From assembly GCA_016710965.1 (NCBI GenBank), contig JADJTW010000002.1, forward strand, positions 283,299 through 347,298: 64,000 nucleotides of DNA. The letters are read 5' to 3'. The position numbers and the translations under genes were made by a program. The notes under the pieces were generated by a model. The model did not search any database and was not told the origin of the DNA. It saw only the letters and a program-made list of their open reading frames with translations. Positions within the stretch are counted from its first letter, which is position 1, and each line of letters begins with the position of its first letter. Below are positions 1-64,000 of this stretch, one piece after another. Source of the DNA: Flavobacteriales bacterium (GTDB lineage Bacteria; Bacteroidota; Bacteroidia; Flavobacteriales_F; PHOS-HE28).

Positions 1-411
1 GTGCTGCACCGGAACCACATGGGCATACTCGAAGCGTGGGGCGAACTCCTGAATGGATCCTACTACGAGGATGAAACACGAGACTTCACCTCCGCTGCAT
101 TCAGCATCGAGGGGGCGGCACCACGCACGCAAGCCGGTTCGCTCATGCTCTTGCGAGCTGGCGACACCTCCTTCAACGATGAGGTGATCTATGTGGGCTC
201 ATCGAACGATCGCGACCCGATACTCTCGTACATCGGCGGGAATGTGCCAACCAATGTCGTGGAGGGCGTCTACAGCACCTTCGACACGAACCTGGATGGG
301 ATAGTGAAGTACACGGGGCAGGGGAATGATCGGGATTTCATCCTGCAGACGATCGGCGGAACAGTGCCTACGGCCATCAGGCCGCATGTGTACCGGTTCC
401 CTACCTATTAG
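1..411 (+). CDS. C-terminal fragment (5' partial) of a secreted protein ending in dockerin-like calcium-binding repeats ('GxGNDRDPIL..IGG', 'D.NLDG.VKY'); paralogous to the C-terminus of the 45380..48070 protein
   Basis: The ORF runs open to the window start. The ~35-aa motif 'VGSSNDRDPILSYIGG...DTNLDGIVKYTGQGNDRDFILQTIGG' parallels '...VGAGNDRDPILVRIGG...DVNLDGEVKYIGAGNDRDPILVNIGG' at 47850..48070. Confidence 0.5.
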   Translation: MLHRNHMGILEAWGELLNGSYYEDETRDFTSAAFSIEGAAPRTQAGSLMLLRAGDTSFNDEVIYVGSSNDRDPILSYIGGNVPTNVVEGVYSTFDTNLDGIVKYTGQGNDRDFILQTIGGTVPTAIRPHVYRFPTY

Positions 412-462
412 AACCGACCAGCGAATCGGAACCAAAGGTCCTCGCCACCGTAAATAGGGGCG

Positions 463-2013
463 ATGCGCCCCCTTCACATCACGATGATCGCTGTGCTAGC
501 ACCTGCGGCGATGCTCTGCGCCCAGGGTGTTGCAACCTCGGTCGGCTTCGGCAACAACGGATTGGTCGTGCTCAATAGCACAACAACGCCGCCAGACGTC
601 AATATCTACGATACCGATGCCATGCCCGATGGAGGCTTCCTCTTTTCAGGCCAGTTCATCCAGAACGGCCAAAGCCGATTCCTGGCCTGCCGTTACGATG
701 CCAACGGCCAGCCATGCACGAACTATGGAACCAACGGGCGATTCATGAGCCCGGAATCCCTTGGTTCGTTGAATGGCCGCCTGGCCGCATTGGCCCCCGA
801 TGGAAGCGTTGCTATGGTCGGCGCCTTCAACTATAACGGGATCAACGAGCTCACGTTCATGCGCATCCTTCCCGATGGCCAGTTGGATGAGTTGTTCGGC
901 GACCAAGGGTTGACGAGGATCTCATGCAACATGTTCATCCTGCCGGGCGATATGCAGATCGCTTCCGACAATTCCATCTACCTGTCCGGTAGAGTAGGGA
1001 CCACAGCGTTCGCCATGCATATCCTGGCCGATGGATCACTGGATACGGACTTCGGTGACGAAGGGCTGGCGTTGATCATAAGCCCTGCGGGGCATGGCTT
1101 GACCGGAAGCAACTTGAGGATCTCACCCAACGGGTACCTGGTCATCGCCAGTCCGTACTACGAGGATTACGTAGAGGCGGGCTACGTAGCAGCGCTTGAC
1201 CTGAGCGGTGCGCCCGTGCCCTGGTTCGGCAATAATGGATACCTCACCCTCGATCTTTACCCGACCGGCAGTGAAGTGTGGAATGAATTGGCCTTTATGG
1301 ACGATGGGGACTTGCTCTTGACAGGCAGCCTGTCCGGCACTGGTTTGACCACTCGCATCCTCGTGCTGTCCTTGCTTGCTGATGGCAGCCCCGATCCGTC
1401 CTTCGGCACGAATGGCCTTGCCGAAGTACTGCCCCCAACCAATGTGCGGCGCAGCATTCCCTCGATCTACAAGCTCGCAAACGGGCAGATACTGCTCACC
1501 GGCCTGCAGAACACCAACGGCAATTACCCCAGAGTGTATCTCACACGGCTCACCAGCACAGGGACCATCGATGCGGCCTTCGGTACCGATGGCACGTTCG
1601 TGAGCGCTCCGCCGCAGTACTCGATCATTACGCAGAACATGGGCGCTCGACTGGCCGATGGTCGTTTCATCGTGGCCGGTTACGGCAGTCATGCGAACGA
1701 CATTGGATACGGCGCCATGGCGTACGAGGTGGAGGAGATCACCACCGCATTGCCTGGTGCAACGCTGGAGGTGCTAGGACCGCGCGTATTCCCCAATCCC
1801 ACGAGCGGCGCGATCACCATGGCCGACTGGGGATTGCCTGCTGGCTCGCGGATCGAACTGCGCGCCACTGACGGCAGCTTGAAGCAGATGTGGACCACCA
1901 CGAATGCCGCATCAACGCAGGTGACCATCGACGGCCATTTGGCCAACGGCGCCTATTCCATCAGCGCTGAAGGGGCCCATGCTCCGAGGGCGACGGTCGT
2001 TCTGGCGCGCTGA
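463..2013 (+). CDS. delta-60 repeat protein with T9SS type A C-terminal sorting domain
   Basis: Signal peptide MRPLHITMIAVLAPAAMLCAQG. Recurring FGxxG/FGTDG/FGTNG delta-60-like motifs. C-terminal 'VFPNPTSGAITMADWGLPAGSRIELRATDGSL' Por_Secre_tail pattern. Confidence 0.75.
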   Translation: MRPLHITMIAVLAPAAMLCAQGVATSVGFGNNGLVVLNSTTTPPDVNIYDTDAMPDGGFLFSGQFIQNGQSRFLACRYDANGQPCTNYGTNGRFMSPESLGSLNGRLAALAPDGSVAMVGAFNYNGINELTFMRILPDGQLDELFGDQGLTRISCNMFILPGDMQIASDNSIYLSGRVGTTAFAMHILADGSLDTDFGDEGLALIISPAGHGLTGSNLRISPNGYLVIASPYYEDYVEAGYVAALDLSGAPVPWFGNNGYLTLDLYPTGSEVWNELAFMDDGDLLLTGSLSGTGLTTRILVLSLLADGSPDPSFGTNGLAEVLPPTNVRRSIPSIYKLANGQILLTGLQNTNGNYPRVYLTRLTSTGTIDAAFGTDGTFVSAPPQYSIITQNMGARLADGRFIVAGYGSHANDIGYGAMAYEVEEITTALPGATLEVLGPRVFPNPTSGAITMADWGLPAGSRIELRATDGSLKQMWTTTNAASTQVTIDGHLANGAYSISAEGAHAPRATVVLAR

Positions 2014-2274
2014 TCATCGCCTTTCTTCGGGAGCGGCTTTCGGATCCATCATTGGCGGCTCCTTCGCGTGCTCGCTGATGAACCATGCGAGCAGTACGAT
2101 CAACAGCAGTACGATGAACGACTTGGGATCCTTGTACAGTGGCTTGCGGTGCAACGCCGAGCGTGCGCGCTGGTAGTTGTACAGCAGCTTTCCCTGATCG
2201 CGATAGCGCAGCAATTCAGCATCGGAGGGCTCCTTGCCACGACCTTCGGGCGTTATGCGGTATTGGTGTTTCAT
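2014..2274 (-). CDS. small single-pass membrane protein, putative anti-sigma factor partner of the upstream ECF sigma
   Basis: 4-bp ATGA start/stop overlap with the sigma-factor gene; one hydrophobic helix (FIVLLLIVLLAWFI); 86 aa. Confidence 0.5.
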   Translation of the reverse strand: MKHQYRITPEGRGKEPSDAELLRYRDQGKLLYNYQRARSALHRKPLYKDPKSFIVLLLIVLLAWFISEHAKEPPMMDPKAAPEERR

Positions 2275-2861
2275 GCCCTTGGTGCAAGGTAGGTGCGCAA
2301 CGTGGCGAGCACTCTGTGGGTGCGCATCTTGGCAGCGTCCTCGCTGGTGCCGAGCAACTGGCCCATTTCCGCGAAGCTCATCCCGTCCATGTAGCGCAAG
2401 TGGATCAGCTGCGCACGTTCTTCATCCAGCTTCGCCATGGCGCTGGCCAGGCGTCGCATCTCATCATCTTCCATGGGCAGTCCTATCTCCTCGCTGAGGC
2501 CGGCCACCTGCCGATAGCTAAGATCGATGAGCACTTCCTTGCGCTTGCGCCAGTGCATGCGCAATTCGTTCAGCGCGATACGGTAGAGCCAGGCCCTGAA
2601 GGGCAGTCCGCGATGCTGGTATTTGGGCAGCGCCAGCATGGCCTTCACGAACGTGTCTTGCGCGAGATCATTCACTGTCGGACGGTCGGGGCAGCGGCGC
2701 AAGAGGAAGCGGAAGACATCGGCGAAATAGCGCTCGTACAATACGGTGAAGCGCCGCGGGTCGGCTACAGCTGCCTGGATTTCAGCCCCTTCCTGTTCCG
2801 TTGTGTCCGCCACTATGCTAAGGAATGACCTCGAAGCCAATTGGTAACGCGCATCGCACAT
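2271..2861 (-). CDS. RNA polymerase ECF-type sigma-70 factor (true start probably the GTG near 2810)
   Basis: Region 2 and region 4 motifs: 'FTVLYERYFADVFRFLLRRC', 'RAWLYRIALNELRMHWRKRK', 'LRYMDGMSFAEMGQLLGTSEDAAKMRTHRVL'. Confidence 0.85.
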   Translation of the reverse strand: MCDARYQLASRSFLSIVADTTEQEGAEIQAAVADPRRFTVLYERYFADVFRFLLRRCPDRPTVNDLAQDTFVKAMLALPKYQHRGLPFRAWLYRIALNELRMHWRKRKEVLIDLSYRQVAGLSEEIGLPMEDDEMRRLASAMAKLDEERAQLIHLRYMDGMSFAEMGQLLGTSEDAAKMRTHRVLATLRTYLAPRA

Positions 2862-2983
2862 GAAATACGATGATCATCCGATGATCCATCGATCCCAGAG
2901 GTCGATCGGTCGGTAACCAACGATGGTTGGCCGCCTAACCTTCCACAACCGTCGCCGTATCAAGCCCGCTCATTCTCTGGACT

Positions 2984-5410
2984 TTGATACCATCCAACCT
3001 TCAATCGGTGCAAATCCGGCGTTCGGCACGCTGGTTCTTGCTGTGCTTGCTGGTGCTGGCCTCATGCCACTGCCAGGTGTTCGCACAGGGCCATAGCTGG
3101 TCCTGGTCGTACGGCATTTCATCCAATTCCCCGGAACGGTTCCGTGAAGTGGCCGTGGACCGCAGCTCCGGCGATGTGTACGCCATCGGCGATGCGGACA
3201 ACAGTGGGGCGGTGATCACCGCGATGAACTTGGTGAACAGCAACCAGGCGATCCTGATGAAGCACAACGATCAGGGCGTGCTGCTATGGATGGCGCCCGT
3301 CGGGGGCAACGATGTAGAGACCGGCGAAGGCGTGGTGGTGGGGGATGACGGCACCGTTTATATCACGGGCACGTTTCGAAGCACTTGCCAGTTCTACAAC
3401 GCCGGTGGATCCGCTTCGGTGGGTTCGCTCGTCTCGGCCGGCAACAACGACATCTATGTGGCGGCCTACAGCACGAACGGAATATTCCAGTGGGCGCGCA
3501 GAATCGGCAACGGGAATGACGAGTTGTATCCGCATGTCGCCGTGGACGCCGCCGGCCTTTGGGTCTTCGCGAGCTTCCGTGGGAACCTCACCGTAGGCCC
3601 GTACGCCAGTTCGGCGTCGTTGTCATCGGGTACGTACGACTTGTGCCTGGTGCGCTATGACCTTTCAGGCAACGTCTCCAACATGATCACCGGTGGCAGC
3701 GTGCTGGACGACATCAGCGCGAACCTTGCTGGCGACGGAACTCGCATCTACGCTGCCTTGGTGAGCGGACAATCCCTTTTCCGCTGGTATACCAACACGG
3801 GCGCGCTGCAAGGGAATTCCACCAGTGGCAGTCAGAACGACCACCATTTCGCCGCCTTCGATCAGAACGGAACGCTGCAATGGACGCGTTACATCAGCGA
3901 CCCCAGCAATTCCATCGTCGGCTACCCGAACATCACCGTCGGTTGTGAAGGCGTGTACGTGGCCGGTGCTCTTAGCCCTGGAAGTGCATTCCAAGGAGGA
4001 GCCGCATCAGCGGGCTCGGTAGGCACGAATACGTTTTACGCAGGCCAGTTGCGTGCCAGTACCGGCGTAGTGCTTTGGAGCCAATGGGGCACCACCAGCA
4101 CGGCCAACGGCACCTTCGCTGCGCGCGACATAACGGTAGGCCGTGATGGGCTCGTGCATATCGTGGGCACATACGGCGGATCCATCTCCTTCAGCACGCA
4201 ATCCGCCGTTTCCACCGATTCCGAGGATCTCTTCCTGATGACGCTGCGGCCCACGGGCCAATTGCGCGCGTGGGATGCCATCAATGGACCCGATGCGCAA
4301 TACGCATCAGGTGTTGCAGCCGATGGCTTCGGTGGCGTGGTCATCTGCGGCAGCTTCCGCACCGGCCTGGCAGTGCCCTCCTTCCCGCTCGCGGGTCCGA
4401 ACAATGAGAACGCCTTCCTGTCCTATGCGCTGCTCGGTGGCCGCGCACCCGAGATCCGCGACGGATCCCGGTTCAACGCACCTGCAGCGGTATGCGACAA
4501 CTCGGGGCCCATCGACCTTGCTACCTGGATGGTCCCGCTCACCAGCGGCAACGCTGCGGCTCTTGTTTCATCCGTGGCTGTGGCCAACCCCGCGAATGCA
4601 CTGGGCCCAAGGGACAACAACAAAGCCGTGCTCAACGGTGGCACTGGCACGATGGTGCTGGATATGGCGAACACGGTCCCTGCGAACGAGGTGATCGTGA
4701 TGCGTTGGAACATGGGCAGCATGGCCAGCGCCACACCTACCCTATCGGCGTTCACATCTTCCGACAACGCCACATGGGTGCCTGTTGGAAGCGTGTACAG
4801 CACGACCAGCACATCGGGCATCTACTCGGTCATCGCGCTCGCGAACCCCGCTCGGTACCTCCGGATACAAGCCACCACGGCTGGCGGCACAGCCGAGATC
4901 GACGCCTTCTACTACTCTTTCGGTACCGTGAGCGGGGGCACCTGGACCGGCACCGGTGTCAGCGGGAGCACCTTCAACCCGAGCGGGCTAAGCGGCAGCG
5001 TGAACATCACGTACACCGTAGGCACCTCACCATGCGAAGACATCACCACCAAGGCGGTGATCGTGAGTGCTCCGCCGCAGCCGGGTTCCATCGCCGTGGT
5101 GCCTGCGGGCATGCAGTGCCCTGGCAATAATTCCGGCACGGTCACACTAACCGGTTACGTCGGCAATATCGGGCTGGGAAAGTCTCCACCGACGGCACGT
5201 GCTCGAACTCCCTCCCAACGTCTCCTCGCCAGACCCTTGTTGCGTACCACGGCGCAACACCGCCGTGAGCCTCCTGACACCTGCAGGTGCGGTCACTGGA
5301 GGAAGCATCAGTGCATCGGCCCTGGCGGATCGTCTCATCGGGTTGCGCTCGGCGGTAGCCTCGTCCATGGAGGAAGCCGATCACGCGTGGCACTAGCCTT
5401 CAGCGTATGA
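2984..5410 (+). CDS. adhesin segment 1: signal peptide plus propeller-like N-terminal region (in frame only to ~5185, then garbage)
   Basis: Signal peptide 'RRSARWFLLCLLVLASCHCQVFAQG'. Repeated 'DGTVYITGTF/ GLVHIVGTYGG' propeller-like blades. A coherent frame is lost in the 5170..5400 junction. Confidence 0.6.
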   Translation: MIPSNLQSVQIRRSARWFLLCLLVLASCHCQVFAQGHSWSWSYGISSNSPERFREVAVDRSSGDVYAIGDADNSGAVITAMNLVNSNQAILMKHNDQGVLLWMAPVGGNDVETGEGVVVGDDGTVYITGTFRSTCQFYNAGGSASVGSLVSAGNNDIYVAAYSTNGIFQWARRIGNGNDELYPHVAVDAAGLWVFASFRGNLTVGPYASSASLSSGTYDLCLVRYDLSGNVSNMITGGSVLDDISANLAGDGTRIYAALVSGQSLFRWYTNTGALQGNSTSGSQNDHHFAAFDQNGTLQWTRYISDPSNSIVGYPNITVGCEGVYVAGALSPGSAFQGGAASAGSVGTNTFYAGQLRASTGVVLWSQWGTTSTANGTFAARDITVGRDGLVHIVGTYGGSISFSTQSAVSTDSEDLFLMTLRPTGQLRAWDAINGPDAQYASGVAADGFGGVVICGSFRTGLAVPSFPLAGPNNENAFLSYALLGGRAPEIRDGSRFNAPAAVCDNSGPIDLATWMVPLTSGNAAALVSSVAVANPANALGPRDNNKAVLNGGTGTMVLDMANTVPANEVIVMRWNMGSMASATPTLSAFTSSDNATWVPVGSVYSTTSTSGIYSVIALANPARYLRIQATTAGGTAEIDAFYYSFGTVSGGTWTGTGVSGSTFNPSGLSGSVNITYTVGTSPCEDITTKAVIVSAPPQPGSIAVVPAGMQCPGNNSGTVTLTGYVGNIGLGKSPPTARARTPSQRLLARPLLRTTAQHRREPPDTCRCGHWRKHQCIGPGGSSHRVALGGSLVHGGSRSRVALAFSV

Positions 5411-8400
5411 CACCACTCCACCCGCCAAGGAACTGGGGTGGCACCATCGCCCCCGGTTCGTCAGCGCCCTGAACATCAGCGTGAACGCAGCCTCCAACGC
5501 ATGCAGCGCTACGGTTACCTGGAGCCCGCCGACGATGAGCGACAATTGCGTCGGCGGCAGCATGGCACAGACCGGCGGCCAGGCGCCCGGCAGCGCATTC
5601 GCCGTAGGCACGCACACGATCTCTTACACCGCGCTTGATGCGGCGAACAACGCGGCCACGTGCAGTTTCAGCATCACGGTGTCCGATGCGACGGCACCCG
5701 TGATCAGCTGCCCGTCCGATATCGCTGTGAACGCTGCTGCCGTTGGCTGCAGTGCCGTTGTCAACTACAACGTGCCGACATTCTCCGACAATTGCGCAGG
5801 AGCCACCATGGTGCGCATCTCCGGCCCTGCGAGCGGTTCGTCGTTCCCGGTCGGAACAACGCTGGTGAGCCACCGAGTGACAGCGGCCAACGGCATGGAG
5901 GCCGAGTGTACATTCTGGGTGACCGTCTTCGATGCTGAAGCGCCCGTTCTGGCCGGATGCGCCGACGTTGCAGCAAATAGTGCCGCAGGCCTTTGCACTG
6001 CCGTGGTGAATTATCCAACACCAACGTCGTCGGACAACTGCGCCAATTGCTCGCCCGCTGCGCCCGTCGGCGCAACGTTCATCGGCACCTACGACGGCCG
6101 TAGCTTCTACCTGAGCGCCAATGCCCTGCCATGGGGTCCTGCCAATTCCGCCGCTATTGCAGACGGCGGCCACCTGGTAGTGGTGGAGAATGCAGCAATG
6201 AACGCCTGGCTGCGCAATGCGGTGACCACGTCGGCAGGATCGCCGATCCCCTATTGGATCGGCTTGAACGACGCAGGTACAGAAGGCAATTACCGATGGA
6301 CGAATGCCATCAGTGCCACTTACCTCAACTGGGGAGCCCCGGCTCCGAACAATGGAGGCCCTACAGGCAATGAGGACTACGTGGAAGTGGGCGGCACCGG
6401 AAGCTGGAATGACCTGGCCAATACCGCCACGCTCCGGTACGTGATCGAGGTAGAATCGCCCTGCATCACACCGGTGCTGGTGACAGGGCAATTGAGCGGC
6501 ACTTCGTTCCCTGTGGGAACCACACCGGTGAAGTACATGAGCACCGATGCCGCTGGTAATAGCAGTACGTGCTCCTTCGATGTCGTGGTGAGCGACGCGC
6601 AGGATCCAATTGTCACCTGCCCAGGTTCCATCCCGCCATCAACACCACGAGCGCATGCCTGGCCTCCATGCCATTGGCTCTCCTTGGTCACGACCACGGA
6701 CAACTGCGGAATCGCCCCGGGCTCGCTCGTACAGAACCCAGCTCCCGGCGCGAGCGTGGGTGGAACCTTCACCGTCACCTTCACTGTCACCGATGTGAAC
6801 GGACGTACCGGCAATTGCTCAATCATCGCTTCAGTAACCGACAACGTTCCACCCGCCTTCCTCACCTGCCCTTCGAACAAGGTGCGGAACGATAGCGATG
6901 GCGACTGCGCTGAGAACGTCTCATGGGCAACACCCACCACCAGCGATAACTGCAGCGCGGTGTCCCTGGTGCGAACCGGTCCCGCCAGCAACTCAGCGTT
7001 CCCCATCGGCACAACCACGATCACGTATACGGCTACTGATGCTTCGGGCAACAGCAGCATCTGCTCCTTCACGGTCACTGTGAACGACAATGCGGCGCCG
7101 AGCGTGAGCTGCCCCCTCTATGACTACTACCCCATCTACCTGAACGGCTCCTGCAACCTGCCCTTCCCCGATATGCGCGATTCGATCAGCGTAAGCGATT
7201 GCAGCGCATGGACGAACGTCATGGATCCGCCAGCCGGATATGTGTTCACGCGTGACACTACTTTCTTCATGACCATGGACATCGATGACGTCCACGGCCA
7301 TCATGTCGACAACGACCACTGGATCCACATCGTGGACGATACGCCGCCCGCCTTCACACCCCAGCCGGACGTCATCCTCGCAATGGATGGAACAGGGAAT
7401 ATCACCATCCCCGATCTCCTTCCCAACTACGCCGGAGCCACGGATTGCACCACGCCCATCACCAAGTCGCAGGACGTCGCACCTGGAACTCAAGCAAGCG
7501 TGCCCACGCTCGTGAAGATCTTCCTGGTCGATGCCGTGAACAACAGCTCGATCGATAGCGTGATGGTGATCCCCTTCGACAACATGCCACCGGTGCTCAC
7601 CTGCCCTGCGGATATTACCATAAGCGCATCACCTGGAGCCTGCAACGCCGCAGTGAGCTTCACAGCGACCGCAACCGACAACACTGGCGCAGCCCCTGCG
7701 GTCACTTACTCACCTTCCTCCGGAAGTGCCTTCGGCCTCGGCACAACCACGGTCACGGTCACGGCGCAGGATGCTGCGCTGAATCAATCAACATGCACGT
7801 TCACGGTCACGGTGAGTCCGGCAGTAGTCGATATCGCGTATCCGGTGGCGACCGTCTGCAATAGCTCTGCATCGATCCTTCCGAGCACCGTGATCCCTGC
7901 GATCAGTGGTGGAGGCGTATTCTCCGACGCCAGCCAGAGCAGCCCATCGACGATCGATCCCGTGACGGGAGAATTCAACCCGGCCGTTGCGGCGCCGGGC
8001 TTGCACACCATCCAATACGTCTTCACCGGAGCATGCACGAGCCAGGATGTGTTCACGATCGATGTGGTCGACGCTCCCAATGCAGGAAGCAATGGATCGC
8101 TCGCAACATGCTCGAACGGCCCCGTGCAAAGCCTCTTCGCTCAGCTCGGTGGTTCACCATCAGCAGTTGGAACCTGGAGCGGTCCCAGTACGGTGACTGC
8201 GGGGAACCACGACCCCGCCACCATGGATCCAGGAGTGTACATCTATACCGTCGCTGGATCGGCCCCCTGTCCGGACGCGACCGCCACAGTCACCGTCTCT
8301 GAAGTCGCCGCGCCGAGCGCAGGTACGAATGGGACCTTGACGGTGTGCAGCAACAGCTCCAACCAAAGCCTGTTAGCCTTCCTCGGAGGCTTCCCGGCAA

Positions 8401-9293
8401 GCGGCGGTACATGGTCCGGTCCAAGCCCTGTGATAGCGAACACGTATGCACCAGCAACGATGGATCCTGGCGTGTACACCTACACGGTAGCTGGGAACGC
8501 TCCTTGCGCAAGCGCGATCGCGACGGTCACGGTGACCGAGAACGCCGCGATCACTTACTACGCAGATCAGGACAGTGATGGCTTCGGAGATCCTGCAACG
8601 AGCGTGTTCGTTTGCGCGGCGCCGATGGGTTACGTCCTCAACAACACCGACCTGTGCCCATTCGATGTGAACAAGGTATTGCCCGGGCAGTGCGGTTGCG
8701 GTAACGCTGATACTGACAATGATGATGACGGCACCGCGAACTGCCTGGACGATTGCCCGAATGATCCCAACAAGGTCACACCGGGGATATGCGGTTGTGG
8801 CGTGAGCGAACTTGATAGCGACGGAGATGGCATGGCGGATTGCATCGACAACTGTCCGACGCTCTTCGGGCAGATCGGTTCACCATGCGATGATGGCTTG
8901 GCCACCACGGGCAACGATGTGATCGATGCGAGCTGCACCTGCGTGGGACAACTCATCGATTGTACCGGTGTGCCCGGTGGATCCAACCTCATCGGCACCG
9001 CGTGCGATGACGGCAACGCCGCCACCGGCAACGACACCTGGGATGCGAGCTGCACCTGCGTGGGACAACTGATCGATTGCGAGGGAACCGCTGGCGGTAC
9101 TGCGTTGATCGGACCCTGCGATGACCAACGCCGCGACCGGCAACGACACCGGGATGCGACTGCCGGTGCCGTGGATCCTCATCGGCACCGCGCGATGACG
9201 GCAACGCTTCAGGGCAACGACACCTGGGATGCGACTGCACCTGCGTGGGACAACTCATCGATTGTACGGGAACCGCTGGTGGTACTGCGTTGA
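5397..9293 (+). CDS. adhesin segment 2: tandem HYR domains, embedded C-type lectin domain, thrombospondin type-3 Ca repeats, start of Cys-rich repeat array (frame lost ~9110)
   Basis: HYR signatures 'C.A.V.W..P..SDNC...' recur many times. The C-type lectin domain is 'YWIGLNDAGTEGNYRWTN...NWGAPAPNNGG..EDYVEVGGTGSWNDLAN' (6180..6450). TSP3-like 'DQDSDGFGDP', 'DTDNDDDGTANCLDDCPNDPNK', 'DSDGDGMADCIDNCP'. The frame is open from 5397; the track start at 5481 is a GTG inside a domain. Confidence 0.65.
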   Translation, partial: PSAYDTTPPAKELGWHHRPRFVSALNISVNAASNACSATVTWSPPTMSDNCVGGSMAQTGGQAPGSAFAVGTHTISYTALDAANNAATCSFSITVSDATAPVISCPSDIAVNAAAVGCSAVVNYNVPTFSDNCAGATMVRISGPASGSSFPVGTTLVSHRVTAANGMEAECTFWVTVFDAEAPVLAGCADVAANSAAGLCTAVVNYPTPTSSDNCANCSPAAPVGATFIGTYDGRSFYLSANALPWGPANSAAIADGGHLVVVENAAMNAWLRNAVTTSAGSPIPYWIGLNDAGTEGNYRWTNAISATYLNWGAPAPNNGGPTGNEDYVEVGGTGSWNDLANTATLRYVIEVESPCITPVLVTGQLSGTSFPVGTTPVKYMSTDAAGNSSTCSFDVVVSDAQDPIVTCPGSIPPSTPRAHAWPPCHWLSLVTTTDNCGIAPGSLVQNPAPGASVGGTFTVTFTVTDVNGRTGNCSIIASVTDNVPPAFLTCPSNKVRNDSDGDCAENVSWATPTTSDNCSAVSLVRTGPASNSAFPIGTTTITYTATDASGNSSICSFTVTVNDNAAPSVSCPLYDYYPIYLNGSCNLPFPDMRDSISVSDCSAWTNVMDPPAGYVFTRDTTFFMTMDIDDVHGHHVDNDHWIHIVDDTPPAFTPQPDVILAMDGTGNITIPDLLPNYAGATDCTTPITKSQDVAPGTQASVPTLVKIFLVDAVNNSSIDSVMVIPFDNMPPVLTCPADITISASPGACNAAVSFTATATDNTGAAPAVTYSPSSGSAFGLGTTTVTVTAQDAALNQSTCTFTVTVSPAVVDIAYPVATVCNSSASILPSTVIPAISGGGVFSDASQSSPSTIDPVTGEFNPAVAAPGLHTIQYVFTGACTSQDVFTIDVVDAPNAGSNGSLATCSNGPVQSLFAQLGGSPSAVGTWSGPSTVTAGNHDPATMDPGVYIYTVAGSAPCPDATATVTVSEVAAPSAGTNGTLTVCSNSSNQSLLAFLGGFPASGGTWSGPSPVIANTYAPATMDPGVYTYTVAGNAPCASAIATVTVTENAAITYYADQDSDGFGDPATSVFVCAAPMGYVLNNTDLCPFDVNKVLPGQCGCGNADTDNDDDGTANCLDDCPNDPNKVTPGICGCGVSELDSDGDGMADCIDNCPTLFGQIGSPCDDGLATTGNDVIDASCTCVGQLIDCTGVPGGSNLIGTACDDGNAATGNDTWDASCTCVGQLIDCEGTAGGTALIGPCDDQRRDRQRHRDATAGAVDPHRHRAMTATLQGNDTWDATAPAWDNSSIVREPLVVLR

Positions 9294-12200
9294 TCGGAAC
9301 GCCTTGCGATGATCTCAACGCCGCGACCGGCAACGACACCTGGGATGCGAGCTGCACCTGCGTGGGACAACTGATCGATTGTACCGGTGTGCCCGGTGGA
9401 TCCAACCTCATCGGCACCGCGTGCGATGACGGCAACGCTTCCACGGGCAACGACACCTGGGATGCGAGCTGCACCTGCGTCGGTCAGCTCATCGATTGCG
9501 AGGGAACCGCTGGTGGTACTGCGTTGATCGGCAACGCCTGCGATGATCTCAACGCCGCGACCGGCAACGACACCTGGACGGCAAACACCTGGGATGCGCC
9601 TTGCACCTGCGTGGGACAACTCATCGATTGTACCGGTGTGCCCGGTGGATCCAACCTCATCGGCACCGCGTGCGATGATCTCAACGCCGCGACCGGCAAC
9701 GACACCTGGGATGCGACTTGCACCTGCGTCGGTCAGCTCATCGATTGCGAGGGAACCGCTGGTGGTACTGCGTTGATCGGCACATCCTGCGATGATCTCA
9801 ACGCCGCGACCGGCAACGACACCTGGGATGCGACTTGCACCTGCGTGGGACAACTCATCGATTGTACCGGTGTGCCCGGTGGATCCAACCTCATCGGCAC
9901 CGCGTGCGATGACGGCAACGCCGCCACCGGCAACGACACCTGGGATGCGAGCTGCACCTGCGTGGGACAACTCATCGATTGTACCGGTGTGCCCGGTGGA
10001 TCCAACCTCATCGGCACCGCGTGCGATGACGGCAACGCCGCGACCGGCAACGACACCTGGGATGCGAGCTGCACCTGCGTGGGACAACTGATCGATTGTA
10101 CCGGTGTGCCCGGTGGATCCAACCTCATCGGCACCGCGTGCGATGACGGCAACGCTTCGACCGGCAACGACACCTGGGATGAGCGCACCTGCGTGGGACA
10201 ACTCATCGATTGTCCGGTGTGCCCGGTGATCAGCCTCATCGGCACCGCGTGCGATGATCTCAACGCCGCGACCGGCAACGACACCTGGGATGCGACTTGC
10301 ACCTGCGTGGGACAACTCATCGATTGCGAGGGAACCGCTGGTGGTACTGCGTTGATCGGAACGCCTTGCGATGATCTCAACGCCGCGACCGGCAACGACA
10401 CCTGGGATGCGACTTGCACCTGCGTGGGACAACTCATCGATTGTACCGGTGTGCCCGGTGGATCCAACCTCATCGGCACCGCGTGCGATGACGGCAACGC
10501 CGCCACCGGCAACGACACCTGGGATGCGAGCTGCACCTGCGTGGGACAACTCATCGATTGTCCGGTGGCGCCGGGGGTCCAACCTCATCGGCACCGCGTG
10601 CGATGACGGCAACGCCGCACCGGCAACGACACCTGGGATGCGACTTGCACCTGCGTGGGACAACTCATCGATTGCGGGAACCGCTGGTGGTACTGCCTCA
10701 TCGGCACCCCGTGCGATGACCTCAACGCCGCGACCGGCAACGACACCTGGGATGCGACCTGCACCTGCGTGGGACAACTCATCGATTGTACCGGTGTGCC
10801 CGGTGGATCCAACCTCATCGGCACCGCGTGCGATGACGGCAACGCCGCCACCGGCAACGACACCTGGGATGCGACCTGCACCTGCGTGGGACAACTCATC
10901 GATTGCAAGGACAGTGTGCCTGGACAGCTCATCGGCACCCCGTGCGATGACCTCAACGCCGCGACCGGCAACGACACCTGGGATGCGACTTGCACCTGCG
11001 TGGGACAACTCATCGATTGCGAGGGAGCCCCCGGTGGTACCGCGCTGATCGGAACGCCTTGCGATGACGGCAACGCCGCCACCGGCAACGACACCTGGGA
11101 TGCGAGCTGCACCTGCGTGGGACAACTCATCGATTGTACCGGTGTGCCCGGTGGATCCAACCTCATCGGCACCGCGTGCGATGACGGCAACGCTTCCACC
11201 GGCAACGACACCTGGGATGCGAGCTGCACCTGCGTGGGACAACTCATCGATTGTACCGGTGTGCCCGGTGGATCCAACCTCATCGGCACCGCGTGCGATG
11301 ACGGCAACGCTTCCACGGGCAACGACACCGTCGGCGTGCGGCAACCTGGGATGCGACTTGCACCTGCGTGGGACAACTCATCGATTGTACCGGTGTGCCT
11401 GGGATCCAACCTCATCGGCACCGCGTGCGATGACGGCAACGCCGCGACCGGCAACGACACCTGGGATGCGACTTGCACCTGCGTGGGACAACTCATCGAT
11501 TGCGAGGGACCGCTGGTGGTACTGCGTCATCGGCACCGCCTTGCGATGATCTCAACGCCGCGACCGGCAACGACACCTGGGATGCGAGCTGCACCTGCGT
11601 GGGACAACTGATCGATTGTACCGGTGTGCCCGGTGGATCCAACCTCATCGGCACCGCGTGCGATGACGGCAACGCTTCCACGGGCAACGACACCTGGGAT
11701 GCGAGCTGCACCTGCGTGGGACAGCTCATGGGTAGTTCCGGTTGGCCGGGTGGATCCAACCTCATCGGCACCGCGTGCGATGACGGCAACGCCGCGACCG
11801 GCAACGACACCTGGGATGCGAGCTGCACCTGCGTGGGACAACTCATCGATTGCGAGGGAACCGCTGGTGGTACTGCGTTGATCGGCACATCCTGCGATGA
11901 TCTCAACGCCGCGACCGGCAACGACACTTGGGATGCGAGCTGCACCTGCGTGGGACAACTGATCGATTGTACCGGTGTGCCCGGTGGATCCAACCTCATC
12001 GGCACCGCGTGCGATGACGGCAACGCTTCCACGGGCAACGACACCTGGGATGCGACTTGCACCTGCGTGGGACAACTCATCGATTGCGAGGGAACCGCTG
12101 GTGGTACTGCGTTGATCGGCACATCCTGCGATGATCTCAACGCCGCGACCGGCCACGACACTTGTGATGCGACTTGCACCTGCGTGGGACAACTCATCGA

Positions 12201-13090
12201 TTGCGGGGAACCGCCGCATCGGCACCGCGTGCGATGACGGCAACGCTTCCACGGGCAACGACACCTGGGATGCGACTTGCACCTGCGTGGGACAACTCAT
12301 CGATTGTACCGGTGTGCCCGGTGGATCCAACCTCATCGGCACCGCGTGCGATGACGGCAACGCCGCCACCGGCAACGACACCTGGGATGCGAGCTGCACC
12401 TGCGTGGGACAACTCATCGATTGTACCGGTGTGCCGGGATCCAACCTCATCGGCACCGCGTGCGACGACGGCAACGCCGCCACCGGCAACGACACCTGGG
12501 ATGCGCTGCACCTGCGTGGGCAGCTCATGGGGGGGCCCGGTGGTACGGGGGTGGGATCCAACGCCGCGACCGGCAACGACACTTGGGATGCGACTTGCAC
12601 CTGCGTGGGACAACTCATCGATTGTACCGGTGTGCCCGGTGGATCCAACCTCATCGGCACCGCGTGCGATGACGGCAACGCCGCCACCGGCAACGACACC
12701 TGGGATGCGACTTGCACCTGCGTGGGACAACTCATCGATTGCGGGGACGCTGGTGGCTGCTGCGCGGGCGGTGCCAACGCCGCGACCGGCAACGACACCT
12801 GGGATGCGACCTGCACCTGCGTGGGACAACGTCGATTGGACCGGTGGGCCGGTGCGACATCCGGAACGCCTTGCGATGACGGCAACGCTTCCACCGGCAA
12901 CGACACCTGGGATGCGAGCTGCACCTGCGTGGGACAACTCATCGATTGTACCGGTGTGCCCGGTGGATCCAACCTCATCGGCACCGCGTGCGATGACGGC
13001 AACGCCGCGACCGGCAACGACACCTGGGATGCGACTTGCACCTGCGTGGGACAACTCATCGATTGCGAGGGAACCGCTGGTGGTACTGCC
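8880..13090 (+). repeat. tandem array of ~36 near-identical 117-bp units encoding a 39-aa Cys-rich repeat (consensus CTCVGQLIDC[T/E]G[VP/TA]GG[SN/TA]LIGT[A/P]CDD[G/L]NAATGNDTWDA[S/T]), coding, with numerous small indels
   Basis: The period is 117 bp, seen directly (e.g. 9301/9418/9535...). Two alternating unit variants occur. Indels fall at ~9110-9240, 10180, 10560, 10670, 11330, 11500, 12190, 12420, 12490-12560, 12720, 12830. Confidence 0.9.
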
Positions 13091-14075
13091 GTCATCGACA
13101 ACTGCGGCACCTGCGTCGGCGGTACCACTGGCAACATCGCCTGCACACAGGACTGCGCGGGCGTCTGGGGCGGTACAGCATTCCTCGACAACTGCGGCAT
13201 CTGCGTCGGCGGTACCACTGGCAACATCGCTTGCACACAGGACTGCGCAGGTGTCTGGGGCGGCACCGCCGTCACTGACAACTGCGGCAACTGCGTCGGT
13301 GGAACGACCGGCAACACGCACACAGGACTGCGCAGGTGTCTGGGGCGGCACCGCCGTCCTCGACAACTGCGGAACATGCGTCGGTGGAACCACTGGCAAC
13401 ACAGCTTGCACACAGGACTGCGCTGGCGTTTGGGGCGGCACCGCCGTCACTGACAACTGCGGAACATGCGTGGGCGGAACCACCGGTAACATCGCCTGCA
13501 CACAGGACTGCGCAGGAGTGTGGGGCGGCACCGCCGTCCTCGACAACTGCGGAACATGCGTTGGTGGCACTACCGGTAACGTTGCTTGCACTCAGGACTG
13601 CGCTGGCGTTTGGGGCGGAACAGCCGTCCTCGACAACTGCGGAACATGCGTCGGTGGAACCACTGGCAACACAGCTTGCACTCAGGACTGCGCTGGCGTT
13701 TGGGGCGGAACAGCCGTCCTCGACAACTGCGGAACATGCGTCGGCGGAACTACCGGCAACGTGGCCTGCACACAGGACTGCGCTGGTGTTTGGGGCGGAA
13801 CAGCCGTCACTGACAACTGCGCAACATGCGTCGGCGGAACGACAGGTAATGTCGCTTGCACACAAGACTGCGCAGGTGTTTGGGGCGGAACAGCCGTCAC
13901 TGACAACTGCGGAACATGCGTGGGCGGAACCACTGGTAACACAGCATGCACACAGGACTGCGCTGGTGTTTGGGGCGGAACAGCCGTCACTGACAACTGC
14001 GGAACATGCGTGGGCGGAACCACTGGTAACACAGCATGCACACAGGACTGCGCAGGCGTCTGGGGCGGAACGTCA
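13090..14075 (+). repeat. tandem array of ~10 x 99-bp units encoding a 33-aa Cys/Gly repeat (CTQDCAGVWGGTAV[LT]DNCGTCVGGTTGN[TIV]A), coding
   Basis: The period is 99 bp ('ctgcacacaggactgcgc' recurs at 13138, 13237, 13336...). A 5-nt deletion near 13315 switches the frame. Confidence 0.85.
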
Positions 14076-15260
14076 ATGCCACCAGTTGCTGGTGATGATG
14101 GCAGTGCCACGATTTGCGCCGGAACCAGCATCGATCTGACCACACTGCTCAGTGGTGCTGATACTGGTGGGGTCTGGAGTGTCGGTCCTGTGGTGAGTTC
14201 TACCGGCACCTTCACCTATACAGTGACGAATGCCTGTGGAAGCGATGAATCAAGCTTCACAATAACCCACGAGGCGTTGGCTGATGCGAGCTGGTCCATC
14301 CCTCCTGCCATCTGCGAAACCGCACCGCCCCTGGTCCTTTCGAATTTGATCACTGGGGACCAAGGTGGAACGTGGAGCGGCGCTGGGGTGCTGGGCAGCA
14401 GCTTCGACCCGACTGGACTGGTGGGACCGATCCAAGTGACTTACACCGTCGGGACGGCGAACTGCATCTCCCAGGAATCGCATACGATCCAAGTGGGTCA
14501 GATGCCCATGGCCGATGCGGGCGAGGATGCTATATTCTGCGGCACCGACGGGCTGGTTAACGCTGTGCTCACAACAGGCAGCGGATCGTGGACCCTTCCC
14601 AACGGGTTGAATCCTGGAGGAGCGTTGACCGCGCCCGACTTGGAACTGCACGCTTCAACCTTCGCGAGCTACACCTTGTACTGGACCGTGACCGATGGTC
14701 CTTGCATTGCCCAGGATGCGACGGAGGTCACCTTCATGAACCCAGACCTAGGCTTGGCCGTGGACGCCGGTCCGGACCAATACCTGGAAGTATTGAGCAC
14801 CGCAATCATGCAAGGCCATGCGACTCCTGGTGCCACCATCGAATGGTGGTTGCTTTCAGGTGGCGGCACCCTCCTGGTGCCCAGCGATACGAACAGCACG
14901 GTGCAGGACCTCGCTCTCGGCGACAACTACTTCGTACTCACCGTCTCCTTGGGACAGTGCGCCAGTATCAGCGACACTGTGCTCTTGCACGTCGACGACC
15001 TCTTCATCCCCGAAGGCTACTCACCGAACGGCGACGGGGTGAACGATCGATGGGAGATCACGGGCATCAGCGCATTCCCTGGCAGTTCGCTCAAGGTCTT
15101 CAACCGCTGGGGGCAATTGGTGTACGAGAGCGACAGCTACAACAACGAGTGGGACGGGCACGCCTTGTATGGCCGGGAATTGCCCGATGCGACCTACTTC
15201 TATGTGCTGAACCTAAGCAGTGACCGCACGTACAACGGCCACGTCATCCTGAAAAGGTGA
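13330..15260 (+). CDS. adhesin segment 3 (C-terminal): 33-aa repeats, Ig-like/SprB-type region and gliding-motility-associated C-terminal (CHU_C, T9SS type B) sorting domain
   Basis: Terminal 'FIPEGYSPNGDGVNDRWEITGISAFPGSSLKVFNRWGQLVYESDSYNNEWDGH...TYFYVL'. This is the in-frame part of the track ORF 12174..15260; its 5' 1.1 kb is an out-of-frame read of the repeats. Confidence 0.7.
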
Positions 15261-16180
15261 GGTCCATCCGTCATATCCTCTTCATAGCCGTCACAGGTTG
15301 CGCGCTTCTGGCCAATGGCCAGCATACGCCGCTGACGAGCCAGTACCTCTTCAACGGGCTGCTGATCAACCCGGCCTACGCAGGCAGCCGCGACGCGCTT
15401 ACGGCCAATATCACCCACCGCCAGCAGTGGGTGGGCTTCGACGGCGCACCGGTAACGCAGGTGATGAGCTTGCACTCTCCCGTTGGTCGAACCAAGATGG
15501 GACTGGGCATGGTGCTTTACAACGACCACATCGGCGTAAGCAACGAAACGGGGCTCTTCGGCAACTTCGCCTACCGCATCCGCTTTCCGCATGGCAAGCT
15601 GTCCTTCGGGATCGGCGGCGGGTTCAGCGTTCTTCGCGCTGATTGGAGCCAGGTGGCCTTGCAGGACAACAACGATGGCTCCTTCGCCGGGACGACATCG
15701 GCCGCCTTGAGGCCGAATTTCAGCGGTGGGGCATACTACTACACGAAGACATGGTATGTCGGGGCCTCGATGCCCTTCGCTCTAGTGCATAGCTACGACC
15801 TGAGCGGCAACGGATACGACCTCACCCAGGAACGCTTCGACATGCAACCCATGCTCACTGGCGGATACGTCATACAGATGAACGACGACATCAAGCTGAA
15901 GCCGACTGCGTTGGCTCGTTATCGGCTCGATAGCGGACCGCAGGGCGACCTTAGCTGCAACGCGATCTACAAGGACAAGATCTGGGCGGGGCTCAGCTAC
16001 CGCACCGGCGATGCGCTTATCGGCATGGTGGAAGTCCTTCCTACTCCGCAATGGCGTTTCGGATACGCTTACGACCTTGGCCTCTCTGCCATCCGTCCCT
16101 ACCACAATGGCTCGCACGAATTGATGCTCCAATACGAATTCGGCTATCGCATACGCGTACGCGACCCACGCTATTTCTGA
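15257..16180 (+). CDS. type IX secretion system membrane protein, PorP/SprF family
   Basis: GTG start overlapping the adhesin stop (GTGA). N-terminus 'QYLFNGLLINPAYAG' and overall beta-barrel PorP/SprF pattern; ~307 aa as is typical. Confidence 0.9.
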   Translation: MRSIRHILFIAVTGCALLANGQHTPLTSQYLFNGLLINPAYAGSRDALTANITHRQQWVGFDGAPVTQVMSLHSPVGRTKMGLGMVLYNDHIGVSNETGLFGNFAYRIRFPHGKLSFGIGGGFSVLRADWSQVALQDNNDGSFAGTTSAALRPNFSGGAYYYTKTWYVGASMPFALVHSYDLSGNGYDLTQERFDMQPMLTGGYVIQMNDDIKLKPTALARYRLDSGPQGDLSCNAIYKDKIWAGLSYRTGDALIGMVEVLPTPQWRFGYAYDLGLSAIRPYHNGSHELMLQYEFGYRIRVRDPRYF

Positions 16181-18393
16181 TGAGGCGCATCCTGTCCATA
16201 GCACTCCTGCTCCCGTGCATCGCTCTGGTGTCCGCGCAGGAGATCTACGAGGTGAAACCCGTGGGCGTGCTACCAGCCGGAGAGGATTACGCGCCGGTTT
16301 TCCTCGATAGCGGCTTCGTCATGTGCAGCGTGCGCGAAGTCGGCGGTGCCATCACATTCACCGATGCCGAGACGAACAAGCCGCTCAGTGAGCTTTTCTG
16401 GGTGCCTTGGAAGAACGGCATGGCGGGAACACCCGTGATCTTCAGTGTGCAGCTCTCCACTCCCGTGAATGAAGGCCCTGCCGCGTTCACCGATGGAGGG
16501 CGGACCATCTGCTATACACGCAACCAGGTGCTGCCGAAGAGGCTATCGAACTTGCGGAGCGCCAGTAGCGAACTAGGGCTTTACTTCTCGCACTTGAACG
16601 ATGGAGCGTGGCAGCCGCCGGTGCCCTTCCAGCACAACGCACCGAAGTACTCGATCATGCACCCGACGTTCAGCCCGGACGGCCGCACGCTCTTCTTCGC
16701 CAGCGATATGCCCGGTGGCATGGGCGGCATGGACCTGTACCGCAGCGAACGCACGATCGAGGGCTGGTCTGAACCTGTGGCACTGGGCCCGGAGGTGAAC
16801 AGCCCCAGGAACGAAGTTTTCCCACGCGTGGAGGCCGACGGCAGTTTGAGCTTCGCAAGCGATCGCAGCGGTGGCAAAGGGGGGCTCGATATATACGTGG
16901 CACCTCCTTCCGATGGCGGTTGGGGCCCGCCGTTGGCCTTGCCGGAGCCGGTCAACAGCGCAGCCAACGACCATGGATACGAGCTCCTGCCCGATGGCCG
17001 AAGCGCGCTCTTCACCACCAACCGCGCCGGCATCGATGCGATATGGACGGCCAAGCTCACTGTACCCAAGTTCCGCGAATGCGCCCAGCAGCAACGCAAC
17101 AACTACTGCTATTCCTTCAAGCGTCGGCCTCACGCTGCAACTGCAAGCATTCCCGTTGAGCATGCATGGGATATGGGCGACGGTACGCGGATCAAAGGCA
17201 ATCAAGCGCAGCACTGCTATGCGAAGCCGGGCCGATTCACAGTGAGTTCCGTGCTGCTGGACAAGAAGAGCGGAGAGGTCTTCCACACGCTGAGCAGCAA
17301 CGAACTGGAGGTGGCGGATATGATGCAGGCATGGATCGCGTCAGAGGACACGGTGCGGACCGGTCGCAAAATGGAACTGAGCGGAGCCATGAGCTATCTG
17401 CCCGGCATGACGCCTGCCGAGTACCACTGGGAGATGGGCAACGGCGAACTCCTCGAAGGCATCAGCCAGGAGTACGCCTTCAAGCGAGCAGGCACCTATG
17501 AAGTGCGGCTCGACGTGCTCTCGACGCCTGACGCCAAAGGGACCATCAGTAATCGTTGCAACAGCAAGACCATCGTCGTCATCGACCGCTTCCGCGACCA
17601 TGAGGACATGACCGTGGTCGCGGCATACCAGGACGCATTCGGAAAGACGCACACCTTCGAGTACCAGGAGCTTCCTTTCGATGCGACGGCCCTGGAAGGC
17701 GACGCGCTCACCGAGGTCACCTTCAGCGTACAGCTGTTCGCCAGCAAGGACCGCGTGGACTTGGACGATGCGCGCTTCGCCCAGGTGCGGAAGCTCTACC
17801 GCGTCGTGGAACGCTACGACCCAGCGACAGCCCTGTACACCTATTCGGTGGGCGAGACCAAGAACATGGAGGAGCTGTACAAGGTCTTCCAGAAGGTGAA
17901 GGAACTCCAGTTCCTCGATGCCGAAGTCTTCGCCCTCCGGGTTGAGAAGCTCATGGACCTGAGCCAGCTCGATCTAGCGACCCTGGAAGAGCTCAATCAC
18001 AAGAAACTGCGTACGAATGCGATCCACTTCGCCTACAAGAGCGCGGTGCTGGAACCCGGTTCCGAGCAGGTGCTGGAAGGGATCACCGACCTCATGCGCC
18101 AGCATCCCGAGCTCCAGTTGGTGATCGAAGCCCACACCGACGACATCGGTGGTCGCCAGTACAACCTCGGGCTCTCGCAAGAACGTGCGATGTCCGTGGT
18201 GGGCTATCTCGTGGAACATGGCGTGCTGCTCGACCGATTGGTGCCTGTCGGCCACGGCAAGAACCAGCCGATCGCCAGCAACAAGACCGAGGAAGGACGC
18301 AGCCAGAACCGACGCGTGGAGTTCCGGATGGTCGTGAAAGGCGAAGTGGCCCCGACGGGAGCGTTGCTCAGCGGCGCCACGCCGAAGCGCTGA
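16180..18393 (+). CDS. OmpA-family protein with TolB-like (PD40) repeats and a C-terminal OmpA peptidoglycan-binding domain
   Basis: ATG at 16180 overlaps the PorP stop (TGATG). Signal peptide MRRILSIALLLPCIALVSAQE. PD40-like 'FSPDGRTLFFASD...GGMDLY' repeats. C-terminal 'LVIEAHTDDIGGRQYNLGLSQERAMSVVGYLVEHGV...GHGKNQPIASNKTEEGRSQNRRVEF'. Confidence 0.85.
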   Translation: MRRILSIALLLPCIALVSAQEIYEVKPVGVLPAGEDYAPVFLDSGFVMCSVREVGGAITFTDAETNKPLSELFWVPWKNGMAGTPVIFSVQLSTPVNEGPAAFTDGGRTICYTRNQVLPKRLSNLRSASSELGLYFSHLNDGAWQPPVPFQHNAPKYSIMHPTFSPDGRTLFFASDMPGGMGGMDLYRSERTIEGWSEPVALGPEVNSPRNEVFPRVEADGSLSFASDRSGGKGGLDIYVAPPSDGGWGPPLALPEPVNSAANDHGYELLPDGRSALFTTNRAGIDAIWTAKLTVPKFRECAQQQRNNYCYSFKRRPHAATASIPVEHAWDMGDGTRIKGNQAQHCYAKPGRFTVSSVLLDKKSGEVFHTLSSNELEVADMMQAWIASEDTVRTGRKMELSGAMSYLPGMTPAEYHWEMGNGELLEGISQEYAFKRAGTYEVRLDVLSTPDAKGTISNRCNSKTIVVIDRFRDHEDMTVVAAYQDAFGKTHTFEYQELPFDATALEGDALTEVTFSVQLFASKDRVDLDDARFAQVRKLYRVVERYDPATALYTYSVGETKNMEELYKVFQKVKELQFLDAEVFALRVEKLMDLSQLDLATLEELNHKKLRTNAIHFAYKSAVLEPGSEQVLEGITDLMRQHPELQLVIEAHTDDIGGRQYNLGLSQERAMSVVGYLVEHGVLLDRLVPVGHGKNQPIASNKTEEGRSQNRRVEFRMVVKGEVAPTGALLSGATPKR

Positions 18394-18489
18394 GCGCTCC
18401 AGGCAACGCTGAACCTTGCTCCCCGCATCTTCTCCACGGCCTCGCAGACGAAGGCGGGACGGCCAGCATCGCAGCGGATCCGTCACGGC

Positions 18490-21400
18490 ATGCCTGAAGG
18501 CGATGGCTACTTTCGCCCAGTGCGCTACACGCTTCCTTCGGTCCTCATCCTTCTTGCGGGCGCGTGCGCGATCGAACTGAACGCGCAGCACGCTCTGCGT
18601 TTCGTGGAGAACAAGGGACAGTGGCCAGTGCAAGCCCGCTTCCGGGCCGAGTTGAACGGAGCTACTCTGTGGATGGAGCCCGATGGCGTACTGATAGACC
18701 GCTACGATGCCGAAGCGGTGGAGAGGACGCACGGTGACATCAACGCGCGCATTCCCACGGAGCTGAGGCACCACGCCGTGCGCCTGAAGTTCCTGGGGGC
18801 TCTTCCCACGGCGCATGCGCGCGGCGAACGGCTCTTGCGCGAGCATTACAACTTCTTCATCGGCAACGACCCGGCGCAATGGGCGCACAGGGCCAGGGCC
18901 TTCGCCCAGGTGGTGATGCCGGAGGTGGCGCCGGGCTGCGATGCCGTCTTCAGCGAAGGACGAGCAGGGTTGAAGTACGATCTGGTGCTTGACCCCGGTG
19001 CCGATCCCGCTGGCATCCGTTTCGAGTATGAAGGCGCCGGTCAATTGATGCTGCGCGATGGCGCACTGATCGTGCCCACTTCCCTCGGTCGGCTCGTCGA
19101 GCGCATTCCGCTGGCCTATCAGGACATCGATGGCGAGCGTGCGGTAGTACCGTGCAGCTATACATTGAAGGATGGGATCGTGGGTGTGAAGCCCGGTGCA
19201 TACGACAAGCGGTATCCATTGACGATCGATCCCACGCTCTCTTTCGCCACCTACTCAGGTTCATTCAGCAACAACTTCGGCTACACCGCCACCTTCGATC
19301 AGGCGGGCTTCCTCTATGCGGGCAGTACCGCGTTCGGGACGCAGTTCCCCGTGACCACGGGCGCTTACCAGACCGCATGGGCGGGCGGCACCACCGACAT
19401 CGCCATCACCAAGTACGATACTACGGGCACCTTCATCGTATGGAGCACCTACCTCGGCGGCAGCGCTGCAGAGATGCCGCATAGCTTGATCGTTGACGAC
19501 AACGACCAGCTCCTGGTGCTGGGCACCACTGGTTCGGCCGATTTCCCCATGTTCAATGCGTATGACAACACCTTCGGGGGCGGCACCACCTTCACCCCTG
19601 CCGGGCTGGGCCTCAGCTACCCCAACGGTTGCGATATGGTCGTTTCGCGCTTGAGCGCTGACGGATCGGCGCTATTGGGCTCAACGTATCTCGGGGGAAG
19701 CGCGAATGACGGATTGAATTCCGCAACGGCGCTCAAGTTCAACTACGCCGATGAGGTGCGAGGAGAAGTGCTTCTCGATACGCTCGGACGTGTGTGGGTG
19801 GTGAGCTGCACCCAGAGCATCAATGCACCGACCACCGCGGGGGCCGCGCAACCCATTTTCGGCGGAGGAAGCCACGACGGATACGTGGCCCGTTTCAACC
19901 CGCTCCTTTCGCAATTGCAGTACGCCAGCTTCATCGGCGGCAGCAATGCCGATGCGACCTTCTCCGGCGAGTTCGACACGGCGGGCAGGCTCTTCGTCTG
20001 CGGCGGCACCAACAGCAACGACCTGCCCGTGAGCGCATCGGCGCTCGACCCCACCTACAACGGCGCTGCGCCCGACGCGTTCGTTGCGCGTTTCACACCG
20101 AATGGCAGCACCATCGATGCGCTCACCTACTGGGATCGAGCAACTACGACCAGGCCTATTTCGTGGAACTCGACCACAACGACGACGTGTACATCTTCGG
20201 GCAGACGAATGCACCCAGCGGAGAGCTCATACTGAACGCACCGTACAACATCCCTGCGGGTGGCCAGTTCATCACCAAGCTCGATCCCACGCTGTCCAAT
20301 CTGCTGCTCAGCTCGCGCATCGGCAAGGGCGATGGCACACCGGACATCTCCCCCACCGCCTTCCTTGTTGATGTGTGCGACAAGATCTACACGAGCGGCT
20401 GGGGCAGCAGCGCAGGCGGACTTGGCGGCGCGCTGAGCACCAATGGCCTGCCAGTGACAGCGGGCGCGCACCAGTCCACCACCGACAACAATGACCTGTA
20501 CCTGGCGGTCTTCGACATCGACATGCAGGCGTTGGTGTATGCCACCTACTACGGCGGCGCGCTGAGCCCTGAGCATGTCGATGGCGGTACAAGCCGGTTC
20601 GATCGCCGCGGGCGGGTTTACCAGAGCGTGTGCGCCGGCTGTCAGAACAACGATGACTTCCCCACTTCACCAGGAGCATGGAGCGCCACCAATAACAGCA
20701 GCGGCTGCAACAACGGGGTATTGAAGTTCGATTTCGACGCACCGTTGGTGATCGCGGCCTTCATCGCACCGGACACGCTGTGCGCGAACGAGACTGTGAC
20801 CTTCACGAACCTCAGCAGCGGCGCCACGGGCTATCTGTGGAACTTCGGCGATACGCAGACTTCCACGGCAGCATCGCCCACGCATACCTATGGTCCCGGC
20901 ACCTACGTGGTAACGCTTACGGCCACCGACCCGAATTCGTGCAACGGTCAGGACGTTGTCCAGCGCACCGTGGTCATCGCTCCCGAAGCCCCGGTCCTAA
21001 CCGTGATGAACGACACGCTCATCTGCGGACCGGTCCCTTCGTTCACGCTGACGGCGAGCAGCAACGGCACCGTGTTGCAATGGCTTTGGAGCTCGACAGC
21101 GGCATTCGCGGACATGCTGAATGCGACGGACGCGGACAGCACGGCACTGATCGAACCAGCGGTGAGCGGCACCTACCATGTGCGCGCGCAGAATTCGCCG
21201 GCGTGCCCGGCCATCGATAGTGTCGTGGTCATCATATCGCTCGGCGCGGTCGGCATAACCGGCGAAACGGAGATCTGCGCCACTGATACGGCGACGCTGC
21301 TGGTGAGCGGCGCCGATCCCGGTTCCACCATCGTTTGGTCGCCAGGGAACGAGATCATCGCAGGGCAAGGGACGAGCACCGTGCAAGTGGCGCCAGCCGA

Positions 21401-22007
21401 GCAAACAACCTACGATGTGGCCGTGACAGCACCCACCGGCTGCTCATGGACCGACGCCATCACGGTTGATGTCTCGCCGCTCTTCGGATCGGCGGTGAGC
21501 GCTACAGCGGCACCATCGATAGTGCTGCCCGGAAGCACGGTGCAGTTGAACGCATTGCCCGCCAACGGAGTCTCATACGCATGGATCCCGGCCAACTCGG
21601 TCAGCGATCCCACCATCAGCAATCCCACGGCCACGGTGCAGCAAACCACCACCTTCACTGTTACGGTGAGCGATGGCATCTGCACGCGCGCCATCCCCGT
21701 GAAAGTGACCGTTTACGAACTCGCATGCGAAGAACCTGACATCTTCATCCCGAATACGTTCACGCCGAACGCTGATGGCGTGAACGATACCCTCTTCGTG
21801 CGCGGCCAGCATATCACCAGCCTTGAGCTCCAGATCTTCGATCGCTGGGGCGAGAAGGTCTTCGAGACCAGCGATCAGCAAATCGGTTGGGACGGCACGT
21901 ATAAGGACAAGCATGTCGATCCTGCGGTCTTCGTCTATCACCTCACGGCTTGGTGCGCTGACGGACAGCGGTACTTCAAGAAGGGTAACGTCACCGTCGT
22001 GCGATGA
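18490..22007 (+). CDS. SBBP (beta-propeller) repeat / PKD-domain protein with CHU_C T9SS type B sorting domain; apparent -1 frameshift near 20130 splits it into track ORFs 18490..20235 and 19794..22007
   Basis: SBBP blades 'YSTYLGGS...', 'ATYYGG'. At 20121-20140 frame 1 reads 'ALTYWDRATT' while frame 0 reads 'HLLGSSNYDQAYFVELDHNDDVYIFGQT'. One missing C would restore '...TYLGSSNYDQAYF...'. The terminal CHU_C is 'IFIPNTFTPNADGVNDTLFV...IFDRWGEKVFE'. Confidence 0.7.
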
Positions 22008-23032
22008 TGAGATCGACGATGTTGCTTCGAGCGGTGGCAAGCATGCTGACATGCTTCATGATCACTAGCATTGCTTGCGCGCAGGACATCCACTTCTCCC
22101 AGTTCTTCAACGTGCCATCGGCGCTCAATCCGGGCTTCATCGGCCAGTTCGATGGGGACTACCGTACGAACGGGGTGTACCGGCAGCAGTGGCGATCGGT
22201 CACCGTGCCCTATCGCACCCTCGGGATCGGCGGTGATGCGCGGGACTTCGCTGGCAAGAAGGGGCTGGGAGCTGGAGCATGGCTGTACAACGACCGGGCG
22301 GGCGATAGCCGATTGAACCAATTCCACCTCGACCTCGGCGCCAGTTGGACCGAGGCGCTCGGGACTGCCGGGAAGCACAGCATCACCTTGGGCGCACGCC
22401 TGGGCTTCACATCGCTCACGCTCGACCAAGGAGGCATGTCGTTCGACTCGCAGTACAATGGCTTCTACTACGACCCCAACCTGAACGACGGCGAGAACTT
22501 CCAACGCGATGGCCATGTGCATGCCGACCTTCACGCCGGCGCGGCCTACCGATACAAGCCAGAAGCACGCAAGGAGCTCTCGATCGGCTTCGGCCTCTTC
22601 AATATCACCAAGCCGGGCATCGGTTTCCTGGGCGAGCCCGACGTGCCGCTGGACATGCGCACGGACCTGAGCGTTCAACTCGCATTGCCCATAGCCGATC
22701 GGTGGGACCTCCTGCCCATGCTGCACCACATGGCACAAGGGAAATTCCGCGAACTGGATGCCGGTGCCAATGCGCGATACATCCTCCTCGATCGCTATGG
22801 CTTGAAGCGCGCCGTGCTTATCGGCCTGCACATGCGTGCAAGAGATGCAGGCTACCTCTTCGCCGGCCTCCAGCGCGATGCCTGGACCTTCGGCTTGAGC
22901 TACGACATCAATACCAGCGATCTCGTGCCCGCCAGTCGCAACCGAGGCGCCATCGAATTCACCGCCATCCGCATCTGGAAGAAGCAACCGCCTGTCCCGG
23001 TGCGCTTCAAGGCCTGCCCGGAACAGCTCTGA
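22004..23032 (+). CDS. type IX secretion system membrane protein, PorP/SprF family (second copy)
   Basis: ATGA overlap with the upstream stop. 'IHFSQFFNVPSALNPGFIGQFDGDYR' N-terminus typical of PorP/SprF. Confidence 0.9.
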   Translation: MMRSTMLLRAVASMLTCFMITSIACAQDIHFSQFFNVPSALNPGFIGQFDGDYRTNGVYRQQWRSVTVPYRTLGIGGDARDFAGKKGLGAGAWLYNDRAGDSRLNQFHLDLGASWTEALGTAGKHSITLGARLGFTSLTLDQGGMSFDSQYNGFYYDPNLNDGENFQRDGHVHADLHAGAAYRYKPEARKELSIGFGLFNITKPGIGFLGEPDVPLDMRTDLSVQLALPIADRWDLLPMLHHMAQGKFRELDAGANARYILLDRYGLKRAVLIGLHMRARDAGYLFAGLQRDAWTFGLSYDINTSDLVPASRNRGAIEFTAIRIWKKQPPVPVRFKACPEQL

Positions 23033-23035
23033 CGC

Positions 23036-25255
23036 ATGCGACACCTTGTGCTCCTGCTCCATTGCATCATGTGCGCAAATGTCAGCGCCCAGAGCTTCGA
23101 GCAATGGGTGGCCTGGGGCGATGCTGCCTTCGAACGCGGCGAGCATTACGGCGCATCGCGCTTCTACGATGGTGCATTGGGCGTTGATGGTGGGCGCATG
23201 AGCGTGCAGTGGAAACAGGCTGAAGCATGCCGCTTGAGCCACCAGTACGGCCGTGCGGCGGAGTTCTATGAGAAGGTCCAACGCAAGGACATGGGTCGCA
23301 CCTATCCGACCACGCTGCGTTGGCTGGCCGAGATGCGCATGTGCAATGGCGAATACCGGGAAGCCGAGTCGACGTGGCGGAAAGTGCTGCAGAAGGAGAA
23401 GGACAAGAAGTCGAACACGGCTCAACGCGCCGAGAACGGGATTGCCGGCTGCGAATTGGCGATGGACACCAGCAAGCGAGCGGACGTCGATATCGAACAT
23501 CTTCCCCAGCCCGTGAACACGTTCGACAGTGAGTTCGGTGCGCGCATCGGCCCCGATGACCTGCTGTACTTCGCATCACTGCGCGGCGAACTGAACAACG
23601 AGGGGGAGGTGGTGGATACCGCCGCCTACCGCACGGGCCTTCTGCGTTCGGCATACGCCGGCGTGGCTTGGAGAACGCCACAAGCACTGAGCACCCTGAA
23701 CCGCACTGGCGACAATGCCAATGCAACGTGGACCCTCGACGGCAAGTGGATCCTATTCACGCGATGCCACGATGGCCCGTGCCGCATACACATCGCACCG
23801 ATCACGGCCGACGGCTTCGGTGAAGCGCATGTGCTGAAGGGCATCGGCGACACGCTGCTGAGCACCCAACCGATGATCACGCGCTGGCTGGACCGCGAGA
23901 TGCTGCTCTTCGTGAGCGATCGCCCAGGCGGACAGGGCGGCACCGACATCTGGCAAGCCGAGCTGATCGATGGCGAGGCACAGTACCTCTACCCGCTGGA
24001 CAGGCCTGTGAATACGCCGGGCAACGAACGTTGCCCATGGTATGACGGCGTGCAAAACGTGCTCTGGTTCAGCAGCGATTTCCTTCCTGGCCTTGGCGGG
24101 TACGACATCTTCAGTGCCTCCTTCGGCGACGACCTCTTCGCCAACCCGGTGAATGCCGGAGCACCGATCAACAGCCCGGCCAACGACCTGTACCCTGTGC
24201 GCGACAGCCATCGCGGCGAAGGCTGGATCACCAGCAACCGCAAGGGCTCGTTCGCGGCAAAGGGAGAGACCTGCTGCAACGACCTCTACCGTTACGAGCT
24301 TCCCAAGGCTACAGAACCGACCGCTGTTGTCGGAGAGCCGGCACCGATACGGCCGGTGAACTCCGTTGAGCGCCTCACGGTAATGCGCGAGCGATTCCCG
24401 CTGAAGCTCTTTTTCCACAACGACGAGCCCGAACCACGGAGTTGGGAGCGGACCACGCCGAGGACCTACGGCGAGACCTATGCAGCATACAGCGCATTGG
24501 AGCAGGAATACGAGAACGAGAACACCGACCCGCAGACCATCCGCGACTTCTTCGTGGACGAAGTTGACCGTGGCTTCAGCGAACTGGCTGAATTGGCGAA
24601 GGCATTGTTCCAAGTGCTCGAAGAAGGCCGCAGCGTGACCGTTGAAGTACGAGGACACGCCAGTCCGCTGGCACGCAATGCATACAACCGCTACTTGAGC
24701 ATGCGCCGCATCGAAAGCCTGCGCAACCATTTGCGTGGTGTGGATGACGCGCGCTTGCTGCCCTACCTGAACGGTACCGCAGCGAACGGAGCGAAGCTGG
24801 AGATACGCGAACTGCCCTTCGGTGAAGAACGCTCGGCGCGCGGCGTTAGCGACGACCTGGGCGACCTGAAACGATCGGTTTACAGCGTAGAGGCGGCACG
24901 CGAGCGGCGCATCGAAGTGGTGGCCCTGCAGTTGCTGGAGCGCACTGCCGGTCCCGAAATGGAACAGCAGATCGCGCGGCTCGGCAACCTGCCGCAGAAC
25001 GTGGAACGCATCACGCGATTCACCCTGCGCAACGACGGCGACAAACCGTTGAAGCTGCTGCACGCCGAACCGGACTGCGGATGCACCACCGCCAAGCTGC
25101 CCGAAGGACCCATAGCCCCAGGCGGCAGTGTGGAGATCGAAGTGGTCTTCAACGGCCATGCCCCGGATGGCCCGCTGCGACGCAATGTGATGATCGAGAC
25201 CGACGGCGTTCCAAAACACTTCCTCCTCTCCATCGAGGGACGCATCGTTCCTTAA
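23036..25255 (+). CDS. TolB-like (PD40 repeat) protein with OmpA/MotB-like region and C-terminal DUF1573 domain
   Basis: Signal peptide. PD40-like 'LLFVSDRPGGQGGTDIW', 'LWFSSDFLPGLGGYDIF'. C-terminal 'PDCGCTTAKLPEGPIAPGGSVEIEVVFNG' (the CGCT motif characteristic of DUF1573). Confidence 0.75.
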   Translation: MRHLVLLLHCIMCANVSAQSFEQWVAWGDAAFERGEHYGASRFYDGALGVDGGRMSVQWKQAEACRLSHQYGRAAEFYEKVQRKDMGRTYPTTLRWLAEMRMCNGEYREAESTWRKVLQKEKDKKSNTAQRAENGIAGCELAMDTSKRADVDIEHLPQPVNTFDSEFGARIGPDDLLYFASLRGELNNEGEVVDTAAYRTGLLRSAYAGVAWRTPQALSTLNRTGDNANATWTLDGKWILFTRCHDGPCRIHIAPITADGFGEAHVLKGIGDTLLSTQPMITRWLDREMLLFVSDRPGGQGGTDIWQAELIDGEAQYLYPLDRPVNTPGNERCPWYDGVQNVLWFSSDFLPGLGGYDIFSASFGDDLFANPVNAGAPINSPANDLYPVRDSHRGEGWITSNRKGSFAAKGETCCNDLYRYELPKATEPTAVVGEPAPIRPVNSVERLTVMRERFPLKLFFHNDEPEPRSWERTTPRTYGETYAAYSALEQEYENENTDPQTIRDFFVDEVDRGFSELAELAKALFQVLEEGRSVTVEVRGHASPLARNAYNRYLSMRRIESLRNHLRGVDDARLLPYLNGTAANGAKLEIRELPFGEERSARGVSDDLGDLKRSVYSVEAARERRIEVVALQLLERTAGPEMEQQIARLGNLPQNVERITRFTLRNDGDKPLKLLHAEPDCGCTTAKLPEGPIAPGGSVEIEVVFNGHAPDGPLRRNVMIETDGVPKHFLLSIEGRIVP

Positions 25256-25264
25256 CCTTGCGAC

Positions 25265-25972
25265 GTGGAACTGCTCCTGCTCTCGAACTCGACGCTGCCC
25301 GGCGAAGCCTTCTTCACCTGGCCGCGTGCCTACGTGCAGGCCTTCCTTGGCGGGCGAAAGAAGGCCGCCTTCGTGCCCTTCGCGGCTGCTGAAGCACAAC
25401 AGGATGAATACACCGCTCGCGTGGCCGAGGTCTTCGGTGCCATGGGAACCGAGCTCAAGGGCCTGCACCGCGAAAAGGATCCCGTGGCCGCCTTGCAGCA
25501 GTGCGACACCATCGTAGTGGGCGGTGGCAACACCTTTCTGTTGATGCGTGCGCTTTACAGAACGCAGCTCATCAGAGCCATCGCCGATCGCGTTCGCGAC
25601 GGCACACCCTACCTGGGCTGGAGCGCTGGCAGCAACGTGGCCTGCCCCACGGTGATGACGACCAACGACATGCCCATTGTGGAAACGCCCTCCCTGCGCG
25701 CCTTGCACCTGGTGCCCTTCCAGATCAACCCGCACTATACCGAAGCCACGATACCTGGCCACGGCGGTGAGAGCCGCGATCAGCGGATCGCGGAATACCT
25801 CACAGCAAATCCCAGCGTGGCGGTCGTAGGGCTGCGCGAGGGATCGCTGTTGCACGTGGATGGAGCCAGGATGACCCTGGTGGGCCGGGGCTTGAAGCTC
25901 TTCCGCGCGGGCCGGGAGCCGAAGGAGCTCGCCGGGCCGATGGAGATGAGCACCACGCTCACAGGGCTCTGA
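25265..25972 (+). CDS. pepE: dipeptidase E (alpha-aspartyl dipeptidase, peptidase family S51)
   Basis: 'IVVGGGNTFLLMRALYRTQL...YLGWSAGSNVACPT...LVPFQINPHY' S51 signature with Ser/His. Confidence 0.85.
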   Translation: MELLLLSNSTLPGEAFFTWPRAYVQAFLGGRKKAAFVPFAAAEAQQDEYTARVAEVFGAMGTELKGLHREKDPVAALQQCDTIVVGGGNTFLLMRALYRTQLIRAIADRVRDGTPYLGWSAGSNVACPTVMTTNDMPIVETPSLRALHLVPFQINPHYTEATIPGHGGESRDQRIAEYLTANPSVAVVGLREGSLLHVDGARMTLVGRGLKLFRAGREPKELAGPMEMSTTLTGL

Positions 25973-25993
25973 ACGCCACCGATACAGTGCTGC

Positions 25994-26917
25994 ATGCTGC
26001 GCAGCGCGCACGTTACTTTCGGCCCGCTGCTCCATGACATGAACGAAGAAGGCACGGGACTACTCGCATATCTCAGCGGCAATCTCCTGCTTCTGTTGAA
26101 GGTCATCGCCATCATCGCAGCGGCCTTCGTGCTCGAGCGCTTCATCCGCATCCTGCTCAAGCGTGCATACCTGCGAAGCGACAAGGGATTCGAGGACCGC
26201 ACCCGATACCGTTTCCTGCGCAACGGCACGCGCTTCGTCGTCACCCTCGTCACGATCATCGTCATTGTCAACAGCATCCCTTCGTTCAAGGACTTCGCCA
26301 GCACTCTCTTCGTGGGCACGGGGATCCTGGTGGCCATCATCGGTTTCGCGGCTCAGGGCGCTTTCAGCAACATCATCAGCGGCATCTTCATCGTCAGCTT
26401 CAAGCCCTTCAGGGTGGGCGATTGGCTGCAAGTGGCCGGGCATACCGGCGTGGTGGAGGACATCACCTTGCGCCACACCGTCCTTGTCACTGCTGAGAAC
26501 CGCCGCGTGATCATGCCCAACTCCAAGATCAGCGACGAGACCATCATCAACAGCACCATCACGGACCCTGCGGTTTGCCAATTCGTGGAGGTAGGCATCG
26601 CGTACGAGAGCGATCTGGACAAGGCCATGGAAGTCCTTCGGCAGGAATGCGAAGCGCACCCCGACTGCATGGACCGGCGAACACCGGCGGAATTGGAGCG
26701 GGGAGCGCCACGGGTGGCCGTGCAACTGATCAGCATCGGCGATTCGGCGCTGACCCTGCGCGCCTACGCGTGGGCGGCGGATCATTCGATAGCGCGCGGC
26801 ATGCGCTATGATCTCCTCCGATCCCTGAAGCTGCGCTTCGACCGCGAAGGCATCGTTCTGCCCTACCCGCAGCGCACCATCCGTGTGGAAGGCCCCTTAT
26901 CCATGAAGAGCAGCTAG
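25994..26917 (+). CDS. mechanosensitive ion channel family protein (MscS-like); real start possibly 26039
   Basis: TM helices followed by 'GDWLQVAGHTGVVEDITLRHTVLVTAENRRVIMPNSKI' MscS beta-domain motif. Confidence 0.85.
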   Translation: MLRSAHVTFGPLLHDMNEEGTGLLAYLSGNLLLLLKVIAIIAAAFVLERFIRILLKRAYLRSDKGFEDRTRYRFLRNGTRFVVTLVTIIVIVNSIPSFKDFASTLFVGTGILVAIIGFAAQGAFSNIISGIFIVSFKPFRVGDWLQVAGHTGVVEDITLRHTVLVTAENRRVIMPNSKISDETIINSTITDPAVCQFVEVGIAYESDLDKAMEVLRQECEAHPDCMDRRTPAELERGAPRVAVQLISIGDSALTLRAYAWAADHSIARGMRYDLLRSLKLRFDREGIVLPYPQRTIRVEGPLSMKSS

Positions 26918-26918
26918 C

Positions 26919-27943
26919 ATGAAGAAGGTGAAAAGCCGGGCCGGAAAGGCAGGCCTGCCTCCGGGATCGCTCATCCACGTTGGCGACGATGACCTGTCGC
27001 AGCCGCTGACCATCGACCTCTTCGTGTACAATGCAGAGGAGTTGTCGGAGCAGTCGCTCAGCTCGATCGCCGATTATGTCGACCACGATCTGACCAAGCG
27101 AACAGCCTGGCTCAACATCGACGGCCTCAACAGCGAACAGCTGCTTTCAACGATCGGCGAGCGCTTCAACCTGCATCCGCTCCTGCTGGAGGACATCCTT
27201 AACACAGACCACAGGCCGAAGGTGGAGGAATACCAGGATTGCCTCTTCGTGGTGACCAAGATGCTCGGGCTGGATGAGGAGACCGGTGGGATCCAATTGG
27301 AGCAGATCTGCTTCGTGCTTCGCAAAGGGATCGTCGTCTCCTTCCAGGAGACGCCTGGCGATGTCCTCGACCCGATCCGGGAGCGCCTGCGCAAAGACCT
27401 GGGCCGCGTGCGCCGCTGCGGCAGCGATTACCTGCTGTACGCTCTGCTGGATGTGATCGTGGACGAGTACTTCGTGATCGTAGAGCAGCTGGGCAAGCGC
27501 ATCGAGGAGCTGGAGCGCAAGGTGGTGGTCCGTCCCAGCAATGAGGATCTGCTTACGATACAAGAACTGCGCGGGCTGCTCATCACCGTGAACCGTTATG
27601 TGACGCCCATGCGCGAGCTGGCCGGCCGCCTCAACACCATCCAGAGCGAGTTGATCGAGAAGAGCACGCGCCGGTACATCAACGACCTGCAGGACCACAC
27701 GGTGTACATCGCCGAGACCATCGGCACATTCCGTGAGATGCTCCTGAGCGTTGAGAACACCTACCACGCCGGGCAGAACATGCGCATGACGCAAGTGATG
27801 AAGCTGCTCACCATCATCAGCACCATCTTCATCCCCCTCACCCCGAGCTGCGCTGGCGCTACGGCTACTTCGCGGTGATGGGCGTAATGGCGGTGATCGC
27901 GCTGGTGATGCTGGCGTGGTTCAGGCGGAAGCGGTGGCTGTGA
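26919..27943 (+). pseudogene. corA: CorA-family Mg2+/Co2+ transporter with an apparent 40-bp deletion removing the GMN signature and shifting frame
   Basis: The CorA cytoplasmic domain is clear. TM1 '...LLTIISTIFIPLT' jumps directly to '(P)ELRWRYGYFAVMGVMAVIALVMLAWFRRKRWL*', which is in the +1 frame. The expected 'FIAGIYGMNFEHM' between them is absent. Confidence 0.7.
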
Positions 27944-28249
27944 CCATGCCGGGAAATTTCCCTGACTCGTCCACTTGCATCTTCCCGTGACCTTACTTTG
28001 TGATCATCCTCATGGCACGCAAGCGCAGCATCGGCATCTGTGACCAGACATGGTCCGCATTGCTCATCTCCGTTGGCGGCGCCAGCGCTGCTCGTCCCGC
28101 TTTCCACTGATGAACGCGCACGCTCTCTCCGGACACTGGCGATCCTTCGCCGCCGAGCACAGAGCCACACAGTCTCCCGCACCCGCCACAAGCCGCTTGT
28201 TCCGGGCCACCTTCCTGTTCCACCCAACCCCCTCACGCGTTCGCACGCA

Positions 28250-29665
28250 ATGAAGACCCGCTACGTCGATCTGATCGAACAGACCTTCGACTTCCCCAAG
28301 GACGAGTTCAAGCTCGAAGGAGAAAACCTCGTGTGGAACGACCTGCCATTGGTGGAGCTGTTGCAAAAACACGGAACACCTTTGCGCATCAGCTACCTAC
28401 CCAAGATCGGCGAGAAGATCGAACTGGCGCGGAAGAGCTTCGCGAAGGCATTCGCAACGCACGGGTACAACGGCAGCTACGAATATTTCTACTGCACCAA
28501 GAGCAACCACTTCCACTATGTGATCGACAAGGTGCTGGACAAGGGCGTGAACCTGGAGACCAGCAGCGCCTACGACCTGGAGATGATCGAGCTGCTCATC
28601 GATCGCGGCCGCATCACCAAGGACAGCACCATCCTCTGCAATGGCTTCAAGGACGAGCGCTACATACAGGGCATCGGCCGACTGGCCAACCGCGGCTACA
28701 AGGTGGTGCCCATCATCGACAACATGGCCGAGATCTACGCGCTCGACGAAGCCATTGAAGGAACCTGCGATATCGGCATACGCATCGCAGCGGAAGAAGC
28801 GCCCAAGTTCGAGTTCTACACCAGTCGCCTGGGCATCGGCTACAAGGACATCATCCCCTTCTATATGCGCAATGTGAGCAAGCAGAAGAAATTCCGCTTG
28901 AAGCTCATGCACTTCTTCATCAACACGGGGATCACGGACACCGCCTATTACTGGAACGAGCTGAGCAAGTGCGTCAACGTCTACTGCGACCTGTGGAAAC
29001 TGTGCCGCACGCTGGACACGCTCGACATCGGCGGTGGTCTTCCCATCAAGAACAGCCTCAATTTCCAGTTCGACACCGACTACATGATCGGCGAGATCGT
29101 CGGCCGCATCAAGGACATCTGCGAGGAGAACAAGGTGCAGGAGCCCAATATCTTCTCGGAGTTCGGCAGCTTCACCGTGAGCGATAGCGGCGCCACCTTC
29201 TTCAGCATCGTGTACCAGAAGAAGCAGAACGAAAAGGAACGGTGGGATATGATCGACGGCAGCTTCATGACCACATTGCCCGACACCTGGGCGATCAGCA
29301 AGCGCTTCATCATGCTGCCGGTGAACAACTGGAACGACGAGTACGAGCGCGTCTTCCTGGGCGGCATGACCTGCGACAGCGACGACTACTACAACAGCGA
29401 GCAGCACGTCAACGCCATCTACCTGCCCAAATACAACGAGGAGAAGCGCCAGTACATCGGTTACTTCAACACCGGTGCTTACCAGGACACGCTCGGCGGC
29501 TTCGGCGGCATTCAGCATTGCCTGATCCCGAAACCGAAGCATGTGCTCCTCGACCGGTTGCCCGACGGAACTCTGGTGGATACCGTCTTCGCCGAACAGC
29601 AGACGGCCGAGCGCATGCTGCAACTGCTGGGCTACCTGCCGCTGGAGGAACCCGTGAAAAAGTAG
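28250..29665 (+). CDS. speA: arginine decarboxylase (PLP-dependent, Orn/Lys/Arg decarboxylase fold type III; short Bacteroidota-type SpeA)
   Basis: 'LRISYLPKIGEKIELARKSF', 'YEYFYCTKSNHFHYVID', 'LETSSAYDLEMI', 'LDIGGGLPI'. The track ORF start at 28040 is an upstream extension. Confidence 0.85.
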   Translation: MKTRYVDLIEQTFDFPKDEFKLEGENLVWNDLPLVELLQKHGTPLRISYLPKIGEKIELARKSFAKAFATHGYNGSYEYFYCTKSNHFHYVIDKVLDKGVNLETSSAYDLEMIELLIDRGRITKDSTILCNGFKDERYIQGIGRLANRGYKVVPIIDNMAEIYALDEAIEGTCDIGIRIAAEEAPKFEFYTSRLGIGYKDIIPFYMRNVSKQKKFRLKLMHFFINTGITDTAYYWNELSKCVNVYCDLWKLCRTLDTLDIGGGLPIKNSLNFQFDTDYMIGEIVGRIKDICEENKVQEPNIFSEFGSFTVSDSGATFFSIVYQKKQNEKERWDMIDGSFMTTLPDTWAISKRFIMLPVNNWNDEYERVFLGGMTCDSDDYYNSEQHVNAIYLPKYNEEKRQYIGYFNTGAYQDTLGGFGGIQHCLIPKPKHVLLDRLPDGTLVDTVFAEQQTAERMLQLLGYLPLEEPVKK

Positions 29666-29747
29666 CCCGGATCCCTCGATACGTCCTTCGCCTACCGCCG
29701 CCCTTGCAATCCACAACGCGCCTCTATATTTCGCCCCGAACACACCG

Positions 29748-30725
29748 ATGAGCAACGCACGCCCCATTTCGGCCTTTCTGGAGAAGCACTACCTGCACTT
29801 CAATGCCGCAGCGCTCGTTGATGCCGCGAAAGGCTACAAGGCCCACCTTTCCAAAGGCCGCAAGATGATGGTGACGCTCGCGGGCGCCATGAGCACTGCT
29901 GAACTGGGCAAGATCTTCGCGGAGATGATCCGCCAGGGGAAGGTGGACATCATCAGCTGCACCGGCGCCAACCTCGAAGAGGATGTGATGAACCTCGTGG
30001 CCCATGATCATTACGAGCGTGTACCGCACTACCGCGACCTCACACCGAAAGAGGAGCGCGATCTCCTCGACCGCGGAATGAACCGCGTGACCGACACCTG
30101 CATTCCGGAGCACGAAGCGTTCCGTCGCTTGGAGAAGCACGTGGTGGACCTATGGACCGCCGACGACAAGAGCGGCAACCGCCGCTTCCCGCACCAGTAC
30201 TTCTATGAGATGATCAACTCGGGCGTGCTGAAGCAGTACTACCAGATAGACCCGAAGGACAGTTGGATGGTGGCCGCCGCCGAACGCAACATCCCCATCA
30301 TCTGCCCCGGCTGGGAGGACAGCACCCTGGGCAACATCTTCGCGGGGCATTGCATCACCGGCGACTGCAAGCCGGGCATGATGAAGAGCGGGATCGAATA
30401 CATGATCTTCCTGGCCGATTGGTACAGCAACAACTGCGGCACCGACGGCATCGGGTTCTTCCAGATCGGCGGAGGCATAGCCGGTGACTTCCCCATCTGC
30501 GTGGTGCCCATGCTCCATCAGGACCTCCAGCGCGAAAGCATCCCCTTCTGGAGCTACTTCTGCCAGATCAGCGACAGCACCACCAGCTACGGCAGTTACA
30601 GCGGCGCAGTTCCGAACGAGAAGATCACCTGGGGGAAACTGGACATCGATACCCCGAAGTACATCATCGAAAGCGATGCTACTATTGTAGCACCACTCAT
30701 CTTCGCGTACGTCCTTGATATGTGA
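29748..30725 (+). CDS. deoxyhypusine synthase family protein (bacterial DHS-like, polyamine-associated)
   Basis: 'MVTLAGAMSTAELGKIFAEMIRQGKVDIISCTGANLEEDVMNLV', 'IPIICPGWEDSTLGNIF' DHS-fold Rossmann motifs; adjacent to speA. Confidence 0.85.
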   Translation: MSNARPISAFLEKHYLHFNAAALVDAAKGYKAHLSKGRKMMVTLAGAMSTAELGKIFAEMIRQGKVDIISCTGANLEEDVMNLVAHDHYERVPHYRDLTPKEERDLLDRGMNRVTDTCIPEHEAFRRLEKHVVDLWTADDKSGNRRFPHQYFYEMINSGVLKQYYQIDPKDSWMVAAAERNIPIICPGWEDSTLGNIFAGHCITGDCKPGMMKSGIEYMIFLADWYSNNCGTDGIGFFQIGGGIAGDFPICVVPMLHQDLQRESIPFWSYFCQISDSTTSYGSYSGAVPNEKITWGKLDIDTPKYIIESDATIVAPLIFAYVLDM

Positions 30726-30731
30726 CCAGCC

Positions 30732-31133
30732 ATGCAACGCCTGATCCGCTCCTTCAACACCTTGACCGATGAGCTCAAGGAGACCCTGCAGGAACAGTAT
30801 CCTGATGGGATCGATGCCACACACATCAAGACCATCCCGACCGCCAAGGGCGAGATCCTGCGCGTGATCGAGCTGAGCACGCCCGAGGCGATGTACTTGA
30901 TCAAGATCAACCCCGAGAGCCGCGCGGAGATCGAGGAGTTCCTTGATCAGGAGAATGAGGTCGAGCCTCCCGTCGAGGACGGAGAGCCCGAACCGGATCT
31001 GGAAGAGGCGGATGGAGCCGATGAGGAAGAAGCCGATGATGCGGATGACGACTTGGACGATGACGGCGATGATGATGATGCGGATGATGATGCTGGTGGG
31101 GATGAAGAGAAGGATGAGGAGGACGACTTCTAA
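30732..31133 (+). CDS. hypothetical protein with extremely acidic D/E-rich C-terminal tail
   Basis: Starts 7 bp after the DHS-like stop. The globular N-terminal ~75 aa is followed by ~55 aa of D/E/A; a terminator follows. Confidence 0.6.
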   Translation: MQRLIRSFNTLTDELKETLQEQYPDGIDATHIKTIPTAKGEILRVIELSTPEAMYLIKINPESRAEIEEFLDQENEVEPPVEDGEPEPDLEEADGADEEEADDADDDLDDDGDDDDADDDAGGDEEKDEEDDF

Positions 31134-31151
31134 CGAATGAACAACGCGCTT

Positions 31152-31188
31152 GAAGGCCCTTGCATCAGCGAGGGCCTTCTTATTTTCG
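31152..31188 (+). terminator. putative rho-independent terminator (GAAGGCCCT-loop-AGGGCCTTC + TTATTTTC)
   Basis: A 9-bp GC-rich inverted repeat with a 10-nt loop, followed by a T-rich tract immediately after the 31133 stop. Confidence 0.5.
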
Positions 31189-31195
31189 AAGCATC

Positions 31196-31612
31196 ATGAA
31201 CGGCAAATTCCACCTGGCCTTCGCCACCACCGACCTTAAGCGTACCAAAGCCTTCTACGGAAAGTTCCTCGGCTGCAAGGAAGGGCGCAGCGCCACCGGC
31301 TGGGTCGACTTCGACTTCTTCGGCCACCAGCTGACCATCCAGGAGGTACCCATCACCTACAAGACGGCACGGATCTACAACCCCAAGAGCAATGTGCCCA
31401 GCGATCATTGGGGCATTGTGCTGAGCATGAGCGATTGGAAGAAGCTCCGTGACAAGCTGAAGAAGGTGGGCTACTCGTTCTTCATCGAACCGCGCACGGT
31501 GATGAAAGGCGAAGTGGGCGAACAGGTGAGCATGTTCATCGAGGATCCCGATGGCCACGCGATCGAGTTCAAAGCCTTCGAGGACGAGGACGACCTGTTC
31601 AAGAAGGCATGA
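31196..31612 (+). CDS. VOC family protein (glyoxalase/bleomycin-resistance/dioxygenase fold)
   Basis: 'MNGKFHLAFATTDLKRTKAFYGKFLGC', 'VGEQVSMFIEDPDGHAIEF'. Confidence 0.8.
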   Translation: MNGKFHLAFATTDLKRTKAFYGKFLGCKEGRSATGWVDFDFFGHQLTIQEVPITYKTARIYNPKSNVPSDHWGIVLSMSDWKKLRDKLKKVGYSFFIEPRTVMKGEVGEQVSMFIEDPDGHAIEFKAFEDEDDLFKKA

Positions 31613-31806
31613 CAGCGCGCGGAGCCATTGTCCTCTTCCTATTCGGAGCTCTGCTACTGATCATCGGTGGACTGTTCAAGATCCAGCACTGGCCGTATGC
31701 CGGTGAGCAACTCATGGCTGGCACGTTGCTCCAAGCTATTGCTGTGGTTGTGTTCGCGATCAAGGTCTCGCGCTACCCCGGCTTCAAGGAATTCCTGGAC
31801 CGCTGA
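31609..31806 (+). CDS. small two-helix membrane protein (hypothetical)
   Basis: ATGA overlap with the VOC stop; two hydrophobic helices. Confidence 0.45.
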   Translation: MTARGAIVLFLFGALLLIIGGLFKIQHWPYAGEQLMAGTLLQAIAVVVFAIKVSRYPGFKEFLDR

Positions 31807-31811
31807 GCACC

Positions 31812-32276
31812 TCAAGGAACTCTTACCCGCTCCGTGCTGCGGCCATGGCAACGATTACAGGCGCCATCCCGGATGGATTCAGTCATAAAGGCTGTATCAC
31901 CGCTGTAGATCACCGCTGGGAACAAACCGCTACCGAAGGCCACGCTGGATGATGTGTAGATGTTGCCAGTACCGTCGCTTTGCAGCGTTTGCCGCACTTC
32001 ACCATGGCCCAATGGCGCTGTGAAAAGAGCCACTTGCACTCCGCTCATCGGCTGCTGACCGTTGGTGTTGTAGATGGTGCCCGCCACATTCCAGCAGATC
32101 TCGCCTTCACCGTCGGGAAGATGGCAACGCATGCAATTCTCACCGGCATTGTGGCTGTGCCTGCTTGCCGAGCTCAGGGGTCCCGGTTCGCACTTTCCGT
32201 GCTTGCACGATTCCATGCACGCCAGCAACAACCCCAAGCAAAGGATATCGAACGCGCGTGATCCAGCATTTCCCAC
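31812..32276 (-). CDS. putative lipoprotein with two CxxCH motifs flanking a transthyretin/CarboxypepD_reg-like beta domain (possible small dihaem c-type cytochrome)
   Basis: Lipobox 'LLLAC'; 'NCMRCH' and 'CNRCH'; 'GTIYNTNGQQPMSGVQVALF'. Confidence 0.5.
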   Translation of the reverse strand: MGNAGSRAFDILCLGLLLACMESCKHGKCEPGPLSSASRHSHNAGENCMRCHLPDGEGEICWNVAGTIYNTNGQQPMSGVQVALFTAPLGHGEVRQTLQSDGTGNIYTSSSVAFGSGLFPAVIYSGDTAFMTESIRDGACNRCHGRSTERVRVP

Positions 32277-32356
32277 CGGACCAAGGTAGTCCTGCCCTAG
32301 ACGCTCCTCTACTGACTATCGTCAGATCGAAGGAACTTCAGCGCTCACTCCAGCGA

Positions 32357-32749
32357 TCAGTAAGAGCGCTGCGCCACCAAGGCGCCGTCATCGTACTGTT
32401 CGGCCTGCGCCAGCACACCAGCTGCGTAGATGAGCTTTCCCGTTGTCCGGTCATCGGCATTGCGGAATTCCCACACACCTTGGCGCTGCCCGTTGCGGAA
32501 ACCTGCTTGGGCAAGCAAGGCGCCTACGTCACTATACTGCCTCCATACACCATCGCGGCGACCGTTCTTGAAGCATCCTATCTCCTTCACCCGGCCATTC
32601 TCGTGGTAGGTGATGAAATGGATGCGGCCGCCTTCGCTGTAACGGGTCGCGCGCAGCGTACCGTCGGGCCAGCGCTCCTGACCAAGGATTTCTTGGGCAG
32701 AGGATGCTTGGGCCAGCAGCAGTACGAATAGAATCAGGAGCGAGCGCAT
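32357..32749 (-). CDS. MORN-repeat (YwqK-like) secreted protein
   Basis: Signal peptide MRSLLILFVLLLAQASSAQ. Repeated 'DG..R.Y..GG.I...Y.ENGR', 'NGRRDGVWRQYSD', 'NGQRQGVWEF' MORN variants. Confidence 0.7.
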   Translation of the reverse strand: MRSLLILFVLLLAQASSAQEILGQERWPDGTLRATRYSEGGRIHFITYHENGRVKEIGCFKNGRRDGVWRQYSDVGALLAQAGFRNGQRQGVWEFRNADDRTTGKLIYAAGVLAQAEQYDDGALVAQRSY

Positions 32750-32843
32750 GGTGAACGGGTTTCCCCTTGGTACGCCCGAAGATAGGGATATGTTCACCAT
32801 GAATTAACATAGTCATAACATTGATTTATCCGCTCTCAATTGT

Positions 32844-34184
32844 TCACTGCGGATCATTGGCCTCAACAATGGGCGCTTGGCGCCTTAACCACATGTATCC
32901 GAGCCCGCCGGAGACAAACGATGCGAGAAGGATTCCCAGTTTGGCCTCCTGTTGCAAGTCGGTATCCTTGAAAGCCAGTTCGTTCACGAAGAGTGACATG
33001 GTGAATCCTACCCCAGCCATGAAGGCAGCTCCGATAAGGTGTTGCCAAGTGAATAAGGGGCCTATGCGTGCCCAGCCCATTCGCACCAGCAACCAGCACA
33101 TCAGCAGGATACCTATGGGTTTACCCAAAAGCAGACCCAGACCCACGCCGATCGTGACCGTACCGGTAAGCGCCGAGCCCAGGTCATGCGGCAGCTCCAC
33201 ACCAGCGTTCGCCAGTGCGAAAAGCGGCATCACCACGAACATCACCAACGGTCGCAGGTTGCTCTCCAGCCGCTGCAACGGAGTCTCCGCACTTTCACTG
33301 GCATCCTCGATCTTCTCGATCATATGCAACTGTTCCTCGGTCAACGTGGGGAGCTTGTTGGGCCTTAGCGCTGCGAATTCGCGCACGTAGACCGTGATGC
33401 GATCGATGTAGGTGCGTTCGTCCAGCTTGGTCACTGCTGGAATGGCGAAAGCCGCCAGGACACCAGCGACCGTGGCGTGTATACCGCTAAGCATGAATGC
33501 GGTCCACATGCCTCCGATGCCGATCACTGCATAGTACCATGGGTTCCTTACACCAAGAAGGTTCCCGGCCAGTAGCATGATCATGAACCCGGCCCCTATC
33601 TCAAGGTTGATGAGGCTGATATCGGAAGTGTAGAAGATGGCGATCACCAGTACGGCACCCAGATCATCGGCAATGGCGAGCGTGGTGATGAAAACCTTCA
33701 ACGCGACCGGTACGCGTCTTCCCAAGAGCGCCATCAACCCCATAGCGAAGGCGATGTCCGTGGCCATGGGAATTCCCCATCCGGCGTGGGCTGGCCCTGA
33801 TGGATTGAACATCAGGAAGATGAGGGCTGGCACGATCATACCTCCGATCCCTGCAGCTACGGGCAGTATTGCATTGCGTGACTGCGACAGTTCTCCGCGT
33901 ACAACCTCCCGCTTCAGTTCGAGCCCGACCAGGAAGAAGAACAAGGCCATCAGGCCGTCATTGATCCAATGGTGCAACGTGCGCTCCAGCTTCCACTGGT
34001 CCACGCTGATCGAGATCGTATGCTCCCACAGATGATGATAGCTCTCCTTCCAAGGCGAATTGGCCCAGACCATGGCCACTAAGGCCATCAGGAACAGCAA
34101 TGCACCACCCGTCGATTGGTCACGCAAGAATTCCTTGAACGGTACGCTGAAGCGATCAATCGGGGACTGACGCATGGCCAGCAA
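32844..34184 (-). CDS. nhaA: Na+/H+ antiporter NhaA
   Basis: 'HHWINDGLMALFFFLVGLELKRE', 'GIPMATDIAFA', 'AIADDLGAVLVIAIFY' NhaA signatures. Confidence 0.9.
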   Translation of the reverse strand: MLAMRQSPIDRFSVPFKEFLRDQSTGGALLFLMALVAMVWANSPWKESYHHLWEHTISISVDQWKLERTLHHWINDGLMALFFFLVGLELKREVVRGELSQSRNAILPVAAGIGGMIVPALIFLMFNPSGPAHAGWGIPMATDIAFAMGLMALLGRRVPVALKVFITTLAIADDLGAVLVIAIFYTSDISLINLEIGAGFMIMLLAGNLLGVRNPWYYAVIGIGGMWTAFMLSGIHATVAGVLAAFAIPAVTKLDERTYIDRITVYVREFAALRPNKLPTLTEEQLHMIEKIEDASESAETPLQRLESNLRPLVMFVVMPLFALANAGVELPHDLGSALTGTVTIGVGLGLLLGKPIGILLMCWLLVRMGWARIGPLFTWQHLIGAAFMAGVGFTMSLFVNELAFKDTDLQQEAKLGILLASFVSGGLGYMWLRRQAPIVEANDPQ

Positions 34185-34215
34185 GATACCGTTGCTTTGC
34201 CAGGCTAGCCCCGGC

Positions 34216-35043
34216 CTAGAACGCCAACCTACCCTGCTGCTCCATGGAGAGGCGCAACTGGCTCACCTCCTTGCGCAGTTCCACCACGCTGCGCGCCAGT
34301 TCATCGCGGCTCATGTTCGGCTCGGGCAATTCCGCGCTGATGAAGTGGACGAACTTCCAGATCTCGAGCACGTTGGCCACTGGCACCTCGTAAGGCGCGT
34401 AGAGCGGATTGGTGCTGCACAGGAGCAAATTGCCTTTGTCCTTCAATTGGTTGTACACCACTTTGAAGACGATACCGTCCTCCTTGGTCACCACGAGGTA
34501 AGGCTGGCCATCGCGGACGGTCTGCCAGTTCTGCACGTACTCGCCGGTCACCCACGATCCGTCGGCAACGGGCGGCATGCTGTCCCCGCTGATCTGGAAG
34601 GTGCGGTACTTGCGGTCCCGCGCCAGAAAAGGCATCTGGAAAGTGGGCAGGATGCTGATGTACTCCGGATCGGCGTAGCCCAGCGCATAGCCGGCCTTCG
34701 CCTTCTCGGGCACCAGTTCCACGTTCTCGCGGTCCTCGCTGTTCACGGTGGTGGCCAGCACGCGCAGGCGACGACCACTGAGATCGATGTCGCCGCCACG
34801 CTCGATCACCCCGATCTGGCTTTCGCTCAGTGCGGTGAGGTCATCGCGCAGCAACTTGTCCACGCTGACCTTGAAGTATTCGCTCATGCGCACGAGCAGA
34901 TCGAACGACGGCTCGGCGCTGCCGTTCTCATAGCCGCTGTAGCTGGAGCGTTTCACTTCAAGGGCGATGGCCGTTTCCTCCTGGGAACGGCCGCGACGGG
35001 AGCGGAGCAATTTGATATTGGCTCCGAAGACTGCGTTTGCCAT
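34216..35043 (-). CDS. XRE-family HTH transcriptional regulator fused to S24 (LexA/CI-like) peptidase domain
   Basis: ATG at 35043. HTH 'NIKLLRSRRGRSQEETAIALEVKRSSYSGYENG'. C-terminal S24 region 'ISGDSMPPVADGSWV...LVVTKEDGIVFKVV'. Confidence 0.8.
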   Translation of the reverse strand: MANAVFGANIKLLRSRRGRSQEETAIALEVKRSSYSGYENGSAEPSFDLLVRMSEYFKVSVDKLLRDDLTALSESQIGVIERGGDIDLSGRRLRVLATTVNSEDRENVELVPEKAKAGYALGYADPEYISILPTFQMPFLARDRKYRTFQISGDSMPPVADGSWVTGEYVQNWQTVRDGQPYLVVTKEDGIVFKVVYNQLKDKGNLLLCSTNPLYAPYEVPVANVLEIWKFVHFISAELPEPNMSRDELARSVVELRKEVSQLRLSMEQQGRLAF

Positions 35044-35095
35044 GTTGAGTGGGGTTCTGTTTGTGCCTAGGGCTGTCTGGTGCGATCTGCTGGGC

Positions 35096-35668
35096 TTATG
35101 CCTCGTGTGGCCTGAAGCCGATGGTCTTGCGTGACTGCTCGGCAGGCGAGACCATGGCCGTGATATGATCGAAGAGGGTTTGGATCTCCTCATCGTGCCC
35201 ACCGACGTGAGCTTCCAACTGCTCCAACTTCTGGAGGTTCTCCCGATGCGAGAGGAGCACTTCGCGCATGCGGGTGAACACGCGGATGATCTGGATGTTG
35301 ACCAAGATGGCCTGCTCGCTGTTCAACACACTTGAAAGCATGGCCACGCCTTGCTCGGTAAAGGCCATGGGGAGGTACTTGGTGTGCGCTCCTTGCTTTA
35401 AGGTGCCAAATTGGCTCCTTAGAAAATCGTTCTCTTCTTCAGTGAGTTCGAACATGAAATCCTCCGGGAATCGGCCCAGGTTCCTGCGCACCTGCCGCTT
35501 GAGTTGTTTGGTGTCCACCCCGTAGAGCTCGGCCAGATCGCGGTCCAGCATCACCTTCTGCCGACGCAGAACATGGATACGACCCGTGATAGCCACGTCG
35601 GCTGGGGGCGCTGCCTTGTAAGGAGCGGGCGGTTCCATTGCCAGGGTATCCGTCAAGGTGGTGTGCAT
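35096..35668 (-). CDS. ORF6N (KilA-N-like) domain protein, copy 1
   Basis: 'ITGRIHVLRRQKVMLDRDLAELYGV.TKQLKRQVRRNLGRFPEDFMFELT', '...SQFGTLKQG..KYLPMAFTEQGVAMLSSVL'. Confidence 0.75.
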   Translation of the reverse strand: MHTTLTDTLAMEPPAPYKAAPPADVAITGRIHVLRRQKVMLDRDLAELYGVDTKQLKRQVRRNLGRFPEDFMFELTEEENDFLRSQFGTLKQGAHTKYLPMAFTEQGVAMLSSVLNSEQAILVNIQIIRVFTRMREVLLSHRENLQKLEQLEAHVGGHDEEIQTLFDHITAMVSPAEQSRKTIGFRPHEA

Positions 35669-35712
35669 GGTCCTTGTTATTGTCGAATAGCTGCCTGTTG
35701 CCTTGCTGATCC

Positions 35713-36336
35713 TCACGCATCATCGGGTTTGAAGCCGATGGCCTTGCGCTGTTCAGGCTGCGAGACCATGGCCGTTAGATGATCGAAGAGGGCTTGGATC
35801 TCCTCGTCATGTCCACCCACACGGGCTTCCAACTGCTCCAATTTCTGGAGGACATCCCGGTTCGAGAGCAACACTTCGCGCATGCGGGCGAACACGCGGA
35901 TGATGTGGATGCTCACCACGATGGCCTGCTCGCTACGCAGCACATTGGCCAGCATGAGGATACCATGCTCGGTGAAAGCGAAGGGGGCGTACTTAATGTT
36001 CTGTCCTTGTTTCAAGGTCGCAAATTGCGACCTTGAAACTCCTTCAGGTCCAATGGTATCATCCCTTTGGCCCTGGTTCAAGGTCACAATTTGTGACCTT
36101 GAAATTTCCGCCTCCTGCACAGTCAGTTCGAACATGAAGTCCTCGGGGAAGCGCTCCATGTTCCGGCGCACCTGCTCTTTTAGTCGCTTCACCTCAACCC
36201 CATAGAGTTCGGCGAGGTCGCGGTCCAGCATCACCTTCTGGCCACGCAGAACATGGATACGGCCCGTGATGGCGACGTCGGCTGGGGGCGCTGCCTTGTA
36301 AGGAGCGGGCGGTTCCATTGCCAGGGTATCCGTCAT
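35713..36336 (-). CDS. ORF6N (KilA-N-like) domain protein, copy 2, with in-frame 22-codon internal duplication
   Basis: Paralogous to copy 1 (identical 'MEPPAPYKAAPPADVAITGRIHVLR'). It contains 'SRSQIVTLNQGQ...SRSQFATLKQGQ' duplicated. Confidence 0.75.
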   Translation of the reverse strand: MTDTLAMEPPAPYKAAPPADVAITGRIHVLRGQKVMLDRDLAELYGVEVKRLKEQVRRNMERFPEDFMFELTVQEAEISRSQIVTLNQGQRDDTIGPEGVSRSQFATLKQGQNIKYAPFAFTEHGILMLANVLRSEQAIVVSIHIIRVFARMREVLLSNRDVLQKLEQLEARVGGHDEEIQALFDHLTAMVSQPEQRKAIGFKPDDA

Positions 36337-36458
36337 GATCTTGGCCTGTTATCCGGCACAAGTATATGGCCAATTACCCGGAATGATACCGACGGATAAT
36401 CCGTCAACAGGTTTCTGTTGATCTGAATCGGGCACTTGAACCTTGGCTTCTAACTGTC

Positions 36459-38849
36459 CTATGCCTCGGTGGCCTCCCGCTTCACCCAAGCCTGCACCAT
36501 CCTCAGTTGCCCGTAGCTGAAACGGCCGTCGAAGTAGCCTTGCGCGGCGTTGAGCCCCTGGTCCTTGTTCTCCCGCATCCAGCTGGCAATGAGGTCGCGC
36601 TCGGCCTCGGGCATCAGGCCATGGATCTCCAGAACGCCCTCTGCTATGCCGCGCGCAAAATGCCCCTCGATGGTGGTCTTCGCCATCTGGCGCTTGGCGG
36701 CAATTTCCTCCAGCTTCAATCCCTCCTTCACCAACCCATAGGTGACGTTGTAGGTATTGCCGATCTCTTCCTTGGTACGACGTGATGTACGACCCTTTCC
36801 ACCATCACCAAGGATATCATCCAAGCTCGACCGCTTCCGCTTCTTGCCGCTCTTGGTGCTCGCCTTCGGCCTGTGCTCTTCCGCCCATGCACGTACCTCT
36901 CCTACCATCGCGGCGCGCTTCGCGGCCAGGCCCTGTTCGATGTCGGCTTGCTTCTTCACTTCTTCTCCGTTGTGAATACAGGTAGTGAGGTAGCCCACCT
37001 TGGCGATGGTGGCCACCTTCTTCATCAGCATGCCATCGATCTCCTTCAGCGCGTTGGTGTATTCCTTGGTCTTGCTGAGCATCTCGGCCTGTGCCATGTG
37101 CTGGAAGAGCGACTTCATCTGCTTCTGCAGCATGTCGCCGTAATACGCACCGCCCTTCTCGATGCGCACCAGCAATTCATCGCGCTTGTCCTCGTGCAGC
37201 AGGCGAATCAGTTGCCCACGGAACTTCTGCGTATTCTCTTCTTCGCTGCGAAGCTTCTCCCGGAAAAGCATCAGCGCGGTCTTCATGCTCTCGTCCTCGA
37301 ACTCGGCCGTTTCCGGATGGTCCTTCTGCGTGTACTCCACCTTCCGCAGCATGTCGCTGAAGTCGAAGGTGCCTGCGAGCAGCAGTTTCAAATACTCGCG
37401 CTGACTGGCCTTCAATTGCTGCGGAAGCGGTTCTTGCTCAAAGCCCCGGTTGGTGAAAGCAACCACATCCCTATCGCTGCTTACCACGCTGGTATCGATG
37501 CGCGTACGGAGTATCAATCCATCCAGCGAGCGCAAACGTGATAGCGCGACATACACCTGGCCGGGTGCGAAGGCGGAGCCCACGTCGATGATAGCCTTGG
37601 TGAAGGTGAGGCCCTGGCTTTTGTGTACGGTGATGGCCCATGCGAGCTTGATGGGATACTGCTCAAACGTTCCGAGGACTTCTTCGTCCTGTTGCTTGGT
37701 GCTCGCGTTCACCACGTAGCGCTTGTTCTCCCAGATCTCACGCTTCAACTTGTACGGCTCGCCGGTATCCATGCGCACCATGATGCCATCCTTGTCCAGC
37801 GACTCCACCTTGGCAAGCTTGCCGTTGAAGTAGGCCTTCTCCATGTCGTTCTTCACGAACATGACCTGCGCGCCCACTTTCAGCTCGACACGTGAGAGCA
37901 CCGGATACATGCTCTCCGGAAAATCGCCCTCCACCTCGGCCTCGAACGTGTGCGACTTGCCGGGCAGTTGGGCCAGCGCGCGCTGGTTCAAGTCGTCGGC
38001 CTTGTAGTTGTGGGTGGTCAATGTGATCACCCCTTCGCTATCCTCGGTCGTGATCTCCGGTTTGTAGTGCTTGTTCAGTTCGGCCACGTCCTCCTGCGTG
38101 ACGGTGTTGTTGCGCAGGTTGTTGAGGATGTGGATGAAGTTGCCATCCTGTTGCCGGAAGATCTTGTCCAGCTCGATGTGCGCGTAGCCGTGCTCGCGGA
38201 TCACCTTGCTCTCGAAGAAGTGCGGGCTGGCGTACCAACGCTTCAGCACGCGCAGCTCATCGTCCTTCACCACGGGTGGCAACTGGTAGAGATCGCCGAT
38301 GAGCAGCACTTGCGCACCACCGAAGCTCTGGTAGCGGTTCTGGCGCACAGCCCGCATGCGAAAGTCGATGGCATCGAGCAGGTCAGCACGCAGCATGCTC
38401 ACCTCATCAATGATGAGCAGGTCCACTTCGCGCAGCACATTGCGGCGAATGGCATTCAATGGATGTCTTCGCGTGAGCGTGTCCTGGTCGTGGAACTGGC
38501 CGGTGATGTCAGCCGGCAATTGCCGCTCCGGGATGAATGATCCGAAGGGCAGCAGGAATTGCGAGTGGATGGTGACGCCCTTGGCGTTGAGCGCTGCGAT
38601 GCCTGTTGGCGCCAGGATCACATAACGCTTGTGCGTGCTGGCAGCAAGCTGATGCAGGAAAGTCGTCTTGCCAGTGCCCGCCTTGCCGGTGAGGAAGACG
38701 TGCCGGTTCGTGCTGTTGACAAAGCGCGCGGCCAGTGTGGCCATCTCGGTCTCTTCCAGCAGTTCGCCCGTCATCGGGCGCAAGTTCGCGCTCACAGGCG
38801 CAACGGAAGAACGGACCGTGGAGGGGGTACCAACTACTTCAACGGACAT
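36459..38849 (-). CDS. PIF1/RecD-like AAA helicase with C-terminal helix-turn-helix domain
   Basis: Walker A 'FLTGKAGTGKTTFL'; 'LLIIDEVSMLRADLLD'; 'LLIGDLYQLPPV'; 'AWAITVHKSQGLTF...VYVALSRLRSLDGLIL'; C-terminal HTH region. Confidence 0.85.
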   Translation of the reverse strand: MSVEVVGTPSTVRSSVAPVSANLRPMTGELLEETEMATLAARFVNSTNRHVFLTGKAGTGKTTFLHQLAASTHKRYVILAPTGIAALNAKGVTIHSQFLLPFGSFIPERQLPADITGQFHDQDTLTRRHPLNAIRRNVLREVDLLIIDEVSMLRADLLDAIDFRMRAVRQNRYQSFGGAQVLLIGDLYQLPPVVKDDELRVLKRWYASPHFFESKVIREHGYAHIELDKIFRQQDGNFIHILNNLRNNTVTQEDVAELNKHYKPEITTEDSEGVITLTTHNYKADDLNQRALAQLPGKSHTFEAEVEGDFPESMYPVLSRVELKVGAQVMFVKNDMEKAYFNGKLAKVESLDKDGIMVRMDTGEPYKLKREIWENKRYVVNASTKQQDEEVLGTFEQYPIKLAWAITVHKSQGLTFTKAIIDVGSAFAPGQVYVALSRLRSLDGLILRTRIDTSVVSSDRDVVAFTNRGFEQEPLPQQLKASQREYLKLLLAGTFDFSDMLRKVEYTQKDHPETAEFEDESMKTALMLFREKLRSEEENTQKFRGQLIRLLHEDKRDELLVRIEKGGAYYGDMLQKQMKSLFQHMAQAEMLSKTKEYTNALKEIDGMLMKKVATIAKVGYLTTCIHNGEEVKKQADIEQGLAAKRAAMVGEVRAWAEEHRPKASTKSGKKRKRSSLDDILGDGGKGRTSRRTKEEIGNTYNVTYGLVKEGLKLEEIAAKRQMAKTTIEGHFARGIAEGVLEIHGLMPEAERDLIASWMRENKDQGLNAAQGYFDGRFSYGQLRMVQAWVKREATEA

Positions 38850-38988
38850 CGATTAAGGTTGAACCGGACGGCTCCGGTTGTCACTGACGAGAAAAGCGTC
38901 ATCCGGCACGGGCAGAAGATATGGCCGGAAACCAACGAGCCGTTGGCCTCTTCGCCAACGGCTCGTTCACCGGGGATCGTTGATCGGC

Positions 38989-40203
38989 CTAGCGCGCGAC
39001 CGCGAAGGCGACAGACCGGGCACCGATGCGCGCGTGATAGAACCCAACAGGCAATGCCGAGACATCAACGTGCGCACGCATGCCTGCGATGCGCTCCACA
39101 AGGACGACACGACCGATGGCATCGCGCACTTCGAGCCGCGCATTCGCGGTCTCCTCCAGGAGGGCGATTTCGATCGTGCTTGAAGCGGGGTTGGGGAAAA
39201 GGCTGAAAGATCTTGCTTCGCTCTCGGCGATGCCGATGTTCACATCGCTGATTCGCGTCAGGCCGGTGCTGGTGGTCACCCACACGTCGTCGTTGCTGCT
39301 GATGGCCATGCGGCGCACATTGGGACCGGCGAGCCCATCGCTCTCCTCGAATTGCGTCCAGACGGTGCCATCGTACACGCTCACACCGCCCACGGTCACC
39401 AGGTAGTCCACATAGATCCCGGCCCAGATACGGCCATGATCGTCCACATGCACGTCGGTGATGGGGTTGAGCGTGTCTGGCGGAGCCATGATGAAGGGAC
39501 GCGTGTGGTTTCCGGTGTGAACGTTGGATGCATCGAGCACGCTGATCCCTTCGGCCGTGCCCACCCACTTATTGCCCGCCCCATCGATGGCGATGCCGCG
39601 CACGCGGTTGCTCACGAGGCCCGCTCCGGTGCTGTATGGTGCGAAGGTGCTGCCGTCGAACTCGATGGCGCCACCCAAGCCGCCACTGATCCACACATCG
39701 CCGTTGGTGGCGAATGCGGTGTGCAGCGCGCCGCCGAAGGGGATGTTGGGCGTGGTGTACTCCGTGAACGTTCCACCGTTGTACTTCGTCGCACCATTGA
39801 TGGTGGCAAACCATATGTCGCCGTTGGGCGCCTGCTTGATGTTCCTCACCTCATTGTCGCCGAGCCCATCAGCTATCGTATAGGTGGTGTAGGTGCTGCC
39901 GTCGAAACGGCTGGCGCCGAAGTCGGTGCCCGCCCACACATCACCATTGCTCATCACCGCTACGGCCATCACATCATTGCTGGCAAGGCCGGGGTGGGTG
40001 GTGGTATTGTGCGTGGTGAAGGTGGTCCCATCGAACATCGCGACACCGTTACCTGTAGCGATCCAGATATTGCCGTCGGGAGCGATGGCAACATCGCGTA
40101 AGTCGTCAGTCGGCAAGCCGTCCGAGGTGTGCCAATTGGTGAAGGTCTGTGCCTGTGCCGCAGCGGCGATGGCGATCGCGAGGAAGGTGATGAGCTTCGT
40201 CAT
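38989..40203 (-). CDS. two-component-regulator propeller (Reg_prop) repeat protein with T9SS type A sorting domain
   Basis: Signal peptide. ~8 repeats 'DGNIWIATGNGVAMFDGTTFTTY...'. C-terminal 'FSLFPNPASSTIEIAL...'. Confidence 0.75.
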   Translation of the reverse strand: MTKLITFLAIAIAAAAQAQTFTNWHTSDGLPTDDLRDVAIAPDGNIWIATGNGVAMFDGTTFTTHNTTTHPGLASNDVMAVAVMSNGDVWAGTDFGASRFDGSTYTTYTIADGLGDNEVRNIKQAPNGDIWFATINGATKYNGGTFTEYTTPNIPFGGALHTAFATNGDVWISGGLGGAIEFDGSTFAPYSTGAGLVSNRVRGIAIDGAGNKWVGTAEGISVLDASNVHTGNHTRPFIMAPPDTLNPITDVHVDDHGRIWAGIYVDYLVTVGGVSVYDGTVWTQFEESDGLAGPNVRRMAISSNDDVWVTTSTGLTRISDVNIGIAESEARSFSLFPNPASSTIEIALLEETANARLEVRDAIGRVVLVERIAGMRAHVDVSALPVGFYHARIGARSVAFAVAR

Positions 40204-42470
40204 GGGATGATGATGAATTCCTGTCGTTTGGTGGAGCCATTGGTGCGGACCTGCATGATGTATGTGCCCGCCTTCATTCCATAGGTATCGATCTCGACGA
40301 GTTCCCCTGCACCATAGGTGAACGGCCCTGCATGCAGCCGCCCATCGGGGACGAAGATGCCCACATCGAATTCCGAATCGGTGTCCACGATGGCGAACAC
40401 CTGCGTGCTCGCCGGGTTCGGAAAGATCTGGAAGTCATCGTCCGGATCGAATTCGGAGGACAGGCGGTTGTAGGCGTAGAAGGTGGGCGTCAGGCGCCGG
40501 AATACGCCCGAGCCGTTGGGCAGGCGACCAGTGGTATAGATGGGGTACTGCGCGCCGAAGGTCACCTGGTCGATCAGAGTGGTTTCGTCATAGGCGAGCA
40601 CCACGGCCTCCCCATCGGCATCGAGCTTGAAGTTCGCATGGCGACTGCCGCCGTTCGCCCGTCCATCGGCCCATACGATCATGTACTCGCCCGGATCGAG
40701 CTGCGTGGTGGGCAGCGCCCACTTCGTCGCGTCATTCGCATCATCGCTCAGGAAGAGCCCTGCGGTGGAAAGCGCATGTCCGCTCCGGTTGTACAGTTCG
40801 ATCCAGTCGGCGGCATAACCGTCCTCATCGAGCACGGCGCCGCGGTTGTCGGCCATGAGCTCGTTGATGACGACATCGCCAGCCGCCACAGGCATGAGGA
40901 TTCGATGCAGTTCATACGCCGCCCGTTCCGGCGAGAAGGCGCCGGCCGAGTCATTCTCCGCATAGAGGTAGAATTCGATGAGGTTCGACCCCATAGTGAT
41001 CGCTGCGCCGTACACGCCGTCGCCCGCAAGGCCGTCGCCGTGAAGGCCGTCATTGAACATGGCAGTGCGTTCGAACAGCCCCTGATCATTGAAGCGGTAA
41101 GCGACGAATGCAGTGTCTGCAGAGGCAATAGCGGCCGTGATGAAGAGCTGGGCCCCAACGCTAACGTTCGCTGGCATGTGCTGCGGATCGCCGATGGCGG
41201 GCTGACCGCTGAAGCCTGGGTATGCGGCGAGGTAGGCAGCGCGCTGGTCCATCAGCTCCGTTAGCCCCGGATAAGCGATCGTGAAGCTCACCGTCGCATC
41301 AAGATTGTCCAGGAAGGCTTGATCCGTGTAGAACTTGTTGGTATCGGCCAGCACGTGCAGCTGTATCAGATCGCGCAGCTCCAACGCCCGTTCGCGATAG
41401 CTGCCGCTCACGATATTCTCGCTGATGATGGTGCGCAGGTGGGCGAGGTACATGCGCCGCCATGTGCCGTTGGCGAAGAGGTTGCGCAGGAGCGGGCGTG
41501 GGAACACCGAGGGGTTGGAGCCGTGGTGGGAAAGCGGGTCCATGGTGGCGGCCTGCGGAATGGTGAAGCCGTTCCAATAGGTGCTCGCATCCGTCAATCG
41601 GAAGCTGGCGAAGGACATGTTGAGGTCCCAGGGGATCGTGTTCCACTGCTCCCATTCGTCGTGGTAGAGGTAGTAGTTCTGCGCATAGCCCACGTAGCTG
41701 TCGAAGTTGATGATGGCGTAGTTGAAGGCATGCATCCAAAGCGCGCGGTCCACGTTCAGTTCGCTCTCGATGCTGTCGGGCTGGTTGTTCAGCACATCGA
41801 TCAAGCGCAGCAGGTCCTTCCAGCCGTGGTCGCTCTGCAATTCATACAGGTTATAGTAGGCAACGCTGTCGGTGCCGGGCGTATCGCTCAGGTTGCTGTT
41901 CTCGCCGGTAAGGTCCACCTCGGCAGGATTGCCTTTGACGAAGGTGCCGCCCTTCGACCCGAAGTGCTCCTTCACGAAATCCTTGCCCACATCCTGCACG
42001 TTGGTGTACAGGCCGATCAATGTGTCGTTCACGTACACGTCGGCGAAGCTGGTGAGCGAGGCCGGCATGTACTGTCGCGCGATCTCGTAGGCCAGGATCT
42101 CGCGCAGGAAGCTCGGGTCCTGGATCACGTTGCTCAGCTTCAGCTTGTCGTAGCCCTGATGATCCTGTCCATCGTGGACCTCATCGAGCTTGATGTTGAA
42201 GGGATTCTTCACCCTGCCGCTGGCCGACGAGCTGTAGCCCTTGTACCGGATGCCGACATCCGGAAGCAGGGTGCCGTCGATGCGCACATCGCCGATGAGC
42301 CGTTCTTCGTTGCCCGCCACCATGAGGCTGTCGAGGATGTGCTGCCAGTCGGGCTCATCGAAATAGATGCGCACCTCGTGGACCACCGAGGGATCGTACA
42401 GGTCGCTCTGGGCCCATGCTCCGAACGGGAACCAGCACGCCAACGCAAGTCCGATCGATCTTCCGGTCAT
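40200..42470 (-). CDS. CotH-kinase-family protein with lamin-tail domain and T9SS type A sorting domain
   Basis: ATG at 42470 gives signal peptide MTGRSIGLALACWFPFGAWAQ. CotH-like core. LTD 'VVINELMADNRGAVLDEDGYAADWIELYN'. C-terminal 'FQIFPNPASTQVFAIV'. The track ORF 5' extension to 42851 overlaps the neighbouring gene. Confidence 0.8.
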   Translation of the reverse strand: MTGRSIGLALACWFPFGAWAQSDLYDPSVVHEVRIYFDEPDWQHILDSLMVAGNEERLIGDVRIDGTLLPDVGIRYKGYSSSASGRVKNPFNIKLDEVHDGQDHQGYDKLKLSNVIQDPSFLREILAYEIARQYMPASLTSFADVYVNDTLIGLYTNVQDVGKDFVKEHFGSKGGTFVKGNPAEVDLTGENSNLSDTPGTDSVAYYNLYELQSDHGWKDLLRLIDVLNNQPDSIESELNVDRALWMHAFNYAIINFDSYVGYAQNYYLYHDEWEQWNTIPWDLNMSFASFRLTDASTYWNGFTIPQAATMDPLSHHGSNPSVFPRPLLRNLFANGTWRRMYLAHLRTIISENIVSGSYRERALELRDLIQLHVLADTNKFYTDQAFLDNLDATVSFTIAYPGLTELMDQRAAYLAAYPGFSGQPAIGDPQHMPANVSVGAQLFITAAIASADTAFVAYRFNDQGLFERTAMFNDGLHGDGLAGDGVYGAAITMGSNLIEFYLYAENDSAGAFSPERAAYELHRILMPVAAGDVVINELMADNRGAVLDEDGYAADWIELYNRSGHALSTAGLFLSDDANDATKWALPTTQLDPGEYMIVWADGRANGGSRHANFKLDADGEAVVLAYDETTLIDQVTFGAQYPIYTTGRLPNGSGVFRRLTPTFYAYNRLSSEFDPDDDFQIFPNPASTQVFAIVDTDSEFDVGIFVPDGRLHAGPFTYGAGELVEIDTYGMKAGTYIMQVRTNGSTKRQEFIIIP

Positions 42471-42546
42471 TCGTTCAACGTTCCCTTTCTGTTGCTGCGA
42501 AGGCACCTCGGTTATCCCAGGATGCCTTCGTGAATGTCGTTCCCGA

Positions 42547-44055
42547 TCAGCGTTGCAGCACCACTTTGCGCACTTCGCGCGCGCCATTGCTGTGTGCAAG
42601 CGCCACGTAGTACACGCCATCAGGGAGGTCGCCCATGTCCACGGTCCAGCCGGGTCGGGTGCGGCGCAGTTCACGGCCCGTGGCGTCCTGGACCACGAAG
42701 GCTTCGAGGTCGGAGACATCGACCCCCACCAAACTGATGGTGCCTTGCGATGGGTTCGGGTACACGTTGAATAAGCTCTCCTCGAACTCATCGGTGGATG
42801 TTGTGATGCCGCAAGGGTCGTTGAGCAGACTGATGATGCCAGGATGATCACAGGTGTAGCGGAATGCCTTCAGTGGACTGGCGTTGTACTGCCACACCAC
42901 CTGATTGCTGCTGTTCACTTCGTACATGTACTGCCCGCTCACCCCGCAGAACACATTGCCGTTGGGCAGCAGGTCGCCAGAGCTTTGGCCGCTGGCGGAG
43001 GCGAGGCAGGTATGGCGGAACCCGTAGGTTGCTGGCCCCCACGCGGTGCCGAGCGTCCACGGATAGTTGTAGCCCACACGTGTGGGGTTGATGGCATCCA
43101 CCGTTGAGCTGTTGGTTCCAGCCCCGCTGTTGTTGAAGAAGGAGATCCAACCATCCATGGTTCCACCTTCCACCCATTTCACATCATGCACGGCAGCGGG
43201 GATCACCTGTGTGCCGGTGATGCCGTAGTTGGCCGGCTTGCCCCAGCGGAACAGGAAATCACCGCCGCGACCGCCATTGCCACCGGTGTGCCCGGCCGCT
43301 TCGGCGGTGGTTGTGCTGTGATCGATGATGAAGATCTCGCTGAGGTAACGCGCGCTGAAGGCGATCTGGTCGAGGTCCTCGTTGTAGTCGATGCCATTCT
43401 CATGGAACCAGTCGATACCGCCTCCGGGGCCGCCACCACCCGAGATCGCCACGTTGATGTTCATGCGTTCCGGATGGTCGGCGATGACCAGGTAGTTCGG
43501 TTTGGTGGCGTCGGCGTGTTGGATGAAGCGATCGTTCATCTCCCATTGCCACACGATCTGGCCTCCGGTTCCGTTCTGTTGCACTTCGATGATGCGGCCG
43601 GGGTATTTCGCTGATGTCCCTGTGTATCCCATGGCCTGCAGCTCGGCAACGGTCTTGCGCGCATAAGCGAGCAAAAGCACATTCCCGTTCGGCATCAGGG
43701 CGATGTCATGGTGGGTCACGTAGTCGGCTGTGGAGTAGATGAAGTCCCACACAACACCGCCGGCGGGGTTGAGCTCCTGGATGCGGCCGCTCACTGCTGC
43801 AGTGTTGATGGCGTTGCCGGAATACACAGCACTGCGCACCAGATTCCCATTGGGCTTCAAGGCCATGGCGTAGCTGAAGCTGGTGGGGCAATTCCAGGTG
43901 TATGCGATCTGCTGATCGGCATTGATCAGGCGCGCCGTGGTCTGGTTGTTCAGGTTGTACAGCGCGAAGCCATCGAAGGCCTGTGCGGCGGCCAGGTACG
44001 AAAAGGACAGGGCGAGGAGCGCGAGGGCCGCGTTCCTCAGGTTCATGCGGATCAT
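42547..44055 (-). CDS. arylsulfotransferase (ASST)-like beta-propeller protein with T9SS type A sorting domain
   Basis: Signal peptide. 'ALMPNGNVLLLAY', 'WQWEMNDRFIQH', 'LLPNGNVF' ASST-like. C-terminal 'FNVYPNPSQGTISLVGVDVSDLEAFVVQDATGREL'. Confidence 0.7.
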   Translation of the reverse strand: MIRMNLRNAALALLALSFSYLAAAQAFDGFALYNLNNQTTARLINADQQIAYTWNCPTSFSYAMALKPNGNLVRSAVYSGNAINTAAVSGRIQELNPAGGVVWDFIYSTADYVTHHDIALMPNGNVLLLAYARKTVAELQAMGYTGTSAKYPGRIIEVQQNGTGGQIVWQWEMNDRFIQHADATKPNYLVIADHPERMNINVAISGGGGPGGGIDWFHENGIDYNEDLDQIAFSARYLSEIFIIDHSTTTAEAAGHTGGNGGRGGDFLFRWGKPANYGITGTQVIPAAVHDVKWVEGGTMDGWISFFNNSGAGTNSSTVDAINPTRVGYNYPWTLGTAWGPATYGFRHTCLASASGQSSGDLLPNGNVFCGVSGQYMYEVNSSNQVVWQYNASPLKAFRYTCDHPGIISLLNDPCGITTSTDEFEESLFNVYPNPSQGTISLVGVDVSDLEAFVVQDATGRELRRTRPGWTVDMGDLPDGVYYVALAHSNGAREVRKVVLQR

Positions 44056-44296
44056 TCGGAAGAGTGGTTAGGGTGGTAGTGGTTCCGGAGGCGCAGGTTA
44101 CGGCACCGTCAATTGCAGGTGAAGCAAATCTGATGAACTGCTGGACACCCCCGACGGGTAATGGTTCAATCAGTGGAAGTCACCGACGAACGATAACGGC
44201 TTTCCGATGGGGGTGAAAACTGGTAAGACCACCTCGTTCGTTCTGGCTCAGAGGCGGCTCTTGGAGCCCGGTGGCGTATTCGGGCAGCACCCTCGA

Positions 44297-44902
44297 TCAG
44301 TGCGAAGGAACGAGCGGGAAGGTGCGCACGTGATGGTCGGTGCTTGTGGCGTCGAGCTCGCGCTTCATGAGCACCACATCGCTCACACGTTGCTGTGCAC
44401 TGAAACCAAGCGGCGCCAGCATGGCCCACGCCGTGTTGAACTGGTCGGCCTTCAAGCCGGATGCGATGGTCAGCCGCGCATGCTCGGCCACATCCACGCC
44501 CAGCTTCTTTATCCGTCGGTTGCTCCGCACATGGTCCACGATGCGCTGCCGAAGCGCGGCCACGGTGCCTTTCTCGATCAGGTCGATGTAGATGGCTTTG
44601 CGATCATCGGAATGCATGAGAGACCCCAGGTTCAAGGCGAAGGGTTCGAACCCTTCCGCTCCGCGCGCCACGGCATCGGTGAGCGGGCCCTCATACTCCG
44701 GAGGCAGTTCGCTCTCGAGCAACGTGATGCCCGGCATCCGATAGGCTTCGTGGAAGTTGCCGATGCGTTCGCGCAGCAGCTGCCGCCACTCCATCACGCG
44801 CGCCGCCGCATGGCTTGCGGGATCGATCACGAGCCGGTATTGGCAGGTGTACACCAACGCATCGAAAAGCGTGAGCGCGTCGGGAGCGGACTTGCGCGGC
44901 AT
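44297..44902 (-). CDS. hypothetical protein, possibly 2H-phosphoesterase (LigT-like) fold with both H-x-T/S-x histidines substituted
   Basis: Weak pattern match 'YRLVIDPAS..EWRQ' / 'PGITLLESELP' / 'EHARLTIAS' versus LigT 'RLFFAIDLP','HLTLAFLGE','HPHITLLR'. The opposite-strand ORF 44207..45154 looks like an antisense artefact. Confidence 0.4.
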   Translation of the reverse strand: MPRKSAPDALTLFDALVYTCQYRLVIDPASHAAARVMEWRQLLRERIGNFHEAYRMPGITLLESELPPEYEGPLTDAVARGAEGFEPFALNLGSLMHSDDRKAIYIDLIEKGTVAALRQRIVDHVRSNRRIKKLGVDVAEHARLTIASGLKADQFNTAWAMLAPLGFSAQQRVSDVVLMKRELDATSTDHHVRTFPLVPSH

Positions 44903-45379
44903 GGGGACGATCGCACAAAGGAATCGCAGCGCGCAAAGCCCTCGGCCCCACCACTGGCAATTCGGCAACAGCCGATTGCGCATAAGTCCGTGGCTGGGGA
45001 TCGTCAGCCTTCCATACGGGCGTTGGCGGACATTTGCCGCATGTGGATCGCCGTCATCATCGCGCAGCTGATCATGACCGATCCCTTCCCTGCCATGCAG
45101 GTATTGATCGCCGGGCTGGGCATTATCCAGGTCATCGGGCATCGCAGCATTTGACCCGCGAAAGACGTGGTGGTCTTATGCGCATAAGCTCAAGCCGCTG
45201 TAACGACAGCCACCTCCAAAGTCCGAAGCCCATCGGCCGGCCTCGACCTTTCGCTGGGCAGAACCTACCGCGAATCGACCGACACTGCCTCTCCGTTGGC
45301 ACCCTTGCGCCTCCCCAGTGAAGGCGTAATATTGATTGGCCGTTCCTTCCCTGTGACCAGGCCCACCCCACCGCGACCC

Positions 45380-48070
45380 ATGCGCAGCACAACATTGATG
45401 TCCGTCTTCCTGGCACTGGCCGTCGGTGCCACTGCCCAAGCACCCTTCTGGCTGCCTGTAGGTGATATGCCCAGCGCGGTGATCACCCGCATGTGGGCGA
45501 ATCCCGCCGGCGACCTCTTCATGACGAGCAATTTCCCGGTGCATCGCCCCGATGGCAATGGCGGCAATCTGTTCCGGAGCGCTGATGGCGGAACGAGTTG
45601 GGCCGACATGACCGTTCCACTAGGCAACGAAGCGGTCTGGGCCTTCGCACAGCACCCGGCCACCGGTCGCATCGTCATCGCCACGCAATCGCCGCGCGAT
45701 CCACTGAGCCCGGTGGTCGCCACGCGGATCAGGTCAACCACCGATCTCGGGCAGAATTGGTCGCTCGATAACAACACGACGTTCACGGGCGACAAGCCGG
45801 TCTTCGCGCTCAGCTACGACGCAACGGGGACCTGGCTCTATGCCGCGAACAAGCAGAGCGGCGTGAAGCGCAGCAACACCAACGGAGCCACATGGACCAC
45901 GATCAACACAGGCCTCACGAACTTGTACGCGAAGGACCTGGAATGGGGCGTTGGCGGGCTCCTGTATGCATGCACCGATAGCGCTAGCGGCAATGGCGGA
46001 AAGGTCTTCAGCTATAACGGCACGAGCTGGACGGATGTGAGCGCTGGACTTCCGGGTGGCGGGATCCAGGACATCCAATACGATGCGGCAACGCTCACGA
46101 TGTACGCCGCCGTGAACAGCCTCGGCGCGGCCAACCCCGGCAGATTGTACAAGCGCGTGAACGCCGGCACCTGGACCTTGATCACCGGTTACCCTGGCTA
46201 CTCCATCGACCGGCTGATGATCGACGCAGCGGGCGTGGTGTACATGCACGCGAACCACCAAGGCGTGTATCGCTACGATGGTTCGTGGAGCACGATGAAC
46301 ACCGGGCTGGTGCCGCTCTGGGGAACGGCCTGCACGGCCGCGCCGAGCGGACTGTACACCGCTACCCGCGCCGGCCTGTACAAATGGAATAGTACGACGA
46401 ACGCTTGGGTGGCGCACCACCACATCCGCTCCCTCGCCACTCCGCTTGCGATCGCCTTCGGCCCCAGCGGCGAGATACTCGCCGGCACATTGCACGGCGT
46501 CTATCGCAGCGCCGACCATGGAGCATCATGGACGCAGGTGGCGCTAGGGGAAATGACCATCCTCGCGTTGAGCTATGATGCGCAACGGAACCAATTCCTC
46601 ACCGGCACCAATAACAACACCGCGAGCGAATGCTGGCGCAGTCCGGATGGCATCAACTGGTCGCTCGGCAACAACGGCTTCACCAGCCTGCGCGTGCTGG
46701 ACTTCGCCTACCTACCTGATGGACGCGTGATCTGCGGCACCGGCTGGCAACGACCCGTGAGCTACAGCAACGATGGCTTGAACTGGAGCGGAGGTAACGC
46801 CATGGCCATGGGCTACACCAGCGGGACCATTTCGCTCGGCCTCGCTGTGGACAACGTCGGTCGCATCTGGAGCGCGACCGAAGCGCAAGGCATTTACCGC
46901 AGCGATGACGCTGTGCCGACCCACTTCACGCACATGGGCTTCAGCGGTGGCAACACCATCGATGTGGGGATCACACCGCTGCAGGATGTCTTCGTGGCCC
47001 ACCAACTCAGTGGCAGTGCCGATGGCTATCTGTACCGTTGGCGGAACAGCAGCAACGCCTGGGTGGTGCCGAACAACATTCTGCCCGCCGGTACCGGTTT
47101 GATCGACTGCACGCTTGCGACGAACAACGCGGACATCTTCGCAGGCACACAGAACGGTTGCTATCAAAGTGCGGACACCGGCATGACCTGGACGCAGCGT
47201 GCGACGGGACTCCATCCTGGTAACCGCATCGTACAGACATTGGAGCGCGGACCAGATGGGCACTTGTACGCAGGCATCGCAGGCGGCGGGCTCTTCCGGA
47301 GCGCCGTGCCCGTCGGATCGCCGTACGTGACCGTGAGCGTAAAGGTGCTGCTCGAGGGCCCGTTCGACGGCACATTGCTGATGAACGATGCGCTGCGCAC
47401 ACTCGATCTGATCCCGACGATGGAGCCCTTCACATCAGCGCTCTTCACGCACGCTGGTGATGGCGGCGGAGAGGTGATCTCACGGAGCGTCCTGGAGACC
47501 ACGGGTGCGAACGCGATCGTGGATTGGGTGATGCTCGAGCTCCGCAGCAGCACTTCGCCCACGAGCGTGATCGCCACCCGAAGCGCGTTGCTTCAGCGCG
47601 ATGGTGATGTGGTGGAGCTGGACGGTAGTTCGCCAGTGATCATCGCTGCGGCGCCGGGCAGCTACCATGTATCGGTGCGGCATCGGAACCATCTGGGCGT
47701 GATGACCGCGAGCCCCATCACGCTATCGACCAGCGCGGTGGCCGTCGACTTCACCAACCCGGCGACCGCCACCTACGGGACACAAGCACAGAAGTCGATC
47801 GGCAGCAAGATGGTCCTTTGGGCGGGCAACACCCTGCTGGACGGCGCGGCGAGCACACTGAGATACGTGGGCGCGGGCAACGACCGCGATCCGATTCTCG
47901 TTCGCATTGGCGGAGTCGTTCCGACCAATACAGTCAACGGATATCTTCTCGAGGACGTGAACCTGGACGGCGAAGTGAAGTACATCGGTGCAGGCAACGA
48001 CCGCGATCCGATCCTGGTGAACATCGGTGGTTCAATCACCACGAACACGCGCGTGGAACAGCTGCCCTAG
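45380..48070 (+). CDS. BNR/Asp-box repeat (sortilin/Ycf48-like beta-propeller) secreted protein with dockerin-like C-terminal calcium-binding repeats
   Basis: Signal peptide MRSTTLMSVFLALAVGATAQA. Asp-boxes 'SADGGTSW','STTDLGQNWS','SNTNGATWT','SADHGASWTQ','SPDGINWS','SNDGLNWS','SADTGMTWTQ'. C-terminal 'GAGNDRDPILVRIGG..DVNLDGEVKYIGAGNDRDPILVNIGG'. Confidence 0.75.
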   Translation: MRSTTLMSVFLALAVGATAQAPFWLPVGDMPSAVITRMWANPAGDLFMTSNFPVHRPDGNGGNLFRSADGGTSWADMTVPLGNEAVWAFAQHPATGRIVIATQSPRDPLSPVVATRIRSTTDLGQNWSLDNNTTFTGDKPVFALSYDATGTWLYAANKQSGVKRSNTNGATWTTINTGLTNLYAKDLEWGVGGLLYACTDSASGNGGKVFSYNGTSWTDVSAGLPGGGIQDIQYDAATLTMYAAVNSLGAANPGRLYKRVNAGTWTLITGYPGYSIDRLMIDAAGVVYMHANHQGVYRYDGSWSTMNTGLVPLWGTACTAAPSGLYTATRAGLYKWNSTTNAWVAHHHIRSLATPLAIAFGPSGEILAGTLHGVYRSADHGASWTQVALGEMTILALSYDAQRNQFLTGTNNNTASECWRSPDGINWSLGNNGFTSLRVLDFAYLPDGRVICGTGWQRPVSYSNDGLNWSGGNAMAMGYTSGTISLGLAVDNVGRIWSATEAQGIYRSDDAVPTHFTHMGFSGGNTIDVGITPLQDVFVAHQLSGSADGYLYRWRNSSNAWVVPNNILPAGTGLIDCTLATNNADIFAGTQNGCYQSADTGMTWTQRATGLHPGNRIVQTLERGPDGHLYAGIAGGGLFRSAVPVGSPYVTVSVKVLLEGPFDGTLLMNDALRTLDLIPTMEPFTSALFTHAGDGGGEVISRSVLETTGANAIVDWVMLELRSSTSPTSVIATRSALLQRDGDVVELDGSSPVIIAAAPGSYHVSVRHRNHLGVMTASPITLSTSAVAVDFTNPATATYGTQAQKSIGSKMVLWAGNTLLDGAASTLRYVGAGNDRDPILVRIGGVVPTNTVNGYLLEDVNLDGEVKYIGAGNDRDPILVNIGGSITTNTRVEQLP

Positions 48071-48172
48071 GGAGCGGCTCGGCCGGCTGGCTCAGCATCC
48101 ATCGCTCTGATCGATCGCACTGGCTGGTCGTGTAGATTTGGCTTGAACATCCCTGCCACGAACCCACTGACC

Positions 48173-49207
48173 ATGACGCATCCGATCCACCCGCAAGGCA
48201 TAGCACGGACCCTCGTTGCCGCCCTCGCCCTGTGGGCCGCACCAACGCTCAGCGCGCAGCCCTACTCTGGCACCATCTTCATCGACCCGGATATCATCAT
48301 CGATTCCGATCCAGGGACGCTGGTCTCGGTGACCTACACTGGGCAGGGCATGGTGACGGTGTACGACCGTCGGCCGCCGGGATGGGTCACCATCAACGCC
48401 TACCTCTTCGACGTGGCGTGGAACGATGGGCTGACGAGCGTGGCCATGGTGAATCCCGAGTTCGGAAGCGCGGCCGCCGCCGCTGCAGAAGCGCAGACCT
48501 ACGCCCATGCCATCGGCAAATTGCCCACTTGCCTGCGGGTCGACGTTGACGCGATCTGGATCCACGCCGGGGTATACCCGTTCGGCGGCGGCAACAACGC
48601 CATCCTCATCCATACCGGGCAGAGCGCGCTGTACATCGCCGACGGCATCCTGGAGGAGACCTTGGTGCATGAGGCTTCGCACACCTCATTGGATGCCACG
48701 CACGCCGGTGCGGCCGGTTGGCTCGCCGCGCAGCAGGCCGACCCCAACTTCATCTCCACTTACGCGGCGGCCAACCCCACCACGGAAGACATCGCGGAGA
48801 GCTTCCTTCCGTGGATCATGGTGCGCCATCGCGCCTCGCGGATCTCCATGACCAACTACAACCTCATCACGAACACGATCCCCAACCGATTGGCCTACTT
48901 CGATGCGATGCCATGCGACTTGTACCCGATCACATCGGGTGTGGGCATGCCCGAGGCGACAGGACAGCCCGTTACCCTGCGCGTGTTCCCATCGCCGGCC
49001 AGCAGCTGGATCGAAGTACGCAGCGGCACGCCGATGCCGGAACCGGTACACCTCGATTTGATCGGCGGTGATGGACGCATCGTGCATACGGCTCGGCTGG
49101 GAAGCGGCGATCGAATTGATATCAGCGGCACGGCGCCGGGCCTGTACCATTGGCGCTGCACGGTGAACGGTACAGTTCGGGGCAGCGGCACCATTGCCGT
49201 TGAATAG
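48173..49207 (+). CDS. secreted HExxH (zincin-like) putative metallopeptidase with T9SS type A sorting domain
   Basis: Signal peptide; 'LVHEASHTSLD'; C-terminal 'LRVFPSPASSWIEVRSG...'. Confidence 0.6.
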   Translation: MTHPIHPQGIARTLVAALALWAAPTLSAQPYSGTIFIDPDIIIDSDPGTLVSVTYTGQGMVTVYDRRPPGWVTINAYLFDVAWNDGLTSVAMVNPEFGSAAAAAAEAQTYAHAIGKLPTCLRVDVDAIWIHAGVYPFGGGNNAILIHTGQSALYIADGILEETLVHEASHTSLDATHAGAAGWLAAQQADPNFISTYAAANPTTEDIAESFLPWIMVRHRASRISMTNYNLITNTIPNRLAYFDAMPCDLYPITSGVGMPEATGQPVTLRVFPSPASSWIEVRSGTPMPEPVHLDLIGGDGRIVHTARLGSGDRIDISGTAPGLYHWRCTVNGTVRGSGTIAVE

Positions 49208-49259
49208 GATGCACCGATCATCGCATACCACCCCGGCAGATACCTCGAATAGCACATCC

Positions 49260-49628
49260 ATGAGCACCAAGGAATCCAACAGCAGCATCCTGATGAAATG
49301 GGCCGCCCGCATCTCGGGCACCCTCCTCCTCACCTTCCTGCTCTTCATGCTCATCGGTCACCTCACCGGCGATGCCAATGGCGCCGAAGGCATGCGCTTC
49401 AGCGACAACATGGAGTTCATCGCCTTCCTGTTCTTCCCGGTGTGCAACATCATCGGGTTGGCGCTGGCCTACAAATGGGAGTTGTTCGGCGGCGCGATCG
49501 CCGTGGGCAGCATGCTGATCCTCTTCGTCATTCGGACCGATCTGGTGCAGACGCGCTTCCTCGCGATGGCAGTGCCAGGGCTCCTGTACGTATCGCATGG
49601 CTGGATGGCCAAGAAGGCGAAGGCCTGA
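49260..49628 (+). CDS. hypothetical multi-pass small membrane protein
   Basis: Four hydrophobic segments; start chosen at MSTKESNSS to avoid overlap with the upstream gene. Confidence 0.45.
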   Translation: MSTKESNSSILMKWAARISGTLLLTFLLFMLIGHLTGDANGAEGMRFSDNMEFIAFLFFPVCNIIGLALAYKWELFGGAIAVGSMLILFVIRTDLVQTRFLAMAVPGLLYVSHGWMAKKAKA

Positions 49629-49687
49629 TGCCACGCGAACTCCTGTGATGGCGTGATCGCCAGGTGATGGCCGCCAAAGGCCGGGTC

Positions 49688-51256
49688 TCAACGCTTCATG
49701 CAGCGACCGGCCTGCTCGCCGCCAACCGCGCGTGCGATGATCAGGTACTGGCCGGAGGCGAATGCTCCGAGATCGAGTTCCATCGATGAACCCGAACCAA
49801 CGACGGATCTTGTCAGCAGCACTCGCCCCTGCAGGTCCTTCACGACGAGTTCCAAGGTGCCAGCCGGAAGCACCACGTTGATCCGGTCATCGGCTGGAAC
49901 CGGGGCGATCCGCAACCGATCGGTTCTTCCCCTTGCTTCGGCGAGGGCGGTTGTATGCCCGAACTCCACGACCCACGCATCGAACAACCCGTGTTGGGTG
50001 CTCTCCACATCCCCGTCCACGCTGCTGGTCATGTTCAGCGTGAGGATGTTGCCGGATACAGCCATCATGATGTCTCGTGCCAGCTCATCCCCCGACCCAC
50101 CATAGGAGGTGATCCATTCCACCTCACCGTCCACCTCTTCCACAGCGGCGATGAAGGCTTCGAGATCGCTTCCCGCGAAGGGCAGTTCACCATCCGCGGA
50201 AGAAGTGTGGCCCACCACGAAGACGCGACCGAACAACGGGGAATAGACCGCAGCGACGATGATCTCCGAACCGCTTCCCTGCAACGAGCGGCACCAATCC
50301 GGTGCGCCGGATCCGTTCAAGGCGAGGATGATCGCGTTCGCTTCCGGGAATGTGCTATCGCAGAAATCGTCGGACAATGTGCTGCCGACAAGACCGATGC
50401 CGCCGCCCGGTCTCTGGAACATGCGCTCCACATGATCGGCGCCATTGCCGCCGTAGCGTTGCACGCTCAAGGTGGTATTGATGTCGCTCAAGGGGAAACT
50501 CGCCAATACCATGTCATCGCTTCCCAAGGATGCGGTCCCCTCGAGGTCGCCATCAACACCATCGCTCTCGGCCGCCACATACACCACTCCCGCGTTGATG
50601 AGCATATCCTTACCCAGATCGTACCCGCTGCTTCCCCACAGCCGCCCTTGCAGCACGTTGAATTCCTGGTCCATAACGAACAGACCGAGATCCACCTGAC
50701 CATGATGGAGATACGGCGAGAAGACCTCGTCCTCCGACCGCACATCCAGCAGGATGACATACTCTCCCGTCTCCTCATCGAACAGCACCTTGCGCGCCTG
50801 ATCGACCTGGCTGCCCTCCATACAGTATTGGACCGCGACCGTGAACGGGCCGCTGCGCTTGATCAATCCAACGTTGGAAGAGGCTCCACTGCAGCCCCAT
50901 GCAGTGCCCTGCGTATTGCCGACGATCACCACGGTATCCCCGTGGTCCACGAATGCGCTGCCCTCATCGAACGCGGAAGAACCGAAGTTCTCCGACGTGA
51001 TCGGGCTGAACTCCTGGTCCATTTCGAGGTACCAGAGATCGTGCCCGCCAAAATTGCCCGGCAGGTCTCCATTGCTGGAGGTACTTGACCCGATCGCGGA
51101 GATCGTGACTCCGAAGGAATTGAATCGGCGGAGGTCATCGTCGAGGCTGTCGCCAAAGCATCGCTCTTGAATGATGGTGGCCGAGATCTGCCCAGTGACG
51201 ATCGCGGACAGACCGAACCCGATGACCGCCAGGAAGGAGCGTGATCGCTGTTCCAT
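49688..51256 (-). CDS. hypothetical secreted protein with T9SS type A sorting domain
   Basis: ATG at 51256 gives MEQRSRSFLAVIGFGLSAIVTGQ. C-terminal 'LRIAPVPADDRINVVLPAGTLELVVKDLQGRVLL'. Confidence 0.65.
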   Translation of the reverse strand: MEQRSRSFLAVIGFGLSAIVTGQISATIIQERCFGDSLDDDLRRFNSFGVTISAIGSSTSSNGDLPGNFGGHDLWYLEMDQEFSPITSENFGSSAFDEGSAFVDHGDTVVIVGNTQGTAWGCSGASSNVGLIKRSGPFTVAVQYCMEGSQVDQARKVLFDEETGEYVILLDVRSEDEVFSPYLHHGQVDLGLFVMDQEFNVLQGRLWGSSGYDLGKDMLINAGVVYVAAESDGVDGDLEGTASLGSDDMVLASFPLSDINTTLSVQRYGGNGADHVERMFQRPGGGIGLVGSTLSDDFCDSTFPEANAIILALNGSGAPDWCRSLQGSGSEIIVAAVYSPLFGRVFVVGHTSSADGELPFAGSDLEAFIAAVEEVDGEVEWITSYGGSGDELARDIMMAVSGNILTLNMTSSVDGDVESTQHGLFDAWVVEFGHTTALAEARGRTDRLRIAPVPADDRINVVLPAGTLELVVKDLQGRVLLTRSVVGSGSSMELDLGAFASGQYLIIARAVGGEQAGRCMKR

Positions 51257-51372
51257 TGGGATGGGGATTGGGGCCGCACAAGATAGCCTCATCGGCGCAC
51301 CATCCGCTGCAAGCGTGCATAACTCGATGGGTTCGAAAAGATGTGTCCTCTTGTCTACTGCATAAGGCGCAC

Positions 51373-51693
51373 TTAAATGTGCCGGTAGTCGTATGCGGTA
51401 ACGTAGAGCGTATCGCCCTTCAATACCATCCTCCACTTGCTGCCTGGTAAGCGGATGGTATTGCCCGTACGCTTGTAGCGCATGGAGCCAGGCGTATCCG
51501 ATCCCGGTAACGAGAGATCGACGTCGCCGTCCTCACGGAACTCGACATGGACCGGGTTACCGCAACCTTCACAACCCTCCTGGAACTTCGCCTCCGATGT
51601 TCCGCGATAATGCAGACCAGCCAGGTTCTTCGGTGTTTGCGCGGCACTTGCCATTGCGAAAGCGAACAGCAGGGTCGTGGAGGGAAGCCGCAT
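51373..51693 (-). CDS. small secreted hypothetical protein
   Basis: Signal peptide MRLPSTTLLFAFAMASAAQ; 'EGCEGCG' motif. Confidence 0.45.
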   Translation of the reverse strand: MRLPSTTLLFAFAMASAAQTPKNLAGLHYRGTSEAKFQEGCEGCGNPVHVEFREDGDVDLSLPGSDTPGSMRYKRTGNTIRLPGSKWRMVLKGDTLYVTAYDYRHI

Positions 51694-51721
51694 GGTGTGC
51701 AAACCAGAGGTCACGGAAGAG

Positions 51722-52708
51722 TCAGTCGAACAGATCGAAAGGGGCCGTACGGAACTCCTCCCTATCGCCGCCGATGAAGATCAAGCGATAAGTCCCCGGC
51801 TTCAACTCCTTTTCCCCTGTTCGCGCGTGCGCACCGACCCAAAAGCTCAGCGGCAGCGCCAAGGTGTGTTCGTGCCAATCGCCCCAAGGCAGGCCGCAGT
51901 CCATCTGACTCTCATCGATCGCAAAGCACTCGACCCACCTGCTGTCGGTCCGCACTTCCATACCGAACATGGGCATGTTGCTCGCGCAGCCGCCGGTGAG
52001 CATGATGCGTCCTGTGAAGGTGATGGTCACGGTGTCGGCGTTCACCCCGTCGATGCGCGCTTCCTCCAACGGCGGCTGTTCCGCCCAGAAGGCCGCCCAT
52101 TGCCCTTCCGTCATCGGCGGCGGTGGAACATAGGGCGCGGAAGGTGGAACCGGCGGTGGTTGGTTGCGGTAGTACTCCTCCAGGTCGGCGAGTTCCTTCG
52201 TGTAGGCAACTGCGTCCTCGGTGATCAGTTTCTTGGCGAGTTGGTTCGTTACTGCGGTCAACCGCGGATCGGCGATGAGCTCATCCACGCTGAATAGCCC
52301 CTTGCGAAAGCGGACCACTTCCGGTGTGTCTCGTTCTCCGCGTCGCCATGCACGAGCGATCAACACCTTCGGATCATCGGGCAGGTCGATGCGCATCGTG
52401 TCCGCACCCGCGATCACCAGCATGCGGCTCTCGGATACGCCTACCACCGGCGTGAACACGCGCCAGCCTCCGTTCCTCTCCTTGAAGAGATCATGGCTCT
52501 GCAGCGTGATGGTCGTGTCGGGCTTCAGCCAGAAGCTGTCCGAGTTGTAGTAGAACACGCGCTCACGGTCGTGCTGCTTCACCACATAGGTGCGCGACAA
52601 GGACTTGTCCGCATCGCCCGGCTCGGAGATCACGAAGCAGAAGTCGGGCGGGGCGGGCTGGGCAACGAGGCCCACGGGAGCGATAGCAAGTAAGAAGAGG
52701 ATACGCAT
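51722..52708 (-). CDS. hypothetical secreted protein; C-terminal ~100 aa domain paralogous to 55889..56290
   Basis: Signal peptide. Pro-rich linker 'PPPVPPSAPYVPPPP'. The C-terminal 'TGRIMLTGGCASNMPMFGMEV...PGTYRLIFIGGDREEFRTAPFDLFD' aligns with 'TGHIMLDGACTPGPHWSLEMH...PGTYRLVFMAPNGRTKRTKEFDL'. Confidence 0.6.
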   Translation of the reverse strand: MRILFLLAIAPVGLVAQPAPPDFCFVISEPGDADKSLSRTYVVKQHDRERVFYYNSDSFWLKPDTTITLQSHDLFKERNGGWRVFTPVVGVSESRMLVIAGADTMRIDLPDDPKVLIARAWRRGERDTPEVVRFRKGLFSVDELIADPRLTAVTNQLAKKLITEDAVAYTKELADLEEYYRNQPPPVPPSAPYVPPPPMTEGQWAAFWAEQPPLEEARIDGVNADTVTITFTGRIMLTGGCASNMPMFGMEVRTDSRWVECFAIDESQMDCGLPWGDWHEHTLALPLSFWVGAHARTGEKELKPGTYRLIFIGGDREEFRTAPFDLFD

Positions 52709-52810
52709 CGCGGCAACGGTACACAGAAGATGCGGAATGGTTCAACCGAACCAGTGATGGGGAACAGTGACCAACCGCCATCTACTTTCGCGCACGCAAC
52801 GCGACACACC

Positions 52811-54688
52811 ATGCGATCACTGGCCCTGCTGTCCGCACTTTGCCCGGCAGTACTCTTCGCCCAGACCCTGCCCGAGCTTCCGCAGGTGTACTTAGAGACC
52901 TGTTACCCGCTCACCAACTCTGTGCTCACCGTTTGCAACAGCGGTTGCGACTATGCGAACGGACAATTGCAACAAGCGATCAACGCCGCACAGCCCGGCA
53001 CCACCATCCTGCTGCAAAGCGGCCATACCTACAGCGGTTCATACACCCTCCCTGCGAAGACCGGCGACGCTTGGATCGTGATCCGCAGCAACGTGCCGGA
53101 CAGCCAATTGCCTGCGGCCGACAAACGCATCGACCCGGGCTATGCAGGGGTGATGGCCAACGTGCGCGCACCGGTGAACCAGAGCGCCTTCACCTTCCTC
53201 AGCGGCGCACACCACTACTACATGATGGGGCTGGAGGTCTCCACCGCGGGCTATGTGTACGACATCATCCGCGCCGGCGACGGCACGCAATCCAGCGTGG
53301 ACCAACTACCGCATGACATCGTGTTCGATCGCCTGTTCGTGCATGGCGACGCCACCCTGGGCACCAAGCGCGGCATCGCGCTGAACAGTGCGAGCACGGC
53401 GGTGGTGAACTGTCATATCAGCGATTGCAAGGTGGTGGGCCAGGATGCGCAGGCGGTGGCCGGCTGGAACGGTCCGGGGCCCTTCAAGCTGGTGAACAAC
53501 TACCTCGAAGGGAGCGGCGAGAACGTGATGTTCGGCGGCGCCAACCCTGTGATACAGGACCTCGTGCCCTCGGACATCGAAGTGCGCAACAATCATTTCT
53601 TCAAGCCGCTCAGTTGGCGCATCGGCGATCCCTCGTACGCGGGCACGGCGTGGTGCATCAAGAACCTCTTCGAACTGAAGAACGCGCAACGCATCCTGGT
53701 GGAAGGCAACATCTTCGAGAACAACTGGTCGCACTGCCAGAGCGGCTTCGCGATCGTGTTCACACCACGCACGCAGAGCGGTGCCAGCTTGTGGAGCCGC
53801 GTGACGGACATCACCTGGCGGTACAACATCCTGAAGAACAGCGACGGCGGTTTCAACATGAGCGGCCACGACGACCAACTGAACAACCCGGTGAGCACGC
53901 GGATCCTCATCGAGCACAACCTGGCCTATGGCCTCAGCAACGTGAACAAGCTCTACCAGTTCCTGAACGGCCTGGAGCATGTGACCATCCGACATAACAC
54001 GAACTTGAACGAAGGCACCACCACCAGTGCCGGAGGCGACCCCTCGCTCTTCCTCACTTTTCAGGACAACATCTGCGGGTATGGCGGCTACGGCGTGTGC
54101 GGCACGGGAGCGGGCTGCGGGAATAACACCATCAATACCTACTTCCCCGGATCCACCTTCTCGCATAACGTGCTCGTCGGCACACAAGGCGGTCCCAATG
54201 GCAACCCATCGCAATACCCGCCGAACCATTGGTTCCCGGCCGGAGTTTCGGCTGTAGGATTCGCTGACGCGGCGAACGATGATTACGCGCTGCTGCCATC
54301 AAGCGCCTATGCGGGTGCTGGGAGCGACGGCACGGACATCGGCGCGAACATCGACAGTTTGACCGCGCATACCGCGAACGTCCTCCCCGGCGTGTGGCCG
54401 TCGTGCAGCGGCATTCCTACGAGCGCGCCCAGCCTTGCGGATCGATCACGCTTCAGCGTATTCCCGAATCCGACGAACGGGCTTTTGACCGTTCATTCGC
54501 CCACCACTGCTTCGGGTGGTGTCATTGCGCTATTCGACCCTACCGGTCGTGAGGTGCTGCGCGCGAAACAACGCGAAAGCGATACCGTGATCGACCTCGA
54601 AGCGGTGCATGCGTCCTTCCTCATCTTGCGCGTGACGGATGCAAGAGGTGCTTTGATCGGTACCGAACGCCTGGTGCCGTTGCATTGA
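52811..54688 (+). CDS. right-handed parallel beta-helix (pectate-lyase-fold) protein with T9SS type A sorting domain
   Basis: Signal peptide MRSLALLSALCPAVLFAQT. Repeated 'N..I..N' beta-helix rungs. C-terminal 'FSVFPNPTNGLLTVHSP...'. Confidence 0.75.
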   Translation: MRSLALLSALCPAVLFAQTLPELPQVYLETCYPLTNSVLTVCNSGCDYANGQLQQAINAAQPGTTILLQSGHTYSGSYTLPAKTGDAWIVIRSNVPDSQLPAADKRIDPGYAGVMANVRAPVNQSAFTFLSGAHHYYMMGLEVSTAGYVYDIIRAGDGTQSSVDQLPHDIVFDRLFVHGDATLGTKRGIALNSASTAVVNCHISDCKVVGQDAQAVAGWNGPGPFKLVNNYLEGSGENVMFGGANPVIQDLVPSDIEVRNNHFFKPLSWRIGDPSYAGTAWCIKNLFELKNAQRILVEGNIFENNWSHCQSGFAIVFTPRTQSGASLWSRVTDITWRYNILKNSDGGFNMSGHDDQLNNPVSTRILIEHNLAYGLSNVNKLYQFLNGLEHVTIRHNTNLNEGTTTSAGGDPSLFLTFQDNICGYGGYGVCGTGAGCGNNTINTYFPGSTFSHNVLVGTQGGPNGNPSQYPPNHWFPAGVSAVGFADAANDDYALLPSSAYAGAGSDGTDIGANIDSLTAHTANVLPGVWPSCSGIPTSAPSLADRSRFSVFPNPTNGLLTVHSPTTASGGVIALFDPTGREVLRAKQRESDTVIDLEAVHASFLILRVTDARGALIGTERLVPLH

Positions 54689-54911
54689 GCAAACGCGCGT
54701 GCAGCAGGAACGGTGGTGATGCCACTGCACAAAACACCACTCACTCCAGATGGGTGCGCAACACCCACGCGTCCTTGCCATGGATGTCCTTGCGGCGCGT
54801 GGCCCGATCGGCGTTCACCCGATCGCAGTCCTTCTCCGCGGCCTTGATCACTGCCTGATCCAGATAGATTCCATGACCGCCGATCCCAACACACAGATGC
54901 CGAGGCACCGA

Positions 54912-55592
54912 TCAGAACAACGAACCCTGCGCGGGTTTCTCCTTCAGTTCGGCGTCCATGCGCTCCTCGGGCAGCGGTGCGCAAAGGGCATTCACCTGTT
55001 CGGGTGACAGGCCAGGCGAAAGCCATGCCTCCCAGTGCTCGGGCGCAATGATCACCGGCTGGCGCTTCTTGGTGTTGTGTATGTGCGCCATGAGCGCATT
55101 GGCCCGCGTGGTGAGCACCGTGTACGTATCCATGTCCTCGCCCTTCTCCCACAATCCGCCCAGGCAGAAGATGTCGGCTCCTTTCAAGCGGATGCTGTAC
55201 GGGATCTTCTGCTTGCCTTCGTGCCGCCATTCGTAGAAGTTCGTCACCGGGATCAAACAGCGCTGTCCCTTTTCGAACGCGTTCTTGAAGGTGCGCTTCG
55301 CCGCCACCTCCTCACTGATGGCATTGAAGGTGGGGGCTTTCTTCAGGAACTCCTTCGCTTCTTCCTCCGTGCGGACGAAGCGCGGCAGCAGGCCCCAACG
55401 CAACACACTGATGCGCTGCGGATCGCGCGAGGTGACAACAGGCCACGCCGGGCGGGCGAAAGCGCTGGTCTGTCCAAGGGGCAGTTCGAATTGGTAGGGA
55501 AGTTCGATGCGCCTGCTCTCCTCCAGCATGCGCTTATGCATGGCCTTCTCCAGGGCTTTCACATCGCGGTCAAGGGAGGTGGAATAGCACAT
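54912..55592 (-). CDS. SOS-response-associated peptidase (SRAP/YedK/HMCES family, abasic-site processing)
   Basis: N-terminal 'MCYSTS' (catalytic Cys2), 'RWGLLP', 'RCLIPVTNFYEW','QPVIIAPEHWEAWL'. Confidence 0.85.
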   Translation of the reverse strand: MCYSTSLDRDVKALEKAMHKRMLEESRRIELPYQFELPLGQTSAFARPAWPVVTSRDPQRISVLRWGLLPRFVRTEEEAKEFLKKAPTFNAISEEVAAKRTFKNAFEKGQRCLIPVTNFYEWRHEGKQKIPYSIRLKGADIFCLGGLWEKGEDMDTYTVLTTRANALMAHIHNTKKRQPVIIAPEHWEAWLSPGLSPEQVNALCAPLPEERMDAELKEKPAQGSLF

Positions 55593-55609
55593 GGCGCAAA
55601 GGAAGGGCA

Positions 55610-56055
55610 CTACTTCCCGAACGCCTCGTTCCGGTGCCACTCCAGGAATTCGGCCTTGGGGCCAAGGCCTCCGCCGGAAAGATCAGTGGCTTGTCTTCGT
55701 AGGATTGGAAGTGTTGGGCTACGGTCGCGTGAGCGAACTGGTCGCCCCGGATGAAACTCAGGGGCAGGCTCGCGAAGGGGCGCAGACGAGGCGTAGCTCG
55801 GTATCGAATCCGGCTTCGCCAAGGCTACGTCGGATAAGAGGTGATGAGGCCGCCGTCGAAGGCGCGGAGGTGGAGGGCATCGAGCACACTACAGGTCGAA
55901 CTCCTTCGTTCGCTTCGTTCGTCCGTTCGGCGCCATGAACACCAAGCGGTAGGTCCCTGGCAGGAGTGGGCCACTATCCCTCGGATGGTGGTACGCGTCC
56001 CACCTCCCCAATTCCAAGTTGAACACCTCCTTGCGATAACTCCATGACCCCGCAC
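55610..56055 (-). pseudogene. degraded partial duplicate of the 3' part of the HNH_2 nuclease gene at 56323..56802
   Basis: Nucleotide homology of 55610..55900 with 56340..56560 (e.g. 'gaagtgttgggc[c/t]acggtcgcgtgagcgaa[g/c]tggtcgc'). Peptide remnants 'LDALHLRAFDGGLIT' and 'KAEFLEWHRNEAFGK'. Confidence 0.45.
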
Positions 56056-56290
56056 CGCAGAGCATCTGGGCGCCGGGGAACGGAACGCGCGCTATCCATC
56101 CCGTGTCCGTATGCATCTCCAAAGACCAATGAGGCCCGGGTGTGCAAGCGCCATCCAGCATGATATGGCCGGTGAGGCGCACCTGTGCGGTTTCCTTGTC
56201 GGCACGGATCAGTTCCGCGCGCTGCACACCCCGAGGGCTGAAACACGCGGACAACAGGAGGATCAATAGGATGCACGACAGAGGACGCAT
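55889..56290 (-). CDS. small lipoprotein, paralogue of the C-terminal domain of 51722..52708
   Basis: ATG at 56290. Lipobox 'LLLSAC'; domain alignment as above. Confidence 0.55.
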   Translation of the reverse strand: MRPLSCILLILLLSACFSPRGVQRAELIRADKETAQVRLTGHIMLDGACTPGPHWSLEMHTDTGWIARVPFPGAQMLCGAGSWSYRKEVFNLELGRWDAYHHPRDSGPLLPGTYRLVFMAPNGRTKRTKEFDL

Positions 56291-56322
56291 GGCCGAAGTG
56301 TATACGAAGATGCGAAGAGCGC

Positions 56323-56802
56323 TCAGCCTTGGAAGCGGTAATGCCTTCGATGCCACTCCAGGTATTCGAGCTTGGGGCCCGCCGCTTCGGCGGGAATGGC
56401 CATTGGCTTGACTTCGCAGGTTTTGAAGTGTTGGGCCACGGTCGCGTGAGCGAAGTGGTCGCGCAGCGAAGGGGCACAGACGAGGCATAGCTCGGTATCG
56501 AAGGTGATGAGGCCGCGATCAAAGGCCTTGTCGTGAAGGGCGTTGAGGGCGATCGTTCTGTGGGTCGAGGCGTGTTGCTCGGCGGCGTTCCATGGAATGA
56601 CCCCGCCAAATGCGCGGGGCAAGTTGTGCGAAGCCACCAACAGATCGCGCACGGCCAGACCGGTCACGGCGCAGCGGCCCATGTACGCATTGAGCACCGC
56701 TTGGCGGAAGTAGCGTTGGCCGCGCCGCACCTTCACGGATCCGTGTGGTTCATGTCCGCGGGGAACGGGCGATCGTGAGGCAGGACCAACCGTTCCTCGT
56801 TC
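56323..56802 (-). CDS. HNH_2-family nuclease domain protein (possibly N-terminally decayed)
   Basis: 'RYFRQAVLNAYMGRCAVTG...ASHNLP...NALHDKAFDRGLITFD'. The track ORF extends to 56952 and overlaps the start of the next gene. Confidence 0.5.
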   Translation of the reverse strand, partial: ERGTVGPASRSPVPRGHEPHGSVKVRRGQRYFRQAVLNAYMGRCAVTGLAVRDLLVASHNLPRAFGGVIPWNAAEQHASTHRTIALNALHDKAFDRGLITFDTELCLVCAPSLRDHFAHATVAQHFKTCEVKPMAIPAEAAGPKLEYLEWHRRHYRFQG

Positions 56803-56860
56803 CATGCACTGATCGTCCCACCGCAGGCAGCCTCCCATCCCGCGCGCGCATCTTCCATGC

Positions 56861-58267
56861 GTGCAGCGCAGCCTTTGTTCGGCCTTCTTCCTGGTCCTGA
56901 TCGGTGCCCAGGCACAGAACCTCGTGCCGAACGGTGATCTGGAGCAGTACACGCAGTGCCCCGATTATGTGAGCCAGATCGATCGCGCCGTCGGTTGGTC
57001 GCGACCCACGCAGGGGACCAGCGATTACCTCAACGCATGCCTGGGCGTGCCCTTCAGCGAAAGTGTGCCGGACAATGAGTTCGGTTATGAGCCCGCGCAC
57101 AGCGGCAACGGCTATGCGGGTTTCTACTGCTTCTACTCCACCACAGCCATCAGCACCGCACCGGACAACGATCACGAATACGTGACCCACGCGCTCAGTG
57201 CGCCGCTCACTCCCGGCACCACCTACGCTGTGGAGTTCTTCGTGAGCCTTGCGGATGTGTCCAAGTACGCGGTGAACGACATCGGTGCGTTGTTCAGCGT
57301 GAACGTACCGGTGCGCACGGACGATCTGGCGATCACGGCCACCCCGCAGATCACGAACAGTTCGCTGGCCATGCTCAACAACAAGAACGGGTGGACGCGC
57401 ATCCATGGCTGCTTCGTCGCCGACTCCGCCTTCGCGTACATCACCGTCGGCAATTTCCATGCGGGCCCCGCCACCACCTTCGAGGAAGTGGCTACGGACT
57501 TCCCCCTCACCTACTACAGCTACTACTACGTGGACGATGTGAGCGTGCAAGCGGTCGCGGCGCCGCAGCTCGGTCCGGACATCAACGCGTGCGATGCGGT
57601 GACGCTGGCCGTGCAGGATCCCGTCGACGGTGCGACCTACCTCTGGTCCACAGGTGCCGAAGGCAGCTCCATCGTGGTGGACACGGCAGGTGTCTACAGT
57701 GTTGCCATGGATGTGGATGGATGCCTGCTCACCGATACCATCAACGTTCAACTCGCAGAACCGATCACGTTGACACTCGCTGGTGATACCACAGCCGACT
57801 TCTGCGCAACACCTTTCCTGCTTATCGACCCCGGCCCATTGCCCCCGAACACTAATGTGATCTGGTCCACGGGTGCCACCACTACGACGATCCAAGTGGA
57901 TCAAGCAGGGCTGTACACGGTGAACGCATCCGCACCCGAATACTGTCCGGCAACGGCAGCCATGCTGGTGGTGGATGCCTGCGGGTCACCGGTGTACGCA
58001 CCCAATGCGTTCACGCCCAACAACGATGGGATCAACGATAGTTGGATGCCGGTGTGGCTGGCGAATACGGGCGCCACGCTGGAGGTGCAGGTCTTCGATC
58101 GTTGGGGAAGAACGCTCTTTGCGGCAACCGAGCTGGACGCCGCGTGGGATGGCACCACTGATGGATCGCCCATACCCGATGGCGTGTATGCCTGGCGCGG
58201 GCAGACACGCGATCCAGCCACATCGACCCTACGTGTGCTCTTTGGGCACGTCTCCGTGATGCGTTGA
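56861..58267 (+). CDS. CHU_C (T9SS type B sorting domain) protein, no adjacent PorP/SprF
   Basis: Signal peptide; 'NLVPNGDLEQYTQCPDY...WSRPTQGTSDYLNAC' N-domain; C-terminal 'YAPNAFTPNNDGINDSWMPV...VFDRWGRTLF'. Confidence 0.8.
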   Translation: MQRSLCSAFFLVLIGAQAQNLVPNGDLEQYTQCPDYVSQIDRAVGWSRPTQGTSDYLNACLGVPFSESVPDNEFGYEPAHSGNGYAGFYCFYSTTAISTAPDNDHEYVTHALSAPLTPGTTYAVEFFVSLADVSKYAVNDIGALFSVNVPVRTDDLAITATPQITNSSLAMLNNKNGWTRIHGCFVADSAFAYITVGNFHAGPATTFEEVATDFPLTYYSYYYVDDVSVQAVAAPQLGPDINACDAVTLAVQDPVDGATYLWSTGAEGSSIVVDTAGVYSVAMDVDGCLLTDTINVQLAEPITLTLAGDTTADFCATPFLLIDPGPLPPNTNVIWSTGATTTTIQVDQAGLYTVNASAPEYCPATAAMLVVDACGSPVYAPNAFTPNNDGINDSWMPVWLANTGATLEVQVFDRWGRTLFAATELDAAWDGTTDGSPIPDGVYAWRGQTRDPATSTLRVLFGHVSVMR

Positions 58268-58468
58268 GAGGCTCGCCGGAAGTGGGCGGGAGCTAGCAAG
58301 GAATGGGGCCGGGGCAGATGGCGGCAAGGCTTGAGGTCCGTGGCCACAAAACGCAGGGTCTCGAAGACGAAGGCCCTGCGGCGGTCTGGTGCGATGAGAG
58401 GATGCGTGATACCAACCGCGATGTGCCTGCAAAGTCAGTGGCAGTTGATAGACAAGAGCAGAGATCGC

Positions 58469-58525
58469 GGTAGCCATAGGCTACCATGCCTTGGAGCATG
58501 TGGGGCGTAGCCACAGGCTACGCCC
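58469..58525. repeat. pair of related GC-rich hairpins (GGTAGCC-ata-GGCTACC and GGGCGTAGCC-aca-GGCTACGCCC) in a 370-bp intergenic region
   Basis: Two perfect inverted repeats sharing the core GTAGCC/GGCTAC; no T-tract follows. Confidence 0.35.
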
Positions 58526-58637
58526 AGATGCGCGACACGCTACGCGCAGATGGGGGGAAGGATGTACCACTTCCGCATACGTGCCCTCCTCGCCGCTGGG
58601 GAAGGACCCTTCAGGGGGCGACCTGCTACTGGCCGGG

Positions 58638-59279
58638 CTAAGCGGTCTGCGGCGGAAGGTCCCAAGGCTTCACGTTGCCACCGGGTGTGCGGGTATGGCG
58701 CAGGCTATCCGCCCGCTGCTGGTCCAAACGGTCCATTTGTTCCTGTTGATCATCGAACAGCTTGCCGTGGTCCACGAAGGTGATGAGCTGCACCACCTGC
58801 TGGGGTACCGCCCAAGTGCCGATGATGTAGCCGTGGGTCACGCCGACGCGCACTTCGTCGTTGTCCAGGCAGTACTCCATGCCGAAGTCCATGTTCTCGC
58901 GGATGAACTCCTTCAAACGAAAGAAGCCATCTTCCGTGCTGTTGAAGCGTTCGGCGTACTGTTCCAGCACATGGTGGCTGATGTGGTAGCACACACCATC
59001 CTGCATGATGCGTGCAGCCCGGTAATAGCCATCGGTACCGCGGTACCATACGAAGGGCACGATGTTCAGCACCTTCTTGGTCGGCAGCATGGCGATGAGC
59101 CAGTTGTTCCCCTCGTGCGAGCGGTACTCGAACAGCTGCGGCTCCATGCGCAGGGACTTATCCACGCGCATCCGCCGCTGCAACCGCTCAATGGGCTCCT
59201 TCAGCTTGTTCCACATGGCGGGCAGGTCGCGAAAGGCTTCGCGCACCACCTGCTCCGGGCTATGTGTTTGAACGATCAT
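58638..59279 (-). CDS. hypothetical protein (no recognisable family)
   Basis: 213-aa ORF with protein-like composition, divergent from the low-GC gene at 59473. Confidence 0.5.
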   Translation of the reverse strand: MIVQTHSPEQVVREAFRDLPAMWNKLKEPIERLQRRMRVDKSLRMEPQLFEYRSHEGNNWLIAMLPTKKVLNIVPFVWYRGTDGYYRAARIMQDGVCYHISHHVLEQYAERFNSTEDGFFRLKEFIRENMDFGMEYCLDNDEVRVGVTHGYIIGTWAVPQQVVQLITFVDHGKLFDDQQEQMDRLDQQRADSLRHTRTPGGNVKPWDLPPQTA

Positions 59280-59472
59280 GGCTCGCGGCCTTGAACGGAC
59301 AACGGGGAGACGGGGTTCCTTGGTATGGGGTATCGGGCGGTCGGAAGATGCAGGGTCGCCGAAGACAGGAGACCGTGCGAAGGCCTAAAGGGGGCAGATG
59401 GGGCAGGTGTTCTACCTTCGATTCAGATAAGAGAGAGGGGCACCTTTCCGTCATTCAGAACAAATCCTTCAC

Positions 59473-60216
59473 ATGGAACCAATGGATCCAAAGACGGTTG
59501 AACACATAATAGACGCGGCCAAATTCGTGCTGCCATCTGTCGTGATTCCATTGGTCATCATTGCTATGAACAATGCTCACAACAGAAAGACAAGAGCTTC
59601 GGAACAGGCCTTTCAACTAAGCATGGTTTCTGCGGAGAAGAACGTCGCGTCAGAGTTCACGGTACAGGAGGAGCGGCGCGTTCATGAAAAGGAAGTTTAC
59701 GCGTCCATGCTAAAGATCCTGTTCGAAGTACAGAGGTTGCATATCGACCTCTCTGGAAACTGTGTGGACTACAAGTGCATTGACTCCGCTGTTTCGAACT
59801 TCAAGATCGCGCTGACAACGTATCAAGCAAGAATCTCCGACAATCAGATCTATCTAACCCCTGAAGCAACAAATGAGCTGTATGGATTCTATCAGCAAGT
59901 TGGTGACCTCCTTACCGAACTGAAAGAGATACAGGATAAACAGAAGTATCACTTGGCTATAGCAAGCGTTTACTACAACTCGAGAGAACTTGCTATGGCA
60001 ACGCTGCTGCTACGCATCAATTTTGCCGACGTAACAGCGCCGCAGGATGAGGAGGGAGTAGCAGAAGAATTGGCAGTGAAGTACAAGAACTTCATCAATT
60101 GTTGTGGCAGAGTTCCCCGTCTGGCGATCATGAAGGAGTATGAAGAATTCACGCCTGAAGTAGCTGAAAGCTTAGATGAGAAGAGGATGGAAACAGAGGA
60201 ACTCCGAACCAACTAG
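59473..60216 (+). CDS. hypothetical N-terminally membrane-anchored protein encoded in a low-GC (~43-45%) segment
   Basis: TM '[15 protein letters not shown]'; GC much lower than the surrounding >60%. Confidence 0.55.
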
Positions 60217-60430
60217 CTTTTCGCCGGTGTGCATGAGCGTTTCGTAGTAGAGACTTTTCTTATGGATGCGGCTGCGCTGGTACATGGTCTCCATGGCGCC
60301 GAGCACGCCACCGCGTTCGGTGATGCGGTCGAACTCGGTGAGCACCCCGGCTCGGAGGCCGGGGCAGGCTCTTTCTTCCACCAGGTCGGTGAGCTCTTCG
60401 ATGATGAAGGAGCCTTCGCGGGTTCTCGTT
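60216..60430 (-). pseudogene. internal fragment (~70 aa) of a B12-dependent acyl-CoA mutase (methylmalonyl-CoA-mutase-like) gene
   Basis: '[17 protein letters not shown]...[34 protein letters not shown]' resembles the mutase segment 'LTDELEEKAW..IDEMGGMVKAIESGYPQREI..AYRYQREVESGEK'. It is bounded by stops on both sides. Confidence 0.4.
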
Positions 60431-60495
60431 CTTGGCCATCGGACTTACCGATACGTCAACTATTATTTACCTTACCCCCCCGGAACAAAAGAGCC

Positions 60496-60678
60496 ATGAA
60501 GTGCAGTGAACTGATGCGAAAGCTCCAACGAGACGGTTGGTTCATCGTCAGGCAGCGCGGTTCGCATGTACTTATGGAACACCCGACCAAGAAGGGCCAG
60601 GTGGTAGTGCCGGACCATGGCTCGAAAGAACTGGCGTCCGGCACGGCCCGAAGCATCATCAAGAAGGCAGGACTTTGA
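60496..60678 (+). CDS. hicA: type II toxin-antitoxin system HicA-family toxin
   Basis: 'MKCSELMRKLQRDGWFIVRQRGSHVLMEHPTKKGQVVVPDHGSKELASGTARSIIKKAGL' (the YcfA/HicA 'GSH' motif). Confidence 0.85.
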   Translation: MKCSELMRKLQRDGWFIVRQRGSHVLMEHPTKKGQVVVPDHGSKELASGTARSIIKKAGL

Positions 60679-60689
60679 AACGAACGACC

Positions 60690-61106
60690 ATGAAGACCGC
60701 AAAGCGAAAGCAAGCCCCGGAAAAGACCTACCCCTTCATCGTGGAGTGGACCAAGACCGGTTTCTCCGCCTACTCGAAGGATCACGCCGTGGCCACTACC
60801 GGCGAAACGTTGAACGAGTTGCGCAGGAACGCCGCCGAAGCATTGGGTCTTTTGCTCGACACCCCGCGCAAGAAGGTGACGGCGAAGCAGATCCACTTCT
60901 TCATGGACATGCGCTACTTCTTCAAGCAGTACCGCGTTCTCAACGCGCGGCAATTGGCGCATCGCATCGACATGAACCACACCCTGCTCTCGCAATACGT
61001 GAGCGGCGCGAAGATGCCTTCAGAGGAACAGACCGAGCGTATCCTCTTGGGAATACGGAAGGTGGCGAAAGAGTTGGCGAGTGTGTCATTGTCGCCACAC
61101 AACTGA
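60690..61106 (+). CDS. hicB: type II toxin-antitoxin system HicB-family antitoxin (with C-terminal HTH)
   Basis: 'TYPFIVEWTKTGFSAYSKDHAVATTGETLNELRRNAAEAL' HicB/UPF0150 fold, plus a C-terminal DNA-binding region. Confidence 0.85.
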   Translation: MKTAKRKQAPEKTYPFIVEWTKTGFSAYSKDHAVATTGETLNELRRNAAEALGLLLDTPRKKVTAKQIHFFMDMRYFFKQYRVLNARQLAHRIDMNHTLLSQYVSGAKMPSEEQTERILLGIRKVAKELASVSLSPHN

Positions 61107-61151
61107 CCGTCTGGCCGTACGATCGTCACTCATGGCATCTGCCCGGCGAAC

Positions 61152-61790
61152 TCAGAGGCAAATGCGGCGCTCTGCCGTACGGCAGACCATCACCGCGTAC
61201 TCGGGATCCATGCCGTTGCTGAAGTAAGTTGAGGCTTTGCGAAATCCCGCCTTAGCGGGAAAGCTCAGGTTGGGCGCGAAGGCGTTGATGTCCATGCCCC
61301 GGCTCAGGTAGTACTCCATCCCGGTTCGTTGACCGGGACAGGCTCCGGTGAAGCCGTTGGCCAGCGTGAAGGCGAGCTGGCTGATGGGGTTGGCGCCGGC
61401 CTCCGCAGCGCCTGCCCCGGCCAGCGAGCCGGGGTGGTAACCGCTGATGCTGACGCTGTAGAAGTTGCGGATGTTGTTGGCGATGAAGTGCTCTTGCACA
61501 TCGCCCATCAAACGCAGCGCGAACTCGGTGCTGAAGATCGTCGTTCTGCGCCTGGTGGTTATGCCCGCCCTGAACTTGTCGAAGGATTGGGCGTGCCCCT
61601 CGCTCACGCACATAACCCCGCGCGGGTCGCGTGCTGCGCTGTAGCCGGACTTGTCAGGGCCAGCGGCTGCGGCACTCAGGGGCCACTCCTTCGTCGTGCC
61701 TCCTCGTTGCTCGCCTCCGCAAGGCCCTGCCCGCACCGGGCTGCCGCTTCGCCCGCTCACGCAAAACCTTGCCGCAAGGAATACTCGCAA
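61152..61790 (-). pseudogene. remnant of the same acyl-CoA mutase gene (segment around the 'SISGYH' substrate-domain signature), lacking N- and C-terminal parts
   Basis: 'TIFSTEF...[15 protein letters not shown]...[18 protein letters not shown]...[13 protein letters not shown]' versus mutase 'TIQNDILKEF...MPKFNSISISGYHMQEAGA..IEMAYTLADG...GLNVDQFAPRLSFF'. hicAB lies between this and the 60216..60430 fragment. Confidence 0.4.
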
Positions 61791-61801
61791 CTAGAAGAGA
61801 C

Positions 61802-62536
61802 CTACCGACAAGGCAGGATGGTTGCAGAAGTGGGCATCTTACCAGGTTTCTCACCAATGTCCCAGCCTGGCGTGGTCACTTCCGAATAGTAGTAGTCCGT
61901 GTTCTCGTATTCGTAGCGCGTGTCTCGATGGAGCTTGGTTCTAGGGTGTATCCCAACCGCCATGTGTCCAGGGTACTGTAGGAGGACGCACCGGATGCCC
62001 AGAGCCTTGAGCAATGCCACGAGCAGCAGCGACTTGTCTCCACAATCTCCGGCACCTCCTCCGTTGATCAGTGTCTGCACCGCGTATTGCTGGTAATCCA
62101 CGCTCTGCGGACCGCCAGGGACTCGATTAGGGGTCCAGTAAGTCAAGGACTGCACGAATGAAAGCGCGACTTTCTCGACCGGCAGGGAGAGTGTAGTTGC
62201 GCGTTCCCGGATGACGCCTGCAAGAACATCGACATCGGACAGGTATGGATCCTTGCGCACATACTGAGCATAGTAGTTCCTTTCCCGGTGCTCAGGAAGT
62301 TTCCGGTAGTGCTCGAGCATTTTGAACAACCCACGCTGAAATACCAGCGTCAAGGTCATGTCGATGTCATTCCCATCGAACCCATAGTTCCAGTTGTACT
62401 CGATGGTAGTCCTGACGTCGGATTGATCCGCTAAAGGGCTTGCCGGGGAGCGCAATGGAGCAGTTGACCAAGCCGTGCAAGCAAGCCTCAACGGCAAGTG
62501 AAGAGTCCGCAGTATCGGTGGTGGTTGTCGCGTCAT
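61802..62536 (-). CDS. transglutaminase-like (TGc) cysteine-protease-fold domain protein
   Basis: 'GGGAGDCGDKSLLLVALLKALGI...YPGHMAVGI' Cys/His core. Confidence 0.6.
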   Translation of the reverse strand: MTRQPPPILRTLHLPLRLACTAWSTAPLRSPASPLADQSDVRTTIEYNWNYGFDGNDIDMTLTLVFQRGLFKMLEHYRKLPEHRERNYYAQYVRKDPYLSDVDVLAGVIRERATTLSLPVEKVALSFVQSLTYWTPNRVPGGPQSVDYQQYAVQTLINGGGAGDCGDKSLLLVALLKALGIRCVLLQYPGHMAVGIHPRTKLHRDTRYEYENTDYYYSEVTTPGWDIGEKPGKMPTSATILPCR

Positions 62537-62596
62537 CGGAGATTAGGTTGCGAATTGAAGTAGCAAACTCGGAAGGCCCGGACAGCCCACGCTGGT

Positions 62597-63430
62597 CTAG
62601 TCCGCCCACCAAACTGAAAGAATTCGGTAGCTGCAATTCTCCCCGGACTTGAACGTACAATGCTCTGTGCCAATCGACTCAGCATCTTGAGCTTCAACAA
62701 GCTCCTTGCCAGTGGATACGTGATCGCCCTTCCAGTCTAAGCTCTCGTACTTCACCCAAATTGCCCTAGATGGATGTTGGTTCTTAATGAAGAACTCGAA
62801 CTGATAGGCCAAGAACTGACCCTCCGCGAACTCCTTCTTCACGTAGACATAGTCAATGGCTGACTTTGTCGGAGTAGGCCTTGGTTTGGGAGTAGAGGTC
62901 GGTCTGGGTCTGTCTGCTTCCGGTCTCTCGGTCATCCAAGGAGGAAGGTCGGGGTTGAGCGGTGGCGGATTGAACGGGACGTAGGGATCGCTGCACGAAA
63001 GGGTGTAGGTGTAATCGTCGTACTGCTGGGTATCGATCTGCCTGAAGCACTCGACATGCCAGTCTTTGGGTTCATTCGCGAAACGAAAGTTCCCATCGTA
63101 GAACTTCACGGATCGCACACGCCAGCAATGACTATTGTCGCCGTCCCATTCAAATCGGCCATCCCCAGACTCAGCAAAGAAATAGTAGTAGCGATGGGTC
63201 AAATTGCCGCCTTGTGAAACTACCGTCTCTCCAGGCTTGGCGTTGAACCATCCTTCGGTAACCCAGACCTTTTCGACAGTGCTGAAGTAGCGCAGCGCAA
63301 TGCTCACGTCCGCATTGCAGTCGTTCTTAAAACGTAGGGCAGCGTTCGCCGGAACATTTGTGATGGCGGCAGCGCCGATCGAAAAAGCCCAGAAGGTGAG
63401 CGATTCCTTGCTCAAGCTAAGGTTCAACAT
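62597..63430 (-). CDS. secreted hypothetical protein, N-terminal DUF1036-like domain; lower-GC segment
   Basis: Signal peptide; 'CN.DVSIALRY......WVTEGWFNAKPGE...HRYYYFFAES.DGRFEWDGDNSHCW'. Confidence 0.5.
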   Translation of the reverse strand: MLNLSLSKESLTFWAFSIGAAAITNVPANAALRFKNDCNADVSIALRYFSTVEKVWVTEGWFNAKPGETVVSQGGNLTHRYYYFFAESGDGRFEWDGDNSHCWRVRSVKFYDGNFRFANEPKDWHVECFRQIDTQQYDDYTYTLSCSDPYVPFNPPPLNPDLPPWMTERPEADRPRPTSTPKPRPTPTKSAIDYVYVKKEFAEGQFLAYQFEFFIKNQHPSRAIWVKYESLDWKGDHVSTGKELVEAQDAESIGTEHCTFKSGENCSYRILSVWWAD

Positions 63431-63472
63431 GTTGGTGCGGTGTGATTCTGACAGATGAGGCCAATGCTCCTG

Positions 63473-64000
63473 TTAGTTCAAGCCCAGGAAAACCTTGTGG
63501 ACCCACGCTTCCTTACCAGCGGTGAGAGTGACAATGCACAGCCCGTTGACTGAAATTGGCATCGGAACGGCAAGCTCGCCGAGAGGCAATCGGACACTCT
63601 CGATGGCATGTAGCAATGATCCGTTCAGCGAATAGATCTTCATCGAAGCCGTTCTCTCAGTGTCGGAGATCAGGACGAGACCGATCGCAGTGGAACGAAC
63701 AGTGACACTACCACTCTGACCGCTTCGAACCTTCTCGCGCGCTATTTCGATCGGGTCATCGTCCAAAACCATTTGGGTTGAGTTCGTCAGCCGGGCGATC
63801 CTCCCTACCGCTAGGCTACCGAACTGTGCAAATGAGCCTACCACAACAAGCCCACCGTTGCTCTGACGCACGATACCATTGACGGCCGATGAAGCACCTG
63901 TGCTAGCATTCAATGTGTTGTCCACCGCGCCGCTCGTTGTAAGGCGCACGATCCGTGTCTTGGCGCTGGTATTGAACTGTGTGAAGTTCCCAACCAGGAT
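63473..64000 (-). CDS. 3' end of a delta-60-repeat protein with T9SS type A sorting domain (N-terminus beyond window end)
   Basis: C-terminal 'MKIYSLNGSLLHAIESVRLPLGELAVPMPISVNGLCIVTLTAGKEAWVHKVFL'; upstream 'GLVVVGSFAQFGSLAVGRIARL' delta-60-like. Confidence 0.65.
   Translation of the reverse strand: MLVGNFTQFNTSAKTRIVRLTTSGAVDNTLNASTGASSAVNGIVRQSNGGLVVVGSFAQFGSLAVGRIARLTNSTQMVLDDDPIEIAREKVRSGQSGSVTVRSTAIGLVLISDTERTASMKIYSLNGSLLHAIESVRLPLGELAVPMPISVNGLCIVTLTAGKEAWVHKVFLGLN

Follow-up and report, generated by a model that had tools for sequence, protein, structure and literature searches.

A giant, probably functional T9SS adhesin gene in a Flavobacteriales MAG, with frame breaks concentrated in one tandem repeat array

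Introduction

A region of about 12 kb in a Flavobacteriales MAG raises the question of whether a very large surface adhesin has been inactivated or whether its gene is broken only in the assembled consensus. On the + strand, the coding region is continuous in the open-frame map from a GTG at 3008 (the earliest possible start being a TTG at 2984) to a stop codon at 15258-15260, and 3008..15260 is unreadable in any one frame. All positions are those of the window, i.e., the whole 64-kb stretch of DNA analysed, most of which reads cleanly. A preliminary description had counted more than 12 frame breaks, placed almost all of them in two near-perfect repeat arrays, and preferred unpolished repeat assembly, or very recent slippage, to ancient pseudogenisation. 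The analysis described here suggests that the locus encodes a functional type IX secretion (T9SS) adhesin of about 4,100 aa on the surface of an activated-sludge Flavobacteriales bacterium, and that its frame breaks are probably residual Nanopore consensus errors rather than biological lesions.

Gene Extent and Domain Layout

GenBank splits the gene into at least two products, MBK8497479.1 (IPL52_01355; 800 aa, starting at 3008) and MBK8497480.1 (1270 aa, 5481-9293), to which the open reading frames ORF1 and ORF2 are identical at 100% ('MAG: Flavobacteriales bacterium', IPL52); the second is named 'HYR domain-containing protein' by NCBI. Read as a single gene, the locus has the following features.

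3008..15260, + strand: conceptual single gene for a T9SS type-B-CTD adhesin of ~4,100 aa (open-frame map, NCBI protein matches, single-ORF orthologs)
3008..3088, + strand: predicted Sec signal peptide, (M)QIRRSARWFLLCLLVLASCHCQVFA followed by Q (translation read by eye)
3095..4354, + strand: SBBP-like beta-propeller region (NF047494 SBBP lipoprotein, E=1e-10, below cutoff)
4652..4888, + strand: possible, weak discoidin/F5_F8_type_C-like domain (Pfam E=0.029, 15 bits, below cutoff)
5165..5400, + strand: garbled patch of ~230 nt within an Ig-like domain, in unique sequence, with no coherent frame
5397..9120, + strand: clean frame-2 block with HYR and C-type lectin domains (Pfam)
8796..8861, + strand: single TSP_3-like calcium-binding motif, DSDGDGMADCIDNCP (Pfam 21.7 bits, cutoff of 25 not reached)
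8866-8960 and 13064-13096, + strand: partial 117-nt units flanking the array
8961..13063, + strand: 117-nt array of 36 units (39-aa four-Cys module; subtypes A, B and C)
13097..14077, + strand: 90-nt array of 11 units (30-aa four-Cys module, DNCGTCVGGTTGNxACTQDCAGVWGGTAVx)
15006..15245, + strand: T9SS type B C-terminal sorting domain, CHU_C/TIGR04131 (Pfam and TIGR profiles)

The protein would thus run from the signal peptide through an SBBP-like propeller, an Ig-like domain, the HYR and C-type lectin domains and the TSP3-like motif to ~36 copies of the 39-aa module and 11 copies of the 30-aa module. Several of the domains expected by the preliminary description are borne out by profile searches: HYR reaches 246.1 bits in Pfam over five stretches (best 6840-7082), above the gathering score; for the Lectin_C domain at 6162-6440 the score is 35.8 bits (cutoff 22.6), for CHU_C 87 bits (cutoff 27), and for TIGR04131 71.8 bits (cutoff 35). 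A region equivalent to the lectin is also present in one ortholog (L005). The TSP3 domains of that description reduce to the one sub-cutoff motif listed above, and homologues with the same Cys-rich modules carry PF02412. Homologues of the propeller region carry PF06739 (SBBP), and the ortholog P0003 is labelled 'discoidin domain-containing' by NCBI. SprB repeats (PF13573) were found neither in the seven open-frame pieces (E<=0.01) nor in the repeat pieces (E<=5). The length of ~4,100 aa, as previously estimated, is most likely correct provided that the assembled copy number is right; the true copy number of the 117-nt array may differ from the assembled one.

Repeat Arrays and the Distribution of Indels

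The copy numbers of 36 and 11, which the preliminary description had left to a tandem-repeat finder, were obtained together with Tandem Repeats Finder values of 82% matches and 5% indels for the 117-nt array and 87% and 2% for the 90-nt array. The term "near-perfect" fits only subtype A of the 117-nt array, which has a mean identity of 95.6% with some copies identical; subtype B reaches 92%, A and B share 77%, and the units of the 90-nt array are ~88% identical at the DNA level. The longest exact repeat within the 117-nt array is 195 nt.

Indels were counted by affine per-unit alignment of the units against templates. The 117-nt array alone contains 48 indel events, well beyond the dozen or so sites first reported, and these are confined to 15 of the 36 units, leaving 21 clean; 42 of the 48 are not multiples of three, and in 11 units the net change in length shifts the frame. 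Stop codons by themselves imply at least six frame switches over the whole gene, which is a lower bound. The 90-nt array has a single break, the loss of 5 nt from unit 3 at ~13318, and the damage therefore lies nearly all in the 117-nt array and not in both arrays as had been described. That the more divergent 90-nt array has only one break fits consensus error in near-identical repeats.

The events in the 117-nt array consist of 44 deletions and 4 insertions, and stutter insertions of 15-17 nt are seen there. With the nearest clean unit as reference, damaged units carry 2.9 indels per 100 nt vs. 0.12 in clean units (~24-fold), whereas substitutions amount to 3.8 vs. 2.8 per 100 nt (~1.3-fold). 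In addition, 33 of the 48 events fall within the 50 columns that separate A from B (binomial p=3.6e-4), and the damaged units resemble A/B hybrids. The pN/pS ratio is 0.095 for the 90-nt array and 0.21-0.29 for the 117-nt array; to judge from these values of roughly 0.1-0.3, the clean units are under purifying selection, and neither this ratio nor the disparity between indels and substitutions gives any sign of relaxed constraint.

The deletion bias, the indel excess with almost no excess of substitutions, the gathering of events at A/B-differing columns with the resulting hybrids, and the low pN/pS of clean units all point to consensus error. They also argue against a genuine pseudogene, in which the adhesin would have been inactivated in this lineage, at least via 5165..5400, and the array indels would be real in part or in full. 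The absence of stop codons from 2.2, 3.7, and 1.2 kb of unique coding sequence on the flanks argues against it as well. The very recent slippage put forward earlier is not supported either, because slippage gains or loses whole 117-nt units, and what is seen here is A/B hybrids and losses of 1-5 nt. In the preferred explanation, reads of near-identical repeat units would have been aligned out of register, giving deletion-biased consensus errors, and a single round of short-read polishing would have left these in place if short reads could not be placed within the array.

Systematic miscalling of bases at methylated CCWGG or GATC motifs was considered as another source of indels and is not established: a deletion at 20131 in a neighbouring gene and a few array events lie in CCTGG or GGATC, most events do not, and the patch at 5165..5400 holds only one CCTGG and two GATC motifs.

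Both Cys-rich families remain without a name, as the preliminary description had it: the 39-aa and 30-aa modules have no match in Pfam, NCBIfam, or the PDB, and for the 39-aa module neither PDB sequence searches nor a Foldseek PDB search with its model gave a match. The 39-aa module is represented by 735 cluster representatives and yields a confident model with one hairpin per unit; the two four-Cys modules are almost certainly real, uncurated domain families. Judging from the 1-2 copies in the orthologs L004 and L005 vs. ~36 here, the 39-aa module has almost certainly been amplified in the present lineage. Intact arrays of the same module occur elsewhere, with ~17 units in P0090, identical in three MAGs, and ~24 units in P0089.

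Provenance and Comparison with Related Assemblies

The present MAG very probably belongs to the Nanopore activated-sludge set of Singleton 2021, a link drawn from the locus-tag and accession series and from a verified sister MAG, JADJDP (IPG92), which is listed in the supplement to that study (PMC8012365). The pipeline used there comprised CANU, Racon, two rounds of medaka r941, and one Illumina Racon round (PMC8012365).

Among related assemblies, the locus is broken only in L003 and L010 and is intact in the two short-read MAGs. L004 has an intact ortholog of 2276 aa, followed by PorP/SprF and OmpA genes, and in L005 an ORF with the same architecture stays open for at least 3099 aa, up to the contig end. 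The broken copies are the ortholog in JADJDP (L001/L003), a Nanopore MAG, and L010 (JADKFQ, IPO79), which belongs to the same locus-tag series and shows a clean 2216-aa ORF followed by at least seven frame changes from the start of the array. A frameshifted locus in relatives, together with uniform read support for the indels, had been proposed as a sign of a pseudogene; the intact short-read orthologs speak against such a reading and for consensus error, and the similar fragmentation of L010 in the same array type is likewise at odds with inactivation. The earlier preference for unpolished assembly over ancient pseudogenisation is thus upheld by the provenance, by the kinds of indel seen, by the constraint on the units, and by the orthologs that are intact. 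The short-read contigs L002 and L005 terminate within or ahead of the arrays. A genome-contig scan with the HYR/lectin block gave no match, a metagenome scan gave relatives at 25-34% only, and in all collections scanned the best relative was at 78%, with none at 90% identity or above and hence no same-species assembly.

A single nucleotide is also missing from unique sequence in an unrelated gene nearby, where insertion of one C before 20131 restores a product of 1172 aa; this further disfavours a pseudogene. Residual indels thus appear to be general in the assembly, as this neighbour gene illustrates. Additional frameshifts had been suspected at 54.5-57.9, 34-36, and 28-31 kb, but these stretches are accounted for by distinct, ordinary genes.

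Programmed frameshifting or phase variation, in which the breaks would be regulatory and slippage at simple repeats would bypass or switch them, might be considered, as surface adhesins are classic phase-variable genes. However, the breaks number in the dozens and do not lie at homopolymers or short-repeat tracts, their positions differ from those in L003 and L010, and the orthologs need no frameshift; this explanation is effectively refuted by how many breaks there are and by the sequence around them, and its probability is negligible.

The Undecodable Patch at 5165..5400

The patch at 5165..5400 had already been set apart as unique sequence without a coherent frame, and this is what was found. 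At least 3-4 frame hops are required across it, frame 2 is closed by a TAG at 5394-5396, and third-position GC periodicity is lost; the density of frame hops far exceeds that in the remaining unique sequence. Protein-to-DNA alignment that allows for frameshifts, guided by three orthologs, failed to decode 5190..5400, and in the orthologs the equivalent Ig-like domain is read through in one frame. The patch contains no run of four or more identical bases. Because it is unique and has no paralogue within the window, repeat misalignment cannot account for it, and of all the damage it alone falls outside that explanation.

It is here that the pseudogene reading finds support, in that a unique, frameless stretch with an in-frame TAG is one where short-read polishing would be expected to succeed, and loss of giant adhesin genes is common. 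Weighed against the indel spectrum, unit selection, and orthologs described above, a pseudogene nevertheless appears quite improbable. Population heterogeneity offers another reading: the arrays of several strains, differing in unit order or number, and a divergent Ig-like domain would have been merged into a chimeric consensus, so that the indels themselves would be artefacts of a locus that is truly polymorphic and fast-evolving. The damage at A/B-differing sites with its hybrids, the copy number of 1-2 in L004 and L005 vs. ~36 here, and the many PHOS-HE28 Flavobacteriales MAGs in the same data set (PMC8012365) would all agree with this, as would the garbled sequence that both Nanopore MAGs (the present one and L003) show close to this Ig-like domain, at different positions. 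However, out-of-register reads of a single genome yield identical hybrids, so that polymorphism is not needed, and the collections scanned hold no relative at 90% or above with which to compare; we consider such a mixture of strains to be distinctly unlikely. Somewhat less unlikely, though still doubtful, is that the damage is partly real, i.e., that 5165..5400 and/or the A/B hybrids reflect a locus that, in the activated-sludge population, is polymorphic (in array order or number, or in the Ig-like domain) or has recently become inactive. Residual consensus error in a functional gene remains the probable explanation of the locus as a whole.

Downstream Genes and Possible Function

Two further genes follow the adhesin gene directly.

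15257..16180, + strand: PorP/SprF-family outer-membrane protein gene, presumed cognate partner, overlapping the adhesin stop codon
16180..18393, + strand: PorE-like gene (ATG 16180) with PD40 propeller, PKD, and OmpA peptidoglycan-binding domain (Pfam)

The first product scores 245.9 bits with PF11751 and 249.1 bits with TIGR03519 (cutoff 90.55), and the second scores 190.7 bits with the PorE family profile NF052230, below its cutoff of 600. The order of cargo, porP-like, and porE-like genes is kept in L004, and a second such set lies in tandem in the window at 18490-25255.

In view of the sorting domain, the signal peptide read by eye, and the adjacent PorP/SprF-like gene, the adhesin is most likely a T9SS type B CTD cargo. 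By homology, it would be exported into the periplasm by Sec and held on the cell surface by the PorP/SprF-like protein encoded directly downstream, and the PorE-like OmpA protein would probably tether this complex to peptidoglycan. The Cys-rich arrays might then form a long stalk that displays a lectin/HYR/propeller head.

Implications

In GenBank the locus is annotated under separate 'hypothetical' and 'HYR domain-containing' entries plus fragments, where one adhesin of ~4,100 aa is most likely made, and in MAGs of this type repeat-rich surface genes inflate the numbers of pseudogenes and partial genes that are counted. Such artefacts may be flagged from sequence alone, with no need for reads, by the combination of deletion bias, indels unaccompanied by substitutions, damage confined to subtype-distinguishing columns, and low pN/pS in clean units. 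In addition, the tandem double set of cargo, porP-like, and porE-like genes and the 36-fold expansion of a disulfide-rich module provide a modest lead on surface stalks in floc Flavobacteriales.

Comparison with Known Systems

The damage resembles the known errors of Nanopore R9.4.1 MAGs (PMC8012365), in which small, deletion-biased indels remain after polishing, and L010 of the same locus-tag series is fragmented in the same array type. It differs from the usual R9.4.1 errors in its extreme local density of ~2.9 events per 100 nt in damaged units, and from repeat-driven error in that the 230-nt patch lies in unique sequence.

The adhesin itself exhibits similarities to F. johnsoniae SprB/SprF: it is a very large surface protein rich in repeats, it carries a type B CTD, and a PorP/SprF-family gene comes directly after it; SprF binds and anchors SprB (PMC9143113). 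However, there are also clear differences. The present adhesin lacks SprB repeats and instead has an SBBP-like propeller, HYR and C-type lectin domains, and two unnamed Cys-rich modules, and its porP-like gene is followed by a porE-like gene, unlike sprB-sprF, which is without one (PMC9143113). The combination of cargo, porP-like, and porE-like genes has been proposed to specify type B cargo that is anchored to the wall and does not move, unlike that of sprB-sprF (PMC9143113), and the earlier label of a SprB-like gliding adhesin is not supported.

Other counterparts are P. gingivalis PG1035-PorP-PorE and the type B cargo loci of F. johnsoniae, which likewise combine a cargo, a PorP-like protein, and an OmpA-type PorE-like protein; in the model for these systems, the type B CTD cargo is bound by the PorP-like and PorE-like proteins (PMC9143113). 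Compared with these counterparts, the cargo here is ~10 times larger with long tandem arrays, and the PorE-like protein carries PKD and scores far below the NCBIfam PorE cutoff.

Reading frame and domain content

The forward strand is coding over its full length from about 3000 to 15260, yet an open-frame map shows no single readable frame, and at least six frame switches are required merely to dodge stop codons. The broken reading frame reported in the preliminary description is thus confirmed, but its count of more than 12 sites is too low, as 48 indel events lie in the first array alone.

Features of the adhesin gene
2939-5410, +, stop-free stretch, frame 1
5397-9293, +, stop-free stretch, frame 2
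Inside the 5397-9293 block, +, five HYR stretches (Pfam, 246 bits)
Inside the 5397-9293 block, +, C-type lectin domain (Pfam, 35.8 bits; cutoff 22.6)
8796-8861, +, one TSP3 motif, sub-threshold (21.7 bits against 25)
8961-13063, +, first array, 36 units of 117 nt, 39-aa four-Cys module
9125-12237, +, patchwork of several frames
12168-15260, +, stop-free stretch, frame 2
13097-14077, +, second array, 11 units of 90 nt, DNCGTCVGGTTGNxACTQDCAGVWGGTAVx
C-terminus, +, CHU_C (Pfam, 87 bits)
C-terminus, +, T9SS type B sorting domain TIGR04131 (NCBIfam, 71.8 bits; cutoff 35)

The HYR and C-type lectin domains that had been proposed exceed their Pfam thresholds, whereas the proposed TSP3 domains are reduced to one weak motif. 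The N-terminal 725 aa match no family in a Pfam search, and SBBP propeller repeats are present in homologues of this part. The first ORF matches GenBank MBK8497479.1 exactly ('MAG: hypothetical protein IPL52_01355 [Flavobacteriales bacterium]'; its contig measures 358 kb), and the second is an exact match to MBK8497480.1 ('HYR domain-containing protein').

Damage in the repeat arrays

The first array, with the module consensus CTGVPGGSNLIGTACDDGNAATGNDTWDA[ST]CTCVGQLID, is a mixture of unit subtypes, and for this reason Tandem Repeats Finder reports matches of only 82%; its longest exact repeat is 195 nt, and subtypes A and B are 77% identical.

Unit subtypes of the first array
Subtype A, 14 clean copies, 95.6% mean identity, some copies identical
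Subtype B, CEGTAGGTALIGTP..., 92% identical
Subtype C, a single unit of 114 nt

Artefact and biology were weighed from assembled sequences, those of relatives included. Damage affects 15 of the 36 units and spares 21, and it comprises 44 deletions and 4 insertions; 42 of these 48 events are not a multiple of three, and 11 units have a net out-of-frame length. With the nearest clean unit as reference, there are 2.9 indel events per 100 nt in damaged units and 0.12 in clean ones, while substitutions amount to 3.8 versus 2.8 per 100 nt. During neutral decay of a bacterial pseudogene, substitutions far outnumber indels. Moreover, 33 of the 48 events fall within columns 1-50 of the 117, exactly the part in which A and B differ (binomial p=3.6e-4), the damaged units look like A/B hybrids in sequence, and both long insertions are stutters of 'GGCAACGACACCTGG'. 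A consensus made from out-of-register reads would produce this pattern. Very recent slippage, which the preliminary description had also entertained, does not account for the small indels, hybrids and stutters, because slippage alters whole units.

The second array encodes nearly identical protein units from DNA that is only about 88% identical, and it has one break, a 5-nt deletion near 13318, compared with the 48 events of the 95-100%-identical, subtype-rich first array; short reads would be placeable in the more divergent of the two. The description of two near-perfect arrays was therefore overstated, damage being essentially limited to the first, more homogeneous one. The pN/pS ratio is 0.21-0.29 for the 117-nt array and 0.095 for the 90-nt array.

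Orthologs and provenance of the assembly

The ortholog in a short-read MAG (JAEYWT010000299) is a single ORF of 2276 aa, followed by PorP/SprF and OmpA genes. That of UBA7690 is an ORF of at least 3099 aa, open to the contig end, with the domain order of the adhesin (propeller, Ig-like, HYR, lectin, HYR, TSP3-like motif, 39-aa module, second module). These two orthologs contain 1-2 copies of the 39-aa module, versus about 36 in the window. Intact arrays occur in two other proteins, P0089 (about 24 units) and P0090 (about 17 near-identical units), the latter recovered as an identical protein from three MAGs, whose contigs reach 3.9 Mb. In JADKFQ010000007.1 (IPO79), a clean 2216-aa ORF is followed by at least seven frame changes from the onset of its own 117-nt array, within which the contig terminates. 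In one JADJDP contig (L003), a frameshift and a stop in frame lie close to, but not at, the position equivalent to the junction at 5165-5400, and the contig stops 0.5 kb past these lesions.

Several further observations concern these assemblies. The JADKFQ array (7600-12494) consists of the same 39-aa module, and its annotation lists six small hypothetical proteins. Contigs of four related MAGs break off inside the repeat-rich part of the orthologous gene or shortly ahead of it (L001/L003 of JADJDP at 11930-12439, and the ends of the related contig L002 and of UBA7690); the adhesin family is a recurrent assembly breakpoint. In JAWKNE010000005.1, the DAP epimerase, YceG and phosphoglucomutase genes are each split into at least two called genes, which suggests genome-wide indel errors in that assembly.

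The closest ortholog is P0002 (58% identical, locus tag IPG92), encoded on JADJDP010000015, a contig named in the 'tig' style of CANU. An entry in the supplement of Singleton et al. (2021; PMC8012365) gives the JADJDP MAG as Flavobacteriales, family PHOS-HE28; in that study, Nanopore reads passed through CANU, Racon, two rounds of medaka (r941 model) and one Illumina Racon round. The locus tags (IPF41, IPG92, IPL52, IPO79) and the accessions run in series, from which we infer that the MAG of the window belongs to this batch. A residual indel is also found in unique sequence: one missing C at about 20131 ('TAC^CTGGGATC') splits a second cargo gene (18490-22007) into two overlapping ORFs, and its restoration gives one 1172-aa ORF with DUF7948, SBBP, PKD, Ig_7 and CHU_C, a T9SS type B cargo.

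Nine lines (indel spectrum, indels without substitutions, position, identity, selection, orthologs, MAGs of the same project or locus-tag series, intact arrays and residual indels) thus jointly point to an assembly or polishing error as the best explanation of the array breaks. The earlier preference for unpolished repeat assembly over ancient pseudogenisation is supported by the probable provenance, the excess of deletions, the indels without substitutions, the pN/pS values and the intact orthologs, and the suggestion of an inactivated mega-adhesin is probably wrong. For the locus as a whole, an artefact is quite likely.

The junction at 5165-5400

Third-position GC periodicity is lost at 5165-5400, where frame 2 is closed by a TAG (5394-5396), and the sequence occurs once in the window, as expected from the claim of a junction in unique sequence without a coherent frame. 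It contains no homopolymer of four or more bases. Guided by three orthologs, frameshift-aware alignment decodes no more than the beginning of an Ig-like domain ('CPGNNSGTVTLTGYVGNI / GWES / STDG') and the final strand of that domain ('RVALAFSV / YDTTPP'). Repeats cannot explain this damage. It may stem from a stretch that escaped polishing locally, from a blend of strains that differ in a variable Ig-like domain, or from a genuine lesion. A genuine lesion would inactivate the gene regardless of the state of the arrays. The residual value of the locus lies in this unexplained patch, in its uncurated modules and in a reusable error signature.

Two unnamed Cys-rich modules

The 39-aa and 30-aa modules have no match in Pfam, NCBIfam or PDB sequences, in agreement with the claim of two families without a name. 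Four 39-aa units were modelled with confidence by AlphaFold (pLDDT 89.5), each as one beta-hairpin, and the model has no match among solved structures. Among 1.84 billion proteins, 735 cluster representatives match the 39-aa module (E<=1e-3); nearly all matches with a named source are from Flavobacteriales, and TSP3 repeats, a T9SS type A sorting domain or both occur in several of them. This module is a real, uncurated family of modest size that could be curated as a new domain family. The Cys-rich arrays may form a rigid stalk.

The 39-aa pattern is DC.G.PGGSALPGT.C[DN]DGN..TGNDTW...C.C.GQ.I (representative units at 9629-10096; also in P0089 and P0090), and the 30-aa pattern is DNCGTCVGGTTGN.ACTQDCAGVWGGTAV. 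(13097-14077). A 33-aa variant of the latter repeats at the end of the UBA7690 ortholog (about 18900-19280), and single copies precede TSP3 repeats in the Flavobacteriales T9SS proteins P0064, P0065, P0076 and P0079.

A T9SS type B cargo system

Judged by their domains, the adhesin and its neighbours are predicted to be a T9SS type B cargo system.

Partner genes of the adhesin
15257-16180, +, PorP/SprF-family gene overlapping the adhesin stop codon (TIGR03519, 249 bits)
16180-18393, +, PorE-like protein with PD40, PKD and OmpA

A second cargo triad lies directly downstream (18490-25255). Its type B cargo gene precedes a PorP/SprF gene (22004-23032, 102 bits), and the slot of the PorE-like gene is taken by that of a TPR/PD40/DUF1573 protein without an OmpA domain (23036-25255). 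Additional T9SS cargo is encoded at 38989-42851 (-), where a Reg_prop protein that ends in a type A sorting tail has a CotH/LTD protein as its neighbour, and at 56861-58267 (+), where a protein of 468 aa carries CHU_C. A divergent gene for an ECF-type sigma-70 factor (2271-2861, -) lies upstream of the adhesin gene; this factor may be a dedicated regulator, as a sigma-70 gene occupies the equivalent position in L001 and L002. A cluster at 34216-38849 (-), with an HTH/S24 peptidase repressor-like protein, an ORF6N/Rha-like protein and a PIF1-like helicase with HTH_40, adjoins a GC drop to about 57% and may be the remnant of a mobile element.

PorE binds PorP, PorP binds the type B cargo PG1035, and SprF binds SprB (Gorasia et al., 2022; PMC9143113). 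The same authors postulate that cargo encoded beside both a porP-like and a porE-like gene does not move and is anchored to the wall, and note that sprB-sprF has no porE-like neighbour. Because both kinds of neighbour are present here, the adhesin would by that model be a fixed surface fibre and not a mobile gliding adhesin of the SprB type. The earlier label 'SprB-like' is accordingly not supported: a Pfam search finds no SprB repeats, and a porE-like gene follows the porP-like one, unlike the situation beside sprB-sprF. Overall, the adhesin belongs to a class that is already known, the giant T9SS type B cargo whose partners are PorP-like and PorE-like.

Follow-up and report, generated by a model that had tools for sequence, protein, structure and literature searches.

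The window analysed here is a 64-kb stretch of an NCBI metagenome-assembled genome (MAG) that carries the label Flavobacteriales bacterium, with locus tags IPL52_ and proteins MBK8497520-24. It contains a mosaic whose order is the one described in an earlier note on this DNA: two minus-strand remnants of a mutase gene flank plus-strand hicA and hicB genes, and an 864-bp segment of low GC lies alongside. The coordinates of all features are collected in Table 1. The habitat of the source genome is wastewater, and the mutase remnant sits in a fast-changing stretch of this genome.

Table 1. Features of the mosaic region, in window positions
Feature	Positions	Strand	Properties
213-aa hypothetical gene MBK8497521	58638..59279	-	first normal-GC gene on left, 59.7% GC, GC3 0.82
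Low-GC foreign segment	59356..60219	.	47.7% GC; truncates icmF remnant
247-aa protein MBK8497522, IPL52_01570	59473..60216	+	N-terminal hydrophobic helix, then four-helix bundle
icmF remnant part 2	60220..60447	-	IcmF residues ~1037-1097; 2-nt deletion frameshift
InsG mini-palindrome, +24 nt	60346..60369	-	24-nt family GCCTGYCCCGGYCNNCGARCCGGG; encodes RACPGLRAG
hicAB unit, type II toxin-antitoxin	60459..61106	+	hicA 60496-60678, hicB 60690-61106
MITE-like ~185-nt insert, 50-nt left end	61108..61157	-	complete in relatives
icmF remnant part 1	61167..61586	-	IcmF residues ~839-942; 2-nt deletion near residue 845
InsF, +6 nt net	61171..61186	.	16-bp perfect 8+8 palindrome TCTGCCGTACGGCAGA; family TC[CT]GCCGTACGGC[AG]GA
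InsE mini-insertion, +33 nt	61227..61259	-	hairpin CCCGC-TAAG-GCGGG; encodes 11 residues
InsC mini-palindrome, +24 nt	61320..61343	-	24-nt family; encodes GACPGQRTG
InsA mini-palindrome, +24 nt	61410..61433	+	24-nt family, opposite orientation; encodes PGSLAGAGA
Leader, conserved, non-coding, ~175 nt	61587..61762	-	precedes remnant in relatives
Transglutaminase-core-like (TGc-like) gene, 244 aa	61802..62536	-	PF01841 E 2.6e-4, 21.7 bits, cut-off 23; GC3 0.64
DUF1036 protein, 277 aa	62597..63430	-	PF06282 E 2.4e-12, 47.9 bits, cut-off 23; GC3 0.64
158-aa ORF, one weak DUF5122 beta-propeller repeat	63473..63949	-	PF17164 E 0.001, below cut-off; GC3 0.61

The left limit of the low-GC segment is the end of homology to the related contig L005, and its right limit is the exact nucleotide at which the remnant breaks off. 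As claimed earlier, low-GC DNA replaces the distal end of the remnant; the break, at position 60220, coincides with a palindrome site in two relatives, L002 and L088 (a 20-bp palindrome). The GC content of the segment, as compared with 60.7% for positions 1-56000, and sliding 300-nt windows that go down to 0.45 support, together with GC3, the view that the region is mosaic and compositionally foreign. For the 247-aa protein that the low-GC segment encodes, a search of 1.84 billion representatives gave 44 homologs at E<1e-3, which share ~25-57% identity with it (mostly 25-42%); no consistent Pfam family emerged across 27 members. Its AF2 model is all-helical (pLDDT 88.6), and a fold search gave weak Tar/Tsr-like matches only (E 0.13). 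To the left, window positions 58637-59355 have 85% DNA identity to positions 18499-19217 of L005, which in that contig lie 7.4 kb downstream of icmF, in the same orientation relative to that gene. The 213-aa gene in this stretch has no Pfam, NCBIfam or PADLOC match. On the right, the TGc-like, DUF1036 and DUF5122-like genes have 54% GC and a GC3 of 0.61-0.64; GC3 is 0.69-0.85 in the majority of the window's other large ORFs of high GC3. The flanking genes on both sides thus fall short of the >60% GC first attributed to them. The DUF1036 assignment is borne out by its score, whereas the transglutaminase match stays below the Pfam threshold. The TGc-like gene is an upstream neighbour and not, as had been proposed, a replacement of the mutase N terminus; between it and the remnant lie the conserved leader and a terminator-like hairpin. 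Both the TGc-like and the DUF1036 gene are likely to be cargo.

The mutase similarity that the earlier note had read from sequence blocks is real, but its best match is the fused isobutyryl-CoA mutase, IcmF, and not methylmalonyl-CoA mutase (MCM). The SISGYH, AFTLANG and FAPNLSF blocks lie in a minus-strand ORF at 61152-61790 (PF01642, E 3.5e-10) and the TGEK block, 18 further residues of which are not shown here, lies in another at 60172-60381. The structure match is to residues 762-859 of IcmF (PDB 4xc6; E 6e-29, versus E 1.7e-6 for human MCM). A tblastn search of the 64-kb window, with an intact relative's IcmF as the query, placed residues 843-942 at 61550-61167 and residues 1040-1097 at 60417-60220; part 2 is also identified by PF01642 (E 0.0078) and by DNA alignment to nine relatives. 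No further IcmF segment rose above noise in the 64 kb; of the ~1194 residues, the locus has ~839-1097 only. Exactly at the position of hicAB, ~94 codons (residues 943-1036) are missing, in agreement with the proposal that this module lies inside mutase-derived DNA. Two frameshifts, each from a 2-nt deletion, mark the remnant, which also has a premature stop (after RRICL) and is truncated at residue 1097. Its pN/pS is 0.23-0.27, as compared with 0.03-0.06 between intact genes; constraint on it is relaxed.

Five short GC-rich palindromic insertions (+24, +24, +33, +6 and +24 nt), which vary among relatives, interrupt the remnant. InsA is shared by the window with L002, L003 and L004 and is absent from L001; InsC is carried by the window, L003 and L004. 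InsE is identical in the window and L002, has one mismatch in L085-L087 and is absent from L001, L003 and L004. InsF is the palindrome that had been placed between the two remnants; it is indeed perfect but lies inside part 1, at residues ~936-942. Its family occupies five distinct sites in icmF remnants (window, L085-L089, L195) and is present in 4 non-icmF contigs. The 24-nt family, whose InsG copy folds as DNA at -12.3 kcal/mol (z -3.65), has members in at least 120 contigs from metagenomes, where it often sits in housekeeping genes and is read in-frame as PGSGAGAG. Each of the five insertions in the window has a length divisible by 3, and codon phase 0 is shared by its three copies of the 24-nt family; relatives also hold +20 and +17 inserts.

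The hicAB module is named by NCBI as a HicA toxin and an XRE regulator, which we take to be an RNase toxin and its antitoxin-repressor. HicA exceeds the gathering score of PF07927 (E 6.5e-22) and has a G-S-H motif. HicB matches neither the Pfam nor the NCBIfam HicB models; the best structural match of its model is E. coli HicB3 (6u0i; probability 0.90, E 0.02, TM 0.31, a weak fold match), and Xre HTH domains were also matched. L212-L214 carry the unit 60459-61087 with 84% identity in different surroundings; in L212 it lies 9.4 kb from icmF. The layout with hicAB inside the remnant is conserved in L085-L089 (89-95% identity). However, the right-hand junction of hicAB in the window differs from that in L085-L087, which carry an extra 126-aa gene; the order of events is uncertain.

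An icmF fragment that ends in all or part of the same leader is present in no fewer than seven related contigs from MAGs or metagenomes (L001, L002, L003, L004, L087, L095 and L192), with different neighbours at every locus and no trace of the first ~830 icmF codons beside it. The leader, which has no significant fold and no Rfam match, is 93% identical in L001, 90% in L004, 89% in L192 and 85% in both L095 and L002; a second copy, inverted, follows the remnant in L004. In L001 and L004 the fragment has secondarily lost its part up to residue 865. In L001, a complete 1194-aa icmF lies 4.3 kb upstream of the fragment on the same strand, and the fragment is 97-98% identical to it, whereas other fragments diverge. 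L003 and L002 begin with uninterrupted icmF 3' ends (98% and 92% identity), followed by cargo and then by the fragment. The hicAB-free copies, L001-L004, are already frameshifted or interrupted, by indels and by the ~185-nt insert, which lies at IcmF residue ~945 in L001, L003 and L192 and at residue ~1087 in L195. The intact icmF genes of relatives carry PF02310, PF03308 and PF01642. No intact icmF was detected by tblastn within the window, and none was found for its own MAG among the closest IcmF clusters examined.

The terminal ~85 nt of icmF is present (nhmmer) in at least nine copies in 5.8 kb of L006, in four in L005, in four in L002 and in two in L001; a single copy is found at each of the 78 remaining Bacteroidota icmF loci. 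In this clade, the direct repeats bound small cassettes of small ORFs co-oriented with icmF, DUF2281 and PIN among them, and some cassettes are toxin-antitoxin pairs. The repeat is absent from the window (best nhmmer E 7). Since the window has neither a repeat copy nor an intact icmF, its assignment to this hotspot depends on the homology that its remnant and 213-aa gene show to relatives. The large ORFs scanned yielded neither an integrase nor a transposase; the scan took in the window, 7.6 kb upstream and ~8 kb downstream of icmF in L005, the two genes that separate the L001 icmF from its fragment, and three L006 cassette genes.

Most likely, the mutase pieces are a dead partial second copy of the last third of icmF, and the remnant represents a displaced 3' end of that gene, situated at an integration hotspot. 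The reading as a whole, a dead 3' duplicate at the icmF end that has become a sink for mobile DNA, we consider probable. We infer the following course. In this clade, icmF would be a hotspot that gains foreign DNA at its stop codon, and a direct repeat of the final ~85 nt of the gene would bound every added piece. An older event would have left a ~1.1-kb copy of the icmF 3' end (residues ~839-1194) behind the ~175-nt leader. Because a complete icmF would have stood upstream, this copy would no longer have been needed and, freed from selection, could serve as a sink. Five REP-like mini-palindromes may then have entered it, as may the ~185-nt MITE-like element, of which 50 nt are left, and the hicAB module, with loss of residues 943-1036; the 864-bp low-GC segment would have cut it at residue 1097. 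If the remnant is a displaced 3' end, hicAB landed in dead DNA without killing a working gene. The module probably stabilises the variable segment or aids phage defence, as the toxin-antitoxin cassettes in the arrays of relatives would.

An unlikely alternative is that leader and fragment travel as passengers in a transposable or integrative unit, their link to the resident icmF being incidental. The differing neighbours, the inverted leader that gives L004 a copy on both sides of its fragment and the divergence of all fragments except that of L001, which could reflect separate acquisitions, would fit this, but cargo turnover at the icmF stop accounts for the neighbours and gene conversion explains the L001 identity equally well. 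Moreover, there is no associated transposase, and in L001, L002 and L003, the loci with enough sequence, the fragment is preceded on its own strand by an icmF 3' end without interruption. Markedly less probable is the disruption in situ proposed in the earlier note, in which hicAB broke a complete, working B12-mutase whose N and C termini were removed later. The position of hicAB between two collinear same-strand pieces, exactly where codons are missing, and the lack of an intact mutase in the 64 kb or among the clusters examined for the MAG are in its favour. Against it, only residues ~839-1097 were ever present, the same leader precedes the recurring fragment without the first ~830 codons, and fragments free of hicAB are already damaged; relatives also show the combination that the note had named as adverse, an intact mutase elsewhere (beside the fragment in L001) and a conserved locus (L085-L089), and for these relatives the proposal fails. 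That the piece is translated now or was recently, as a former working 3' end or a separate product, is the least credible reading: a pN/pS below 1 and the in-frame insertions would agree with it, but the 24-nt length itself yields in-frame inserts without selection, relatives carry +20 and +17 inserts too, and the deletions, stop, internal loss and truncation all oppose it.

The preferred reading, a displaced icmF 3' end serving as a sink, may be set against known systems. IcmF (4xc6, 8ssl) has B12-binding, MeaB G-protein and mutase domains; the remnant keeps ~255 of ~1194 codons, broken by the five mini-insertions, two frameshifts and hicAB, and, since it lacks the B12-binding and G-protein parts, it is not a gene. 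As in E. coli HicAB (6hpb) and HicB3, the pair is toxin-first, with an 11-nt gap, and HicB combines a beta-rich domain at its N terminus with an Xre-type HTH at its C terminus, but the pair differs from known HicAB in the missing family-model match and weak fold match of HicB. REP/BIME elements are RAYT-associated, GTAG-tagged palindromic repeats, and Rickettsia palindromic elements (RPEs) are in-frame gene insertions. We take the mini-insertions to resemble both in being families of short GC-rich hairpins with compensatory stem changes, found in both orientations. In other contigs, larger palindromes enclose them, e.g. CGTAGCA[element]GGTGGCTACG; no RAYT was seen. Like RPEs (~100-150 bp), they lie in-frame in coding genes, but they are much shorter (16-33 nt), and in the window they are confined to the icmF remnant and not spread through intergenic DNA. 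The hotspot may also be compared with tandem, site-specific integration into the 3' ends of conserved genes or tRNAs, which displaces target fragments, and with integron-like cassette arrays and CALINs that include toxin-antitoxin cassettes. It differs from these in having no adjacent integrase, in an icmF-end repeat whose folding is unlike that of an attC site (z -0.3) and in its anchor, the last 85 nt of a protein-coding gene; the window itself is without these repeats. The relatives nevertheless share with such systems direct repeats of the target 3' end that bound each added unit and small, co-oriented cassettes, mostly of unknown function and some of them toxin-antitoxin pairs, in an array that adjoins one fixed gene.

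The two mutase pieces on the minus strand derive from icmF, the gene for the fused isobutyryl-CoA mutase (about 1194 residues, comprising B12-binding, MeaB-like G-protein and mutase domains). The open reading frame at 61152–61790(-) contains the SISGYH, AFTLANG and FAPNLSF blocks and matches PF01642 in a Pfam scan (E 3.5e-10), and the reading of the frame at 60172–60381(-) gives the later mutase block that ends in ...TGEK. The best PDB match of the remnant is IcmF (4xc6, residues 762–859, E 6e-29, 104 bits) as compared with E 1.7e-6 for methylmalonyl-CoA mutase (MCM; 31 bits for the human enzyme), so the methylmalonyl-CoA-like mutase of the earlier note gives way to one of the IcmF type. With inserts excluded, the remnant is about 90% identical to IcmF of the clade. 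By sequence similarity it is an IcmF-derived pseudogene fragment, closer to IcmF than to the MCM, HCM or ICM large subunits.

A tblastn search with an intact 1194-residue IcmF (from L001, a 176-kb contig of a relative, GCA_016277765.1) bore out the similarity in two pieces, residues 843–942 at 61550–61167 and residues 1040–1097 at 60417–60220. No other part of the protein gave a match above noise in the 64 kb, residues 1–842 with the B12-binding and MeaB-like domains included. DNA alignments lengthen the pieces to about 61586 and 60447, and therefore about 255 of the 1194 icmF codons are present. The catalytic domain is incomplete (only positions 169–253 and 382–429 of the 512 in PF01642 are covered) and is interrupted by two 2-nt deletions that shift the frame, a premature stop, a 94-codon gap at the position of hicAB and truncation at residue 1097. 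For residues 847–942, pN/pS is 0.23–0.27 between the remnant and intact relatives and 0.03–0.06 between intact genes at similar pS, which indicates relaxed selective constraint. The pieces have no standing as a functional IcmF or methylmalonyl-CoA mutase gene.

The closest database matches to the remnant are short ORFs of related contigs, which were fetched for comparison. L001 has a complete icmF at 2084–5668 and a second, partial copy at 9925–11487, on the same strand, 4.3 kb downstream of the complete gene and 97–98% identical to it. L003 starts with an uninterrupted icmF 3' end (98% identity) that is followed by 6.5 kb of unrelated genes and then by the fragment, the icmF end occurs four times in L002, and the fragment is also carried by L004, L087, L095 and L192. 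A non-coding leader of about 175 nt (61587–61762 in the window) is found, whole or in part, 5' of the fragment in the window and in L001, L002, L003, L004, L087, L095 and L192. In the alignment, IcmF homology itself begins at ...DQAQN (residue about 839) only in the window, L002 and L003; a later deletion took the stretch up to residue 865 in L001 and L004. The shared leader junction, together with the differing neighbors, points to one old event from which the fragments of the window and its relatives would descend, with later turnover of the surrounding DNA. In L004, leader copies lie in inverted orientation on both sides of the fragment, at 1012–1188(+) and 2662–2820(-), placed as terminal inverted repeats would be. 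The intact IcmF gene of L001 has, at about 4400–4440, runs of the 7-nt repeat AATCAGC that lie shortly before the conserved RPKYHGEIPEGNDG motif and whose in-frame translation is a peptide repeat of the ISNQQSAISN type; these repeats are absent from L006 and other IcmFs.

The locus is most likely a piece of the icmF 3' end that was displaced into a zone of high variability, and hicAB, a MITE-like element, REP-like mini-palindromes and the low-GC gene would be its later invaders. The interpretation in the earlier note is supported in part. It had envisaged an intact mutase gene at this site that was disrupted by a toxin–antitoxin (TA) module; the relatives do not agree with this, because L001 keeps its complete icmF upstream of the fragment and the layout with hicAB inside the remnant is kept in L085–L089. 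Its description of the parts was otherwise confirmed by ORFs, Pfam and direct reading: mutase blocks on the minus strand with hicA and hicB between them, the low-GC ORF and the DUF1036 gene. The transglutaminase-like gene is present as an ORF, but its match stays below the gathering threshold, and the 16-bp palindrome is real but lies inside the remnant and not between its pieces.

Coordinates of the features in the window and in the contigs used for comparison
Feature	Sequence	Coordinates	Remarks
icmF remnant, part 1	window	61167–61586(-)	
icmF remnant, part 2	window	60220–60447(-)	
hicA	window	60496–60678	HicA_toxin PF07927, E 6.5e-22
hicB	window	60690–61106	starts 11 nt past hicA stop
low-GC ORF	window	59473–60216	247 aa
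TGc-like ORF	window	61802–62536(-)	Transglut_core, 21.7 bits, gathering 23, sub-threshold; GDCGDKS...PGH motif
DUF1036 ORF	window	62597–63430	PF06282, 47.9 bits, gathering 23
InsA	window	61410–61433	+24 nt net
InsC	window	61320–61343	+24 nt net
InsE	window	61227–61259	+33 nt net
InsF	window	61171–61186	+6 nt net; palindrome TCTGCCGTACGGCAGA
InsG	window	60346–60369	+24 nt net
126-aa retropepsin-like ORF	L085	1777–2157	Asp_protease_2, weak
126-aa retropepsin-like ORF	L086	1037–1417	Asp_protease_2, weak
126-aa retropepsin-like ORF	L087	754–1134	Asp_protease_2, weak
MITE-like element	L001	10366–10584, 10632–10747	
MITE-like element	L003	7471–7690	
MITE-like element	L192	385–604	
MITE-like element	L195	355–537	
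85-nt repeat	L006	1746–7522	at least 9 copies in 5.8 kb (nhmmer)
85-nt repeat	L005	11012–12765	4 copies (nhmmer)
85-nt repeat	L002	523–9450	4 copies (nhmmer)
85-nt repeat	L001		2 copies (nhmmer)
85-nt repeat	other 78 Bacteroidota loci		1 copy each (nhmmer)
housekeeping gene with in-frame hairpin GCCTGCCCCGGCC-NN-CGAGCCGGG (gene coordinates, here and in the four rows below)	L170	5633–7063(-)	
in-frame hairpin, same	L125	1–1170	
in-frame hairpin, same	L120	1661–3277(-)	
in-frame hairpin, same	L144	298–1494(-)	
in-frame hairpin, same	L155	1401–3101	

The hicA product is a clear predicted member of its toxin family, with 77.8 bits against a gathering cut-off of 27, coverage of 57 of 58 profile positions and the G-S-H motif. 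The hicB product, named an XRE regulator by NCBI, does not match the Pfam or NCBIfam HicB models and gives a sub-threshold match to HTH_31 (E 0.0036). Its AF2 model (pLDDT 73.5) has a β-β-β-α-β N-terminal domain and a helical HTH; the top Foldseek match is E. coli HicB3 (6u0i, E 0.02, probability 0.90), and many Xre HTH structures also match (probability 0.9–0.98). Defense-system models (PADLOC) gave only a weak HicA-like match, and exact-protein contig look-ups returned no record for the products of hicA or the low-GC gene. In L085–L089, where the layout has 89–95% identity, part 2 of the remnant extends as far as the icmF stop in two of them, L085 and L089, which therefore do not share the truncation at 60220. 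In L085–L088, hicB is followed by an aspartyl-protease-like ORF (the L089 contig ends just past the ORF start) that is missing in the window, which has 140 nt where the relatives have about 577 nt. The unit 60459–61087 is also present in L212–L214 at 84% identity, outside any remnant; the L212 copy is found 9.4 kb downstream of icmF and runs on the other strand. This distribution argues that hicAB, a predicted type II TA system, is a discrete module that moves within the zone; hicAB of the window would have landed in DNA that was already dead. The TA module of the earlier note does lie in mutase-derived DNA, but the fragment that it entered would no longer have been a gene. A sequence of about 100 nt is present twice in the window, at 55610–55726 and 56345–56443. 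It shares 76–80% identity with the DNA that immediately precedes hicA in L212–L214, and its minus strand resembles the coding sequence for the C terminus of a small protein (...YEGKPLTIPAEAAGPK.EYLEWH...).

Other DNA has entered the fragment in the relatives. A MITE-like element of about 185 nt is inserted at IcmF residue about 945 in L001, L003 and L192 and at residue about 1087 in L195; L001 and L192 each have an additional, partial copy in tandem. In the roughly 2.1 Mb of loci that were fetched, the element occurs only in icmF-derived DNA. The window has only its first 50 nt (61108–61157), which abut the end of hicB. On the other side, part 2 breaks off at the low-GC segment (59356–60219; 47.7% GC as compared with 60.7% in the bulk of the window), and in 300-nt windows GC falls to 0.45. 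The ORF in this segment belongs to a small, uncharacterized family (44 homologs), and its confident, all-helical model combines a four-helix bundle with a long hydrophobic helix at the N terminus and shows weak, non-diagnostic similarity to known folds. The flanking genes had been put above 60% GC; the value is 59.7% for the left and 54% for the right (GC3 0.61–0.64), and composition is atypical throughout 59.3–64 kb.

The relatives point to the 3' end of icmF as the site at which this zone varies. An nhmmer profile was built from the last ~85 nt of icmF, ending exactly at the stop codon. Species-representative genomes were scanned and gave 80 icmF loci; only those of the two nearest relatives, L005 (Bacteroidetes sp. 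RBC078) and L006 (Flavobacteriales bacterium VAR_34), have additional copies of the ~28 terminal codons. The window has no copy of the 85-nt repeat (best nhmmer E 7). In L001, L002, L005 and L006 the copies are direct repeats that bound inserted DNA, and the units between them are 0.3–1 kb with one or two small ORFs co-oriented with icmF, such as a DUF2281 and PIN pair in L005 and, judged from sequence motifs alone, a DUF4160/DUF2442-like pair in L006. Shuffled sequences fold as well as this repeat does (z -0.30 and +0.10 on the two strands), and for this reason it was rejected as an integron attC site. No integrase domain was found in the scanned ORFs of the window, of L005 on both sides of icmF and in a few ORFs of L001 and L006; Pfam searches of the larger ORFs of the window, the L005 flanks of icmF and the same few ORFs gave no transposase, and no recombinase for the hotspot was identified among the scanned ORFs. 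Therefore the architecture is integron-like, with sites that are not attC-like. In this clade the icmF stop codon may be the anchor of an integron-like platform whose cassettes are tiny and promoterless, and this platform may use the unfolded 85-nt repeat instead of attC sites. A structured RNA or tRNA as the integration target was rejected, with no Rfam match in 56–64 kb and no tRNA in the window. The fold of the leader is not significant, and literature searches found nothing relevant on icmF as an attachment site.

The 213-aa gene at 58638–59279 is 85% identical to a gene of L005 that lies 7.4 kb downstream of icmF in matching orientation. This match and the atypical composition lead us to read the right end of the window as the icmF-downstream variable zone, in which case an intact icmF would be expected just beyond position 64000 on the minus strand. 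No intact IcmF of the window's own MAG was found in the protein clusters examined.

Compared with intact icmF, the remnant has five short insertions, each with a GC-rich hairpin or palindrome. InsA, InsC and InsG represent one 24-nt family, GCCTGYCCCGGYCNNCGARCCGGG, in both orientations, with stems that fold and a compensatory stem change. With three mismatches allowed, the window has three copies of this motif, all in the remnant and all in codon phase 0, against 0.01 expected; the 24-nt elements are concentrated in icmF-derived DNA. The insertions differ between close relatives: InsA is absent from L001, InsC from L001 and L002, and InsE from L001, L003 and L004, whereas InsE has the same sequence in the window and in L002 and is almost the same in L085–L087. 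Further inserts of +12 and +21 nt are present in L003 and L004, and more still in L085–L087. Because the L001 fragment is so close to its own intact gene, gene conversion could erase inserts there. A 16-bp palindrome family, TC[CT]GCCGTACGGC[AG]GA, occupies five distinct icmF-remnant sites in the window, L085–L089 and L195 and is also present in four unrelated contigs. A 20-bp palindrome, CCTGCCTGCCGGCAGGCAGG, is found in L002 and, one base shorter, in L088; its position is the exact nucleotide at which the remnant of the window yields to the low-GC segment. The coincidence suggests that larger DNA enters preferentially at palindromes.

As the main cause of the inserts, local fold-back (quasi-palindrome correction) is rejected, since the same 24 nt are found at different sites, in both orientations and in unrelated contigs; it may have contributed to InsF. 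A genome-wide REP family is rejected as well: the window has 46 perfect hairpins as compared with about 36 in shuffles, and the 24-nt motif is confined to the remnant and therefore is no general feature of this 64 kb, and no RAYT or Y1 transposase was found among the scanned ORFs of these 64 kb of the genome. An assembly artefact is dismissed because the inserts recur in independent JGI, ENA and NCBI assemblies.

The 24-nt motif extends well beyond icmF. A metagenome scan gave at least 120 contigs, and among the matches listed only four are icmF-bearing; larger REP-type palindromes enclose the motif in several of the contigs. Also among the matches listed, 41 of 123 occurrences are in long ORFs of high GC3, 21 of these in the frame PGS(G/A/E)AGAG and five in the frame ACPGLRAG. 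The clear cases are dihydrolipoyl dehydrogenase (Lpd), GatA, class III alcohol dehydrogenase and an acyl-CoA synthetase, and the hairpin GCCTGCCCCGGCC-NN-CGAGCCGGG in otherwise intact housekeeping genes reads PGSGAGAG. The L170 Lpd aligns to its best PDB homolog with a gap exactly at the PGSGAGAG spot, where the homolog is seven residues short. As 24 nt are eight codons, length alone accounts for in-frame insertion, and the bias toward certain frames in real genes presumably stems from differences in how well the encoded peptides are tolerated. Literature searches with the element sequence and PGSGAGAG found no paper; a description under another name is possible.

A possible reading is that the 24-nt hairpin, together with the 16–20-bp palindromes, forms an undescribed class of ultra-small insertions, either mobile or templated. 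In many GC-rich bacteria such insertions may enter housekeeping genes in-frame, and they may accumulate in dead DNA derived from icmF. The palindromes may mark the places where larger DNA enters, or may create them, and the low-GC segment would have come in exactly at such a place. That these insertions and the icmF-anchored integron-like platform are both correct as linked readings we regard as possible but rather doubtful.

Two other regions of the window drew attention. The cluster at 34216–38849 encodes a CI/LexA-like repressor (HTH_3 and Peptidase_S24), two ORF6N-domain proteins and a PIF1-like helicase; perfect palindromes at 36009–36039 and 36077–36103 (15-bp and 13-bp stems, related in sequence) are both inside the 5' part of the second ORF6N gene (35713–36336). 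It may be a prophage or mobile-element remnant with putative operator sites. In the region 9209–13453, long ORFs overlap (minus strand, 711 and 628 aa; plus strand, 453, 318 and 440 aa). Their GC3 values are similar (0.68–0.76), they give almost no Pfam signal, and either strand may be the coding one.

By itself, the islet is ordinary bacterial genome flux, and for annotation the mutase pieces are a displaced fragment and not a lost metabolic function. Of wider interest, a conserved B12-enzyme gene appears to anchor a cassette array in abundant activated-sludge Flavobacteriales, which, if so, would be a non-integron route to integron-type architecture. The palindromes of 16–33 nt are polymorphic between close strains and occur in-frame in housekeeping genes (Lpd, class III alcohol dehydrogenase and GatA, for example). 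Should they prove mobile, few known protein-remodelling elements would be smaller, and they would provide a natural marker of foreign-DNA entry points.

Integration hotspots, pseudogene remnants and TA modules are all of known kinds, and the unusual variants are the icmF-anchored array of tiny cassettes and the 24-nt in-frame palindromes. The array near icmF in the relatives differs from an integron in that no adjacent intI was found among the scanned ORFs and the repeats do not fold like attC hairpins. The palindromes share with REP-like repeats a short, GC-rich, multi-copy hairpin but, within the 64 kb, their copies are in the icmF remnant only and are not dispersed extragenically.
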